Assembly: GCA_040285855.1 (NCBI GenBank) | Contig: JAUFOQ010000005.1 | Coordinates: 1,922,001 to 1,986,000, forward strand | Direction of reading: 5' to 3' | DNA length: 64,000 nucleotides | Origin: Eukaryota sp. GEM-RC1 | Taxonomy: Eukaryota | Part shown: positions 1 through 64,000 of the stretch, piece by piece | How positions within the stretch are numbered: the first letter of the stretch is position 1 | How the letters are laid out: each line of letters begins with the position of its first letter | Position numbers and translations under genes: made by a program | Notes under the pieces: model-generated | Database searches by the model: none | Told to the model about the DNA's origin: nothing | Seen by the model: only the letters and a program-made list of their open reading frames with translations

Positions 1-430
1 ACTGGAATTCAGCAGAGTAATTCTGTTCTCTGGAAACCGTTACAAAAACTCAAACACAAAATTGTTGACACGTCTAGAAGAGCAGATTTCATGACGATTT
101 TTGCATGGGTAAAACCTACCTCAACAAATTCAGCCGAATATAACCCTATTATACGGAGTTTGACTCCCGTTGATTTCAACCAAATTGGAGTGAAAATTAG
201 TTCTCATAGGATTAAACTGGTAAGCATATGTTTCAGTAAGGGAATAATCCCACGATTGTAAACAATGAACAGTAAATTTGTTTTAATTTTGATTCAATAG
301 TAATCAAAGAATCCATCATGTTCAATTCTGAATGAATTTTCACTGTTCAATTGTAATAAAAATAACCGCTTACTGTTGTACAGTACATAATACATATCAT
401 TGTAAAAGCTATGAAACACTAGACATCGAA
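1..430 (-). repeat. Dispersed repeat, inverted copy of ~45980-46395; includes a decayed non-LTR retroelement fragment
   Basis: 1-95 is a near reverse complement of 46300-46395 (ACTGGAATTCAGCAGAGTAATTCTG) and similarity continues to ~430. The translation of the 46 kb copy, NSFLFEFLKRFP, matches NFIFEFVNRFP in the retroelement ORF at 41287. Confidence 0.8.
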
Positions 431-459
431 AATTTCTGATCAACAGTACAGTACCACAG

Positions 460-610
460 CTTTTTTATTGAAAATTTTTATTGACAACAACACTACAGTG
501 TACATACATCTAACAATCAATATCCTCAAGGTCCAGAATACCTATCTGGAAATTCTCATCTTCTACCAAGTGTCCGCCAAGAGATAATAAAGCAACTTCT
601 TAAATAGCAT
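460..610 (-). mobile_element. 3' end fragment of the RLE non-LTR retrotransposon family
   Basis: The reverse complement matches 42425-42510 (GAGGATATTGATT..TTAGATGTA..TGTACACTGTAGTGTT). Confidence 0.65.
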
Positions 611-694
611 TCAAAATGAGTCAGCTCGAGTCAGGCTTGAAGTTCATTTTTAACAACCCTACTTTTCCATCTCTTTTAACAAGAGTCTTGTTTA

Positions 695-1033
695 ATGATA
701 CGTGTTTACCTTTTCGTTTTGCTGATCGTTGTGTTTGCCAACTGTACTATCCATCAGGTCCAAGTTCACAATAGATCTTCTTATACATTAACAAGAACTA
801 AAAGGTCCACATCTGGTCGTATTGAGTCCCACCCTGCAAGGACTCTTTATCCACTTATGTGGACTACCTATGCCGTAAGTGGTGATAACATTTCTTGGAG
901 TGGCCTAAGATACACTGGCAACCGCCAGTCTGGATATATTAGATTTGGAGAAGGTGGGTGTACATGTGAGGGATGTGACTGCCGTGTTCAAACAGTGTCT
1001 TCTACCGCTTGGAAGGTCTATCTCTATTGCTAA
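695..1033 (+). CDS. Small secreted Cys-containing protein, possibly aegerolysin/Cry34-like beta-sandwich
   Basis: Intact 112-aa ATG ORF with an N-terminal signal peptide (MIRVYLFVLLIVVFANC), alternating beta-strand pattern and a C-terminal CxCxxCxC. The family call is pattern recognition only. Confidence 0.6.
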   Translation: MIRVYLFVLLIVVFANCTIHQVQVHNRSSYTLTRTKRSTSGRIESHPARTLYPLMWTTYAVSGDNISWSGLRYTGNRQSGYIRFGEGGCTCEGCDCRVQTVSSTAWKVYLYC

Positions 1034-1499
1034 TTATGTAGCGTGTGTCGGTTCTTTTTCTCAATTTTCACATCATTACTGATGTCTCAAGCTAAGTTAC
1101 AAGCCCCCAAGTTTGATCATCTACAAATTTTATACATACCGTCTTGGTAGGAATGTAAACTTAAAAAAGAGTCCAAGTGTGCTTGTATTGTTTACTTTCT
1201 ATTTGTCACAATTGACGCTAATAAACAATGGTTTTGGAGATATAACGAACAGTAGTGGTGTAATCTGTCAATCCCACCTTAGGACTGAACTATGATCCCA
1301 AAAACTCTCCTATTGCTGAAGGTGTGCTACTCATAAATTTGGTTTAAAATAGTTAAAAAGCTCTTTGCCAATATAATTGAAACAATAAAAATTGTAAATT
1401 ATTTAGAAAAACATTTTGTAGTTTTTATTATTTATACTGTAATAGATCAAACAAATAATATTTGATATCATTAAAACAACACCCGTCGCTATCAAATCT

Positions 1500-2235
1500 G
1501 ACAACAGCAGCTTTGTACCCATTAAAGGAACTCACTGCTAAAAAAGCTTTGGAGATGATTAGGGGAACTGTTTTTAAAACAGTAAAAACGATTTGATTCA
1601 ACCATAACGTTGAATAAAACGTTTGTGCATTCTATTTTTAAATCTTTTCCGAAATCGTTAAATCAATTCAATGTACTTCTTCCTTAATGTGAGTAAATTT
1701 AAACAGCAAAAGGGCATAATTCGTATTCAACATTTTTTACACGTTTTAGATCCATCAATGTTTTCTTGTACTTATCTTGTTTAGTTTGTCCAAAGATGAC
1801 TAAATGAGAAGTTTCCGAGTGAGCCTTCTTTAAAGACGTCTTTTCACAAGCATCCACTGCTTCTACATCAACAACAAATAATTTGTCTGAAGAAGAAGGG
1901 ACAACAGCGTCTGCCCCCGTTTACCAAAAAAGTTGGTTATGTTTTTGGACATTACATTTGTAACATGAATCTAAAGATCTTGGAAGTGGCTCAACAAATG
2001 ACTCAATGTTGTAAGACTTACACATATCATGTATTTAATCTCGTACAGCATCATGCATACACATTCGGTAAGTTATGTAGCCGTTACAAATTAACAGATG
2101 AGAAAACGTAAATTGTTTTCCACAGCAACATTGAAGATCCTTTGGCAGATTAGAAGGCCCTGAATAGCAACGAAGTATCACTTTACTGGTTCATTGACGA
2201 TCATTCAATAATAAACCATAGTCTTGTGTAATTTG
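1500..2235 (-). mobile_element. Decayed non-LTR retrotransposon fragment (zinc knuckle + restriction-like endonuclease)
   Basis: The minus strand reads QDYGLLLND..LPKDLQCCCGKQFTFSHLLIC..MHDAVRD*IHDMCKSYNIESFVEPL, homologous to ORF 41679-42239, with stops. Confidence 0.75.
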
Positions 2236-5230
2236 CAGTGTTGTCAAATGCGCACTATTTCCAGAAATGAAATGCGTCAAAATGCGCCAAATGCGCGCAT
2301 TTCTGCACATTTTGATTTCGAACTTGAGACACCCCATAAATAAAATTCTTTTCGTCATACTGATAGATGTCCTCGTAATTCTCTATATTCCATGCCCGTT
2401 TCGAGATGTATCTAAATCCCACATTATTGGGCATCACGGTCCAATTGTATACCAACCTCCTTCCAAAAGTTCTGTTGTATCAGAAGCTACAGTTCATTGT
2501 CATCATTGTGTCCACCAGTCCGTCACTGGATCTAATCGATTGAAACAACACTTTGTACCGGGGACGACGTAGTGTTTTCTTGTTCAAAACTCGTTGCAAG
2601 TCTTTAAGCTGAGTTGGGAGCGAAATCGCACATCCTCCTCTCATTGACCAATCTCATTGAACAACTGTTACCGTTAATCACATACTCTATACAGACAATG
2701 TGTTTCAACTTTCAGGACAAACAGTGGACGTGTGTGGCTTAATAAGTGGTCTTTACACCATATTTTATTCAGTATTTTATACGATATTAACCGTTTATGG
2801 TTTTGTATCCATTTACATTGTTCGTTAGTATGGGTAAAACAGATGTTTGATCAAAAGTTTTGCCGCTAACTTCATAGATTTTAAACCAATTCATTGTGAT
2901 ATCAAAAGAATGTTCATTGAATTGTATGCAGTACAACTTTGCATTTGTCCAACGAAAGAGGGACTGCATAACACTGTTTTAAGATCAACATCACTGTTAT
3001 TTGGTTATACCGACTTATACAGAAGCACAACAAAAAAAATTGGGAAATCGTCAATTTACATCACATAAGTAAATAACAATTCATTTAACATCAATACTCT
3101 TTTGCTAATGACTACAACTAATACAACTCTTCAACAAGGTCATTCTTATACAAACATCCAACACTTGCAGCATGATGTTTACTCTTGGTTCCTTTCGAGT
3201 GATAAAAGCTTCGACATAACTCAGAAAAACCAGAACCGTTGGGATATACGATGTGGCTCCTCTACACCTTGTCCCTGTTACATCCACTGTTTTCAGGACA
3301 CAGACACCCACGAATGGGAAATAAGAAAGTTTGTCGATCACATTGCTTCCTGCCAATCCTTATGTTTTACGACCTTGCCGAAACAAATCTGTGCCATTTT
3401 AATGGCAGAAGAAGTGAGAGGTGGAAAGATTACCAGACCATCTGTATTTGCTAAGAAGCTGAAAACCAAGTACTTTATTGATATAAGTCCGAGCAAAGCC
3501 TGTCGAGCTCTAGAGGCCACTAACGAACTACTTTATGGTTCGTTAGATACATCATACACCTTTCTGGAACCCTTTTTCCAAAGTCTCAACTCCACTAATC
3601 CCAACTCTCCTTTTAAGCTGAATGTTGCACCTGATGGCACATTTGAGCGCTTTTTTCTTTACTTTTCAACCTCTTGTGAAAGGATTTGAGTTTTTAAGGC
3701 CTGTTATCGTGATAGATGGAACTCATCTGAGGTCCAAATACAAGGGAACATTGTTGGCTGCTGCTGGCATTGATGCCAACGGACATTTCTTTCCTATAGC
3801 TTTTGAAATTACTCGAACGGAAAATGTAATAAATTGGAGAAGCTTTTTGGAGAATTTGAATGACAATTTTGCAATCAACGACAAAACAGTATTTATTAGT
3901 GACAGAAATCCAGCCATATCCCGTACGCTCGTCGAAGTTTTTGGTGAAGAAACTTACCACTCTGTTTGCTGTAAACATCTCAGTGACAATCTCTCGTCCA
4001 GAGGTGGAAAGAAAGCAATGAAATTGTTTTGGAAATGTGCAAGAGCTAGTACGTTAATCGAATTTAACCGCTATTGGCAGCTCCTTCAAATCCAGTGCCC
4101 AATGGGTTATACTTATTTGGAAGAGTCAGCTCCGAAAGAATCTTGGTCGACAGTACACTTTGAAGGGAATAGATATGGACAACTCACCTCCAATATCATT
4201 GAATCCTTAAATGCATGGCTTCTTCCAGTTCGCTCTTTGCCAGTGACTTCAATGGTTAACGGTATCTTTGAAGCAATGACTGATTTGTTCAGAAGAAGAA
4301 AAGATGAATCACTGAAGATGCATGGAGAATTCGTTGATGATGTTGAAGAGTATTTGTTGCCGTCGATATTGAGAGCTCGCAGTTTAGAAGTAACCACGTT
4401 CTCCGACAGTTTGTTTTCCGTGAGAGAAAACGAATTTGTGTTTTCTGTGGATCTGAAGTACAAAACGTGCAGTTGCGGATTCTGGAAACAACATGATGTG
4501 CCATGTATTCACGTAATGGCAGTTTCGAGACGTGTTAGAATTCACCCCAGATCTTTAGTCTCTCCCTACTATTTAGTTACTAATTTTAAGAAGACGTATG
4601 ATGGCGAATTTTATCCAATCGATTATAGAAGGAATATCTAAGAACTAGAAAGTGATGTGTTTCCTCCTTTAGATACAGTAATGCCAGGTCGTCCGCCAAT
4701 TTCACGTAAGGACAAGTACTCACGTACTAAACGCTTTAATCAAAGGGATTCGATGAGAAGGATGCGAGTAGCGACAGTGAAGAAGTAGAACCTGACGCAG
4801 CAGCAACGGAAGAGAATCAGGAAGGAATGCCTCTCTCCCCACGTAGATGTGGTCATTGTAGAATTATTGGGCACGACAGAAGAAACTGCCCAGAGTGGAT
4901 TGTGTTGCAGCAAGGTGCCAGCAGTATGATACCAACAGTAGTAGATGGTTCAGCACCAAGACCACGACAACGTAAGTGTAGAAATTGTGACCAAGTTGGT
5001 CATGACAGGAGAAACTGTCCAACGAAATAGGTTTTATGAGTTGAAACAATGATTGCAAAATAAAGTAATATTAGATGAAAAATGCAATTAATGTATATTA
5101 GTGATGAAATCTGTATAAATCCCAAAAAAATTCCAAAAAAAAATCTCAAAGTCAAAATGCGCAAGATCACAAAATCCCAAATGCGTAAAAGGCGTCAAAA
5201 TTGACGCATTTCTGAAAATTGATAACACTG
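2236..5230 (+). mobile_element. DNA transposon carrying a MULE transposase, bounded by short CAGTGTT terminal inverted repeats
   Basis: Left end CAGTGTTGTCAAAT; right end reverse complement CAGTGTTATCAATT (12/14). Subterminal AAATGCG repeats at both ends. No TSD seen. Confidence 0.7.
3102..5030 (+). pseudogene. Mutator/MULE transposase with SWIM and two CCHC zinc knuckles, disrupted
   Basis: Motifs IDGTHL, FISDR, CCKHL, TSNIIESLN; SWIM CSCGFWKQHDVPCIH; PGRPP; CGHCRIIGHDRRNC and CRNCDQVGHDRRNC. Frameshift near 3680, in-frame TAA at 4639-4641 and a further frameshift before 4827. Confidence 0.9.
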
Positions 5231-5968
5231 GAGAAATCTATGTATTTCAGAAACAAATTGGTACGAGCAAGATGATTAGTTCATTACTTAATGTTTTGTC
5301 TACATAAACAATCACTTGTTAATTGGTCACTTAGGTGCCCAGCTCAGTTATCCAAATAAAATAGTACTGATTTTTTGGTAAGGCATTCCTTGCTACCTCC
5401 TTTCACGGTGTTGAATTTTCTAGAGCTACAGCTTTGTATCAGAGTCCATATTTTGGTGGAGCGAAAATAATTTTTGAGTACTCATGGTCCAATCTGTCCA
5501 ATTAGACAACTGTATATTATATTCATAGTACTTTCTTTTCTTTTTGAACCATCAGGTCAATCAGGGTATGATGCAGTTTTACGGTCTTCGCTAGCCCGTA
5601 TTTTGGATGACACAAAGTTCAGTTGTTTTTTGTAACTTTTTTTGTAGAGTAACTTATATTGAGCAAAAACAAACAGTAACATAATTACAAAACATGAAAC
5701 TCACACCAGCTCTCTCTTCATGAAAAATACTGAAATCTAATAGAGCCTTTGGAAATCATTATAGGAATTTTTTAACTGATGGTAGATACGAGACGATTCA
5801 ACCAAAACTTACAGTCAATTTTCTTGTCCGTTCTTTTTTTTGACAACTTTCTCAAAATCAGAGAGAGAGACAAGAACGTCTTTTCCGAGTCAAATTGAAA
5901 TGGCAAAATGACATATATTGTACTCAACATGTCTGGTATGTTTGACAGTCAAGGATACATCATATTTG

Positions 5969-6480
5969 CAGTGTTGCGCCATAACCAAAAACAAATTTGC
6001 CATACGCGTATGGACGAATGGACGTATAATGTGATGGCAGAATGGCAATGGCCATCAAACCATATTTAGCAGAATCTTTCCAACATCACTTAACTTCATC
6101 ATCAAAAACCATCTCATACACTTCAATTTGTCATCAAATTAGTACAACAAGTACGCTCTGTAGAATCGTGGGAAAAAGTTTGAGTACGTACTCATTCATT
6201 CACAACAAACGATGAAACAAATTTATTGTACTTTTTCACTTTATAGAACTATTTTTAAAAAAAAGTGAGATAAGAGCAAAAACAGACTTATAATGGAGCG
6301 CACAAAATACTGGTTTCTATACACATCAATGGAACTAAGATGAAAGGCATCCAGCAGTGGCAGCAGAAATAGTATCCTGATGGTGATAATTTTTCCAATG
6401 AGATGGATAAGATGATGTGGAGGTTTTGTTTTCAATAAAGTATATTTATCTACATAATTATAAACATGTCATAGAGTCTC
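5969..6480 (-). mobile_element. Truncated hAT-type MITE, inverted copy of 49783-50421
   Basis: Starts CAGTGTTGCGCCATAACCAAAAA, the reverse complement of the end at 50421, and stays similar for ~500 bp. The other end is missing. Confidence 0.8.
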
Positions 6481-8008
6481 ATCATTTGTTTATACCTGTC
6501 CCAAACGTACTAGTAGTGTAATAATTAAGAATAGAATTGTGTCATCTGCTGAAATGTTAGCAATAGCGGCGGTCATCAGAAAATGTGCTCTTTGAGGTCG
6601 AGTCAAGAATTGACTGTTTGAAATTTTGAAACGGTTTCCCTTGCATGGAATTAATCTTTTGAATTCCAGTAACTGTCGTTGTATTCAATCTACTAAAGAT
6701 TTAGTTTGGTCTCTGTCTCGTGAAATGTGGGATGCTTTATTCCCTGTTCACTTAAAGAAGACTGTGTTGCCGTAAGGTCAACGGTGATAAGAAAGAAGAG
6801 TTTATGGTATAAAGAAATTCTGAAGATTAAGTGACACGTCATCAGATGTGAAGATATCTACTAGGTATCGCTATCTTCACTAACAACTGCAATAATATTT
6901 CATCTCTACCCTCTGCTGTGTGTAAGCTCCAAAATAAAATGACAAAGGAGTTTGAACTCTGGGACTTTAATAATCGTATTAGCTTGGCTGAAACTAGTAG
7001 TCATGAGTTCGCTGTTTTTTAGTTGACCATTGTAACAGTGGACCGTCTGGATATTTTCTCACATTCCTAATGTGTTTGGATTACATCTATCTGATGCAGC
7101 TTGGATAATGATCAAAATGCGTCTTTGTTTGGCTATTTGGCCTGCAAATTTATTAAACTATCCAACTTGCTCTTTTTGAGCTAATGGTGGTTTTCTCATT
7201 TAATCAATTGTCGTTATTGTATTCATCTACGTGCAATAATTCGTGATAGTGTACATGATTCTTGTTGTTCCTTGTGTTAGTGAATAGTGACGTGGCAATA
7301 ATTCTTCTTTCTTGTATAGATCAATAAACAAGCTTTTCTTCACACTATTGGTGAAAGCACCAACACATGTTTAAATCAAACGGCTCTCACTCTATAGTTA
7401 CAGAAGGATCATAGTTTAGATACTTTAGTTAGAGTCTGTTAGAAAAAAACGGGGTTATGATCAGTCAGTGAAATAAATGCATTTGCAGAAGTTAATAACT
7501 AACAGATACTAACTAAAGTTTCTTTAATGACATAGGTGGATCAAAAGAGTGGTTGGTAATAAAACGACTCTGCGATGGAGTTTTCATTCACTTGCAGAGA
7601 ATTTACTACATTGTACTTTTAACTCACTTACACCTGTAGCAAACAGACAGTGACTTCAATGGACAAGTTTGTTTTCATTTCAGTGGGACTGGAATTCCAG
7701 GTACTATTTCAAATACCTGGTACGGTGTTGTTAAGATTAGTTCCGGATTTAGAGGTATTTGTATCTCCTTTGTTGATATTGGGGATAATCTTTTTTTTGA
7801 TTTAATTAAAGGTCCTTTGTCATTAAAGTTTACCACTGAATGGTGCTCGAACCAGTGACTCAAAAAGTGAGTTTAATCATGTTAAAACCAATCCATCACA
7901 TTCGATATTACAAAACTAAGTTTAAAATACACACTACAATGTATTTTGAATCGTATCGATCCAAATATAATCATTTCAATCCATTCTAAAAATTTTAAAT
8001 ATCAAAAA

Positions 8009-9316
8009 CTAATAACCTTTGCTTCGGTCAATAAAATTAATAAATTCACAATCTTCTTTAACTGCATTAATATTAGAAACAACATCTTTAAAATAACTTA
8101 CATCCATGGCAGGACTATCAGCTCGATGAGGGGACATTAGAACATTAGAAAGCGTGTGAAAAGGAAAAGAAAACGGAAACTTGGCATCGTCATCATTGGG
8201 ATCAAGTGATTGAGGATCATTCTCCTTCCAAAAAACATCAGATGCAAATCCCGACAGCAATCCCGACTGTAAAGCTTCAAATAGAGGTTCTTCTTGAAAC
8301 ACTTCTCCCCTTGATACATTTACAATACAACCTCCTGAAAGCAATCTACAATGACGTCGACCAATCAAATGACGTGTATCATTAGTCAAAGGTAAACAGA
8401 CAACAATCGAATCAACTTCTGTAAGAAACTCGTCCAATCGATCAATGGTGTAAACTTGTTCATTACAATGAGGCCCGACACGGCTAGTTTTCTTACAAAT
8501 GCTAACTTCACTACCTAACGCTTTCAAAAGATCAACAACCCTTCTCCCAATAAAACCATACCCTAAAACCCCTACTTTAGATCGAGATAGAGGAACATTA
8601 TGAGGAGAAGGTCCCTGTTCATCAACCCCTGGACTAGACACTTCTAACCATTCTCCACGTAACATGGCAGAGTGGTAGTGAAGAAGTCGGAAGTGAAGAG
8701 CGTAAAGCATTGCAATAGCGTGTTCTGCCACAGCCGCACAGTTACCATGGTTATTGGCCAAGGGGATTTCAGGGAAAGGAGAGAGTAGCTGAATAAGGTC
8801 ATCGACACCTGCATAAGGAGATTGGAACAGTTGGAGAGTGGGGAGGGCGTTGAGAAGGACGGGGTAAGGACAAGAATGTGCAAGGCCAATGATGATATTG
8901 GAACCTACGGCCAACCTGTTTAGTTCCTTTTCTCTGTCAGATGAAGCAAGGGTGTGGTTTATGCAGATGATCTCGGCTCCAGGACAAGAGGTTCTTAAGT
9001 GATGAATGACGGATCTAGGCAAATTGACAGTTACAAGGACCTTGGTTTTATTTGATGGAGATGTAGAAAGAGGAGTACTGGGGTAACGTTCGAGATTCCT
9101 GGCTGAAGTGGGACAAAAGGAACGAGGGGAAGAAGGAATACTCTGGGATTTAGGTGTATCAACATCTAAATGCAAGGAGGTGTCTAACGGAATCATTCTG
9201 GCCATCCCCAGAGAAGTAGAAGTTCGATGAGAAGTACTGGAGGAGTTTAAACGAGATAGATGTGGAGAAGTAGCAGGTCTTGGGGATCCATCGGAGAAGA
9301 AGCGTTGATGATACAT
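8009..9316 (-). CDS. D-isomer-specific 2-hydroxyacid dehydrogenase (NAD-binding) with Ser/Pro-rich N-terminal extension
   Basis: AVAEHA, Rossmann GVLGYGFIG, CLPLTNDT, VNVSRG, ASDVF, SPH motifs. Confidence 0.92.
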   Translation of the reverse strand: MYHQRFFSDGSPRPATSPHLSRLNSSSTSHRTSTSLGMARMIPLDTSLHLDVDTPKSQSIPSSPRSFCPTSARNLERYPSTPLSTSPSNKTKVLVTVNLPRSVIHHLRTSCPGAEIICINHTLASSDREKELNRLAVGSNIIIGLAHSCPYPVLLNALPTLQLFQSPYAGVDDLIQLLSPFPEIPLANNHGNCAAVAEHAIAMLYALHFRLLHYHSAMLRGEWLEVSSPGVDEQGPSPHNVPLSRSKVGVLGYGFIGRRVVDLLKALGSEVSICKKTSRVGPHCNEQVYTIDRLDEFLTEVDSIVVCLPLTNDTRHLIGRRHCRLLSGGCIVNVSRGEVFQEEPLFEALQSGLLSGFASDVFWKENDPQSLDPNDDDAKFPFSFPFHTLSNVLMSPHRADSPAMDVSYFKDVVSNINAVKEDCEFINFIDRSKGY

Positions 9317-9721
9317 AGAAACTAAAGTGATTGATGTTTATCGAAGGAACTGAGTGTCTATTGAAATCACTATTTCGCTTCCTCAACAAATACACTCAAG
9401 AATGAGAGCACTGTAGGTTAGTACAATGTGTCTGAGACCATAGAAGTTCTGAATCAATTTGCTGAGTCCATCTTTTTCTGAATCATGATGATTTATGGTT
9501 AGTTTTCAGTTTTTTAAGTGAGATAATTCGGTGAAGATTTATTATATTTACACGTCATCATTTTAGTAAGAACGATACCTTTTATTGTAGTGTATGCACG
9601 ATATTTATACAACACAGATTCCGTATCATGTTCTTTACAGTTTTAGTTCCCATTACTACACTATTTTTTCTATTCTAGTAAAGCGAAAATTTTGCAAAAA
9701 AAAAATTCACACATATACAAT

Positions 9722-12700
9722 TTACATGTCCAAATCAAAACCATTTTCAACTGCAGCTAGTGTCCACACTTTATGCCAGCTTTTGAAATTCTTCAAATAT
9801 TTGAAATATTCAGGCAGATAAGGAGCTTGTAGAAAATGTTCCTTAGGATTTGGCCGACCAGCAGTGGGCAAAAATATCGTCAAATTGTGGAAAATTGCAC
9901 AAATTCTGAACAGAAGCAGTATAAGACGGTAAAACGGAAAGACAAGTACAACATAAAAAGGGCTTTTCAAATCTCTTCTTTTGAATAAAGTGAAATAATT
10001 AAAGACGAAGAAAATGATATACTGCACAATTATGACTCGTAAAAAGATTATCGCCAAAGTTTGATAGTCACACAAAAGAACGAAATACAACAAAATGAAA
10101 ATTCTGAAATAATCTTGAATAATCGAAAATATTTCATGCAAGAAGAAGAATTTCAGAATAATGGTTTTCCTATCCCAAAATCTCAAAAGATGTTCTAATT
10201 GCCTAAACAACCATCGATGAGCCACAGAGTCCCAAGATTTGACACGTTGGCAGTACAAACTCTTGTCATCGTCAGCAAGTGGCTTTCTAAATAAATCAGA
10301 TCCAAAGTGAATAAGAGTCTGGGGGACGTGTGTAAGTACTGGAGTTTCGGCAAATGTAAGTATTTTTAAAATTTTACCATTGAATGGGTATTTACGAAGA
10401 ATTTGACCCATGAAGTTATCTTCACCTATAGTTAGTAAGAGCATCTACCATACCATGGAATTGGGAATCGTGATGTTCAAAAATATGATCGAGAACGTCA
10501 ACCTTCCAAATCGAGAGAGCTCCTGAAGGACAGATACAAGTACCAAAATCAGCTTGAAACAGCTTTAGGAAAGAGGCTAATAGATATTCAAAATCCTGAC
10601 ACCAAGTTAACAGTGATCGACTCAATGTTCTTGTATCTCCATCATTGTTGTCCATCATCTTGGTCACTTTCCTCTGTTTGTTTTCTTCTTCCCGATCAGT
10701 TCTTAAAGCAAATGCTGCACCTGCCACGTCATCATCAGCTGCCATCAAATCAGTCTTCCAATCAATATTAGCAGGAATTAAAACGTCATCATCCATAATC
10801 ACACAATATTTGATTTCATCACGCGGCAGAACTAAATGACGCAAAACCCATTTTAAAGCAATAGTTTTGTTTCCAACAGGAATATAAGCGTAATTAACGT
10901 TGAGCTCATACTCGTGATTGATTGCATTAATCACGTCAGCAATTTCGTCAGTTTTGGAAGGTGATAAGCTACCAGTGTTATGGCAAACATACACGTTATT
11001 TGATGGAACTGATTCGCACGCAAGCAAAAGACTTCGTTTGAAGTCAGCTTTAAGATTGTCTCGATAGTCGGAATATGCTTTCAAAACTTCCGAGTTTGAC
11101 TTTTGCTTAGAAACAGATTTACCATATTCTACAGCAGATTTACCTGTTGACATATAACTAGCAATTAGAATAACTACATTAGTATTGTTTTTCTTAGATT
11201 TTGAAATAACCGACGGCCATTTAGAATAAATCAAAGCAGCAGCAATCAAAAAGTATTCGAGAGAAAGGAATAGAACAGTTAGAAGAAGTGAATTGAGAGA
11301 GTGGAAACTTCTGTTTTGGTAGACGATAAAGCCAATAACACATATAACGAAAATAATTGGGATAACTAAAAATTTGATAAGAGTACGTTCAGTGGTACTC
11401 CTTTGGAAACTGGGCATCAACTCTCGAAAACCAACATATTTCTTCAAACTTTCAATCCACCGTTGACTTTTGAAGACTTCCACATCATCACCATCTGAAG
11501 AAGGTCCAGAATTGACTTTTTTCAAACAACTTTCCTGGAACTTCTCCGCTACAGCATCAACATCACAACTAGGTGAAGCAGGCGTGAACTCTAGAATAAC
11601 AGAAACAAGAAAGAAGAAAAGAAAAAAAGACTAAAAGAAGTGCGTCGACAATGAAAATAGAAGAAACTGAAGGATCAAAAGCTGAAAAGGAAACCGACAG
11701 CTCAGCAGTTGAAAAAGGATTGAGATCAGGATCAAGTTTAATCACAAAGCCATCAAAATTGATATCAGTGACAGAATAGGTTAATGGTTGATTACTCAGA
11801 CTTTTAAAAGAGGAAAGTGAATGAAGAATGATCGGATGACGTAGAAAAACAGTTGGAAAATCAATCTTAACAGACTGTTGAGCTGCAGAAAGATGTACAT
11901 CAGAATTATAATAATGACGGAACCCCTTCCCATCAAAAATGATTGCCTTAGAAGATAGAGACTTAAGGTTAGATTCGACAGTAAAGTGAACAGACGGCTT
12001 GGTAAATTTGACTTTACTAGAAAAGGAAGAGTTTATGATAGGTTCTAATTGATCAAACGTGATACTTTCCAAAAGGGGAAGAGTGATGGCATTATCAAAA
12101 CGAACAAGCTGACTGACAGCACTTGATGTGTGTTGAGAGGAGCTCGATTCTAAAGAATTCGACAGAGTTTTGATTGGATAATGACCCTCATCACAGCCAG
12201 TTCCCACAAGAACAAGATCAAAAACGACAGATTCAATCAGATTTGATTGGAAACGTGATATGGCAATGCTGACGGAAGTGTCGTCAACTAGCAAAACTTT
12301 TAAATTTTGAAGCGAGCTTGGAACGGTTCTGATTGAGGTAAAAACATCAAGCTGTATTGAAAACGCCGAAGGAATATCAAATTTTAAAATTTTTGATGAT
12401 TCTCCAATTTCGAAATGCACAGGAACACGTTCAGTATGAACAATAGTATTACTATTCAATACACAAAAAGCATTAGAAATTGCACTAGTTACTGGTTGAA
12501 AAAAAACTGAAATGAAAATAACAAAGAGGATTGTAACTATAATCAGTACCACATAGAAAATAGAGGGCAAAAAGGGGCGGAAAAGGTGAAGATTTGTAGT
12601 TGACTGCTTAACTTCAGATTCAATCAAGGGTTTATCTATGGGTTTAAAATGAAGAGAAATCAAGAATATAACGAGGGAATAGAGTGGAATAAGTAAAAGT

Positions 12701-13636
12701 AGAGACGGAACAAACGTAAAGTCAACATTCAGATAAAAAAAAGAGAACGGGAAGACTTAACAGAAGATATGGAATTGTTAAGACAATTTTTAAAATTTTG
12801 GAAGAAATTGTTCTCAATATAATAAAGAAAGACACGACGGAAACGCAAAGAACGAGGACACAAAAAATCCAGAAATAAAACGAATCTGAATATTGCAAAA
12901 CATTAAACAAATTACAATCGGAATTTAGAAATTGAAATTGTACAGATTCTGGGTGAGTTGTGTAAATCTTTCCACTAAATTCAGAAAACACATTGGAAAC
13001 TAAAGGCATCTCCAAGTCACAAACAGAAGTAAAAACGTCATCAGAAACGTCATCAGCAGAAGTGAATAACAGTCCACAAAGAGAGTCTAGGTCTTTATTG
13101 GGAGAACTCAGATATAACTTTGGACGACAAATTTCGTTTTCCCAAAGCAAACTAGAACTAAACGGGATTTTAGCCAAAAATGAAAGGATATTTGAAAACT
13201 TTTGTGTTGAAAAGTACACAATTGATACACAATTTGGTTGAAGTTCGTAAACTTTGGAAGAAACCGTATCGTTAAAAAAAGTCAAGCTAACGTCATCACA
13301 ATCAGGAACTGTGACCTCTTGCTGCTGGTGAATATCATTATAGATAGAGATGGAAGTAGATTCAGAAGAAGACGATGGGAGAAAGACAAGATCGAGAGAT
13401 GGAGGTACTGGAAAAACAACATGCGGTGTTTGATGTAGACTCCCATTAAGAGAAAAGGACAAGGGATAGCTACTTTCAATAGAGACGAATGTTGAGGTTT
13501 TACAGTCTAAATGAACATCAATGACATCTGAAGAAAGTTCAAAAACAACACTATCATTAGCAAGATGAAAGGTTCTGTTGATGGAAAACGATGAAACAAG
13601 AGCAAAAAGTAGACTATAGGCGATGAGGTTCATCAT
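9722..13636 (-). CDS. Large multi-pass GT2 processive glycosyltransferase (chitin/hyaluronan/cellulose synthase-like) with long N-terminal luminal domains; one intron, two homopolymer frameshifts
   Basis: Signal peptide MMNLIAYSLLFALVSS. Motifs GNK, MDDD, QDFEY, CPSGALS, GED (after splicing 10426-10453) and QRVKSW (QxxRW-like), followed by TM helices. ORFs 12722-13741, 11569-12663 and 10422-11525 join after single-base corrections at T-runs near 12740 and ~11620. Confidence 0.75.
10426..10453 (-). other. 28-nt spliceosomal intron
   Basis: GTATGGTAGATGCTCTTACTAACTATAG. Removal gives F-H-G-E-D, restoring the catalytic GED motif and joining two ORFs. Confidence 0.9.
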
Positions 13637-13697
13637 CAATTGAGAATTGTGCATACTGGTCTGGTAATTTCGACCAACTAGAAGAATCCTTCCAATT
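13637..13697. promoter_or_regulatory. Putative minimal bidirectional promoter
   Basis: Only 61 bp separate the divergent ATGs of the GT2 gene (13636, -) and the TmcB-like gene (13698, +). Confidence 0.5.
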
Positions 13698-16600
13698 ATG
13701 GACTCCACCTCCATCAATTCAATGTATGCTTCCTTCCCCATAATCTCAGTCGACGTACATATTCAAACACAAAGGAATCTTTTTTCCGCGTTGCCTTCCA
13801 TATATCCAATCACAAACGACGCGATTTTCTCTCACTTCTTCTTGTCACTCTTCAGTTTCTACAGATAATTGGTTTAGTCATAAATCCTCTTCTGACTGAA
13901 TGGCATTCTATTTTTGATCCACGGTCATTCCTTAGTCTGTTAACGATTCCTGTCTACTACAAGTCCTATGATCTACCTATTCTTCTGTATGGCTACTTTT
14001 CCTCAGCTGTAGTTCTAATAGTCTTGGCACTTTTCTTATACTTCACACACATTTCCTTTATCCCAGATTCTGCCTTATCCCGCACCCTCTCCTTCTTATA
14101 CCATTCCTTATCCACCGTCTTATTCCTTCCTACAGCCTCCATCCTACTCTCATCTCTGTCATGCCAGTCCAAACACAACTCCTTATTCTCCTTTGGCTTT
14201 CCCACTGACCAGTGTTGGGCTTTTCCCTCAATCCTCTCAAGATCTCTCTTCTTCATCTCCCTTCTACTCCTCTATCATTATGGTATGTTCTTTAATCGCT
14301 GCTTGTACCCATTTAGTCCTCTTTGTAAAAAGGTTTGGTGTAGAAGTCACTCGAAATTCAATGTATTTTTATTCCATTCGAAGGTGAGTTTATTGCTAAT
14401 TAGATTTCTACTTCCACAGCGACAGTATCTTTTTCATTTCTCTTACATGACTCTTTCTATCGTTATTACTTTACTGTTCTCTCTCTATGTTCCATTCTAT
14501 CAACTGAGGTCCAATAGAAAGTTTTCCTTTTTGTGTGGAATTTGGTGTGGTGTTGGAATCCCATGGTTTCTTCATGTTTACTTCCTCCCATCCATACCTC
14601 TCCTTAATACCCTAATGTTTCTGTTTTCCATGTTGAGTGGGGGTTTAATTGCTTCGTACATTGCAGTTAAAAGATATAACTACTTCACTTCCTTTGTTAA
14701 AAAATCAAGATCACCCAAGTTTGAACGCCGTTCTTCCTTCCTTCACCAGATACACTCCCCACGGCATCTTGTTTCCAGCTCCCTCTAACTCTCTGGGGCT
14801 TGATATTTCCATCTTTATTCCTGATTTTGGTAGTGATGCAACTAGTGCAATTACGGAGGTGGAAGAGATGCCTGATCCTAAGTGGATATTTGTGATTGAG
14901 CTGTATACACGTTTTCTCTTTCCTAAACCGGAGAATTCTCCTTTTAAAGAGCTAGGATGTGTTGTTTTTGAGCGATGTAAGGAGAAATATCCTGAAAATC
15001 CGGATTTTCTATTATTGTGGACTATTTTTGATGTATTTGTAAGAAATAATGTCAAGCACAAAATTTATTCACATTTTAAAAATTCAGATATTGAAGCTTC
15101 TTTCTTTCAAAAATATTTGGCATATGCAATACAAGCTCAAATTTCTTCGATTAGGGAAGTTATTGAAATTTCCACTCCACGTGAGGGTCAAAATCAATCT
15201 GATCTTCTATCAAAATTGAAGGAGGCTTATGATCTACACGAAAAATGCCTTCTGTTTATGTTCTGTTTTTGGGATTCAATATTTACTGATAATTCAAATA
15301 TTCGATTGCTTCCAGAATTAGCTGAAAAATTAAATTTAGCCATCGCTGATGCTGAAAGTGTATTTGACTTTTTGCTGTGTAATTACCCTGAAAACAAAGA
15401 TGTATTAAAAGCATTTGCAAAGTTTGCAAAAGATGTACTTGAGGACGGAGAATTGGCAATGTTTTATATGGAACAGTTAGATTATGCAGATGCCAGTGAA
15501 AACTCTAGCGTAACCTCTCTTGTTCGAAATTTTAAAAATTCTGAAAATTATCATTTTTTATCTCAACACCGACAAAAGAAGAAATCTCAAAAACTGAAAA
15601 TACGGCGGTCAAAATCAGTCGTCAGACGATCTAGGTATGGGGTTCATGCTTTTTTTAATTTTGTTTTCCATAATTGGTTTGATTTGTTGGGGGTCTGTTG
15701 AAATTAATCTGCTTAAATATGATTCTAAAATCCAAACGTTTGTATCAAGCAATGATTTGTTTGCAATCTTGAATCAGGTTCCTTCCTATTTCACTGGTCT
15801 TATACACTACGATAATTATTTAAAAAATTACAACAATTTTTCAAGTTTTTCAAAATTTGCCATGAACTCTACTATTTCTCTGCCCAATCTAATCAATGAC
15901 GTTTTTCTTTATACCTTTCAAAAGCCTCCAGTGTTGTCTGAATTGTTTCCAAGATCTCTATCTGATTTATGTGTACTTAGCTCCTTCAAAGCCAATCTAG
16001 TTTTATTTGCACCCGTATCTTCCTACCCTACCATGTTCACTCCTAGCTCTACTTCCTTTTGGCATTTAATCATCACTGTTCTTCGAGCCGCCACTAACTT
16101 CTTTGATAAGTTTTCATTTTACAAGAATCTTATTTCCCAGTGCTCACCTCTTGACCAGCCCAGTAGTCTCTTCTGTATCTCTCTCAATGCTTTAATTGAT
16201 AACATTAATGCTCTTAATTCTGGAGCCAATCAATTTCGTATGATGACGTTAACTTCCCTTGAAAAGATACTGAGGGATTTAGTGTTTGTTCCTGTTGTTA
16301 GTTTGGTGTCTTGTCTAGTGTTGTTCTGTTTATGTTTGGTGTTTTTCAAGGTGCTTTCTTATAGGTCAACTAAAATGAGAGTTCAAATTTTAAATTTGTA
16401 TGCGGAAATTTCGAGATTATGGTTGCAACGGTTGCTAGTCGATCCAAAATTCGCTGCAGTTTCGCGTAATTTTAAAAATGTCGAACTCAAGTCTAGTGCT
16501 ACTGAACTTCTTTCGCTAGATGATATTCAAAACATTTGTTCAGAAGATTTATACAGCTTTCGGTCAGATTTAACTTATTCTGAGTCTTCAAGTATGAATT

Positions 16601-19082
16601 ATAGTGACTCTGATGTTGTCTTTACGTTAACGTTCAAAAGCTTGCGATATTCTTTAACACGTCGTCATTGTTGGATGTTTTGGCTGTGTCTATCTTTTTG
16701 GTTTCCTTTTATACTATTATTTTGGTGATATTTTTTGTTCCATCTTTGTCATCTCCTTTATGTTTGCAAATTCAACGTATTTCTGATCAATTTGATATGC
16801 ATCATGATATTTCAAATATTTTGACAGAATCTGTCAAAATGTTTTCTTCTACAATGTCGTTCTATAATACTGGGGATATTTCCTTTTTTCAAAACTATTT
16901 TCAAATAAGAGAAAAAAACTCAGTCAAAATCTTTACTGAGAATTACTCCCGTTTGATCTCTACTTTTAATTCAACTGCTGATTTGTTTCGATTGTTTCCT
17001 ATCAGAGGTCAAATATCGCATATAGAACATGTAATTCTCTTTTGAGTTCCAAACGATTCAACATTTCCAAAGATTATATACCACAAATTTCAAATTTTTC
17101 ATATGATATTTACCAAGAAACGCATCGCGTTTCCACTCTATATTCTTACGTTCATTCATTTTACTACAATTCGTCTTCTACTGATCAACTTCTTTCATCG
17201 TCTGACTTTAGTCTACTGGTTTCTGAACTCGTGACTGGAAAAAGATTTCTAATGTTGTTATCTGAGTTTTCCCAAACTTGTTACGACATCTTTTCAAATT
17301 TCTTTGTTTTTAAGAATTCCAAATACCTTCCGTTTTTGAATCAATTAGAATTTAATTCTTTGTTTTTGATTGTTTCATTTGTAGTTCTGCTATTCTTCTT
17401 TTCTTTTCTTCGTATATCCCTAAGCAAAATTCGATCTTTTCAAAACATGAAGTTTATTGTCAAGTTTTTACTCTACTTCTCTCTAGTTACCACCTTCATT
17501 TTACTTGCTTTAGCCATCACTTCTTTAGTTGTGATTCGTAAGTCTCAAGATATTGTATCTGATGCTAATCAGTTTGTTCTACTGTCAACTGAATTGCAAC
17601 AGTGTTTTCATGATTTAAGATTCCAGTCACAACAATACGTGTTATCAAGAGATATCAAGTTTCTCTACGGATTTATGACCGATTTTGAGCGAATCAATAA
17701 TATTCTCACCAAATATTCGACATTTTTCAAAAATCCAAATGATACTAAATTCAAAACATTTTCGCAGTACTTGAATGAATATTTCCACATTCATTTTATT
17801 TCATTTAAAATATTTGCACATGCTACAAATCAACCTGATTTATTGAATCATTTCCAATTATTCAATACTTTAATTTGGAATTTTAAAACTGATTCATTTT
17901 TCTTTTTTTTTCAAGGACGTTGTATTTCAAACTGATCACCAGCTACCCCTATTTAATACTACTGACTATGATTTACACCATCGATCATCTAAAGAGCAAT
18001 TGGTCATATCTAAATTCCTTTTATTTGGCCCAATTATTAGTCAATCATCAAATGAGTTAAATGAGCTTATTTCGGCTCTCAAAATCAGTTATCAGAATGA
18101 ATTACTTACAAAATTTAAATTTCTCTCAAATTTGTTCAGCTACTTAGGCTTAGCTACTTCTGTTCTGACGTTAGTACTCACCACAATCTTTCTTGGTATT
18201 CTATCACTTTCTCTCTATGTTTCCAGGCGAATGACGTTTACAAACGACTCACCATTTGAACCAGTTACCCACAAGAATATCACAACCAATTCATTTTTAA
18301 AATCAGTGTCAATATCGACTTTGATTATCGTTTTGTTTTTCGTGTTTTACATCATATTTATTCTTCTTAATGTTTCTTCAATCAAAGATTATCCATTTGA
18401 ATTGAAGCAAGTTTCCCAACGAAGTTCTTTAATCGCAACAGTCAATGGAATTCTGATGAGCCTTACTACTCACTCGTATACTGCCCCACAATCACGTCAT
18501 CGATTAAAAGAGCTCATTAATGAACTGAGTGACCTTCATTCTTCTATATTGTTTACCAAATTTGGTCATTTAGAACCTACTGCTGGTCGTTACTTGTATC
18601 AAAACGATATTCTTTTTGATTCAAGATTTAATGATGATTCAGTTGACTTTAATGGACTTCATGCCTCGATCACGAGGTTTATTGAGCTGATGGAGTCTCT
18701 AGTGGCTCAAAATTTTAATAATTTTAATTCTGATCAGCTTATTGAACTTTTTAATTTGGTCCATGGATTGCAAAATTTGTCGAGCGAATCAGTTTCTGTA
18801 TATAAGAATGAAATCGATGAGAGACTTAAATCGTTTATATTATTCAACAGAATTTTAATTTTTGTGTTTTTCATTTTAGTTTTATTGAATTGCTTTTACG
18901 TCTTAAAACATTCACTTTTACAATTGGACAAGGACGAACAAATGAACGTCGACTTAATTCATATGTTTCCAAGTGATGTTATTGATGATTCTAGAATTAT
19001 TCGAACTTTCTTGAAAAAAATTTCAGAAGATAGCAACTTTCCTCACACCTCATCCACAGACTTGATTATCCTTGAGAAGTGA
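13698..19082 (+). CDS. TmcB/TmcC (tiny macrocysts)-like giant multi-pass membrane protein; one intron, several frameshifts
   Basis: N-terminal TM bundle (QFLQIIG, PFYQLRSN), helical region FWDSI..AESVFDFLLCNYPENKDVLKAFAKFAKDVLED, and C-terminal TM pairs ending LIHMFPSDVI. Consecutive same-strand ORFs overlap or abut from 14024 to 19082. Confidence 0.7.
13724..13749 (+). other. 26-nt spliceosomal intron
   Basis: GTATGCTTCCTTCCCCATAATCTCAG. Removal puts the ATG at 13698 in frame (MDSTSINSIRRTYSNTKESFF) with the open frame running to 14788. Confidence 0.75.
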
Positions 19083-19231
19083 AACTGTTGTCTCTGCGAG
19101 ACACTTGCTCTATTCAGTATTGGTCACTGTATTTTCTTCGACTTCTAACCAAACCAAATCTTTTAACCAAATATTTAGATTTTTCTATCGTTTTTGTGTT
19201 CGTTTTTCGTTTATTGTGCCCTAACGAATCT

Positions 19232-19876
19232 TTAAAGGTAACTTTCAATTATTGTTGATAAATATTCCCCTAATCTCCTATAACTATCCCCATTCAAATG
19301 AACGCCATCTACCAGTTCAGCAGAAGTTTCATTGAACCAACTAACGAAATGACAGTTGATATCTTCAGAACATAAATCTTGGTAACACTTGTTAATATCC
19401 TTTATCAACAAATCTGTATCTTTCCTTACTTCAATGCCTGAAACTTGGTCACAGTTGATAGGCGGAAGTTCTAGTATAAACAATTTGCATGAGCTTTTAG
19501 TGTAACTGTTGATTCTATCTTTCAAAAGTTTGAAATGAGTGGCAATGGTATCAACAGATGAATGCAGAATGAGATCATTAGTACCACCCATAACGATAAC
19601 AACATCAGCGTCCTTAAAAACTTTCTTGGTAACGAGAGAAGAGATTGCGGAAACTGTGTATCCGGGGAAAGCACGGATGATCACAGATGCGTTCAAGGAA
19701 TCAGGAAGAGATATGTAATTTCCGTAAGCTGTGTTCATGTCATTGCGACCAGGAGAAGTCCAACCAGCCGTCAAAGAGTCACCTAAAGTAACTATCAACA
19801 TGCATGTCTGGTGAGAATTCATCTCCGAAGAATTTGACCTACTGGGGATTTCGTTTTGGATGCATAAACCTCCCAT
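19232..19876 (-). CDS. SGNH/GDSL hydrolase (lipase/acylhydrolase)
   Basis: Block I LGDSLTAG, block II AFPG, block III GGTNDL, block V DGVHLN. Confidence 0.9.
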   Translation of the reverse strand: MGGLCIQNEIPSRSNSSEMNSHQTCMLIVTLGDSLTAGWTSPGRNDMNTAYGNYISLPDSLNASVIIRAFPGYTVSAISSLVTKKVFKDADVVIVMGGTNDLILHSSVDTIATHFKLLKDRINSYTKSSCKLFILELPPINCDQVSGIEVRKDTDLLIKDINKCYQDLCSEDINCHFVSWFNETSAELVDGVHLNGDSYRRLGEYLSTIIESYL

Positions 19877-21677
19877 TCATTGTTTGTCTTTTCCCCAACA
19901 TTTATTTTCCCCGTTCTGTTTTTCAGTTTTTCATCCTCTCTTATGGTTTTGCTGTTATGTCTATATCATACACGGAACATTCATCTAGATCCTGACGGTC
20001 TCAATCCTTTTCGTAGAACATACTCTGCTGTTCATCTCAATAAAGGCGTATCTGATCCGGTGAAGTTCTTATCTTACTTTCACGTCTGAACTTTTCGTGA
20101 ATCTCTGATTCTTCTTTTCATAGTTTTGCGAAAGAAGGCGAGAAACATGATTCAACAGATTTTTATTCGCCATGACCACTTCTGGCGTGTCTTCCATGAT
20201 CTCTCTTGATGAAGTTAAGAGAACCAAAAGTTCTTGTCTTGATTCATACATGTACTGCTACATGTTGAACTTTGTTTCTGCATTTATGTAAAATTAATTT
20301 CAAGTGATCTTAAGCTTATGACTTGCACTTCCAACAAAAAAGAATGGCAAGCTTTGACTGTTTATCTCTTTCTTCCAACACTTATATATCCCAAATTTAT
20401 CACCATCACTAAACAATCTTCACAAGAACTGCCCGCAACAACACAGGTCTTCAATTGTTGTCAGATTGGCTTGCTGCCACCTCTCCCTTAATAATCCTTC
20501 TTCCGCACAACATGTACTGGATCCGTTACTTCGGTGATTTGTTGTGAATACCAGATCCATAGGACTTCATCCCATCAGTTCTCTGGTCTTTGATCATGAC
20601 GAATTCCTCGACGGACAAGAGGACGTACTGATCCATGAAGAAGAAGAGGAGCTCCTTGACAGTGTTCTAAAGTTGTCCCTTGTTGATGGTCTTGAAATGG
20701 AAGACCTTCTTATGAACATCTCCCCCTGATGATGTCTGTAACTGCTGGTTTTGAAGTTGTAGCCTTTCCCCTTTCCTATATTGGTGCTTTCAGGTCCGTC
20801 CTTGACCTTTCTCGCTCTTATATCGCCCTCTCCGTTAACACTAGTTCTCTCCTTCTCTCATCCATCCATTTAGCAGATATGTGAGAGATTATTGGTATTT
20901 GCTGATGATTGAGTGTTTAGCAATATTTTTCCTCAATCCCACCACTTAAATTTGGACGAAGATTACCCGTAGTGGTACATCCGTACCATCTTCAATTCAT
21001 CACAATAGTCATAGTTTGTTGGTTTATTTATCATAAAAAGCTAGTTACCAAACCAGTAGTATCTCCCTCTACTCGTCAATAATATTTGATTGTTTTGATT
21101 GATTGGCGAGTGAAGAAAGTCTTGGTCACTTCTCGGTTGTTTCAATGTTAGTTATTGAACAACTTATGTTTATTTCTAAAAAAAATTAAGATTATATTCA
21201 AGCAATATCTTCAAAAATAACTGGAATGACTCGACAAACACATGATATACATCATAGAGGCTCTGGAAATACTCTAGAGGAACACTGGACTCAAAATCTC
21301 GTTTAATTCTCTTGTTTAATTAATTCTGTCAAGAGATTCCTGTGGAGTCACATCAAGGAATATAATGCTGTTTCTCTTTCTCATAAAATTAGCCATGTTG
21401 TTAAACAAGCGGAGATAGGTTTCGCAGCCATGTTATTCCAAGAGTCCTGAGTCTGAGAGCATTTTGGCAAAGACGGAGTCCTTATAGATTGTTCAGTCTC
21501 TAATGGAACCACTGATGGAGCCGAAAGATGCCGAACTGAATACCATAGCAATTAAAAACCATCTCAACTACTCAGCAACTGGTGTCCACAGATGGTAATT
21601 TACAAATACACTATAGAACAAACGATTGTGATAGAGGTTACATAAAATACATCAAATTCTTCAATTATTTAACTTTG

Positions 21678-23509
21678 ATGACTGTCGCCAAAAAAACCAC
21701 TGTCGCGTCATCTATTTCCCGTTTCTTCGGAGTGCCAGCTCAAAAAGCCATGGAGCGGCAGTTCCGCCACGTCAGAACAGTTGCTGTCCAGAGCACCCTC
21801 CTTGCTCGACTGTTCGTGCTCCAGCACAAACACTTGGCGTACTGGCTGACTGAACATCAGTACTGGTACCAGTGTTTTGACTTTGTTTGTCTAGATCCGT
21901 CCTCCCCGACGATGCCAGTACGGGAACCTTTTAGTGAGCACACTGAGGTGTTCAATGCTCTTTTAAATTCTACAGACCGTCCAGGCTGGCCGTTCCCTCC
22001 TATTGGCCGGGACAAACCCCCATGCAAGGAACGGAGGTGTCCCATCAACTGGGCATACTCGGACCTATTTAGTGCAAGAGCACTTCAACTTGCAGCTGCC
22101 TTTCAGCAGCTGATGACGGATGGCTTGGTTAGTTGGAAGCTTAACTTCTTTCGAACCACAGCTACCTACTGTCTTTGTCCCTCTCCAAAGCAGTACGCTT
22201 CTCTTGTTCTACGTGGCTCTGAGCCACCGCAATCTCTTCTTCCTTGGTGGACCACTTGGCACCACCAGATTGTTGACATCTTCAACAATCAAGTTATGGA
22301 CCCAGAACGAGTGGATGCCCTTTTGACCACTCCAATGACTGACTTAACTCCGTCCAATGTCAACTTCATCTTTGAAGTTGCATTTAATCTTCTCCTCCAC
22401 TTGGAGAGGGTTGAACCCACCAGAATGCGTCGGCAGGCTCTTACGCCCATGGCATCTTATTCACCTGGCTTTCTTCCCTTCAGCCAGGCTACTCAAAAAC
22501 ATTTCCAAAATTATAATACTCGAAAGGTTTTATTAAAAAATCCACATGATGTTTTTAGAAAGAAGAAATTTGAGACTTATACAATTTCCTCTGATGGAGT
22601 CTCATTGAGATTCACTTTCTCAATGAAGCCTAAAAAAGACTAAAAGAGGCGAACAAAGGCCGAGTTGGAGCTGGTGGAGAAACCTGCTCAACGGCCTTCA
22701 AAGACAAGAAAAAGGAAGAAGAACCTTCAAAGTAAGGTTGTCCGTTCTCCTCCTAAGAAGAAGAAGAAATCTGAGGTGTCTGAAGTACTACCACTTCTGG
22801 ATGAAAGTGTTTTATTTTGGGCTATTGACCCCAACCACAGCAATCTGTGTGGTTGGTCGGTGGGTTCACTTAATGGCCCAGTTGAAGCCTCTGGGATTTG
22901 TTTGTCCCCAAAACCGAAAAAAATTAACCATGCCCCTGCTCTCACTCACACAACAGCGAATACTTGTATCGTTGAGAACTTTAAACTGTATCTCATCGAA
23001 TTAGCTTCTCACGTTGTGGATGTCCAGATGAGCAAAACTATACTACAAAGACGGTTTATTGAAGGAAACAGACGATCTTTACGACGAAATAATTTCGACT
23101 TCTATATAAGACGACAAAAAGATTCGATTTACTACACCAGAAAATCAATACTATAGCTGATGGCCGGACAATTAGCATCTGGTTTGGCAAAGGCGGAGAT
23201 GGACCATCAAAACAAAAGGTCAAAGCGCCTAGAAAGCGATTCTTGACTTATCTACAAAGATCGCACAATGTGGTGATGGGAGACGAGTTTTATACTTCAA
23301 AAAAGGTGAACTGCTGTAAGGTTGTCCACTAAAAATTGTATCACATGGTGAATGGCGAGAGGAGAGTGAACAATTCCAAGTTCACATGTCCTCTTTGTTT
23401 GCAAGAATGGTCGCGAGACATCTCAGCATCTCGAAACCAACTAGAGATCGCAATCAGCGAATTCTTCTTCGGGATTAGACCTGAAGCGTTCAGAAGACCT
23501 GAACGTTAG
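21678..23509 (+). pseudogene. Fanzor1 (eukaryotic TnpB/Cas12-like RNA-guided RuvC endonuclease), disrupted
   Basis: ISSDGVSL, RuvC-I WAIDPN, IWFGKG, RuvC-II VVMGDEFYTSKK, zinc finger NCC..CPLC, RuvC-III WSRDISASRN, C-terminal RPEAFRR. In-frame TAA at 22641-22643 and 23330-23332; frameshift at the A-run ~23116-23120. Confidence 0.88.
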
Positions 23510-23621
23510 TGAAGAATATTTCATGTATTGGCCGATGAAGTTCAAGTTACCTTGAATGGAGGCCGTAATGTGGTGCTTCCTCAGAAAAGGGGTGTGTATG
23601 AAGAAGCTTTCTTTGAAAGTG
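23510..23621 (+). ncRNA. Candidate Fanzor omegaRNA scaffold
   Basis: Lies between the Fanzor stop and the candidate right end. Hairpins TTCAAG-ttac-CTTGAA (23541-23556) enclosed by GGCC/GGCC, and CTTTC-ttt-GAAAG (23607-23619). Positional inference; expression not shown. Confidence 0.45.
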
Positions 23622-23652
23622 TAAAGTATCCATTTCTTGAAAAATCCACAGT

Positions 23653-25599
23653 ATGAACACACCATCTAAAAAACCCAGAGGACGGCGTCCTTCTAACAGT
23701 AGGCCTGTTCCTGGATCTAAACAGACACCTTCTTCTGTTCCAAAAGACAGTCCTCATCTTCGTCGAACCAATTCCATTATCAACATCGAAAAGGCACCCA
23801 CAAAACCTGTCAATCAGCTAAACTTACCACCTCAAGAACTGGAAAATGACATTCAACGTGTTCTAACCACCGAAAATCCCAACGCCCTTTCTAATACAGT
23901 TGAGTTTAGCCGCTCTGTACACGATGGTCATCCTCTCAATGCCTACGTCAACGTCTCCACCAATTCTTCCATGGAAACATTCTTCTCTCTAACAGGCCCC
24001 TTGCTCTCAACTCTTCCTAAACAACAAGAACAATCAAATCCCTCAAAGAACCAGTTTAACTACATTGACCGAGGTAACCAGACTCTCCCTTACTTCCACC
24101 CCAAACACGATGCCGCCACGTCAGCAGCTGAAACACGTCGCACTGTCTTTAGTGGATCTGTCTCAAATGGATTTATAGTGGACGCATATGAACATCACTT
24201 AAATCCTCAAGTCCCAGATAGTAAGAGCACTAAACAAGAAGCTTTGGGGCGATCCTCTTTAATAGCTGAACGAATGGTTCTTCAGAACATTAATTCTGAG
24301 ATCATTTCTGACTTCCAATCATTTGACCATCAAGCTGACCTTGTTGATCCCACTGTCGCATCACTCCTTCCTCTTTGGAAACTTTCCGCTTTCGGTAAGT
24401 CTGATGATCTGCCCAAGAGCAAATCACTCAGAACAGTGACCTCCATGGCCTGGAATCCTCTTCATCCCGATCTTGTTGCAGTCTCACTAGGGTCGTTTGA
24501 TTTCTCTATTCAAGGAGGTGGTGCTGTTTTACTTTTTTCATTAAAGAGTCCGCATTTCCCATTGTCAATTGAAAGACTAGACTCAGGTGTTTTGTCATTG
24601 GATTGGAATGCTGAGGAGCCGTGGCTTTTAGGGACAGGATTGTATGACGGTCGGGTGATGGTATTTGATTGTCATGATGTGGGGTCAATCAAAGTCTTGG
24701 CAAAGTCTACAGCTGTGACTGGAAAACATTATGATTGCTGCTGGCAAGTGCAATGGCTACCACCAATCAAAAATGATGAGGATGATTTCGTCTGCCAAAA
24801 GCTATTATCAATCGGAAATGATGGAAGAGTTCTTTCATGGGAGTTGACTAGAAATCAGTCAAAATGGTTGCCAAAGATATTCTCCACTTAACCGATGCAG
24901 ATGGAGCTTCTCTATTGTTTTCTTGTTTTGAACTTTGTCCTTTTGATCCAAGGATCTTTCTATTAGGAACTGAGAGCGGACGTTTGTATAAGTGCTCGTT
25001 GTCTAGTCAGACGCCGTTGTTTCCAGTATCAATCACATGAACTTGCCGTTTACGCTACTAGATGGTCTCCTTTCAATCAAACTGCGTTTTTGACCTGTTC
25101 AGCTGATTGGTCGGTCAGATTATATTCCTTAACTTCTGCAAATCCACTGTTATCATTGAATCTTGGTGGTTCTGTTACTGACATTCATTGGTCACCACTT
25201 AGTTCAACTATCTTTGCGGCTTCAGTATTGAATGGAACAATGATGGCTTTTGATTTGGCAAAATGTTCGTTTGCTCCGATTTCGAAACAGATAGTTTCTG
25301 AAAAGGGCAAGTTGTCGTGTCTTAGATTTAATCAGCATCATCCAATCATTTTGATTGGTGATGATAGAGGCAACTGTCACGTCATGAAGTTGTCTCCTAA
25401 TTTGAGACCTGATGTTGTTTCTGCTTTTACTAAGACTTCAAGTACTAATATTAAAGTAGCTCTGACTCTTGAGGAATTAGCTTTAATGTCTGGTGACCTA
25501 GATCAGAATGATGACGATTCGGTTTCCGTTGAGAACAAAGTACGTCGTGCACAGGAAGAAGAGTTGAGGAAAGTCATGGTTGCTGCTGGTAATTCTTGA
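23653..25599 (+). CDS. DNAI1: Axonemal outer-arm dynein intermediate chain 1 (IC78-like, WD40); two apparent frameshifts
   Basis: NQFNYIDRGNQT, ERMVLQN, LLPLWK, FLLGTESGRLYKCS, HELAVYATRWSPF, TCSADWSVRLY, GDDRG..KLSPNLR. Frame changes near 24860 and 25022. Confidence 0.88.
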
Positions 25600-25776
25600 G
25601 TATTTTAAAAATTGTAGTTTATGTAAAATATAAATTATTTGGGTTTTTTGAATTAATGCCGAATTATTCAATTATTTATACGATGTCTGCTATTTATGCA
25701 AATTACAACACTGATTTTAATAACAAACTTGAATTCTTTCACAAAATTATACAATAACAAACTAGACAACTTTGAC

Positions 25777-26697
25777 TTATAACAATCTCTTTGCCCTCGC
25801 TGCTATTCGAATTCCTCTGTACAATTGCTCCTCCTTTACAGTAAAATCACTTTCATCTAGAAACTCTAGAGCTTCTCTCAATCCTGAAATAGCCCATGGT
25901 TTAATTAATTCATTGATTTCTGATTCAAAATCCTCATAAACTAATAAAGTCGAAACCGCTTCTAATCCCATAGAATACCAGTGAGGGGAAAACTTGTCTT
26001 TGTGAGAAGTTAAATGGAGAATTATTCTACTAATCAAATCACAATCAATGATTGACTGGCACACCATCGAGTCGATTCGTTCAATTGCAGAAGCCAGACA
26101 GTGAATGTAGGGAATAACCAGAGCTTCTTGAGTTCTGCCAGGATCTTGGTTATCCAATACCAGAATAGACTTGTCTGCTAACAGACTAGAGCAATAGAGG
26201 ATGAATTCGGGGAGGGAGATTGTGTGGAAAACTTCACTGTAGTGTAACAGACCTTCTAAAAGAGCTCCAGCACCTTCCTCAAACTGAATGATGAAGTCTG
26301 CAAGTTGCCGACACGTCATGTTAGTAGTAGCGCTCTGTTTCCTAAGTAATTCTCTAAAGGACTCGCCTTGGTTACTCGGGTTGGAGAGGAACTCCTTGTA
26401 GGAGGATAGCAGCTTGATGAGAAGATGCACCTTGGTCTCTTCTACAATGATTCGAAGGACTGTTTTGTTGGCCTCCCATAGAGTCTTTTCAAGATCGGAC
26501 GATGAAGCACGCTCTGACTGGGCAAGAATAGCAAGTTGATGGAGAACAGAGGACAGGGAAAGCCACTCAGGAGATAGAACTGGGTGTAGTTTTATTTGCG
26601 AAATCTTTGAGCGGATGTCAGATTCCTTCCAGTTAGAAACGCCGACTGAAGCAATATCCACCTGGGAGAAAGATGAAAGATAATTCTTGTTTGGCAT
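25777..26697 (-). CDS. Hypothetical alpha-helical protein (~306 aa)
   Basis: Coding-like ORF from MPNKNY (ATG at 26697), convergent with DNAI1. The extension to 27063 runs through the adjacent MITE repeats. Confidence 0.7.
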   Translation of the reverse strand: MPNKNYLSSFSQVDIASVGVSNWKESDIRSKISQIKLHPVLSPEWLSLSSVLHQLAILAQSERASSSDLEKTLWEANKTVLRIIVEETKVHLLIKLLSSYKEFLSNPSNQGESFRELLRKQSATTNMTCRQLADFIIQFEEGAGALLEGLLHYSEVFHTISLPEFILYCSSLLADKSILVLDNQDPGRTQEALVIPYIHCLASAIERIDSMVCQSIIDCDLISRIILHLTSHKDKFSPHWYSMGLEAVSTLLVYEDFESEINELIKPWAISGLREALEFLDESDFTVKEEQLYRGIRIAARAKRLL

Positions 26698-26742
26698 AGT
26701 TTCGACGGAAGTGCAAGTGTTGAATTCATTTGGGGTGCATAC

Positions 26743-27294
26743 TAGGGCTGCCAATGGGAGATGGGAGTTTCTCCCACTCCCAACACGTGTTCTCCCACTA
26801 CCACTCCCACCTCCCACTTGGTCATAGGTGAGACTCCCACTCCCACTCCCACTCCCAACAAATTCTCCCAACTCCCACCCAACTCCCATTTGGTTCAGGG
26901 TCTTCAGCAGCTTCATAAAGTCGTTCTGACAGTATTTGGACTTCATAATCTTCAGATAAATCAAGCGATGACATTGGTTGAAATTTACAGATGAACAACC
27001 ACACTCTTTATAAAACGAAAATAAATAAAATACCAAAACAAAAACAGTAAAAATGTAATACACTTAGTCCTATTAATATTCTAGAAAAATTATAACTGTA
27101 TTTGTCTAGCTAGCTTGTTTCTGTCTTAAAATTGAAGTTAGAGTTGTGTCTGCAAATGGGAGATGGGAGTTTTTGGGAGTTCCCACCTCCCAAAGAAGAG
27201 CTCCCACTCCTACTCCCAAAAATTGCTACTGAAGCTCCCACTCCCACTCCCAAGGGTCATGGGAGATGGGAGTTGGGAGAAATTGACAGCCCTA
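26743..27294. mobile_element. hAT-type MITE with CTCCCA/TGGGAG subterminal arrays
   Basis: TIR TAGGGCTG..CAGCCCTA and many CTCCCA(CT) repeats at both ends. No TSD found. Confidence 0.75.
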
Positions 27295-28699
27295 CTGTGA
27301 ATTTTTTTAAGTGCATTTGTGGGACTTTTCCAATTTCCCCACATTGTATTATTTCACACAGATCATTTTCTGCATGACTCGATCTTTAGACCTTCTCTGC
27401 GATCCTGACGTAGATCTCTTCACTCTAACACATCACGCGAGTGAAGATACAGAAGTACGCACTGTTTAGACATATTCATGGCTTTATCATACTGATGCTG
27501 CGGTTCCTTCCTAGACGCCGTCCACTATACTCCTTGATATCTTCGGATTTCACAGCATCCCTGTCTTCATGACACGTTTATGTCACAGTGTGATGATCGA
27601 GATAGGTGATATTTATACTCCTGCGCAAGCCCCTACTCTTCACATGTTCTATGCTTGTTGCGTCACGGACGTCACATTTTGTATCTTTGTATCTACCGTT
27701 AGTTAGATCTTCATTCAGTGCATATGCGGGGAGAATCTGTTAGTCAGAGACACCCAACAGCTTCCATCTATCAATCACGGTTCTCTCTTAAGGGATCTTT
27801 CGAGGAGACTTCTGGTTTACAAATTAACTAGGAACTTCAAGAACAAGGATCGACACTTTCGACGATCCTGGGTTAATCAATAAACAGATCTTCGTTCTAC
27901 AGAATATACCCACATCTGAGTTGAACATAACATGACCACTCATGAGTCATGGCTTTGTTTTCCGTTATTTACGTGGGTGCACAGTGTCCGTGATCATTTC
28001 ATGAACCACTGTTCTTCATATGATATATGTAAGATGGTCTTAGACTATGGTACTTTCAGCACTAGCTATTTATTGAGAATATACATACGTTTACCTAATA
28101 AAACGATCACACATGTCTGCTATACACAGAGCTTCGATAACTCGGGACTACACACAAAGGAAATGGAGAAATTGGCTTACCACATAAGAACCCAAGATGG
28201 TTGTTATCTAGACATAAGTAGTTTCAAGCAGCCCTTAGGTTTACAAGTAACAAGACTGACATGTAATGTTTGGCATTGATCATGTCAAAAGTGTATACCA
28301 GTTTGAAGGAGTCAGGAGAGTCAAGGATTATGAGTTTGGACACACTATTACAGAGACACTGGAAGGAAGAGACGGATATGAAGGCATTTTGATGTGAAAA
28401 GTCTGTGGGAAAGAGCTGTAAGAAAGTTGTGAAATATGCATTTCAGGTGAAGAGCACAGTAGTGCATACTCCCCAAAATCATTTTACCCCAAATACTCTT
28501 CACTCCATAACCACATATCCCAAACTGAAACACTTATACCTTCTTTGATGGATTCCATACATCTTTTGATATCAAGTGTTGAGCTTCTTTCAAGATAGAG
28601 ACGTGTTTGCAGGTATTCGTTCTTAGAATTGTGAACCGTGTTCAACCATGTCATGAATAAACTCAACGTTGTGCAAACATCCTACTACACATACATCAC

Positions 28700-28930
28700 A
28701 TTGACATCTTATCCTCCAAAGGAAAACACTAAGGTTTGCTACAACTATGATCGTGTAATACACTGCTGTGTCTTCAGTCATTTTTGACTGTATTTTTGCA
28801 TAGCTAAATTGAAGCTAATGATGTGTTTGTAGATGGTACAATGTACCAAACTGACCAATTGCAGTTGTATTTATAGGAGTCAGATCAAATTCTGAATTGC
28901 CTGCACACAAATAATTGCACCTCAATACAT
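28700..28930 (+). pseudogene. MULE transposase remnant
   Basis: Reads DVFVDGTMYQTDQLQLYFIG, the first catalytic Asp motif (DGT..QLY) of MULE transposases. The surroundings are decayed. Confidence 0.45.
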
Positions 28931-29084
28931 GCCCTTTACTTTAACAAACTGGGACCTTCTTCAAGATGGCGAAGAATTTGAACAACTTCGTCAGGATGCT
29001 ATCTGGAATGAGACTAAGGTCAACGACATCAAGTCCATGAAGCTTCCACATAAGACACAAAGACACAAAGTTATTACTACATGT

Positions 29085-29279
29085 ACAACATTTGGTGATA
29101 CAACATTTGTAACTACAACATTTGGTGATACAACATTTGTAACTACAACATTTGTAACTACAACATTTGGTGATACAACATTTGTAACTACAACATTTGT
29201 AACTACAACATTTGGTGATACAACATTTGTAATGACAACATTTGGTGATACAACATTTGTAACTACAACATTTGTAATG
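29085..29279 (+). repeat. 15-bp minisatellite, 13 units, with variant types ACAACATTTGGTGAT and ACAACATTTGTAA(CT/TG)
   Basis: Directly visible. Translates as TTFGD/TTFVT repeats and keeps overlapping frames open. Confidence 0.95.
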
Positions 29280-29383
29280 AAAGTGTCGTATGTGTAATGA
29301 ATTGTTGACATTGATATTTTTTTCTTCTATATATAATGTCGTTAAACACAACCAATAAAATATACAACCTCAGTTTATCAAAC

Positions 29384-30812
29384 TTAACTAACACTATTAT
29401 ATCCTCCCATCACCCTCGCAAACATAACAGCCAACGAAAACGACTCCTTATATCCAATCCCGCAACAATACTCACTCATCACTTCACGAAATTCATCCAA
29501 TATTCCCAAACATTGTTCATCACAAACCAAATCATCATTTAAATCTAATATCGACACAACAAAAGTATTGGTCAACGACAACACATTAAAGTACTTGTCC
29601 CTATCATTCAAATGAAAACTCAAAATTTTGGCCATTATTAAATTTAAAACTTTTAAAAATTGAATTTTGGAAGACTGTTTGATGTTGTATCACTTTGGTT
29701 CTATTGTAGTGATACTCAGTTACAACATTGGTAACAAAAGATTTGTAACACAATATATGTAACACAAGATGAAACTATCAAAATTACCTATATTTTCCAA
29801 TCTTTTCAAAATTAAATATAATTCAAATAAAACACACATACCAGTCTTTTCATCATTTTCCAAATACTCTTTCAAAACATGAAACAATTCCACAAGCACA
29901 TCACTACAATAGCGTTCATCAACATTATCGCTACCAATCACATCGCTAATGTAACAGTTTCTTATTGTTTTCACTTCCATACTTGATGAAGAATCAGACA
30001 CAATACAATTTAGTACATTATCGACAATTGACTGAATTCCAATAGTTAAGTCCACTCTCAATTGTTTGTAAGTAGCAACACGATCATACTCCAAAATAGG
30101 AGACAATGATATTGTTTCATAAGTCACATTGTTAGTTTGTTAATATTCACATATGGAATCACATTTTTCACTTTCAAAGCTTTCAGTCTGAACTTCCTTG
30201 AGACAAAATCGTTTTTCATCATCAATACGAGGAAATACTTGGGAACTTTTTCTTTCTACACCAGCATTAATATTCTTTTGTAATAATAATTTCTTCGTTG
30301 GTAAAGGGGTTTTCTTCAAACGGGGAAGTGATGGTAGAGTAATGTTGCCTCGTGGTAATTGAGGAAGTTTAGACTTATTGACACCAATCTCTGGGGAATT
30401 TTTGTTAAAAATTGAGTCACAATTAATAAATTTGGAGAGGAATATTAGTATCATCTTCTTCATCATTTACCACAAAATCATCTAAACTTGTTGAAATTGA
30501 ATCACTATCAGATTCATCACCAGAATCGGATCCTGATAGTAGTGCTTCTGTTTCAAATAAATTTGATTTTTCGAAATGGTTTAAATGATTTTTGTCCAAG
30601 TCAATAATTTGATTATCAATATTTTCAATAATTTGTTCATCAACATTATCAACAATAACTTCATCAACAACTTCATCAACACAATGAACATCTTCAGGAA
30701 CAACATCATCATCCATAATTGGTACACTCGATTCTGCACAAAAGTTTGCAAACAATGAATTAAAATGATTGAAATCTCGTTGAAGACAATGTTGATTTCC
30801 CAAAACATTCAA
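29384..30812 (-). pseudogene. Hypothetical cargo ORFs (acidic, low complexity) downstream of PIF1
   Basis: Same-strand ORFs 30423-30812, 30140-30466, 29720-30127 and 29384-29635. No recognisable domain. Confidence 0.4.
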
Positions 30813-30845
30813 ATCAATAGTGGATGGCTTAACAGGATGAAAAGT

Positions 30846-32275
30846 TCAATAATACCATTGATACAATTCCAAATTTTGTACTGGATAACTTCTTCCAATG
30901 CTTAAAATCTTTAAACTCCTCCAAGACCTAACCCTACTTAAGGTCACATAAAGTTGGGCATATTCCCAAAACTGGATAGCAACTTCAATCCCGTCAATTG
31001 TTAAACCTTGGGATCGATGCACTGTTATTGCCCAGCAAGGTCTTAGCGGAAACTGAATTCTTTTCGCCACTTGAACAGGTCTTCCGATTTCGTTCAAGTG
31101 TTCGATAGCAAACCTTGACTGACTGATTCTTTTTGGTTCTGCTTCAGTGTTGAACCTAACATCAATATATGAATCTGAAAAATTAACAATAACTCCTTTT
31201 GAACCATTAACTAGTCCAAGTTCAGGCTTATTTTGAGTGTACATCACTTGTCCACCCACAACGCAGTCTAGTTTTTTTTTCAGCAAAGTCATCCAAGCGA
31301 CTTGTCAGGACCGAAGTTTCAATGTCATAATATTTTTCCAAATTAGATTCATTGACTGGAAATCTAGAACTTCTTTTTCTAATTTAAGATTCTAATTCAG
31401 ATTCATTGAATTTGTCAACAGCTACAAATTCAATTGAATCTGAATTTTGGCCAGAATTTTGTATTGTTTTAAATTTTCTCTAGCAACATCAGTATTCCTT
31501 CCGTATAAAATTGTTGGTTTTCAACAGATTCTGCTGTTTCGAAATGAGTACGCAGAATTGATTTCATAAAATTATCTAGTAGACCCAATCTCAATTGATT
31601 TAGAAAATTAAAAAATTGTGAGTCTGATTGCAGCCGAATACTTCCAGCCAGTTCACAATATTTAAAATTTAAACTGTTCCAAGCTCTTGATGAAAAAGCG
31701 AAATCAGAAATTATCACTTTTCGATTTCCTTTTCCATCAAGACTTTTCACAACAGGGGCTAATTGAAGAAAGTCCCCAAAACAAATTATCTGAATTCCTC
31801 CAAATGGTTTCTTCGGGAAGTGACATTTTTGCGTGTGCATAAGTTCGCTCAAAATGTCACTCGCTCGTTGAAACAATTTGGAGGACAACATTGAAATTTC
31901 ATTAATGATTAACATTGAATTATTTGGAGTAATTTTTTTTAACAAAATTTTGACATTTGATGGCATACATTTAATAACATCATGAATGAATTCTTCTTCT
32001 TTCATAAACTTATAACCAAACAGTGAGTGTATGGTCTGTCCACCAAAAACAGTTGATGCAACCCCAGTTGTTGCAGTGAAAAAGATTTCACCATTAGCAC
32101 GCATGAGACGAGATCCGACGTTACTCCACCAGTTTTTGAGTGCATGTAAAAGATAAGATTTTCCTGATCCTGCACCGCCAGTGACAAAGAAGTTGCGTCT
32201 GCTGGTAGTGATTGCGTTAAAGATCTCACGTTGGTCATCTGTGAGATTGATGTTGTGTATAGTGGTTGGTGGCAT
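30846..32275 (-). pseudogene. PIF1-family SF1B DNA helicase, disrupted
   Basis: Walker A GGAGSGKS, TATTGVAS, GQTIHS, Walker B altered to INEISM, FGGIQIICFGDFLQLAPV, LVNGSKG, QFPLRPCWAITVHRSQGLT, YVTLSR. Broken between 31292 and 31469. Confidence 0.9.
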
Positions 32276-32458
32276 TGAGTTGATGGATTGTTTGAGCGCA
32301 GGGAAACTTGGTCTTCATCAAATTTCTCTTTCACTTCAAACTATGACTTTATCCAGGGACTGTATTTCAATGGGAAAATATCAGAAATGTCCACGCACAT
32401 CTCGCCTATCAAAAATGCCCACATTGTACGATGCTTTATTCGACAGTTACTTGTACTT

Positions 32459-33106
32459 CTATACCTCATCTAAACATCCATTAAGAACCTCGTTTGCATT
32501 ATCGATGGATCTTTCCTCATCATCGTAATCTACAAGATGAACTTCTTCCATTTCGACCTCGTCTCTCTCTTGATCACATACTGCTAACCAACTATCTGCT
32601 TTTGTCATTCTTGCTTGTTTAGCTTTCTTGGGGAAGACTCCGTTTCTCTTCTTTTGACGTGTTCCAGGAGTCTTCTGAATAAGAGAAGGATTGATTGTAG
32701 GATACTGATTTCTCTTGTTCCACTCTTTTACGGGTGGGATGATAGGTAGTCTGCCTTCGTTGGTTTTTTTGTAGTTAACCAAAGAGTGGAACTCGTCAAT
32801 AGCTTCCAAAGATCTCATTTTTATCTTTAAATAAACAGCAAGAGTGTGGCAGTATCGATAGCCTTTCTTTTGCCATCCATTACATGTAAAAGTGTTTTCA
32901 TGTTTGTTAACAATAAAATGGACATCATTCTTACCAACTACTTCATAAATATCGTCGTTTGACCCAAAAGTTTTGAACGTTCGAGCCAAAATCATTTCTT
33001 TTGGGCTCCAGACATTTCCTGTTTCATATGTTCGACAATATCTCGGGGGCATATAAATTGTTAGCACGGTGTTTACTAACAATATTGGGCAGCTCAGGAT
33101 ATGCAA
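32459..33106 (-). pseudogene. MULE transposase C-terminal fragment with degenerate SWIM zinc finger
   Basis: NTFTCNGWQKKGYRYCHTLAV (consensus CxCxxWQxxGxPCxH), then FHSLVNYKKT and a basic PGTRQKKR segment. Confidence 0.65.
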
Positions 33107-33354
33107 CGACGATACGCAAACGAGACACTAGCTGTTTATTATACAAGACGGAGAATCAAAGACCAAGGGGTAACAATGTCTACAAGGTGACATTGGCATT
33201 TAACATGTGTATCGGGTGTATGCCGTCAGCAAATGTCACTAGCCTTCAGTTTGGGGAGTCACATAACTCTAAAAGAACGAGAAGTAACAGAGTGTGGCTT
33301 TGTTGTGGATATGAGTTTGGATGAAGAAATTGTAGATGTAGATACAAGACTGGA

Positions 33355-33441
33355 TGTGTAACACAACATTTGTAATACAAGATCTGTAATACAAGATCTG
33401 TAATACAAGATGTGTAACACAAGATTTGTAACACAAGATGT
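33355..33441. repeat. 14-bp tandem repeat, about 6 copies (TGTAA[T/C]ACAAGAT[C/G/T])
   Basis: Directly visible. Related copies at ~29735-29770 and a core shared with the 29085 array. Confidence 0.85.
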
Positions 33442-33457
33442 GTTTTACAATATTTAT

Positions 33458-34279
33458 TTAGTTACACAGATACTTACAAACATACTTCACTACACTATCA
33501 GTAAAATGCAACAACTCATCACATAAATTATCCACATCAATCTCATCATTTCCTGACATTTTCCAAGTCAAAACATGTTTCAAATCAACAAAATCACTTC
33601 GTTCTAAAAAAAAAATAAACAAATTGACAACTCCAGTATAATCATTACAATTACCTTTTGCTAAAACAATGTTAACAAACATCAAAACAAACTTTGAAAC
33701 AGTTAGAAAATAATCATTGTCCTCAAGTAATAGCAACAATTTATCCTCAATCTTTTTAAAATAAACAAATCTTAAATGACCATCATCATGAAGTGAACTT
33801 TGGAGGAAAGCAGGAATTAATAAAGTTGTAGAAGATCGAGAAGTGTGACAAAATAATATTCCAACTGAACAAGCAAAACTAGTGATCAGCAAATGTAAAT
33901 GCTTCAAAAACAAACAAGTATCATCATTGAGACAACAATGAAGAAGAATATCAATTAACCCTGTCCAATTGAGAAAACTGTTGAGTAGAGGCGTGAACTG
34001 CCAAAGATGAGATACTCTGATTAAGACTTCCTCAACATTAGAAGTTTCTGATGAAGGGTAGAACAGAGTTGACACAAGATCTTTTAAGGAAGTTGATATA
34101 GATGTGGTCACAAAATCATCTAGAGAAGTACAATGACAACAATTGCATAAGGTTATCAAACTTCTGTTATAGTGTTCATGAAACTGTGCTAACAGACCTG
34201 ACATCACTTCAAGAGAAGATTCGTTCAAAGACATTGAGATTCCGATGAAGGAGAATTTGTTTACCGGCAAAATTTGCAT
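33458..34279 (-). CDS. Hypothetical helical protein
   Basis: 273-aa open frame; probable start at MSLNESS. No recognised domain. Confidence 0.5.
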   Translation of the reverse strand: MQILPVNKFSFIGISMSLNESSLEVMSGLLAQFHEHYNRSLITLCNCCHCTSLDDFVTTSISTSLKDLVSTLFYPSSETSNVEEVLIRVSHLWQFTPLLNSFLNWTGLIDILLHCCLNDDTCLFLKHLHLLITSFACSVGILFCHTSRSSTTLLIPAFLQSSLHDDGHLRFVYFKKIEDKLLLLLEDNDYFLTVSKFVLMFVNIVLAKGNCNDYTGVVNLFIFFLERSDFVDLKHVLTWKMSGNDEIDVDNLCDELLHFTDSVVKYVCKYLCN

Positions 34280-34914
34280 GAACTCATCAACAAACGTTTT
34301 GTCTCGGAAACGTCGTCTTTCGGCTTATCAGAGGAAGTATGCATCTAAACATCAAGATGTATACAATGTCTTTTCTTTTACTGAGACAAAATCAACTCCT
34401 TCTACTTCATCTTACAATCTCGGCATCAATGGAGATTTTATCTTAGTCACCCGAGCTGCTGATAGTACTTCTCATATCGCAGTGTCCACCAACAATTCAA
34501 CATGGTTTAAAAATGTTGTTGGTGATAATCTTAAGGAAAACATTGAACAAAGAAACTCATATGCTTGAAGAAAAGAATGGTACCATTAATTCCTTGTCAT
34601 CTCAAAATTTATATAATGTTATGATTCAAGATCAATCTGACTCAGCATTAGACTTGTCTGATCTTGCAGAACATGAACAACATCAAAAAGTTTCATGTTC
34701 TGCAAGACTAGCTAAGATGAAGAAGTCTAAATCTCCAAAGGCTGTTAGAGAAGAAAACTTATTGAATGATGAAGATGAATCAAGTAATGCAAGCAATGAG
34801 TTAGAGTCAGAATCAACTGAAATCACTTCGACCCCACTTCCTCCTCTTAATTCTCTTGTCGAAAGGTCTAGTTTTATGAAGAACCCTTTTGATAAGGGGT
34901 CAGATTCCTATTAA
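34245..34914 (+). pseudogene. Hypothetical protein, divergent from 33458-34279, one frameshift
   Basis: Overlapping ORFs 34245-34568 and 34513-34914; basic RKRR motif and an acidic C-terminus. Confidence 0.4.
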
Positions 34915-35413
34915 TAAACACATGTTTCGTATCATTGTGTTTCATAAACACGTAACATATCAAATGTTCGTTATATTGAGTAAGAATTGAATGAATAGGA
35001 AAAACATATTGACCTACATAGCGGATGCCAAAGCAATGTTTATCAAGCAGAACCTATGTTGAGGCTAGATTCTAGAGTACTACAATGATCATGAGAACAA
35101 AGATCTTACTGTAGTAGTATCACACTTTTGTAAGATTGACTCCCAGTCCTCGTGTGATGACTTTTTCTTCACCAGTACTCAGCTTACATCTAACGTATAC
35201 TTGGTAGAAAAGCTCAGAGTCCGTAATTCAGAAAGAAACTGGTCAAATCTAAGACACAAGCTTGTGAAATGTTTACGTTATGTATAATAAGGAATCATAA
35301 GTCCATGAAAGTAAGGATTAGACTACAAGTCAAGAGACCATTCTGCAAGGAAGTTTGAAAAGAAAAGGTGTCAAAAGAGGATATCTACAACTAGAAGTAG
35401 AGTCTGTACAGAG

Positions 35414-36220
35414 ATGTTACTAACTTTTTTCTTCTACTGTGCCATGTCTTCCTCATTGCTCACACCGACAATCTCCGTACTCATCCTCATAAGAAAAGGT
35501 AATGCAATAAGGAGTTGTCTTCTTGGTGCTAACATGTCTTCCTTACTGCTCACACCGGCAATCTCCGTACGCATCCTCATAGGAAAAGATAATGTAATAA
35601 GGAGTTGTCTTCTTGGTGCTAACATGTCTTCCTCACTGCTCACACCGACAATCTCCGAAAAAAGTGGTAGCCACTGGTTCAGAGATCTTACAGTCGACGG
35701 GGACGTCGAATCAAACCCAGGGCCTCAAGCTGAATTCATCAATCTTGAAAAACTCTATCATATCAGTTGCGCTGATATTCCTCATAAATGTGGTCTTCAT
35801 CCTGTTAAACGTGTTTGTGGGTACATGATATGTAGTTGCCTAGACCATCATCGAATATACACTGGAAAAATTCATCGACCTCCACTTGACTCAGTATCGC
35901 AAGTCCCTCCTTGTCCATTACCCATTCAATCTTACTTGTTTGAGTTGGAATCACACGTCCAAAAGCAAACTCATGAAATAAAGCGATCGGAAATAATAGA
36001 TTTTGTTTCTTCAAAAGAGTCAAACTATGTCCCACTATGTCCTGACGATATGTTTTCCAAATTTCTTCAGTACCACAAACAGTGCTTGGAAGATATAGGC
36101 AATCGTGAATTACCTGTGTTACCTCTCATCAGTTCATCTCTGAGCGAACCAGAATGTCAAACCTATCGAATATGTAATAGGTGTATGCTTCCTGGTCATA
36201 AATTTTCTTTCAAAAAGTAA
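35414..36220 (+). CDS. 2A-peptide-containing Cys/His-rich ORF (retroelement ORF1/gag-like, truncated)
   Basis: WFRDLTVDGDVESNPGP matches the D(V/I)ExNPGP 2A consensus. Cys/His cluster follows; the ORF ends in a partial knuckle CNRCMLPGH. Confidence 0.7.
   Translation: MLLTFFFYCAMSSSLLTPTISVLILIRKGNAIRSCLLGANMSSLLLTPAISVRILIGKDNVIRSCLLGANMSSSLLTPTISEKSGSHWFRDLTVDGDVESNPGPQAEFINLEKLYHISCADIPHKCGLHPVKRVCGYMICSCLDHHRIYTGKIHRPPLDSVSQVPPCPLPIQSYLFELESHVQKQTHEIKRSEIIDFVSSKESNYVPLCPDDMFSKFLQYHKQCLEDIGNRELPVLPLISSSLSEPECQTYRICNRCMLPGHKFSFKK
35444..35657 (+). repeat. 90-bp tandem repeat, about 2.4 copies, directly upstream of the 2A motif
   Basis: Units begin ATGTCTTCCT at 35444, 35534 and 35624. Confidence 0.95.
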
Positions 36221-37593
36221 TCTACCGCCGTAATACTACATGTAATGTTACACGAAACGTGTGAATTTCAATTTGGAAACGTTTCCGAAACGTGTTTTTT
36301 ACGTGTCTAATCTTATGACTCACTCTCACCCTAAATCTTCTAACTTGTTTCATGAAGGAGCTGCCAGATTACTTCACGACAGTCATCATTGACTGAACTG
36401 ATGAGGATGTGATCATTGTTGAAGATGATACTCATCTTCCGGTGTCTGTATTATCGTCTAGTGTGGAAGGATAAAGATCCCAAGGTATTATGTAAGCCTT
36501 GCGGTTATAGACCCTTTGTAGAAAGTACCCACCGGATGAGGCAATATCGGTATGCTCTTCCTGGGAACAAAACTTGTAAAAACCTCAATCTGAATCAGAG
36601 TCTGACATTGACCCTCTTTTAGATATACTCGAGGACGATCAATAATAGAGCAGAATGAGTGTTCACCCACTCTGTATGATATGCTTGAAGGTTATAGTTT
36701 TTGGTGAGTTAGTATGACAATAAACACTATGTAACACTGTATAAGTATGATGTTCTAATGGACGTTTCGAAACCGTCTATCACGTTTGCAATCCGTTTTC
36801 AAATGCAATCGATGGAAAACAATCGAAACTCATCTACATGTACATTTACTAGTTGTAATAATGAGGTTTTTTCTTCTTCTTTGAGATCAGAATGCTCTGA
36901 AACGTTCTAAGTTGCAATATATAGCAAGACACAAGACAGTAGTAGGTATCAGTGTTCGAAATTTCCCACGTGTTTTTTAAAAGACACCGTGTCGGTGTTA
37001 ACACGTGTGTCCACACGGTGTCTTTGATGTGTCTTTTGGGTGTTTTTGCGTGTTAGACATCAAAACCCTGTAGGATGTTGATTGACGTACCACAAGAACT
37101 TTTTTATCTAGCAACCCTCCAAACTCGCCAAAAGAGTTCCCTAAAAAAGCATAACACATGGTCTAAACCAACGCTATAACGTAGACGTAGACGGAAGATA
37201 TATTTATGATAAACAATCTTATCGAATCGTGTTTATGGGGAGAACCAACAAGAAACTATACAGAACTACCGTGAAACGAAAGAACAAACCCAAATTGATA
37301 GGGAAATAGAAGGGGCGATGGAAGATGTAGATCCGTTCTCGTAGTATCTGGAGATGTGTTACTCTAACTACTCAGAGAGGAGGGTGATACAACGTACCTA
37401 GGCTGATGCTTGGAAAATGAATCATGTCATTATAGGTTGAAGCGAGATGATCATGTCTCTTCTTCACTCTGTCATGTCCAAATAGGGTCAGCATGAAGTT
37501 ACTCCACTGCAGTGAATTTCATTCCAAACGCATAATTCCTGTTTTTCCATAAGAATTTCCCCTTATCAATTTATCCACATATCCAAACAATAA

Positions 37594-38640
37594 ATGACCA
37601 ATTCGCAACCCTTTTCGCCTCCGCCTCTGGATTTAAATTATGATGGGTTTGAAGACGATTCTGTTGAAAGACCCAACACGTCTATATCCAATAATGGCTT
37701 TGAAGACGATTCTGTTGAAAGACCCACCACGTCTATATCACTTGCACGCATTGAAAATGCCTCTTCTGTTCCAGTTTCCCTAGTATATGCTCGGTCTCAA
37801 AATTCTGGTTCAAAGCTGACAATGGACCCAGTTACTTTATACTTTCAAGATCTTGATGATTGCTTTTTCACGTCTCTCTCAACACTTTTCATGTGCCACT
37901 TTACAACAACTATAGACAAAGAAGGATGTCATGTACATCCTGAATCAAAGTTCGAATTCTACTTGAAGAAGAACAAGGAGTATTTCTCATCTCTAAAAAC
38001 AACTGTTTTACACCGGTGGATAAACAACTGGCTGGATTCACCTGATTCACCTGTTGCTTTTACCGTAAAGGTAGAAGCATCCAATATCTCTGCTTCAGCC
38101 CTGAAAAAGTATGAAGCCTTTATGACCTCGAAGGAACACAGGTCTTTTACCCCAGAAGTTCTGCGAAGTAAGAACCCAACGTGGGATGGAGAAGAAGACG
38201 CATGGATTAAGTTTGCAGACCTTTATGGAAAGAGTCCACAGTTGTCAGCTGTTGGTATTCCCGCTGAGTTGATTGTTTTGTTTTGGAGGAAAATCGATGA
38301 CCCTAACGGTTTGACTGATCAGGAACTTATTCATCGAGTTGCAGAAAATATTGCACAGAGACTGTCAGTCAGTTATTAGCAGTTGATTGCGCAGGTCCAT
38401 GATCTTCTAACAAGGCACTTTGACTCGATTAACCTCTTGCTTCCTTCACAAATTAGATCTGTCTTATCCGCGGCTGAACAAGAGCAATCCATGTCTACTA
38501 CTGCCCAACAGGAGGATCCCTTTATGACCCCTATCAATCATTATAGAAGAGCTCGGCTCTGCAAGACGTCTTTCACCCAATTGAAGAAGACATCGAATGA
38601 AAATGATGTCCCCACGGAGCACCACCAAAGTAGATTGTGA
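37594..38640 (+). CDS. Accessory ORF convergent with the DD34E transposase (one internal TAG at 38377-38379)
   Basis: ORFs 37594-38379 and 38383-38640 are in the same frame. A 51-bp internal duplication encodes GFEDDSVERP twice. The stop is 53 bp from the transposase stop. Confidence 0.6.
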
Positions 38641-38693
38641 TATTGTTTCATAATTTTTCATTAATAAATACAAATCGTCATTACAATTATGCT

Positions 38694-39893
38694 TTATTGA
38701 AACAATGATCGTCGACTGTTAGTGGTTTGACTATCTTTCAATCTGATAAAGAGAGCAGCATTTGAGAGATAAGGAGACCTGTAATATCGGTGTTGCCTCC
38801 ATCCAGCCTTGTCAAACAATCTCCGGCATTCGTAATACATTTTGGACTCCGTCAGTCGCTTTACAAAAGCCAGATGATCTACATTAGCTCTGTCCTGGAA
38901 ATGAAACTCATCTCTTAACTTCCTCTTCAAAATGCCGAAAAATAATTCGATTGGATTGCTCTCAGGGCAATATGGAGGCAAACCGAAGTACTCGATACCA
39001 CATTTTCTCAAACCTTCTGAAATAGCCTCATGAATATGGATTCGACATCCATCAAGTATAATTTTACTATGGGTTGCTCCAGCAGCACCCAAATAGCCTC
39101 CTTGAATCAGCCCAAATAAAAAGTTAACAAAGTCTTTTCGATCAAAATGTCCGTACTGAGCTTCACAATATATGAAACCATCCATACCAATAGCCACACA
39201 GAGACTTATTTGAAAGTGTTGCATTTGACCAAGTTCTCGGTCAATTTGCACCCCTGCCGGTGAGTATCCATAAGTTCGTTCATAGTCTTCGATTCTAAAC
39301 GATACTTCGTCAATAAACACAAGTTGACTTTGTATAACAATTCCGACACGGTTGTTCCACATACACTCAAATTTTGTGATGAGCTGTATACGAGCTCTCC
39401 TCACAAGGGCAACACATCGTTTGCGAGTATAATTAAGCGAAGCTATAGCTCTCTGGATAGTTGAAACCGAAACGTCTTTATTTCTATGAATAGAGATCAG
39501 ACCTACAATTTCCCTGAGATACAAAGGAGGATCTGCATCAAGAACAGATTTAATAAAAGATTTATCATCAGAATCGAGTACACCTACGTTACCAGAGGTC
39601 TTATACGAATCTTTGTCCTCAAAAGCGGAAGATATCCAACGGGATATCGTAGATTGTTTTACATTAAAGAAGAATGCAACCTCTTCTTGGGTTTTGTTTA
39701 ACCAGAAGTAAGTATAGACAGCTCTGGTTTTCGTATCTTCAGAGGCGTTGACTGAGCGTTTGTGAAACTTCCGTATCTGGATGATTTCTTGAATTCCGTT
39801 CAAAATATTTACCACCCAGATTCTAGTCTTGTTCATTCTTCCTTCAACATCCCATGTAGATATGTCCACGCTATGGATATTTGATTGACCCAT
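38694..39893 (-). CDS. IS630/Tc1-mariner superfamily DD34E transposase, intact ORF
   Basis: HTH TQEEVAFFFNVKQSTISRW, second HTH VSVSTIQR, LVFIDE, ILDGCRIH and LPPYCPESNPIE, with 34 residues between the second D and E. Candidate terminus ..TTTTGACTG|TA at 40029. Confidence 0.93.
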   Translation of the reverse strand: MGQSNIHSVDISTWDVEGRMNKTRIWVVNILNGIQEIIQIRKFHKRSVNASEDTKTRAVYTYFWLNKTQEEVAFFFNVKQSTISRWISSAFEDKDSYKTSGNVGVLDSDDKSFIKSVLDADPPLYLREIVGLISIHRNKDVSVSTIQRAIASLNYTRKRCVALVRRARIQLITKFECMWNNRVGIVIQSQLVFIDEVSFRIEDYERTYGYSPAGVQIDRELGQMQHFQISLCVAIGMDGFIYCEAQYGHFDRKDFVNFLFGLIQGGYLGAAGATHSKIILDGCRIHIHEAISEGLRKCGIEYFGLPPYCPESNPIELFFGILKRKLRDEFHFQDRANVDHLAFVKRLTESKMYYECRRLFDKAGWRQHRYYRSPYLSNAALFIRLKDSQTTNSRRSLFQ

Positions 39894-41101
39894 ACTTTGT
39901 TCTTTCTAGATCTTCTTGAAATAAACACTCATTGTTGAGATTGGAGCTTGCAGAGTGCGTTTATTCTATATAGCGTGAAACTTTATATAGCGTAGGTACA
40001 TATAGTCCCGCTATAAACAGTTTTGACTGTAGTTTGTATTTCGTTAATGTAAAAAATAAAACTAAAAATAGTTTATTAAGTGCAAAAACTGGTCATGTTT
40101 TGCATCTCAAATGTTTTGATTGCAAACATTAAGTGTAATCACATCAATGACCGCCAGGTCATCCTCGACTTATGAAACAATGAGATCTGCATTTCTTCTA
40201 CTGACAGTCTTATTTGAATCGCTATTTATCATATTATTCGTCGCAAATGAGTTCAAAAATGATTCAACAACAGATTCAATTTTGTAGGATCAACACATTA
40301 CATGAATTTGATCTCTTACAGCATCATGAATGCAAAATCGATAAGTAATGAAGCGATTACAACTGCAACTCAAAAAGTGAGAAAATGTAACTAAATCACT
40401 ACTTGTAGTATCAGATCAATTATTAATTTTCATGAACCGCGTCATACACAGAAATAGACCATTATTTTTGAATGGATTGGTTGTATGTCTGTAATATAGG
40501 TATCATATTTTCAAATACGTTGGGTGATATGTAGATACATGTATCTTTTGAACGTTCAAAACATCTGTAAATAAAGACCGATCTCATGTCTTCACACAAA
40601 ATAATTAATATAAGAAAAGTACCAGCATAAGTTTCATCAATTTCTTCCCTGAATGGAATCTCCAGTTCCACAATTTCTCGAGTTAAGGACATATACTTAG
40701 TTCGGAATTATTTCTGTCAATCTGTCCTTGAGTTTCTTTGGGTCATTTTTTATACGATTTCCTAACTTCAATAGGCATCTTAGAATAGAAAGTGTCTGGA
40801 TTCAATTAATCGGAGATCTTTTCTTTAAGACTAGGATTTAAATTTTGAATTTTAAACATTCAATATGGCTTCCCAATTCCATATCAAATGAGGACAATCA
40901 AGTTCATGAACAGTTTTTCAACTTATCAGTCTAATAGTTTCAAATTCATATCCGGTACGACACTGTCTTTTTCGGAATTTTGGTCTATTTGAACGCAATA
41001 CACATCAATACATCAATACTGTCGGTTGGTGATGTGTAATTGACGGTCTTTGATTAGTTGGGGTGTACAATAACAAAATTGAACAAAATTAATGCAAAAC
41101 A

Positions 41102-41172
41102 TGCATCCGCCGGGAATCGAACCCGGGTCACATCGATGGCAACGACGTATTCTACCACTAAACCACGAACGC
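41102..41172 (-). tRNA. tRNA-Gly(GCC)
   Basis: GCGTTCGTGGTTTAGTGGTAGAATACGTCGTTGCCATCGATGTGACCCGGGTTCGATTCCCGGCGGATGCA: 7-bp acceptor stem, D arm, anticodon arm CGTCG-TTGCCAT-CGATG, GTTCGA T-loop, and TTTT 2 nt downstream. Confidence 0.96.
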
Positions 41173-41279
41173 ATTTTAGATTGTCACGTGGTACTGGCAA
41201 CGTTACCGTGGGCATATGTAACTATACACACCTAAATCCATCCCTGAGGAAAAGGGGCTTTCTTCGAACAGAAAAAGTA

Positions 41280-42552
41280 AACGTCAATGTCACTAAGAAG
41301 TCATTTGTTTACTTCTGCTCATTTTGGTGGTATTGGATTTATCAAACCTTCAATTCTTTGCAAATCTGCTTTTTTAGTCGGTGGAAAAAATTTCATCTTT
41401 GAATTTGTTAATCGATTTCCTAATGATATTTCCCTTATTAACCCCAATTCATGTAAATATTTATTTGACTTAAACGAAGCGTTAACCAAATTACCCTTTG
41501 ACGTTTGGTCTCAGTGTTTCCCAGAATCTGTGTCTGAAATACCTGAAAGATGTTTGACTAATCTTCAGTTCTGTCTGAAAAAATTACAACAGAAACTCAC
41601 AAATATTTGTGAAAGCTTGGATTATAATGTTCGACTTGGCATGGCCAATGAAAAAATCCCGCTTTTGGAAACTTCTTAATGGATGTTTCTAATAGCTCTG
41701 CTTCATGTCTGATTACTCACATCCCTCAAGTTTACGGTCTTCTTCTTGATGATAACTCTTGGTCATTAAACATGCGTTTACGGTCATATATTTGGCCTGA
41801 TAACCTTCCACACAATTTGAAATGCCAATGTGGGCAATCTGTAACACCTACACATTTATTGAATTGTAACCGTTTTATTTCTTTTAGAAGTAAGGTTCAT
41901 GATTCAGTAAGGGATCAATTATATTGTATGTGTAAATCCTATAGAATAGTTTCCTTTTTAGAACCAGTTCTGGCTGGTTTGTTTGGTGATACAGATGTTG
42001 ACAAATCGTTTGGAAATAGCCGTGGTGATGTCATATTTCCTGGTCTCGATGGATCTTTCATTATTGCTGATGTTATGTCTATCGATGTTTGTAATGATTC
42101 CAACAAGAAACTTGCTAAATCTAATGCTGAAAACCCCTTGTTGATTGGTGAAAAATTGAAAATGCAAAAATATTGGGCTAAATTGAAATTATTGAATTCG
42201 GCTTCACACTCGAATTACTTGTACCCTTTTGTATTTTGACTGTACGGTTCTTTAGGTGAATCTGCATCATCATTACTTGAAATCTTTGTGAAGATTGTGG
42301 AGGAAAAACATCTAGGACTTTTGATCTTAAATTTTGGAAAAATCGAATCGTGTTTGCTATCTTTAAAGGTATGGTCACTTCTGTATCTAGCGCTTTATTA
42401 TCTCTTGGCAGACATTATGAAGATAAGGTAGGTGAAAATTTCCAGTTAGGCAATCTGGACTTTGAGGATATTGATTATTAGATGTACATATGTACACTGT
42501 AGTGTTATTGTCTATTACATTTAGAATAAATAATTAAGTTGTGAAAAAAAAA
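41280..42552 (+). mobile_element. 5'-truncated non-LTR retrotransposon with CCHC finger and restriction-like endonuclease (CRE/R2-type architecture)
   Basis: FGGIGF (post-RT motif), CQCGQSVTPTHLLNC, RSKVHD, RGD..D..EKLKMQKY, YPFVF*LYGSLG. The 3' end has AATAAA and an A9 tail at 42544-42552. Confidence 0.8.
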
Positions 42553-42819
42553 TCTATAAAGAGCAAACATAATTCAATTAATCCATACAGCGCTATTAAA
42601 CACCTTGCCATTAGAACGACATAAAAAACTAAAATCACTGAAAAACTTAAAACCAGCTGGACCAACATTACCAAAAATTTAAATGGCAAATGGAACAAAT
42701 GAAAACTTAGAATGTAGATTTTCATTAAGCTTCTGCAAAGCATCCGCATAATTTGTTCAACCTTTTCCAGATGACCATTGGAATCATTCAATATGGAGTC
42801 TTGGTAGACCTTTGCAAAC

Positions 42820-43080
42820 GGAAAAAATTGAGGTTATTGAATTCAGTTTCACACTCGAATTACTTGTTGTACTCCCTTGTATTTTCACTGTACGGTTCTT
42901 TAGGTGATTCGGCAACATCATTAGTTGAAATCTTTGTGAAGATTGCAAAAGAAAAAACATCTAGGACTTTTGATATTAGATTTTGGTAAAATCGAATCGC
43001 GTATGCTATCTTTAAAGGTATGGTGACTTCCGTAATCTAGCGCTTTGTTATCTCTTGGCAGACATTATGAGGAGATGCTG
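42820..43080 (+). mobile_element. Second copy of the retroelement 3' fragment
   Basis: Near-identical to 42178-42425 (TCACACTCGAATTACTTG..GGCAGACATTATGA). Confidence 0.8.
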
Positions 43081-44016
43081 TAGGTGACCAAATACAAGAT
43101 ATATGTAAGTCTTTCAAAATTGATTTATTTGTTGCACCACTTCTGAAAACTTTAGAATCAAATAATTCTGAAAACTTTAGAATTTTAATTATGTTGTTTT
43201 AATGATACAAACTTTTCATTTTTTCAATTTTTACATTAATAAATTTATGTGTAAACTGCGGACAAAATGTTGACAGATGAAATGGGCAAGAAACAGTATC
43301 TAAATAAAAGCTATGAAACACAAGACACAGAAAACTCCTGTTCAACAGAACCAAAGTTCTTATACAACTTCTGTAAAAAAACGTTAAGAACTATGGTATT
43401 AAACGTGTTTCCTATCAATAGTTTAATACCATAAGCTATCATTTACAAAGCAGTTAACTTCCGTTAGTATATTCATTTTCGATCAGTTATTCGTAATGTA
43501 GTATGGGTTTATTGTTCTCATAAGTTTCATTCTAAACTCTAACATCGTCCAGAACTAGAAAACTATGTCAAAAACATCATCTGAATCAGAACCACTTGTT
43601 CATCACCAATAGCATCATCTGACATTCGCAACTTGGTTTTAAAACCATCCAAGCTCTGCAGAACAGTGATGTCATTATTTGTATCCGTTTCATTTGCTGT
43701 TTCTACTGTTGCTAATAATGGTGAACCGACTCCTCTGTTTTTTGTGTGGTAACTATGTAGAAGTTAGAAGAAGAACTTCAGCTTGTGTATCAAAAGTACT
43801 GGAAAAATGGATTGTTTAATTCCCTGTTCAGATCGATGCCCAAATCCATCACCACCACGTTGTTAAAGAACTGTCATGTTTTGAAAATGTCCAATGTTAA
43901 TACAAAGATATGATCTTGTTATTTATTTTCGTCCTCATTATCAAAAAACCTATTTTTTAGAGACATTTAAAAGCCAAGATCTAACCACACTAAAAAAGCA
44001 CAATTAGAATGCAAAT

Positions 44017-45489
44017 CTAAGCTTTTTTCAACACTTGTTTCTTAATAGACAATGAAATCAAAACCCCAATAAGCAAGAAACAACTCATTATAACAAACGA
44101 CAAGCTTCCCACTCCCAAATCCTCTAAAACTCCATAAACAGTTGGTCCTAGAAATCCAGCAAACGCCGTTCCAGTGAAAACAAACGGATAAACAAAAGAA
44201 AAGTTAATTTCGCTAAAGATTTCATTAACACAGACTGGTAACGCAACGTAAACAGCCCCGTAACATGAAGCAATAACAAACGCAATTATTAACAGGACAT
44301 ATGGGAATCCTGATAACGTAATAAAAACAATCAAAGAAACTGCTTGCGTAGCTAGAATTAAAGTTAAAGTATTAGGAGCTCCGATTAGATCGGCAACTTG
44401 CCCTAAAAGGATTCTAACAATACCATTTCCAAGATTAAAGGAGACAGCAGTCGCCATTAAAGTCCACATCTTTGCTTCCTCTGAAGAAAATCCTCGTTCT
44501 AAAAGCTTTTTTTCAGGGAGAATTCTGAGAGCTCCCAAAATCATGAAACCCGCTGAACTAGCTATTACCAGAGTGAAGAAACATTGCCAAAAGTTAGTCA
44601 TTTTTAATAAACTTTTGAGATACAATCGCTCTTCAGTTGATTGATTAGAAATGATAGGTTCAATTTCCCTCTCAGAAATGACAGAAAACCTTCTAGAACA
44701 AGCATCAGAGTCAGACTCGAGCTCCTCGTCTATCTCCTTCATTCGAGTTTTCTCCACCACCACATCAATCATTGATAACTCTGACAAGGCTGACATCACT
44801 GATGCACTTTTTTGAATTGAAGGTATCTCATTGTCATCAACAATTGGCTCCAACTCTTTTGATTCCTTCTTATGATGACGTGTGTTTGTCTTCTCATCAG
44901 TCTTGGTCACCATGAAAAGACCAGCAAGAAAGATTATCAATGGAGCTGTTAGAGAGAAGACCCGAAACAAAACTTGAGGAGAGTTGGTTTTTAAAATTTG
45001 TTCAACTAGAAATGACCATATCAATGATCCACTGCCAAACATACCTGCCACAAGGCCAGAAATAGCTCCTTTCTTGTTGGGAAAATAAGTGAGGCAGATC
45101 TTGAGAGCAACTATATAGGAGATTCCCACACTGCCTGCCACAAATAGACCAAGACCTAAGGCGATGCTGATGAAGGAAACACCACCAGCAAAGGAAGCAA
45201 TTGTGTAACCAAAGAACATCAATAAGCTGGAGCATGTGGTGAGGAATCTGAAGCTGTAGAACTTAAGGAGAAAAGGAGCAAGCATGGGAGCTAAGCCCTC
45301 AACAATTTGAACACAAGACCAGACAGCTTGAGTTTCTTTGGTCGTCCAGTCATACTGAGAGGTCAGAAAAGGAATTATAGTGGGAAAAGAATAGTTGACT
45401 CCAAGGGATATCTGAATGAGCGCGGAAGCGATGATGACAACGGAGCGATTGTCAGTGAGAAATGTTCGTAATCTGTGATCGGAAAGCAT
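44017..45489 (-). CDS. MFS transporter, oxalate:formate antiporter (OFA)-like, copy 1
   Basis: 490 aa, 6+6 TM layout, YFPNKKGAISGLV, NLGNGIVRILLGQVADLIG. Confidence 0.9.
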   Translation of the reverse strand: MLSDHRLRTFLTDNRSVVIIASALIQISLGVNYSFPTIIPFLTSQYDWTTKETQAVWSCVQIVEGLAPMLAPFLLKFYSFRFLTTCSSLLMFFGYTIASFAGGVSFISIALGLGLFVAGSVGISYIVALKICLTYFPNKKGAISGLVAGMFGSGSLIWSFLVEQILKTNSPQVLFRVFSLTAPLIIFLAGLFMVTKTDEKTNTRHHKKESKELEPIVDDNEIPSIQKSASVMSALSELSMIDVVVEKTRMKEIDEELESDSDACSRRFSVISEREIEPIISNQSTEERLYLKSLLKMTNFWQCFFTLVIASSAGFMILGALRILPEKKLLERGFSSEEAKMWTLMATAVSFNLGNGIVRILLGQVADLIGAPNTLTLILATQAVSLIVFITLSGFPYVLLIIAFVIASCYGAVYVALPVCVNEIFSEINFSFVYPFVFTGTAFAGFLGPTVYGVLEDLGVGSLSFVIMSCFLLIGVLISLSIKKQVLKKA

Positions 45490-46788
45490 GTCAAAAGTGG
45501 TGTCACCAAAGAAGGTTCACCTTTAATGGAACTACCATTAGAAGATCGAAGTTGGAATTTCTTACTTTACTTCTTCAAACAAAAAGACATTCTTAAAGAA
45601 TGCTAAATGTGAAACTTCCCCTTTATACATTTCTGAACAAACCAATCATGATAAGTACAAGAAAAAAAAATAATGGCTCTAACACAGGTAAATTTGAAAT
45701 AGAGGGTGTACGTCAACTTTATAGCCTTCATAACTGATTAGTTTTCGATATAAATTGGTTCTTACTGTCTCTTAACTATAAATGTTGAAAATCTGACAAG
45801 TGTTAAGACATTGCATTTCACCGGTTTTTACTTCAGTTTCATAGTGAGAAGCTTACAGCAATGCCATGTTATTAGTTCCTTTCTGAGGGGAATTTTTAAA
45901 TAACTTAAATTAATTACAATTGAATTGTCAGTTTTCACAAAGTTGTATAACAACTGTGGTACTGTTGACCAGAAACTTTCGGTGTCTCGTGTTTCATAGC
46001 TTTTATTATGATATGTATTATGTACCGTACATCAATAAGCGGTTATTTTTGATTACAGTTGAACAGTGAAAATTCATTCAGAATTGAAGGGTTCTTTGAT
46101 TACTATTGAATCAAAATTAAAACAAATTGATTATTCAATGTTTACGATCGTGGGATTATTCCCTTACTGAAACATTTGCTAACCAGTTTAATTCTATGAC
46201 AACTAATTTTCACTCCAATTTGGTTGAAATTAATGGGACTCAGACTCCGTATATATAGATTTATATTCGTCTGAATTCAGGTTTCACCCATGCAAAAATC
46301 GTCATAAAATCTGCTCTTTTAGACGTGTCAACAGTTTTCTGTTTGAGTTTTTGAAACGGTTTCCAGAGGACAGAATTACTCTGCTGAATTCCAGTAATAA
46401 TTGATAAATTCAATCTGCTAAAGTTCTAGTATCATCTTTGTCTCCTGAAGGGTGGGAATTTCCGTTTCTGCTCACTTGAAGGAGACTGTATTAAATGATA
46501 TTTGATCTTTACCATCTGCTGAATGTATGCTCCATAATAAATTGACTACGGAGTTTGAACTCTTGGACTTTAATAACGTACTGCAATAATACATTTTAAG
46601 AGGTTCTAAACTTACTCATAAATATTTTTTTTTTACAAATAGGACTGTTCGAGTCCCGGTTCCAACTTTAGTCCCGGTTCCAGTCTGGTTCTTGAGTTGG
46701 GTTTTTGATCCGAACAGTTTTGTATTTTTGTTTCTTCAGTTATATAAATTCTACTAGACATGTAGTTTGTAATTTCCCTGACATAAAT

Positions 46789-47474
46789 CAGGGAGGACTA
46801 ATAAATATTTAAATAAATATGATATTGTGATTCGATGATAATAAATATTTATTCAAACTCCATATTTTGCAATAAATATTGCAATATTTAAATAAATATG
46901 GATCTTAGTTGTGATGCCATTTATTAAGACAAAAATCATACTGATTGACAAAAACTTACTCATCATCACCGTTGTCTACAACTTCACCATCACTGCCTTT
47001 AGCTCTTCTTGTGTGACAATGTATTCACTAAAGGAAAGTCCCAATACTCCCGGTTTTCATGGAGAAACAGATGTTTATGAAGACTGTCTGGCTTAACAAA
47101 AGGACGACGACAGATTGCTAGCTTTAGTTCAGCTTTAATACACAGTCACGTGGCTGTCACAGTTTCATGGTAAGATTTATGGAAATAAATTCCAGATACT
47201 TGTTATTTTGCCTGACTTCTTGTTGTTTTCTGCTGACGGCGATGTGATGTTGAAACAATTGATAAATAATTAACAACTTAATGTCGCTGAACAACGGCAT
47301 TTCAGTTCAAATGTGTGTGTATTGTGATCACCTCTAAGTGTTTGACTTCAATCATATTTATTTAGATATTGCAATATCAGGCAATAAATATTGCACTTCC
47401 GAAACAGTCGAAATAAATATTTTTTGGAATGTTTATTTAAATATTACTATATAAATATTTACTAGTCCTCCCTG
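46789..47474. mobile_element. hAT-type MITE
   Basis: TIR CAGGGAGGACTA..TAGTCCTCCCTG, perfect 8-bp TSD ACATAAAT, AATAAATAT subterminal repeats. Confidence 0.92.
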
Positions 47475-47611
47475 ACATAAATGCTCCTTCGATATATTTA
47501 TATACAGTATACTCCCTCTAATTGAAACGACTTGGTGAATGGAGTTTCGTTTCAATTTACAGAGAGTTCCCAATTAGGAAAGTTTCTAGTTTCTCCACTT
47601 GTGTGTTTATT

Positions 47612-48692
47612 ATGTCTTCTCTCAAAAAATTACTTCCAGCCATAGCATTCGTGACCCTCTCTGCCTTCTGGGGCTTAGCTTTTCTGGCAATTCGGATAGC
47701 TGTTACAGAGGGTTTGGAACCTGTTTCCTTTGTGTTTTTGAGAGTGGGACTCGCTGGTTCTATTATGCTCATAGTGCTTGCAGTCATTCTCATATCAAAC
47801 CGAAAATACATCTCTTCTGCCAAGCTCCCATCCCATTTTCTGGGGAAAATGTTTCTCATGGCGTTATTCAATAACTCTATTCCTTTCATTTCGGTCGCAA
47901 TAGCCAGTGTAAAGGTCAATGTGGGTGTTGTTAGTATTCTTGACTCTGGAATTCCCATATTTGGATCTCTCTTCGCTCCGATCTTACTAACAAACGAGAA
48001 GCTCAGCATCCATAGAGTCCTAGGTATTGGCTTGGGATTCTCTGGTGTTGTAGCTGTTTGCTTTCACAAAGTTGTTGCAGATGACCTTGAAGTTGTTTGG
48101 TTACCTGGATATTTCCTGGTAGTTTTAGCGTGTGCTTCTTATGGTTGGGCGAGTGTCTTCGGAAAGAGATTCCTTCAAGGTGTTCCTAATGCTTTAGCTG
48201 TAACTTGTCAATTGTCTTTTGCTGCTCTTCAATGTTTGGTCTTTGCTGCCTTGTATGAAAGCAAGCTGTCCATATTAGAGTTATACAAGTATCCAATGAT
48301 GATGGTCGAACAAGTTATGAATTCATCTACCAATGCCATAATCTCTATCTTTTATGTAGCAATCTTTGCCAGTTGTTTTGCCTATGGTCTTTATTTCTAC
48401 CTTCTAAAGACCATTGGGGCCGTTAGACAGACATTGGTTGGATATCTATTACCATGTGTGTACTTCTTCTCCATTTCTAATCTTAGTTTGGGGTCTTATG
48501 GCTGGTATCCTTGTCCAAAATGAATGGGATGGTGTTTCCTTTATATATAAGTTCTTGGAAATACTTGGTACAGCACTCATTATTATGGGAGTTGTAGTGG
48601 TTCAGCAAGAAAAGAAACGATCTGAAAGTCAGCTTTTAATCAATACTGACTCGGCTATGGACGTTCTTCTTTCTGTTGACGTAGACCAATAA
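47612..48692 (+). CDS. EamA/DMT family transporter, one intron
   Basis: FWGLAFLAIR, LFNNSIPF, NEKLS..RVLGIGLGFSGV, SCFAYGLYFYLL. Splicing 48456-48486 gives YLLPFWGLMAGILVQNE..LGTALIIMGV. Confidence 0.9.
48456..48486 (+). other. 31-nt spliceosomal intron
   Basis: GTGTGTACTTCTTCTCCATTTCTAATCTTAG. Removal joins the two EamA ORFs in frame. Confidence 0.75.
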
Positions 48693-48781
48693 TTTATTGT
48701 TTTTTATAAATGCATAACAAATTTCAGTTGAAAGATGACGATTTCTGTTGTAAACACAATCAGTTCCTCTGCTGTTTTTTC

Positions 48782-49217
48782 CAGCGTTATGTGCCATAAT
48801 GCCATACGACCATACGTGCTATACGGCCATACGCGTATGGCATTTTCTTCCATAAAAAGGGTTAATTTTCTGTGATATTTCTATATTCATAAGTTACAAC
48901 TAAATCCTTACAAATGTAATCCAATCATCCGATATCATTCAATATACAGTAGCTAAGATCTGGAGGTGTTCTAATTTGGTTAGAGCAAGACAATTAATCA
49001 TGAAAAAATGTAAATTGATGACTTCTGCCTGAAAAGACTCCGATTTATCATAAGGTATCGTATTTAGATGTTGATGATCGTGAAGTACAATGTGGTGTTG
49101 GGTTAACACATAACTCATTAAAACACTTCAAAAACACGCCACATAGGCCATCGGCCATACGGCCATACGCGTATGTTCGGTATGGCAGTCATAAAATTGC
49201 ATTATGGCATGAGGCTG
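48782..49217. mobile_element. hAT-type MITE with CCATACG subterminal repeats
   Basis: Ends CAGC..GCCATAATG / CATTATGGC..GCTG; flanks GTTTTTTC / GTATTTTC (8-bp TSD, 1 mismatch). Confidence 0.75.
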
Positions 49218-49229
49218 GTATTTTCAATG

Positions 49230-50460
49230 TTCCTCTATCTTCGACAGCCCGAATTTTGTTCCACAATAAAACGTCTTCTGTGTCCTCTCATCGCTCCTAT
49301 GTCCTACATCTAATGTCAGGTTAACATCTCTTGGTCGTTACTGAAGAATGATTTGATATCTCTCGTATCACGTTCTTTCCGTTCCAGAGTAAGATAGGAT
49401 CGTACCTTATCAGTTTTGCTACTGTTTGAAGACAATCGAAGACTGTCTTATGTCTAAGCTTTCAATACAACAATAAACTGTACTTTTTTATCTTTGAAAA
49501 CCAAGCTCTTCACTGACATTGTACCAAGAACGTGAATGGGACAACTATACATCTTCAACAATATTCATGGGCATGTTCTAATCTAGTTTCTTGGCTTTGC
49601 CATAACCGATGAGAAAACTGTAGAAGTTATGAAAAACGATGACGTGCAGAAGGCGGTGAAGAAGATCACAAAACAGGTTTAGATCTTAGTTTCTTAATGT
49701 AGAAAGATGACGAATCTGAAACAATATCGTCTTAAGAAACACGCATAAAGGATGGACAATTGGCTGGGTTCTTGCTAAAATACAGTGTTGTGCCATTGTT
49801 TGCCATACACGTATGGACTCCCATACGTCCATACGCCCATACGCGTATGGCATTTTCTGTATTTGCCATACGCATTTTGACTACTTGTATCTTTATTTGA
49901 ACTTCTTCGACGCAGAGACTCTATGACTTGTTTATAATTATGTAGATCAATATATTTTATGGAAATTGAACCTCCACATCATCCATTTCATTGGAAAAAT
50001 TATCATTATCGGAATACCATCTCTGCTTCCATTGCTGGATGTCTTTGATCTGAGTTCCATTGATGTGTATAAAAACCAGTTTTTTGTGGGTTCCATTAGA
50101 AGTCTGTTTTTGTTTTTATCTCAGTATTTCTGTTCTATAAAGTGAAAAACCAACACAAAAGTCTGTTTCATCGTATGGTGTGAATGAATGAGTACGTACT
50201 CCAACTCTTTCACACGATTCTATAGAGTATACTTGTTTTACTAATAAGATGACAAATTGAAGTGTATGAGATGGTATTTAGACATTATGAAGTTAAGTGA
50301 TGTTGGATAGATTCTGCTAGATATGGCTTGAAGGCCATTGTCAGCCATTCTACCATTCTACCATACGCCCATACGCCCATACGCGTATGGCAAATTGATT
50401 TTTGGTTATGGCGCAACACTGCTAAAATACCCTCAAAGGTCAGATGAGATTGTACAGAAG
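49230..50460 (+). pseudogene. Possible RhoGEF (DH domain) gene remnant interrupted by a MITE
   Basis: Removing the MITE and one TSD gives GQLAGFLLKYPQR, resembling the DH motif LxxxLxxPxQR. Multiple stops upstream. Confidence 0.3.
49783..50421. mobile_element. hAT-type MITE (CAGTGTTG family), complete
   Basis: TIR CAGTGTTGTGCCAT / ATGGCGCAACACTG, perfect 8-bp TSD CTAAAATA, CCATACG repeats. Confidence 0.93.
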
Positions 50461-50502
50461 TTCCATTTACGGTGATCCTTTGTTGGTGACACCACTTCTG
50501 AC

Positions 50503-51977
50503 ATGCTTTCCGAACAGAGATTACGAACAGTTCTCACTGACAATCGCTCCGTTGTCATCATCGCTTCCTTGTTCATTCAGATATCCCTTGGAGTCAACTA
50601 TTCTTTTCCCACTATAATACCTTTTCTGACCTCTCAGTATGACTGGACGACCAAAGAAACTCAAGCTGTCTGGTCTTGTGTTACTATTGTTGTTGGCCTA
50701 GCTCCCATGCTTGCGTCTTTTCTCCTTAAGTTCTACAGCTTCAGATTCCTCACCACATGCACCAGCTTATTGATGTTCTTTGGTTACACAATTGCTTCCC
50801 TTTGCTGGTGGTGTTTCCTTCATCAACATCGCCTTGGGTCTTGGTCTATTTGTGGCAGGCAGTGTGGGAATCTCCTATCTAGTTGCTCTCAAGATCTGTC
50901 TCACTTACTTCCCAAACAAGAAAGGAGCAATTTCTGGCCTCGTTGTAGGTACGTTTGGTAGTGGATCACTGATTTGGTCATTCTTAGTTGAACAAATCTT
51001 AAAGAACAACTCTCCTCAAGTTTTGTTCCGGGTTTTCTCTTTAACAGCTCCATTGATAATCTTTCTTGCTGGACTCTTCATGGTGACCAAGACTGATGAG
51101 AAGACAAACACACGTCATTATAAGAAGGAATCAAAAGAGTTGGAGCCAATTGTTGAAGACAATGAAATTCCTTCAATTCAAAAAAAGTGCATCAGTGATG
51201 TCAGCCTTGTCAGAGTTATCAATGATTGATGTGGTGGTGGAGAAAACTCGAATGAAGGAGATAGATGAGGAGCTCGAGTCTGACTCTGATGCTTGTTCTA
51301 GAAGGTTGTCTGTCATTTCTGAGAGGGAAATTGAACCTATCATTTCTAATCAATCAACTGAAGAGCGATTGTATCTCAAAAGTTTATTAAAAATGACTAA
51401 CTTTTGGCAATGTTTCTTCACTCTGGTAATTGCTAGTTCAGCTGGTTTCATGATCTTGGGAGCTCTCAGAATTCTCCCTGAAAAAAAGCTTTTAGAACGA
51501 GGATTTTCCCCAGAAGAAGCAAAGATGTGGACTTTAATGGCGACTGCCGTCTCCTTTAATCTTGGAAATGGTATTGGTAGAATCCTTTTAGGGCAAGTTG
51601 CCGATCTAATCGGAGCTCCTAATACTTTAACTCTAATTCTAGCTACTCAGGCTGTTTCTTTGATTGTTTTTATCACGTTATCAGGATTCCCTTATGTCCT
51701 GTTAATAATAGCATTTGTTATTGCTTCATGTTACGGGGCTGTTTATGTTGCATTACCAGTCTGTGTTAATGAAATCTTTAGCGAAATTAACTTTTCTTTT
51801 GTTTATCCGTTTGTTTTCACTGGAACGGCGTTTGCAGGATTTCTAGGACCAACGGTTTATGGAGTTTTAGAGGATTTGGGAGTGGGAAGCTTGTCGTTTG
51901 TTATAATGAGTTGTTTCTTGGTTATTGGGGTTTTGATTTCATTATCTATTAAGAAACAAGTATTGAAAAAAGCTTAG
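50503..51977 (+). CDS. MFS OFA-like transporter, copy 2, with two +1 frameshifts (pseudogene or assembly error)
   Basis: Near-identical to copies 1 and 3. One extra base in the C-run at ~50800 and in the A-run at ~51180. Confidence 0.85.
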
Positions 51978-52238
51978 ATTTATAGTCCAATTGTGCTTTT
52001 TTAGTGTGGTTAGATTTTGGCTTTTAATGTCCCTAAAAAATAGGTTTATTGATGATAAGGACGAAAATACATATCCGGATTATGTTTTTGTATTAATGGA
52101 CGTTGCTACAACACCATAGTTCTTTTATATTGTGGTGACAATTGATTTGATAAATTTGGCCGTCGATCAAACAGGGAAAACGCAATCGATTTTGCAGATA
52201 AAGTGTATATAAGCTGAGTCTCTTCTGACTTCTACACA

Positions 52239-52970
52239 GTGCGTTTATCCCCTTCTAGTATCTCCTCTGTGAAGTCTCACTGTGAAGAACTGTCTGTATT
52301 GTCTTCGACCACACATCCTCCCTCTAAACGTGTCCATGTTCAGCAGACTTTGTTGATTCTGATCCATCTTCACTTGCTGAGACGTCTTCTCAAGGATACT
52401 CTTGAAAATAATCACGATCGAACTAATCCTCAACTCGCTGCTTTCAAAACAGTTTTAACTGCATTATTTGGACAAGTTGGCTATGTAAGTAATCACTTCC
52501 TTGATTCTTCATTCCAAACAGTTAAAATCTATTTTCAATTACACACCTTTTATGCTGATCTCCAACACCTTCCCAAACTAATTCCACTCTACAATCTGTT
52601 TTCTTGGGCGCTGATGGAACCTTAGAAATTGAGAAGTATCTTAATTATTCTGATATAATTACAGGATATAGAATCGAACTAAGGGAACCCTCTGATTTAG
52701 AGTTTCTAAACAATTCTTCTTCTTTATTTCCATGTCTTAAGCAACTAGAAGTATCAGTGATCGAACGCACCTTTGTTTCTATGTCATTAATTGAAGCGTT
52801 GAAAGTTAATACAACAGTTACAATGTGTTAATCTGGTTTACAACTTTATTGGAGATGAAGGTGTTAGAGCTTTGGCAGAGGCGTTTATAGTTAATGCTTC
52901 AGTTACAAGTGTTAATCTAGGTGGAAACTCTATCGGAGATGAAGGTGTCAGAGCTTTAGCTCAAGACTAT
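52239..52970 (+). pseudogene. RNI/NLR-type leucine-rich repeat protein remnant
   Basis: IEALKVNTTVT..NFIGDEGVRALAEAFIVNASVTSVNLGGNSIGDEGVRALAQ (28-aa LRR units), frameshifted and truncated. Confidence 0.75.
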
Positions 52971-52984
52971 TAGTTTTATTCATG

Positions 52985-53270
52985 CTTCAACGATTAAAGT
53001 ACAAGAGCTCAAACTCCTTAGTCAATTTTAATGCAGTTTACATCCATCAGACGCTAGAGATGAATTATTTATATAAGAAGACTTTTTTAAGTGAACAAGT
53101 AACATAAATTCCCTCAGTTCAGGAGACAAAGTTGATACCAGAACTTTAAAAGATTGAATCCACCGACAATTACTAAAACTCCGCAGAGTAATTTCATCCA
53201 TTGGAAAACGTTTCAAAAATTCAAACAGAAAATTCTTGACACATGCAAAACAGCAGATTTTTTGACAATT
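52985..53270 (-). repeat. Decayed non-LTR retroelement-derived repeat
   Basis: NFLFEFLKRFPMDEITL; homologous to 46310-46575 and partly to 6600-6760. Confidence 0.65.
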
Positions 53271-53996
53271 TTTGTATGTGTTACTTATAGAGTAAGTATA
53301 AGTGTCTTGAACATAGTTGTGCAATACACGAGCAAAAAATTAATACAATATTATAATTAAATGTATTTATTATCTCGCAATTACAAGTGTCAAACTATAT
53401 GTATTGATCACCGACTGCAAACGTAATTGATTTTCAGGGTTACCATGGTTCAAGACTTCGGTATGTATTCTTTGACTTCTTTTTATTTTTCAACCCAATT
53501 GTCCATTCAATTCTAAAACGCCATAACGGTCCAAATGTTCGTTCGGTCCACTGAAATGTTGTGGAGTCATCCCCAACTGGCAGTTGTACTTTTGTTGTCG
53601 TACATTAATGATAAATCATCTTAATGTACCGCTTGTAGAAAGAGTTTAAACTCGAAATCATAGTCTCCAAAGACTACACGTAGATCATCCAAACAGGATC
53701 AATCTGAGTGTCGTGTAGCTCCTCTCATCTGGCTGTTGAATCTTCACCACTGACTGATAGTAGTGAAGCTAGATTGCTCAACTTCACATGGTTTAATGTT
53801 TGTCAATTTTAAAGAATGAACATTATTAAGCGTTTCTAAATTTTTGTTACTTGACTTTGATCGGTGTTTCATTTTTTAGTCATCTAGCATAATAATGGTT
53901 CGGTTACAAAATTCGGCAGAAAATTGTATTTTTATAAGTTAATATAACACGTGTCAAGTATTACATGACCCAATTGTAACAATCAATAGTATAGTT

Positions 53997-54876
53997 CAGG
54001 GCCCACGGAAAAATATTTAAATAAAATATGACAAAATTTCCCTTGAAGAAATAAATATGAGTTATTGCAGATGAAGAAAATAAATAATTGCAATTATTTA
54101 AATTATTTATTCAATGAAAACAAGGATGCTACAACACTTCAAAAACGTGATCTAACACGAACACTACTATATCTCCAGGTTTTGTGTGTTCTTATAACTT
54201 CCCAGATAGGTTTCAGTGTTAAGAGGGAAGGATTTTAATGTAGACACAGTGTTCTATTTAAGGAAAATGTGATCAAACCAAAGCAATGTTTTCCAATAGT
54301 TACCGAACAACAGCAAACACATTTTCACATATTTGGAAAGTTTCAGGGTTGGAAGATTACAATTGATACCACGGGATTAGCGGTTTTGTGTTACGAAGAG
54401 TAGAACGTTTTAAACCAGTTTGGTCTCGCTCTATTGCGATAGGGGAATGAACTTTGTCAAGCCCAGAAAGGACAAATGCCTTGTATTATTTGCACTTACA
54501 AATGCAGAATACCATCAATAATTACAAAGGAGCTACCAAGACCACTACATCATCTCAGACTCTTACTCAATTCAAAGAGACAGTTTAAAATCGCATCAAA
54601 CATAGTGTAGAAAGTGTACGCTTCTCTAATGCAATGAGTTCTGTATCTAGTCTCAGTACATGATAAAGATCATACTGAGTTGCAAATGTGATGGACTGCA
54701 ACATGTTGTAGTTTTCACATTCATAGTTGTCCAGTGAGAGAGCAAAAAATATAAAAATAATCTTTTATTTTCTGTTTTCATAAAATAAATAAAGGAGAAA
54801 CCCAACTTCAAAATATAAATAAAATATCATTATTTATTGTAACTATTTAAATACAAATATTTTTCCGTAGGCCCTG
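53997..54876 (+). mobile_element. Non-autonomous hAT element
   Basis: TIR CAGGGCC(C/T)ACGGAAAAATATTT; TSD GTATAGTT / GTATAATT. The internal LSSPERTNALYYLH weakly resembles the end of a hAT dimerisation domain. Confidence 0.85.
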
Positions 54877-56754
54877 GTATAATTGACCAGCAAACACCGA
54901 TGTCGAGTGTTGCTCTCATTTACTGCAGGCATTATCATCAGTTAAAGGTCCTTAAGAGCTGATAAAAAAATTCAAGAAATACAAATACAAATACACTGTT
55001 CCAGAAAAAATATAATACAAAAATTACAGAATACAAATAATACTGTACTTTGTATTTTGCAAATATGGTATTGAATAATATCATAATTTTGGATACATTT
55101 GTTAAAGATCATTATAAGAGATCTATACACACTTTGTAACACCTTTGTCTAACACAGATGCAATTTTGATTCCCGATATTTGGCACACATTGAGCACATG
55201 CATCAAGCAAATAATGCATCATCTTGCACACACTTGCATTGTTATATATCTGAGCGATATTTGAGAACTAACAAAATTCTAGAGGTTTACGGTTTCTTCT
55301 TTGATTAAATAAACTGTTCTGGTAAGTGTTCTATTTTTTTAGCTTTGTTTTTATTTGACAAACTCAGGTGCAGGTAAGAACTAAGCGCTATATTCAATAT
55401 CATCAAAGTCCAAATTTCGCATATAAAACTGGACTTAACATTTCATCACAATGCCTTCCACAAGATAAACAATGGTAAGAAACAGAGGACAACACACCTC
55501 TAAGAATTGAATTGAGAATACAATTCTACTATTTGAAAATCTGAGATCAAAAGATACATGTATTGTTTTGAAGAATTAAACTCTCAAAATCACAATGCTT
55601 TTGTTTTTCCACGTTTTGGAATTTTTTTGTACGATAAATTACTCTAGGTACTGCAGCTAATAATTTTCTTGTGACCGTTTAAGAATTCGTGTAATGATTT
55701 CGGTAAAATGTTCACCGGTGGTTTTTGGAGAGATCGTCTGTATATCGTTTTATTAACAATTACTTTGTTGATATCTTGAAGAGTTTGTTTGGTGATGGAG
55801 AAGAGTGTGTAATGGGGTAGATTTATCTGTCTATTTGATGTTCCTTAGTGTAGATATATAGGATAAAGCATTTCTTTATAAATCCACAGTTAAATTAAGT
55901 GTCAATTTTTTTCTTTATTGTTTTTTGGAAACAACAACACTAAGATAAGCACAAATACTAGAACTCAATATCATTAACAACATTGCCATTAAAACTCAAA
56001 TCAGCTAATTTCTTCATAAAAAACACTGAGAGCTAGCAGAGCTTTTCAAATCATGATAGGAATTGATTTAAATATTGTAAAAACAATACGATTCAACCAA
56101 AACTGGAAATCAAATTTCTTGTTCATTCTTTGGAGCAAGGGACCTTAAAAGAAGAGTAATTTTACAAGAATAACAAATTTTGAGCATGAAGAATTTTAAG
56201 TGTTTTTCCATTTCTAAGAACTTTTATCTTATCCAACTCTTGTTGAATCGAAATCAAGTAGTCATCAAGGTTTTTGACAATATACTACTTCTAGCCAAAA
56301 AGACAACCAAGAAATTTGAAACTTGAAGTACAATAATTAATGAAGGGGACTTCAATTGAACGAATTGTTAATAACTTTGGTTCTTTACCTATAGCAAAAC
56401 ATTTTTAAATATTTAAATTTAAACCAATCTAAAGACTAATTATACAAGAAATCTTTCTTCATAATTTTTTTGGAATTGGATCTTTCCACAAGGCAACGTA
56501 ATCAACATTATACATTTGGATCAGCTCAAAACCATGAGCAATCAATCTCTTCCTCGGTCAAGAACTTTCCTGAGTTAGGTTCAGTACTCATAATACCAAT
56601 ACAAATATTCTCTAAAGGCATGGAGTTGACAATGTTGAAGAAGACGCGGTCCCAAGCGTCTATGTGGGATGATCTACAGGAAGAAATTCCATCTTCGATC
56701 TTCTAATGGTAGTTCCATTAAAGGTGAACCTTCTTTGGTGACACCACTTTTGAC

Positions 56755-58227
56755 ATGCTTTCAGAACACAGATTACGAACATTTCTCACTGACAATCGGT
56801 ACGTTGTCATCATCGCTTCCGTGTTCATTCAAATCTCCCTTGGAGTCAACTATTCTTTTCCCACTATAATTCCTTTGCTCACCTCTCAATATGACTGGAC
56901 GACCAAAGCAACTCAAGCTGTCTGGTCTTGTGTTCAAATTGTTGAGGGATTAGCTCCCATGCTTGCTCCCTTTCTCCTTAAGTTCTACAGCTTCAGGTTC
57001 CTCACCACATGCTCGAGCTTATTGATGTTCTTTGGTTACACAATTGCGTCATTTGCTGGTGGTGTTTCCTTCATCAACATCGCCTTGGGTCTTGGTCTAT
57101 TTGTGGCAGGCAGTGTGGGAATCTCCTATCTAGTTGCTCTCAAGATCTGTCTCACTTACTTCCCAAACAAGAAAGGAGCAATTTCTGGCCTCGTTGTAGG
57201 TGCGTTTGGTAGTGGATCACTGATTTGGTCATTCTTAGTTGAACAAATCTTAAAAACCAACTCTCCTCAAGTTTTGTTCCGGGTCTTTTCTTTAACCGCT
57301 CCATTGATAATCTTTCTTGCTGGACTTTTCATGGTAACCAAGACTGATGAGAAGACAAACACACGTCATCATAAGAAGGAATCAAAAGAGTTGGAGCCAA
57401 TTGTTGATGACAATGAGATACCTTCCATTCAAAAAAGTGCATCAGTGATGTCAGCCTTGTCAGAGTTATCAATGATTGATGTGGTGGTGGAGAAAACTCG
57501 AATGAAGGAGCTCGATGAGGAGCTCGAGTCTGACTCTGACGCTTGTTCTAGAAGGTTGTCTGTCATTTCTGAGAGGGAAATTGAACCTATCATTTCTAAT
57601 CAATCAACTGAAGAGCGATTGTATCTCAAAAGTTTATTAAAAATGACTAACTTTTGGCAATGTTTCTTCACTCTGGTAATTGCTAGTTCAGCTGGTTTCA
57701 TGATCTTGGGAGCTCTCAGAATTCTCCCTGAAAAAAAGCTTTTAGAACGAGGATTTTCCCCAGAAGAAGCAAAGATGTGGACTTTAATGGCGACTGCCGT
57801 CTCATTTAATCTTGGAAATGGTATTGGTAGAATCCTTTTAGGGCAAGTTGCCGATCTAATCGGAGCTCCTAATACTTTAACTCTAATTCTCGCTACCCAG
57901 GCAGTTTCTTTGATTGTTTTTATCACGTTATCAGGATTTCCATATGTCCTGTTAATAATAGCATTTATTATTGCTTCATGTTACGGGGCTGTTTATGTTG
58001 CATTACCAGTCTGTGTTAATGAAATCTTTAGCGAAATTAACTTTTCTTTTGTTTATCCGTTTGTTTTCACTGGAACGGCGTTTGCTGGATTTCTAGGACC
58101 AACGGTTTATGGAGTTTTAGAGGATTTTGGAGTGGGAAGCTTGTCGTTTGTTATAATGAGTTGTTTCTTGGTTATTGGGGTTTTGATTTCATTATCTATT
58201 AAGAAACAAGTATTGAAAAAAGCTTAG
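56755..58227 (+). CDS. MFS OFA-like transporter, copy 3 (intact)
   Basis: 490-aa ORF near-identical to 44017-45489. Confidence 0.9.
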   Translation: MLSEHRLRTFLTDNRYVVIIASVFIQISLGVNYSFPTIIPLLTSQYDWTTKATQAVWSCVQIVEGLAPMLAPFLLKFYSFRFLTTCSSLLMFFGYTIASFAGGVSFINIALGLGLFVAGSVGISYLVALKICLTYFPNKKGAISGLVVGAFGSGSLIWSFLVEQILKTNSPQVLFRVFSLTAPLIIFLAGLFMVTKTDEKTNTRHHKKESKELEPIVDDNEIPSIQKSASVMSALSELSMIDVVVEKTRMKELDEELESDSDACSRRLSVISEREIEPIISNQSTEERLYLKSLLKMTNFWQCFFTLVIASSAGFMILGALRILPEKKLLERGFSPEEAKMWTLMATAVSFNLGNGIGRILLGQVADLIGAPNTLTLILATQAVSLIVFITLSGFPYVLLIIAFIIASCYGAVYVALPVCVNEIFSEINFSFVYPFVFTGTAFAGFLGPTVYGVLEDFGVGSLSFVIMSCFLVIGVLISLSIKKQVLKKA

Positions 58228-58988
58228 ATTTATAGTCCAATTGTGCTTTTTTAGTGTGGTTAGATCTGGGCGTTTAATGTCTCTAAGAAATAGGTTTATT
58301 GGTAATAAGGACGAAAATACATATCCAAATTAGGTTTTTGTATCAATGGACGTTGCTAAAACACCATAGTTCTTTTATATTGTGGTGACAATTGATTTGA
58401 TAAATTTGGTCGTCGATCAAACAGGGAAAACGCAATCGATTTTGCAGATAAAGTGTATATAAGCTGAGTCTCTTCTGACTTCTACACAGTGACCCAAGCT
58501 CTATTCAAGAAGCCATTTCACCAATAATACCAATAATAGAAATAACAAACGGAACAGATACAAATAATGACAACAATGTTATGTCATTGACTGAAGATTT
58601 TGAATGGTTCTTGGTTTAAAAAGGATGATGGACATTTCTTTGGTAAGTTTGAGAGAATGCAGAAAGCACTTATGAATCTTATTGAGATTGAGTGGTCCAA
58701 GTATCTCCTCTGTGATGTCTCACTGTGACGAACTGTCTGTATTGTCTTCCCCAAAGTATCCGTACTTCACAAGAATTAATTAGTAAATACCAATTAAAAT
58801 TACTAAGACCACATCCACATGAATTTATCCAAAATGAAACGAGGTAAAGCACAAGTATTTTGGGTACCGTTCTGGTGTCTCCGATAAGCAGGGGCTGTCA
58901 AAATTGAATTGGACTTTTAATTATTGCCACTAAATTATTGCAATCATTGATTGGCATCACTTACAGAAGTGGCAATTAATTGCCAATT

Positions 58989-61900
58989 TGTTAGCCAAAG
59001 GTAATTGTATAGTATCAAGTAGGATTATTTCACTTTATAAACACCTTTATCTTACCTCTTTCACCAACAGGTATCAATAATTATTGTCTTGTGGTGAAAA
59101 GACGACAAGACATTAACTCTAGGCCTCAAGTTGAGGGAAGTCAGCTCATCGGAATATGCTTCTGATAGCTCCTCCTCATCTTCTTCTTCGTCATCCGGTG
59201 TAAGCCCTGATCTGTCAGGCAACCGAAGTCCCCCATCCAATACCGAAGGCGGAAGTCCTTCTCTCTTATCTTCGGAAGGCAGAGATAGGACTGGTATAAG
59301 ACCCTCATCCTTTACGGAAGGCGGCAGTCAAGGAGGCTCTACTTCCTCAGTCTTTGACATCGAGTCTTTGCTGAACAAGTTCAGACCTCCTGGAGGTTAC
59401 CAGCAACATTACGCTTCGACTTTGTCAGCTGCAACTAACCAGGAAATGGTTTCCTTCACTCCTCATGTTTCCTCACAAGGTACTCCTCTTAGTACCTCTT
59501 TTCAAAATAGTGTAGTTTTAGATAATAAAGATAATGTATCGGAAAGTATTCCATCTTCTCCTGTGAGATCAGCTGAAGTAGCAAAGGCAATTCGTCTTCT
59601 AGAAGAATCCTTAGCTAAGAGTAAGACCATGAGTGCAGAAGTTAGCAACAAACTTCTTGCTAAACAGGAACATAACCTTCAACGAATGCAAATGTCTGCT
59701 GAAGACTGTGCTCGTGAAGTGCAAAGACAGGTCGGGAGTGTTGGTATGGGTTTCCACCCTGATGCCATCCCTGATAGTCGAATTCCTTGGGTAAGTCCAC
59801 ATGATCAGACCGTTTCAATCTTTTACTCTGAAATGTGGCACCTAGCAAAGTTCCTTCCTTGGCAACCAATACTCAGATACCGTATGCCAGAAGGTAGGCA
59901 TCATCTTCTGCGCAACGTTCCACCTGGTCACTCACCTGAAGTTATTGAACAATTTCTAGGAAGTTGGTACAACAGGGAGTCTGAAGACACTTACAGGTAC
60001 CCAGCTGTCTGTTCTTGGGATCCTCGTCATGGGACCATCATTGAACCTCTTGAGCCAAAGTATGACGCTGATGGTATGTCTGTGGTGTACGAGTACACTG
60101 CGTGGTATCAGCACTGTTTGAATAACCAGTCGCAGATTTATCACAACGTGGCCATAAGTACTGAGTGGTTGTCCCCCAATCACAATTACAGTCACTTACC
60201 GGTTTCGACTTTCCAAAACGGAAACTCGACTACTCGTGTCCCGAATGTTGAGTTCACTCGAATCATACCTTTTCAAGGTATTGGTGGCTCTCAGAGAGTT
60301 CTCCCACTTGCAGCTGGTGCTCTAAGTGAGAATGCAACTGACACACCAAAACAAGACGAGCTAAGCCGAACTCAACGACTTACTCCCTTTGCTCCAGGTG
60401 GAATCGAACATCCTGAAGTTGTTGACAGGTTCTCAATTGATTCGTTCGGTTTCAGATCTCGTAATGATCATCGACCGCTAAATTCGACCAAGAGAAAGCT
60501 TGTCCCCGTTATGTTGCACGAATGGAACATGAAAATGTTTATCGCAAACCAGAATTCTTCGCTGATGGACACAACAATACCGAATCGTCGGTAATCTCTA
60601 AAAAGAACTTCTACGCCCTCGAAAGGAACGCACCGAAAGACTGATTGCCGAAGAGAAACGTCAGCGAGAAGGAGAAGCTCAATCGGTTGTGGTTGATGAT
60701 TTACCTCTCCCAATCGAAAATCATTTAAATCAAAGTTCTTCGTCTGAAGATGAACTCCCTGATAATGTTCTCCATGATTCCGCCATTCTTGCATCTGGTG
60801 TTACTCCCAAAGCAAAAAAACCAAAAAAGAAAGATTCGAAACATCGCCCTATTTTGAAGAACGACACCCGTGCTGAGGTGGTCAAATTCCTACATGATTT
60901 AAGCCACTGGGCTGTCCATACAAGGAAACAACCAGCTTACAGAGGCTTCGACATGTGGCTTGGCAAAGCCAAGAACAGGTTTGATTTCGCCAGAACAGCC
61001 CTTTGCGAAGTGGACCCAGAAGGAGTAAGTGGTGTCATTGACCAAACAACCTTGTCCACTTGGAAAATGATGGATGCTATTGGTAGTAACGACACTGATG
61101 CTGTTTCCCTAGAACAATCCATCTGGAGACTGCTAGTCGACAAAAGCCAATTCTCTTCAACAACCGCAGCATCAAGTGCTCTGAAATCCATCCGTCTAGG
61201 AAATGCTAAAGACCCCCTTGAATGCATCGAGAACTATCTCTGCAACATAATCCGGTCTCTAAAGTGCTCGATGGCAATTCCCACCATCTCGAGCGACCCA
61301 ACTGATAGGGATCACCTCCATGCGTCAATAGTCGCCGACATCATCTTGGCCACTTTCAACCCTAAACAGGACATTGTTGCTCTGAATGAGTTACAAGTCC
61401 GTTGGGATCAAAAGCTGAAGTCGGATGATAGCCTCCTTCCCCGATTTTTCAACGAAGTTAAAGGAATTTGGATCACCTACACATGAGATCTACTGCTGTA
61501 GCTGCTCCTCCTGCTAACCGTCGTGATATGAGACATGTCCCACCTAGAAATCGTGGTCCCCAATCTAAAAGAAATGACCCCCCAAATGCTAAGACCTCAG
61601 TTAAGTGTTACAACTGTGGCAAACCAGGTCATTTATCCTCTGAGTGCCGTCGTAATAAGAACAGTATAACCTCCATAGACCAAAGTGGAAAGCCCCTAAA
61701 ACGTAGGTCCGGTGATAGCTTTAGTGGTCAATCAGACCAATCTAATCGTAATTTTAACAATAAATCAAATAACTATATTTTTCAAATTACAGTTGACAAC
61801 ACAAAACACGCTACACCAGTAAAGTACATGAACCCATTGGCTGCTTTGAACACACATTCAAGCAAGGGTAGAAGTACGTCATCTGTTGAAACAATTCGCA

Positions 61901-64000
61901 GTCTCAACCAGAACTTAGGGATCGAGTCACAGGACAACGGTTCCTTATGTATTCGATTGTTGATTAACAATGAGCCAGTGATAGGTGAGTTTGACTCTGC
62001 AGCTTCGTGCTCAGTCATTTCTCAAGATTTAGTGCGTCACTGTGAGATGACAACTACTGACAGTTGTATTGAATACATCTCAGCGAACAACATTCGCGCA
62101 ACATCCTTAGGTAGTGCATTAGGTGTTCTGACGTTCAACGTTGATAGTCTAGCTAACCAGATTCATATTAAGCATACTCTCCCAGTAGTACCTGGTACCA
62201 AAATACTCCCTGATAGGCAGAGACTTACAAGAAGAACTGGGATTACCAACGGATGATGGTTTAGTCATTAGATTAGACGAGGAGCATCGCACTATTCTCA
62301 GTGCAGAGAGTGTATTCGATGGTAGAATGAAATCACCATGCGAATCAATCAGTAGTGTTCAATCAAATTCCTCAACAATAAATTTAAATATTGATTTGTG
62401 CGGCAACACTCAAACTAACATCAGTTTATTTGAAGAGATCGTTGACAACTCTGGTTGTACGATAGAATTGGATGACCCTAATAGAAGAAAGGAGCTTCTG
62501 AGCCTACTCAGTAAATACAAACAAGTGTTCTCTGAGGAGATACATCCAGATGGTATCGATTGTCCACCGATGACCATCCCTTTTTATGATGAAACTGTCA
62601 CTGTATTTCGTCCTCCTAGAAGGCTTAACCCTGAAAAACAGCGTATAGCCGAAGAAATTTTTAATGAACTTATACGACAAGGATGGGCTGTACCATCGAC
62701 GACTGGTAAGTTCAGTAGTCCCATTGTGCTTGTTGTCTACAACGACCACAAAAGAGGCCTCGTTTGACTGGTGACATCAGTGGACCAGACGGGATTAACG
62801 CTAATACCAGACCAGTGAAACCAAACTTACCACGGATCTGTGATGTTCTAGAGTTCCTTTCGAAAGCAAATTTCATTGGAACACTTGACCTTCCTAAAGC
62901 ATTCTGGCAGCTAAAGGTAGCTGAGAAAGATGTCGAGAAGACCAGTGTATCTATACCTGGAATGTCAATTAGCTTCAAACGAGCATGTTTTGGTTTGAAA
63001 AACGTACCAGCAATTTTCCAAAACATCATGATGGAAATATTCGATGTGGAAGGTGTATTCATTTATATAGACGATATAATTGTAGTAGGTGACACTTTCG
63101 AACAGTTTATTTCAAGAATAAATCTAGTACTGGAACGAGCAGAACGTTTTAGAGTACGGATTGGATTACGGAAGTGTAGGTTCACCACTTGAAAACATCC
63201 TAATAAGATTCTGGGCAGCAATTTATGCAAAAAAACCCGTAGCATTGATGAGAACAGAGTTTCGGCTTTGATTGAGCTTCCAGCTCCCTCAACATTACCC
63301 GAGGTAAGAAGTTTACTTGGTGCATTAAATTATGTTCGTGAATGGATTGCGAATTATTCAAATTTGACTGCCCCAATCAATGAACTCAATCGTGGAAAAC
63401 CCAAGAAAATCCTTTGGACGAAAGACCATGATGCTTTACTTACACAATTAAAGTCTGAGATAAAAGATCACATGGAACTTGATTTACCTGATACTGATAA
63501 GAATATTATCATATCAACTGATGCATCCAACATTGCGGTTGGTGGTGTGATCTGGCAGGAAGAAAATCCCCCAGCTCCTCCAGGTACTCCGTTAGAAGAA
63601 CGTAGAGTCAGACATGTGTCTTTTTGTAGCCGTTTACTCAATGATAGTCAACAGAATTGGGCAACTATCCAGAAAGAGTTGTATGCCATTCTCTTGATTC
63701 TGACCGAATCTAGTTTAGAAGGTTTCCTGTTAAGTAGGCACTTGACGATCTTTACTGATTATAGGAACCTTGCCTATCTCATATCAGCTCCAGAGAAGAA
63801 TCGCATTGTGAAACGATAATTTCCCATTTTATCTGAGTTTGATTTTGAGATTGTGCATGTAGCTGGTACAAACAATCACTGTGCTGACATTTTGTCACGT
63901 GTCATTGACCGACGTCCAGTTGAATCAATCAAATCTTTGATGATCTCAAATCTGTCCATCAAAAATGATATAACCCTTTCTCACGAAGGCTTACGCTATG
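58989..64000 (+). mobile_element. Ty3/Gypsy LTR retrotransposon, decayed, runs off the window
   Basis: Gag knuckle CYNCGKPGHLSSEC, protease FDSAASCSVI, RT (FSSPIVLV, LDLPKAFWQ, FGLKNVP, YIDD) and RNase H (TDAS, ELYAI, TDY, ADILSR) in PR-RT-RH order. Multiple frameshifts and stops. Candidate LTR TGTT..AACA at 58989-59069. Confidence 0.92.
59131..60594 (+). CDS. Extra ORF or N-terminal Gag extension of the Gypsy element
   Basis: 487-aa frame: Ser-rich start, coiled coil, then an aromatic/Pro-rich globular part, upstream of the capsid-like ORF 60689-61486. Confidence 0.6.
   Translation: MREVSSSEYASDSSSSSSSSSSGVSPDLSGNRSPPSNTEGGSPSLLSSEGRDRTGIRPSSFTEGGSQGGSTSSVFDIESLLNKFRPPGGYQQHYASTLSAATNQEMVSFTPHVSSQGTPLSTSFQNSVVLDNKDNVSESIPSSPVRSAEVAKAIRLLEESLAKSKTMSAEVSNKLLAKQEHNLQRMQMSAEDCAREVQRQVGSVGMGFHPDAIPDSRIPWVSPHDQTVSIFYSEMWHLAKFLPWQPILRYRMPEGRHHLLRNVPPGHSPEVIEQFLGSWYNRESEDTYRYPAVCSWDPRHGTIIEPLEPKYDADGMSVVYEYTAWYQHCLNNQSQIYHNVAISTEWLSPNHNYSHLPVSTFQNGNSTTRVPNVEFTRIIPFQGIGGSQRVLPLAAGALSENATDTPKQDELSRTQRLTPFAPGGIEHPEVVDRFSIDSFGFRSRNDHRPLNSTKRKLVPVMLHEWNMKMFIANQNSSLMDTTIPNRR

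Follow-up and report, generated by a model that had tools for sequence, protein, structure and literature searches.

Among described systems, the best structural match to the proteins reported here is SpuFz1, the Fanzor1 of Spizellomyces punctatus (PDB 8GKH, 9CEU-9CEZ; PMC10432273, PMC11423790). Sections of PMC11423790 describe how, in studied Fanzors, an RNA from the right end of the element guides a RuvC cut beside a short motif, and part of PMC3627910 lists Mariner, MuDr, Helitron, and other elements as carriers of Fanzor1 genes. A kinked pair of REC2 helices embracing the heteroduplex is presented as a Fanzor1 hallmark in excerpts of PMC10711439, and SpuFz1 residues R407 and R420, which the helix after RuvC strand 3 carries, contact the target DNA (PMC10432273, in part). 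Other comparators are PpFz1 and GtFz1 (PDB 9CF0-3, 9CER-T), Fanzor1-like proteins from giant viruses and from other eukaryotes (ESM Atlas PF26935/PF07282; BFVD), and the Fanzor2 ApmFz2 (PDB 9B0L) together with IS607/IS605 TnpB.

The locus examined here lies at 21678..23509 of a 64,000-nucleotide stretch of DNA, all of which we refer to as the window. It resembles SpuFz1 in size, in DPN at RuvC-I, in the TDG/SDG motif, in the Fanzor-type position of the second catalytic residue, and in the terminal RPxxF, with catalytic triads of D383/E541/D606 in SpuFz1 and D384/E537/D581 in the copy. Models of its relatives align to SpuFz1 with Z of 18.0-20.7 over 503-524 residues (rmsd 4.5-5.0), at ~14% identity. 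In contrast to SpuFz1, the copy is broken, the first half of its zinc finger reads CC where SpuFz1 has CxxC, and the family has a shorter proline-rich segment where SpuFz1 has the helix that follows strand 3. The relatives' models also share the Fanzor1 fold of PpFz1 and GtFz1 (Z 17.7-19.5); judged by length, the family shows no sign of the 100-residue RuvC insertion of PpFz1, and the third catalytic residue is N in GtFz1 but D in the copy.

Reading frame, lesions, and Fanzor identity

Three-frame translation of 21678..23509 (+ strand, as for all features of the copy) yields a Fanzor1-type pseudogene of 481 + 129 = 610 codons in two frames, running from an ATG at 21678, which agrees with the start of the annotated protein and of two sister proteins, to a TAG at 23507-23509. 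The first frame contains ISSDGVSL (22584) and WAIDPN (22818), and the second FGKG (23183), GDEFYTSKK (23279), NCC (23309), CPLC (23387), RDISASRN (23414), and RPEAFRR (23477). The join between frames is correct, because sister P0018 spans the second and third lesions in a single open frame (422/427 and 126/129 residues identical). An earlier reading made from the sequence alone had named these eight motifs, a joined protein of ~610 aa, an intact D-E-D triad, two TAA stops, and one homopolymer frameshift; all were recovered, the motifs where it had placed them and in RuvC order.

The WED/REC half (21678..22640), assigned from the fold match of relatives, comprises the 321 aa before the first stop (protein P0003) and includes SDG at 22590..22598, the counterpart of the Fanzor1 WED 'TDG' motif. 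Between WED and RuvC-I lies a lysine-rich stretch (22698..22769), low-confidence or coil in the models, that from its composition is likely a nuclear localisation signal. All three catalytic residues are present: D384 within the DPN of RuvC-I (22827..22835), E537 of RuvC-II (23285..23287) in the Fanzor-type position beside the zinc finger, and D581 of RuvC-III (23417..23419). The TNB zinc finger itself (23312..23398) reads CC ... CxxC rather than CxxC ... CxxC.

Three lesions interrupt the gene. The first is an in-frame TAA at 22641..22643, in a codon outside both sister gene models; the second is a frameshift at 23116..23120, where a run of five A is one base short and P0018 stays in frame; and the third is an in-frame TAA at 23330..23332, where P0018 has Gln. 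Since two of the three are in-frame stops, the locus is likely a real pseudogene—a dead copy of a Fanzor1-derived gene—even though the second lesion alone could be an error. We consider it very unlikely that all three are assembly errors masking a copy that is intact in the cell. The assembly likely does contain indel errors, judging from frame breaks elsewhere: of three near-identical membrane transporter genes in the window (44017-45516, 50476-51977, and 56728-58227), the middle one bears two +1 homopolymer indels, and the host WD40 gene downstream of the copy bears two frame breaks; the second lesion likewise falls within a homopolymer, and the assemblies of the named relatives discussed below are Nanopore-based and Illumina-polished. 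The first and third lesions, however, are stops and not indels, the third lying one base from the sister's Gln codon; eight further substitutions, private or shared, separate the copy from P0018, and a neighbouring kinase fragment is decayed as well.

Hexamitid diplomonads read TAA as glutamine, and the present host is most likely a metamonad too. Under such a code the frameshift would be the only lesion, and the third lesion does place TAA at a Gln position. We rejected this reading, whose probability we regard as negligible: two 499-codon transporter ORFs have 12 Gln codons each, all CAA or CAG, and the GDSL, Tc1, and MULE ORFs of the window terminate in TAA. Judged by this codon usage, TAA is a stop in the host genome.

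The locus encodes a Fanzor. A profile search had been suggested as a check in the sequence-only reading, and the C-terminal piece exceeds the cut-off of Pfam PF07282 (TNB; 32.4 bits against 26.3), whereas the N-terminal piece had no Pfam match. A profile built from 37 non-skoliomonad Fanzor1-like proteins gave 89.6 bits for the C-terminal piece, only 20.9 bits for the N-terminal piece, and 106-152 bits for 12 relatives, with 0/14 reversed controls matching at E<=10. Searched directly against solved structures, the window pieces returned chance matches only; the N-terminal 321 aa had no match in the ESM Atlas, and a family-only profile reached no Fanzor1 structure by sequence, but a mixed profile including other Fanzor1-like proteins reached one at 7e-67. 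NCBIfam TnpB models scored far under their cut-offs, and a plasmid search gave no close match.

For structural comparison, we used AlphaFold2 models of the full-length relative P0050 (pLDDT 85.8) and of sister P0018 (pLDDT 84.9), which contain no nucleic acid and derive from alignments of 72 rows that include the 37 other Fanzor1-like proteins and thus bias the models towards Fanzor1. With this bias, Foldseek placed three solved Fanzor1 proteins on top for both models (TM 0.41-0.56), compared with TM 0.20-0.22 for Fanzor2. For P0050, seven Fanzor1 chains came first (E 2e-12 to 9e-8, TM 0.44-0.54) against TM 0.22 for Fanzor2 9b0l, and the sister model gave the same ranking. VIA-align of P0050 against Fanzor1 gave Z of 17.7-20.7 over 459-524 residues, and other chains (Cas12/TnpB) reached at most 14.3 among the matches listed; Fanzor2 9B0L was not among the 50 VIA-align matches listed, which is no evidence by itself. 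In the models, ~500 residues align to the three Fanzor1 structures, consistent with the enlarged REC and 600-700 aa architecture of Fanzor1, and the compact TnpB-like fold of Fanzor2/IS607 appears absent (TM 0.20-0.22 to 9B0L vs 0.51-0.56 to SpuFz1/PpFz1), although the RuvC + TNB core is common to Fanzor2 and TnpB and the Fanzor-type E is shared with Fanzor2. In the P0050 model, D398 is on the first RuvC strand, E567 just past the fifth strand, and D608 where the last helix begins, so that, by secondary-structure position rather than distance, the three acidic residues are predicted to meet in one site; a similar arrangement is described in part of PMC11423790.

The structure prediction that the sequence-only reading had proposed for the repaired protein thus bears out its expectation in the two proteins modelled, relative P0050 and sister P0018. 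Its assignment to a Fanzor1 type is supported. The location is eukaryotic: the copy sits between GDSL and WD40 genes among eukaryotic transposons, and its family is multi-copy.

A proline-rich segment in place of the long basic helix

Two features of this family are unusual and new here, namely the replaced RuvC/REC2 helix and the altered first half of the zinc finger. The first is a 29-residue stretch (22905..22991) that starts where RuvC strand 3 ends and runs into the next helix; it is coil in both models, and its first ~22 residues are proline-rich and occupy the place that a long basic helix takes in other Fanzor1 proteins. Counted from the end of strand 3 up to a fixed aromatic residue of the following helix, the segment is 29-31 residues long in all 12 subfamily representatives, with Pro at 1-5 of the first 20 positions. 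In all 37 other Fanzor1-like proteins it is 42-57 residues long and has 0-1 Pro, making the skoliomonad version ~20 residues shorter. No proline-rich segment was found in any of the 53 non-skoliomonad matches spanning the region, a count taken after 15 short or chimeric matches, not all source-checked, had been removed by hand.

SpuFz1 R407 and R420 map into the replaced segment (by hand count from the alignment). Of the REC2 hallmark pair, the returning helices are present in the models and the outgoing one appears as a short proline-rich coil, according to our own mapping of helices; because this hallmark feature is predicted to be missing, we file the family as Fanzor1-derived and not as canonical Fanzor1. 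We use 'bridge helix' for the lost element by its position after RuvC-I; the term is absent from the Fanzor1 papers searched for it. The overall prediction is a bilobed Fanzor1 fold with the segment as extended coil (pLDDT of the block 73-90 in P0050).

Could the segment simply become a short helix on guide and target binding, leaving an ordinary Fanzor1 with an unchanged mechanism? In Cas12a, the bridge helix is reported to stay a loop and to turn helical once the hybrid has formed (excerpts of PMC12957466), two subfamilies have a single proline in the segment, and several Lys/Arg are retained. We nonetheless find this unlikely, given that the segment is ~20 residues too short, that 10/12 subfamilies have 3-5 prolines in it, and that it is coil in both models despite 37 helix-bearing homologs in the alignment.

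Among skoliomonad rows with a residue at the position, the triad is kept at D 34/34, E 33/34, and D 34/34, despite subfamilies that are only 21-55% identical. The DP of RuvC-I is invariant, followed by N instead of G in 31/34 skoliomonad rows and 2/37 others; we considered DPN as a novelty and rejected it, since SpuFz1 is also DPN. The RuvC-II glutamate (in DEFYTS) shares an alignment column with that of 37/37 other Fanzor1-like proteins and lies just upstream of the zinc finger, the relocated position that distinguishes Fanzors, and the distance from D to E, at 150-169, overlaps with the range seen in other Fanzors (151-210). Most skoliomonad rows have D or N followed by G/A at the WED motif. 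Set against the signature of Bao and Jurka, D-X(125-275)-TS-xx-[C4 zinc finger]-X-RD, the spacing, TS, and RD are all found and the first CxxC is altered: all 11 scorable representatives have xxCC or xxCH in the first half of the zinc finger, compared with CxxC in 33/37 others.

Copies, host, and spread of the family

Beyond the copy's own protein, two word-index searches returned only proteins of Eukaryota sp. TZLM1-RC, TZLM3-RCL, and GEM-RC1. These named relatives are skoliomonad metamonads, corresponding to three Skoliomonas assemblies (PMC11316075, in part), and the host of the copy is most likely a skoliomonad too. Searching 1.84 billion representatives with a profile yielded 295 matches, and within the 150 listed the family gives way to other Fanzor1-like proteins in a drop at about E 1e-13. 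Twenty proteins were looked up: 13 Fanzor matches are skoliomonad, six are environmental, and one is a kinase. The nearest sequence matches outside the family are Fanzor1-like proteins; those of viruses and other eukaryotes (Atlas feature score 0.98; viral BFVD models with TM up to 0.58) have E of about 1e-13 or worse against the family profile and 14-24% identity, and nothing points to a close viral donor, given that 0/53 share the proline-rich segment. The idea, raised from the sequence, of a divergent family in a poorly sampled lineage is likewise supported.

The family falls into at least 12 subfamilies, the 12 representatives of which show 21-55% mutual identity, with clusters of 41, 28, 24, 14, 10, 9, and 8 members. 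From 11 clusters, each listed with no more than 15 members, we fetched 95 gene models; 29 of them, spanning 8 subfamilies, are full-length (>=580 aa with all motifs), where 'full-length' describes the gene model, some of which mask lesions behind predicted introns. Full-length members include P0050 (KAL0205730.1), P0017 (KAL0210346.1), and P0078 (KAL0227877.1). Full-length copies within a subfamily are 94.6-99.3% identical, which together with the cluster sizes points to recent, repeated spread. The copy's protein clusters with two sisters, both 98-99% identical: P0018, whose gene model has gaps of 10 and 44 residues, and P0019, which ends early (280/290 identical to the copy). The expectation that intact sisters may exist thus failed within the copy's own subfamily, where 0/3 members are full-length and both sisters have gapped or truncated gene models, and held in other subfamilies, whose full-length gene models are 31-48% identical to P0018 by best local alignment.

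In a quick, unrooted tree built without a Fanzor2/TnpB outgroup, all 12 subfamilies grouped together (SH-aLRT 99). When the RuvC-I-to-REC2 region was removed, the 10 DPN subfamilies kept a support of 99, and that for their union with the two DPG subfamilies dropped from 99 to 42; as far as the tree goes, the helix replacement likely had a single origin. A similarly short, proline-bearing segment after strand 3 (by eye and hand count) follows a DPG in KAG9392881.1, a fragment from the fornicate metamonad Carpediemonas membranifera that appears as a raw HMM match in the portion of Table S2 of PMC10711439 we consulted.

Some gene models have features of their own. Four (P0005, P0035, P0038, and P0039) lack ~10 residues just after SDG relative to other subfamilies, reflecting either a short predicted intron or a true deletion of a WED strand. 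P0252 (KAL0209630.1, 1323 aa) begins with a 2A-like peptide, followed by an XPG/Exo1-like nuclease (PF00752 and PF00867 over cut-off) that a linker connects to a complete Fanzor, in which the proline-rich segment is also present. Its cluster has 9 members, including P0247, P0248, and P0250, all known as gene models only; P0247 likewise runs from an XPG-type nuclease into a Fanzor N-terminus, and P0250, tried as a plain Fanzor, was excluded from the set because Pfam shows it to be mostly XPG.

Full-text literature searches, with subscription papers, patents, and bioRxiv supplements beyond their reach, returned no discussion of Fanzors in metamonads or Carpediemonas, and the Skoliomonas genome paper, their sole match for Skoliomonas with transposable element, does not contain the word 'Fanzor'. 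Metamonad names were absent from the supplements of PMC10432273 (one scanned file of which is unreadable) and PMC10530073; in that of PMC10711439, whose dataset was downloaded in November 2022 according to part of the paper, they gave one plausible Carpediemonas match and a few spurious-looking regex rows, and the sections of PMC10711439 examined do not discuss KAG9392881.1. With this family, Fanzors reach a deep anaerobic lineage absent from discussion in the literature searched. Fanzor1 as such has been mined widely, and the broken copy itself matters solely as the pointer to the family. Retention of the triad across at least 12 subfamilies with the helix replaced offers a natural test of whether that helix is needed and what stands in for it, and the 29 full-length gene models from 8 subfamilies, presumably differing in target motif, are candidate compact editors.

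Proposed role and element flanks

We think it fairly probable that the locus is a dead copy of a multi-copy metamonad Fanzor1-derived nuclease whose intact members cut DNA under RNA guidance for their own mobile element and, by prediction, work without the long basic helix. By analogy with studied Fanzors, an RNA from the right end of the element would load the protein, flanking DNA would supply the guide, and the RuvC triad would cut the empty site beside a short motif. Repair would then restore or spread the element, which a transposase would move in trans. Restoration of the element at empty sites is a role known from TnpB work. With the outgoing helix gone, the basic extended segment or the RNA would need to line the channel. 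Activation may differ, because the Cas12a bridge helix gates RuvC, linking the pairing of guide and target to the opening of its active site (PMC12957466, in part).

A different outcome would be that RNA guidance has been lost, leaving a guide-independent nuclease or an accessory factor of the element, which we judge improbable. In its favour, the stretch missing here touches the heteroduplex in SpuFz1, an XPG-type nuclease is joined to the Fanzor in a sister subclade, and Rfam and a folding scan, which for a single copy have little power, revealed no guide RNA; yet WED, TNB, the insertion in REC, and the returning helices of REC2 are all kept, and ~500 residues align to guide-bound structures. 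A broader proposal—that metamonads carry an old, still-spreading Fanzor branch, RNA-guided without the bridge/REC2 helix of the other Fanzor1 proteins in our comparison, with a differently built heteroduplex channel and perhaps reaching Carpediemonas—we put forward tentatively, at a little under an even chance. If true, it would imply altered guide length, specificity, or activation, with dozens of full-length natural variants at hand.

On the right, the element is bounded by the host WD40 gene (23653..25599, +), which has a weak WD40 match below cut-off and which we take to be dynein intermediate chain-like. Its ATG lies only 143 nt past the stop of the copy, and the guide RNA and right end should therefore sit at ~23440..23652 (+), a candidate region placed by position only. 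Hairpins in this right flank (z -1.6 to -3.4 in six chosen windows) were weaker than several coding windows in a sliding scan, and Rfam gave only three sub-threshold matches. Separately, stretches of coding sequence at 22300-22480 and 22600-22720 folded more stably than their shuffled counterparts (z -6.0, -4.7, and -4.3; 30 shuffles each, 39 windows).

To the left, head to head with the Fanzor, lies a 5'-truncated deoxynucleoside kinase pseudogene fragment (21203..21510, -) that corresponds to codons ~89-188 of the intact paralog P0074 (68/102 identical, with 2 stops and 1 shift). The kinase homology ends at ~21510, leaving about 170 nt before the Fanzor ATG, and this point is a candidate for the left boundary of the element. 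The fragment is either cargo that the element picked up or a neighbour that its insertion cut short. We also considered that the element had split a kinase gene, and rejected this because the missing 5' part is neither downstream nor elsewhere in the window.

No terminal repeats or target-site duplication were found around the copy. The best inverted match, at 21646 and 23510-23529, scored 24 (reached by 10/300 shuffles) and gave no plausible left end, and a 22-nt match between 23631-23652 and 55869-55890 is marginal (E 0.06). The ~1.2 kb that separates the GDSL gene from the kinase fragment (19900-21100) is stop-riddled and possibly another decayed gene; six-frame searches of it against Pfam and PHROGs found no transposase or other family, and no transposase was found in 19900-21700. 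None of 11 viral and 337 metagenome pattern matches was confirmed as a related locus.

The window is rich in transposons (3069-4641, 30846-33127, 38694-39905, 41281-43034, and 59098-63819), among them a MULE, a Pif1 helicase beside a SWIM-like ORF (labelled by eye), Tc1/DDE_3, probable non-LTR remnants (partly by eye), and an LTR retroelement that includes RT and RNase H; of these, the MULE and Tc1 are candidates for moving the Fanzor element. An ORF at 35315-36220 (+) carries a 2A-like ribosome-skipping motif at 35702, and the surrounding 39 residues show a 46% match to the N-terminal end of the XPG-Fanzor cluster.

Follow-up and report, generated by a model that had tools for sequence, protein, structure and literature searches.

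Does the short stretch between a Fanzor gene and the dynein gene DNAI1 in Eukaryota sp. GEM-RC1 encode an omegaRNA whose guide is taken from the upstream region of DNAI1, and does this matter to the dynein gene? Here we analyse the stretch (23510-23652) in its context of 64,000 bp of contig JAUFOQ010000005.1 (the window, to which all positions refer). The best overall explanation, to which we assign a probability of roughly two in three, is that it represents the omegaRNA-coding right end of a Fanzor1 transposon of ~2.0 kb that inserted by chance. The tail behind the Fanzor gene is likely the right end and omegaRNA template of a dead but recently active element.

A broken Fanzor1 gene from a multi-copy family

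The gene upstream of the tail (21678-23509, plus strand) is a Fanzor1 pseudogene with the RuvC residues D (AIDPN, 22827), E (23285) and D (23417), a variant zinc finger, and a TAG stop codon at 23507-23509. Its pieces carry the same catalytic residues as its relatives and also SDG, a WED-type motif. The original prediction had the gene as a Fanzor, which agrees with our assignment, and was silent on its broken reading frame, which contains three lesions (TAA at 22641-22643, a frameshift at the A run 23116-23120, and TAA at 23330-23332). With two in-frame TAA codons and one frameshift, the locus lacks the intact ORF of an active Fanzor nuclease, and the local copy, as read from the assembled sequence, makes no nuclease. 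Both stops are substitutions, and a sister protein has Q at the second of them; a reading of TAA as glutamine was ruled out, since the standard code leaves long host ORFs open. The frameshift lies in a base run and could be an artefact of assembly, because single-base breaks are also found in DNAI1 and in one transporter copy, and related assemblies are nanopore-based.

The assignment to the Fanzor1 family is based on kept motifs and on a structural model of a relative. The AlphaFold model of P0108 (pLDDT 78.6), a protein that is 35% identical to the sister protein P0038 and stands in for the window copy, was compared using Foldseek and matched SpuFz1 best (E 2e-13), followed by PpFz1 (9e-13), GtFz1 (1e-8) and, at only 4e-3, Fanzor2. 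PF07282 scored above cut-off in P0038; PDB sequence searches matched no Fanzor. The motif given by Bao and Jurka, D-X(125,275)-[TS][TS]-xx-zinc finger-X(5,50)-RD, is present, with a D-to-TS spacing of 153-172 in all ten relatives examined and RD after CxxC. Yoon et al. specify DPG at RuvC-I and a glutamate six residues before the first CxxC; the family has DPN and carries the glutamate in the rearranged position, but its first cysteine pair is xCC or xCH, which leaves the strict pattern unmatched. AIDPN, GDE-x-x-TS and CxxC...RD are kept in 10/10 relatives, and full-length relatives have [TS][DN]G, a TDG-like WED motif, at about residue 290.

The window protein (with X at the stops) is 62% identical to relatives from Eukaryota sp. 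TZLM1-RC and 50% identical to those from TZLM3-RCL; organism labels of the TZLM and GEM-RC1 type are assigned to the free-living metamonad Skoliomonas (10.1101/2023.05.03.539051), the lineage from which the window thus probably derives. The cluster mates P0038 and P0039, both with the label GEM-RC1, are 97-98% identical to the window protein. The former is without two stretches of 10 and 44 residues and the latter is truncated, and no clearly intact member of the subfamily was seen. The Fanzor clusters in related genomes comprise 41, 14, 10, 9 and 6 members, and that of the window subfamily comprises 3; many cluster members are unbroken (592-605 residues), among them P0108 (596 residues), which belongs to another subfamily and has the same organism label as the sisters. 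Going by these sequences, the family is multi-copy and mobile-looking in Skoliomonas-like metamonads. In Skoliomonas-labelled genomes, the clusters of P0008, P0049, P0054, P0108 and P0074 represent five or more Fanzor1 subfamilies that have diverged to 30-40% identity; several of these have numerous unbroken copies of 592-605 aa and the variant xCC/xCH zinc finger.

A metagenome scan for sister loci yielded six distant Fanzor-like loci (27-36% identity), whose tails match the window tail no better than background; scans of viral and prokaryotic collections yielded none, and a second copy of the element was not found within the 64-kb window. Two of the distant metagenomic copies (L002:3301-3560 and L003:1067-1326) have a common 3' tail of ~130 nt and then diverge, at what looks like the right-end boundary of another Fanzor family.

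Candidate element ends and the predicted structure of the tail

The ends of the element were sought among 496 TA-bounded pairs (20900-21680 × 23510-23655). The pair that ranked first combines a candidate target-site duplication at TA 21607-21608 with one at TA 23622-23623 (identity 10/16, terminal run 4); one other pair ties at 10/16, but without a terminal run. The candidate left end is an imperfect inverted repeat, CACTAT... (21609-21624, plus strand), located 69 bp upstream of the Fanzor ATG and 10/16 identical to the reverse complement of the candidate right repeat (23606-23621, plus strand), which includes a terminal hairpin, CTTTC/GAAAG, located by the motif and pair search and by folding. 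The right TA would also end the RNA scaffold, by analogy with other Fanzor1 elements (PMC10711439), and AAATA at 21604-21608 (plus strand) is the candidate target-adjacent motif, a role suggested by the CATA of SpuFz1. An element with these ends measures 2,013 bp and has one ORF.

The right end that had been placed at 23621 (AGTG/TA) is thus the best of 496 pairs, but chance equals its score in 5-20% of trials, namely in 71 of 1455 random region pairs in a narrow geometry (left region 165 bp) and in 116 of 574 in a wide one (left region 780 bp), so that TA/CACT...AGTG/TA is suggestive as a pair of ends. A gapped search for a longer inverted repeat at the ends found none (311 and 318 of 500 controls were as good), and an identity of 10/16 is low for the inverted repeats of a young element. 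On these sequence comparisons, it is on balance probable that the element runs from 21609 to 23621 and is flanked by a TA duplication. A 7-bp direct repeat, TCCACAG (21585 and 23645), was rejected as the duplication; it has no inverted repeat inside and is expected by chance. Left of the element lies a 5'-truncated, stop-ridden deoxynucleoside kinase relic (21205-21513, minus strand; PF01712, E 1e-10), which aligns to residues 88-188 of P0110 and is not part of the element as far as tested. The relic was discarded as proof of the left end, as its homology stops about 95 bp short; P0110 is an intact relative, with 60% identity in the best segment.

Gene models of relatives provide a second approach to the extent of the tail. 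The models P0024, P0032 and P0036 (TZLM1-RC) are without a stop and run on into VFFHVLRTCTRIV(M/L)LLL; they belong to one family (62% protein identity to the window Fanzor) and therefore amount to one comparison. Read in the Fanzor frame past its stops, the window gives RIFHVL and later RNVVLP. Non-coding block A (23519-23530, plus strand) has no mismatches to the back-translation of FHVL, a quality reached at 6 of 127,978 window sites for a block picked after the match was seen, and block B (23564-23584, plus strand) has 4/21 mismatches to the back-translation of RIVMLLL (equalled at 67 of 127,960 sites). Jointly, the blocks were equalled at 7 of 2983 anchored random positions and, with free local alignment, at 15 of 1493. 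In the predicted fold they pair together as the 5' and 3' strands at the base of the main stem; the segment between them has 33 nt in the window and 12 nt in the relative. Paired blocks around a middle of variable length fit, on this sequence comparison, a structured RNA whose tip varies. The short segment of the relative could form a hairpin with one C-G pair exchanged for G-C, but 417 of 5000 permuted peptides were equally compatible with a hairpin. There is thus modest comparative support for a tail that consists of element sequence to at least about 23585; the support from the blocks covers the tail only to about 23587, and any right end must lie between about 23585 and 23652.

The sequence motifs that had been reported for the tail are all in place: GGCC at 23530 and 23561, TTCAAG at 23541, CTTGAA at 23551, CTTTC at 23607, GAAAG at 23615 and AGTG/TA at 23618-23623, with a spacer of 112 nt from the Fanzor stop to 23621 and 31 bp from there to the DNAI1 ATG. 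The claim that they form hairpins holds for the nested one (23529-23565, plus strand), in which GGCC/GGCC surrounds GTTCAAG/CTTGAAT with pair probabilities of 0.91-1.0 for the GGCC and inner stems, and which is the sole stable element in the fold of 23510-23621. It does not extend to CTTTC/GAAAG, which has a 3-nt loop and a probability of about 0.33 in the same stretch, rising to about 0.98 only with the flank. The spacer folds no better than its shuffles (z -1.26), of which 22 of 200 equalled it, the z-score for 23490-23660 is -0.79, and the reverse strand of the spacer does better against its own shuffles (z -3.5) than the forward strand; folding energy alone is therefore no sign of an RNA. 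When the last codons are included (23460-23600), z reaches -3.3 with none of 200 shuffles as good, and a two-hairpin junction is predicted in the last 15 codons and the stop (23461-23517, plus strand), a weak feature, as ORF windows fold too: several 60-nt windows within the Fanzor ORF fold better than any spacer window. The 5' part of the scaffold may, according to this fold, begin inside these last codons (23461-23517). Rfam returned four weak matches, all under the gathering score.

A rather unlikely alternative retains the same element and RNA and places the right end elsewhere in about 23585-23652, for example at TA 23652-23653, which overlaps the DNAI1 ATG. In that case the stem 23587-23599/23626-23638 would belong to the scaffold, DNAI1 coding sequence would provide the guide, and the element would account for the entire proximal promoter of DNAI1. 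This stem has 12 pairs, 23510-23640 folds with a z-score of -2.5, the guide would be largely free of pairing (unpaired 0.73-0.75 in two of three folds), and the TA pair 21648/23652 has 9/16 identity; its terminal run, however, is just 1, five of the 12 stem pairs are G-U, and the folding gain of the native flank was equalled by 31 to 66 of 400 control flanks.

The predicted guide and the DNAI1 gene

For the proposed element ending at 23621, the position of the guide follows from published RNAs. In Spu-1 elements of Spizellomyces punctatus, the RNA is described as a 75-nt scaffold that includes the right repeat, followed by 14-15 nt of flank (PMC10432273); Fanzor1 RNAs are reported to have the target-site duplication inside the scaffold (PMC10711439) and a guide of ~14-15 nt beyond it (PMC10432273). 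With the duplication in the scaffold and guides of this length, the guide here would start at 23624 and comprise about 15 nt of host flank (23624-23638, plus strand), located 15-29 bp upstream of the DNAI1 ATG. A right end within about 23585-23652 implies a guide that overlaps either the region upstream of DNAI1 or the first codons of the gene. The proposed origin of the guide in the DNAI1 5' region would thus hold for any end in this range, but the 20-mer originally put forward gives way to a shorter guide of ~15 nt from 23624.

In the free RNA most of the guide is predicted to pair back on 23587-23599 (mean unpaired 0.31); this guide-scaffold pairing was dismissed as proof of a longer element, as there is no more of it than in control flanks. 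Outside the locus, every window site has at least two mismatches to the first 12 guide bases. At the occupied locus the guide match is preceded by GTGTA, and the left flank has AAATA. For SpuFz1, the motif CATA is reported to consist of left flank plus TA, and any change of the motif to abolish cutting (PMC10432273).

The gene downstream (23653-25599, plus strand) is the axonemal dynein intermediate chain gene that had been named as DNAI1: it matches human DNAI1 with an E-value of 5e-44, and axonemal DNAI1/IC78 matched over both halves of the gene. No introns were seen. The ATG at 23653, 31 bp beyond 23621, is the likely start, since the N-terminal length resembles that of human DNAI1 (query residue 46 aligns with residue 45) and an in-frame TGA precedes it at 23638. 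Two single-base frame breaks in base runs (24861-24864 and 25020-25022) interrupt coding frames that are otherwise stop-free and conserved, and the public gene model ends at the first break (412 aa). A search for a second DNAI1 copy (226-721 aa) found none, and the orthologue search returned only the protein of the window itself. Assembly error is the more likely cause of the breaks than decay.

If the element ends at 23621, DNAI1 would retain the nearest 29-31 bases of its former upstream region, which before the insertion would have extended 93 bp more, to the kinase relic. Related metamonads are described as having short UTRs and small promoters (PMC12209930, PMC7370421), with promoters of 50-60 bp in Giardia (PMC12209930) and an Inr within 30 nt in Trichomonas (PMC7370421). 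By this analogy, the remaining 29-31 bp could be room enough for a start site, and perhaps not for a whole promoter. The earlier conclusion that the element must coexist with, or supply, the promoter of DNAI1 holds only if the DNAI1 copy of the window is expressed. Matches to the trichomonad Inr-like HCAHW at 23630 and 23646 were set aside as too degenerate to count. A 20/22 match between the DNAI1 flank (23631-23652) and an intergenic stretch (55869-55890) is at chance level (score 38; shuffles 33-48).

The events that would link these features can be outlined as follows. A Fanzor1 transposon of ~2.0 kb, probably moved by a transposase encoded elsewhere, would have landed fortuitously at a TA that lies 31 bp upstream of the DNAI1 start codon. 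Its RNA would consist of a scaffold from about 23460-23520 to 23623 and a guide of about 15 nt from the flank. By the Spu-1 mechanism, transcription would continue past the right end, and trimming would leave scaffold and guide, which a Fanzor1 protein would then bind. The complex would cut where the guide match stands immediately after a motif ending in AAATA, as it would in the element-free allele, and would spare the occupied locus (GTGTA) if the motif is longer than TA; repair with the occupied copy as template would bring the element back or spread it. Since the local ORF is dead, the RNA could now act only with protein from another copy, and the locus could at present serve only as a 'ghost' RNA donor. 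The guide match to the DNAI1 upstream region is best read as a by-product of the insertion site, with no sign of dynein regulation.

There is also a small chance that the tail is an inert remnant, an ancestral omegaRNA template that is now neither transcribed nor loaded, next to a DNAI1 gene that is unaffected or has been decaying since the insertion. The two nonsense changes and the frameshift in the Fanzor ORF, the state of the sisters (P0038 gapped, P0039 truncated, no clearly intact subfamily member seen) and the two frame breaks in DNAI1 would all suit such a history. Yet sister proteins that are 97-98% identical indicate a young family, ghost loci without a protein are reported to yield working RNAs in S. 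punctatus (PMC10432273), and the breaks in DNAI1 are single bases in runs within conserved frames without stops, with no second copy found. Domestication, with the guide bringing a non-cutting Fanzor to the DNAI1 promoter as a regulator, has only the position and the precedent of bacterial TldR repressors (PMC10705468) in its favour and is highly improbable, as D-E-D is kept in 10/10 relatives examined, the local lesions are nonsense changes without selective loss of the active site (and not the dead but intact ORF of a TldR-like protein), the left-flank motif is absent at the occupied site (GTGTA vs AAATA), and the insertion looks recent.

Comparison with known systems and genomic context

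The proposed element most resembles Spu-1 and its nuclease SpuFz1 (PMC10432273, PMC3627910; PDB 8gkh, 9ceu). As far as described there, both are elements of ~2 kb (SPu-1: about 2,100 bp; PMC3627910) with a single ORF, a putative TA duplication and a RuvC D-x-N/E/D (D383 and N385 in RuvC-I of SpuFz1; PMC10432273), and both have a structured tail between the stop and the right end and a flank-derived guide, which is predicted here. They differ in the inverted repeats (short and imperfect here, 10/16; 30-33 nt in Spu-1), in the length of the tail (112 nt here; about 75-80 in Spu-1) and in the zinc finger, whose first pair is xCC/xCH here and is preceded by the glutamate at a distance of 8 residues from the first C (6 in the SpuFz1 type). 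Unlike that of SpuFz1, the local ORF is dead, and the RNA here is predicted from sequence. GtFz1 of Guillardia theta is reported to have a longer multi-stem RNA that overlaps the last 17 codons (PMC10432273, PMC11423790); the predicted structure here overlaps the last 15, a likeness of layout. The reRNAs of SfAV and other Fanzor1 elements with TIRs and target-site duplications are described with both of these in the scaffold and a guide about 15 nt beyond (PMC10711439), which is the layout by which the guide was placed at 23624; SfAV differs in being viral, with a duplication of the TTAN type and 13-bp TIRs (PMC3627910). TldRs, TnpB-derived RNA-guided repressors (PMC10705468), are similar in that a guide matches the promoter region of a flagellar gene, and a link of TldR to flagellin is reported (PMC13418256); they differ in being bacterial, nuclease-dead and domesticated, whereas here the catalytic residues are kept in the family and the match is the insertion flank.

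A right-end RNA with a flank-derived guide is already published, and each insertion takes the adjoining DNA as its guide. New is the host lineage: Skoliomonas-like metamonads carry a divergent Fanzor1 group that comprises several subfamilies and has many intact copies; among the matches listed in a literature search, no paper joined Fanzor with metamonads or Skoliomonas. The intact relatives from these soda-lake protists are candidates for nuclease mining. The adjacency to DNAI1 matters only if the element supplies the promoter or spread by cutting the empty allele. An improbable extension combines both: a young Fanzor1 element would sit in the promoter of a single-copy DNAI1, its guide-RNA end would form the upstream part of that promoter, and its RNA would arm the Fanzor of other copies against element-free alleles. 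If true, this would be an RNA-guided drive of natural origin that brought itself to fixation at an essential host gene.

The window is a transposon-rich region. It contains a Mutator-type transposase (3108-4641, plus strand; PF10551), a PIF1-like helicase beside a SWIM-like ORF (31469-33052, minus strand), a cluster of zinc-knuckle (gag-like) ORFs (59446-62256, plus strand) and an open IS630/Tc1-mariner-like DDE transposase of 399 aa (38694-39893, minus strand; PF13358, E 1e-20). The candidate TA-bounded ends of the last element, near 38542 and 39969, are unlike those of the Fanzor element. Three copies of a transporter-like gene (44017-45489, minus strand; 50503-51977 and 56755-58227, plus strand) are 93-99% identical, with one inverted, and one copy has single-base frame breaks in base runs at 50798 and 51180; similar breaks may also explain many split ORFs in 14285-19082. 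The 5' part of a 389-aa ORF and the region upstream have CTCCCA-rich repeats in common (26748-26851 and 27150-27252), and the N-terminus of this ORF may be a repeat element and not protein.
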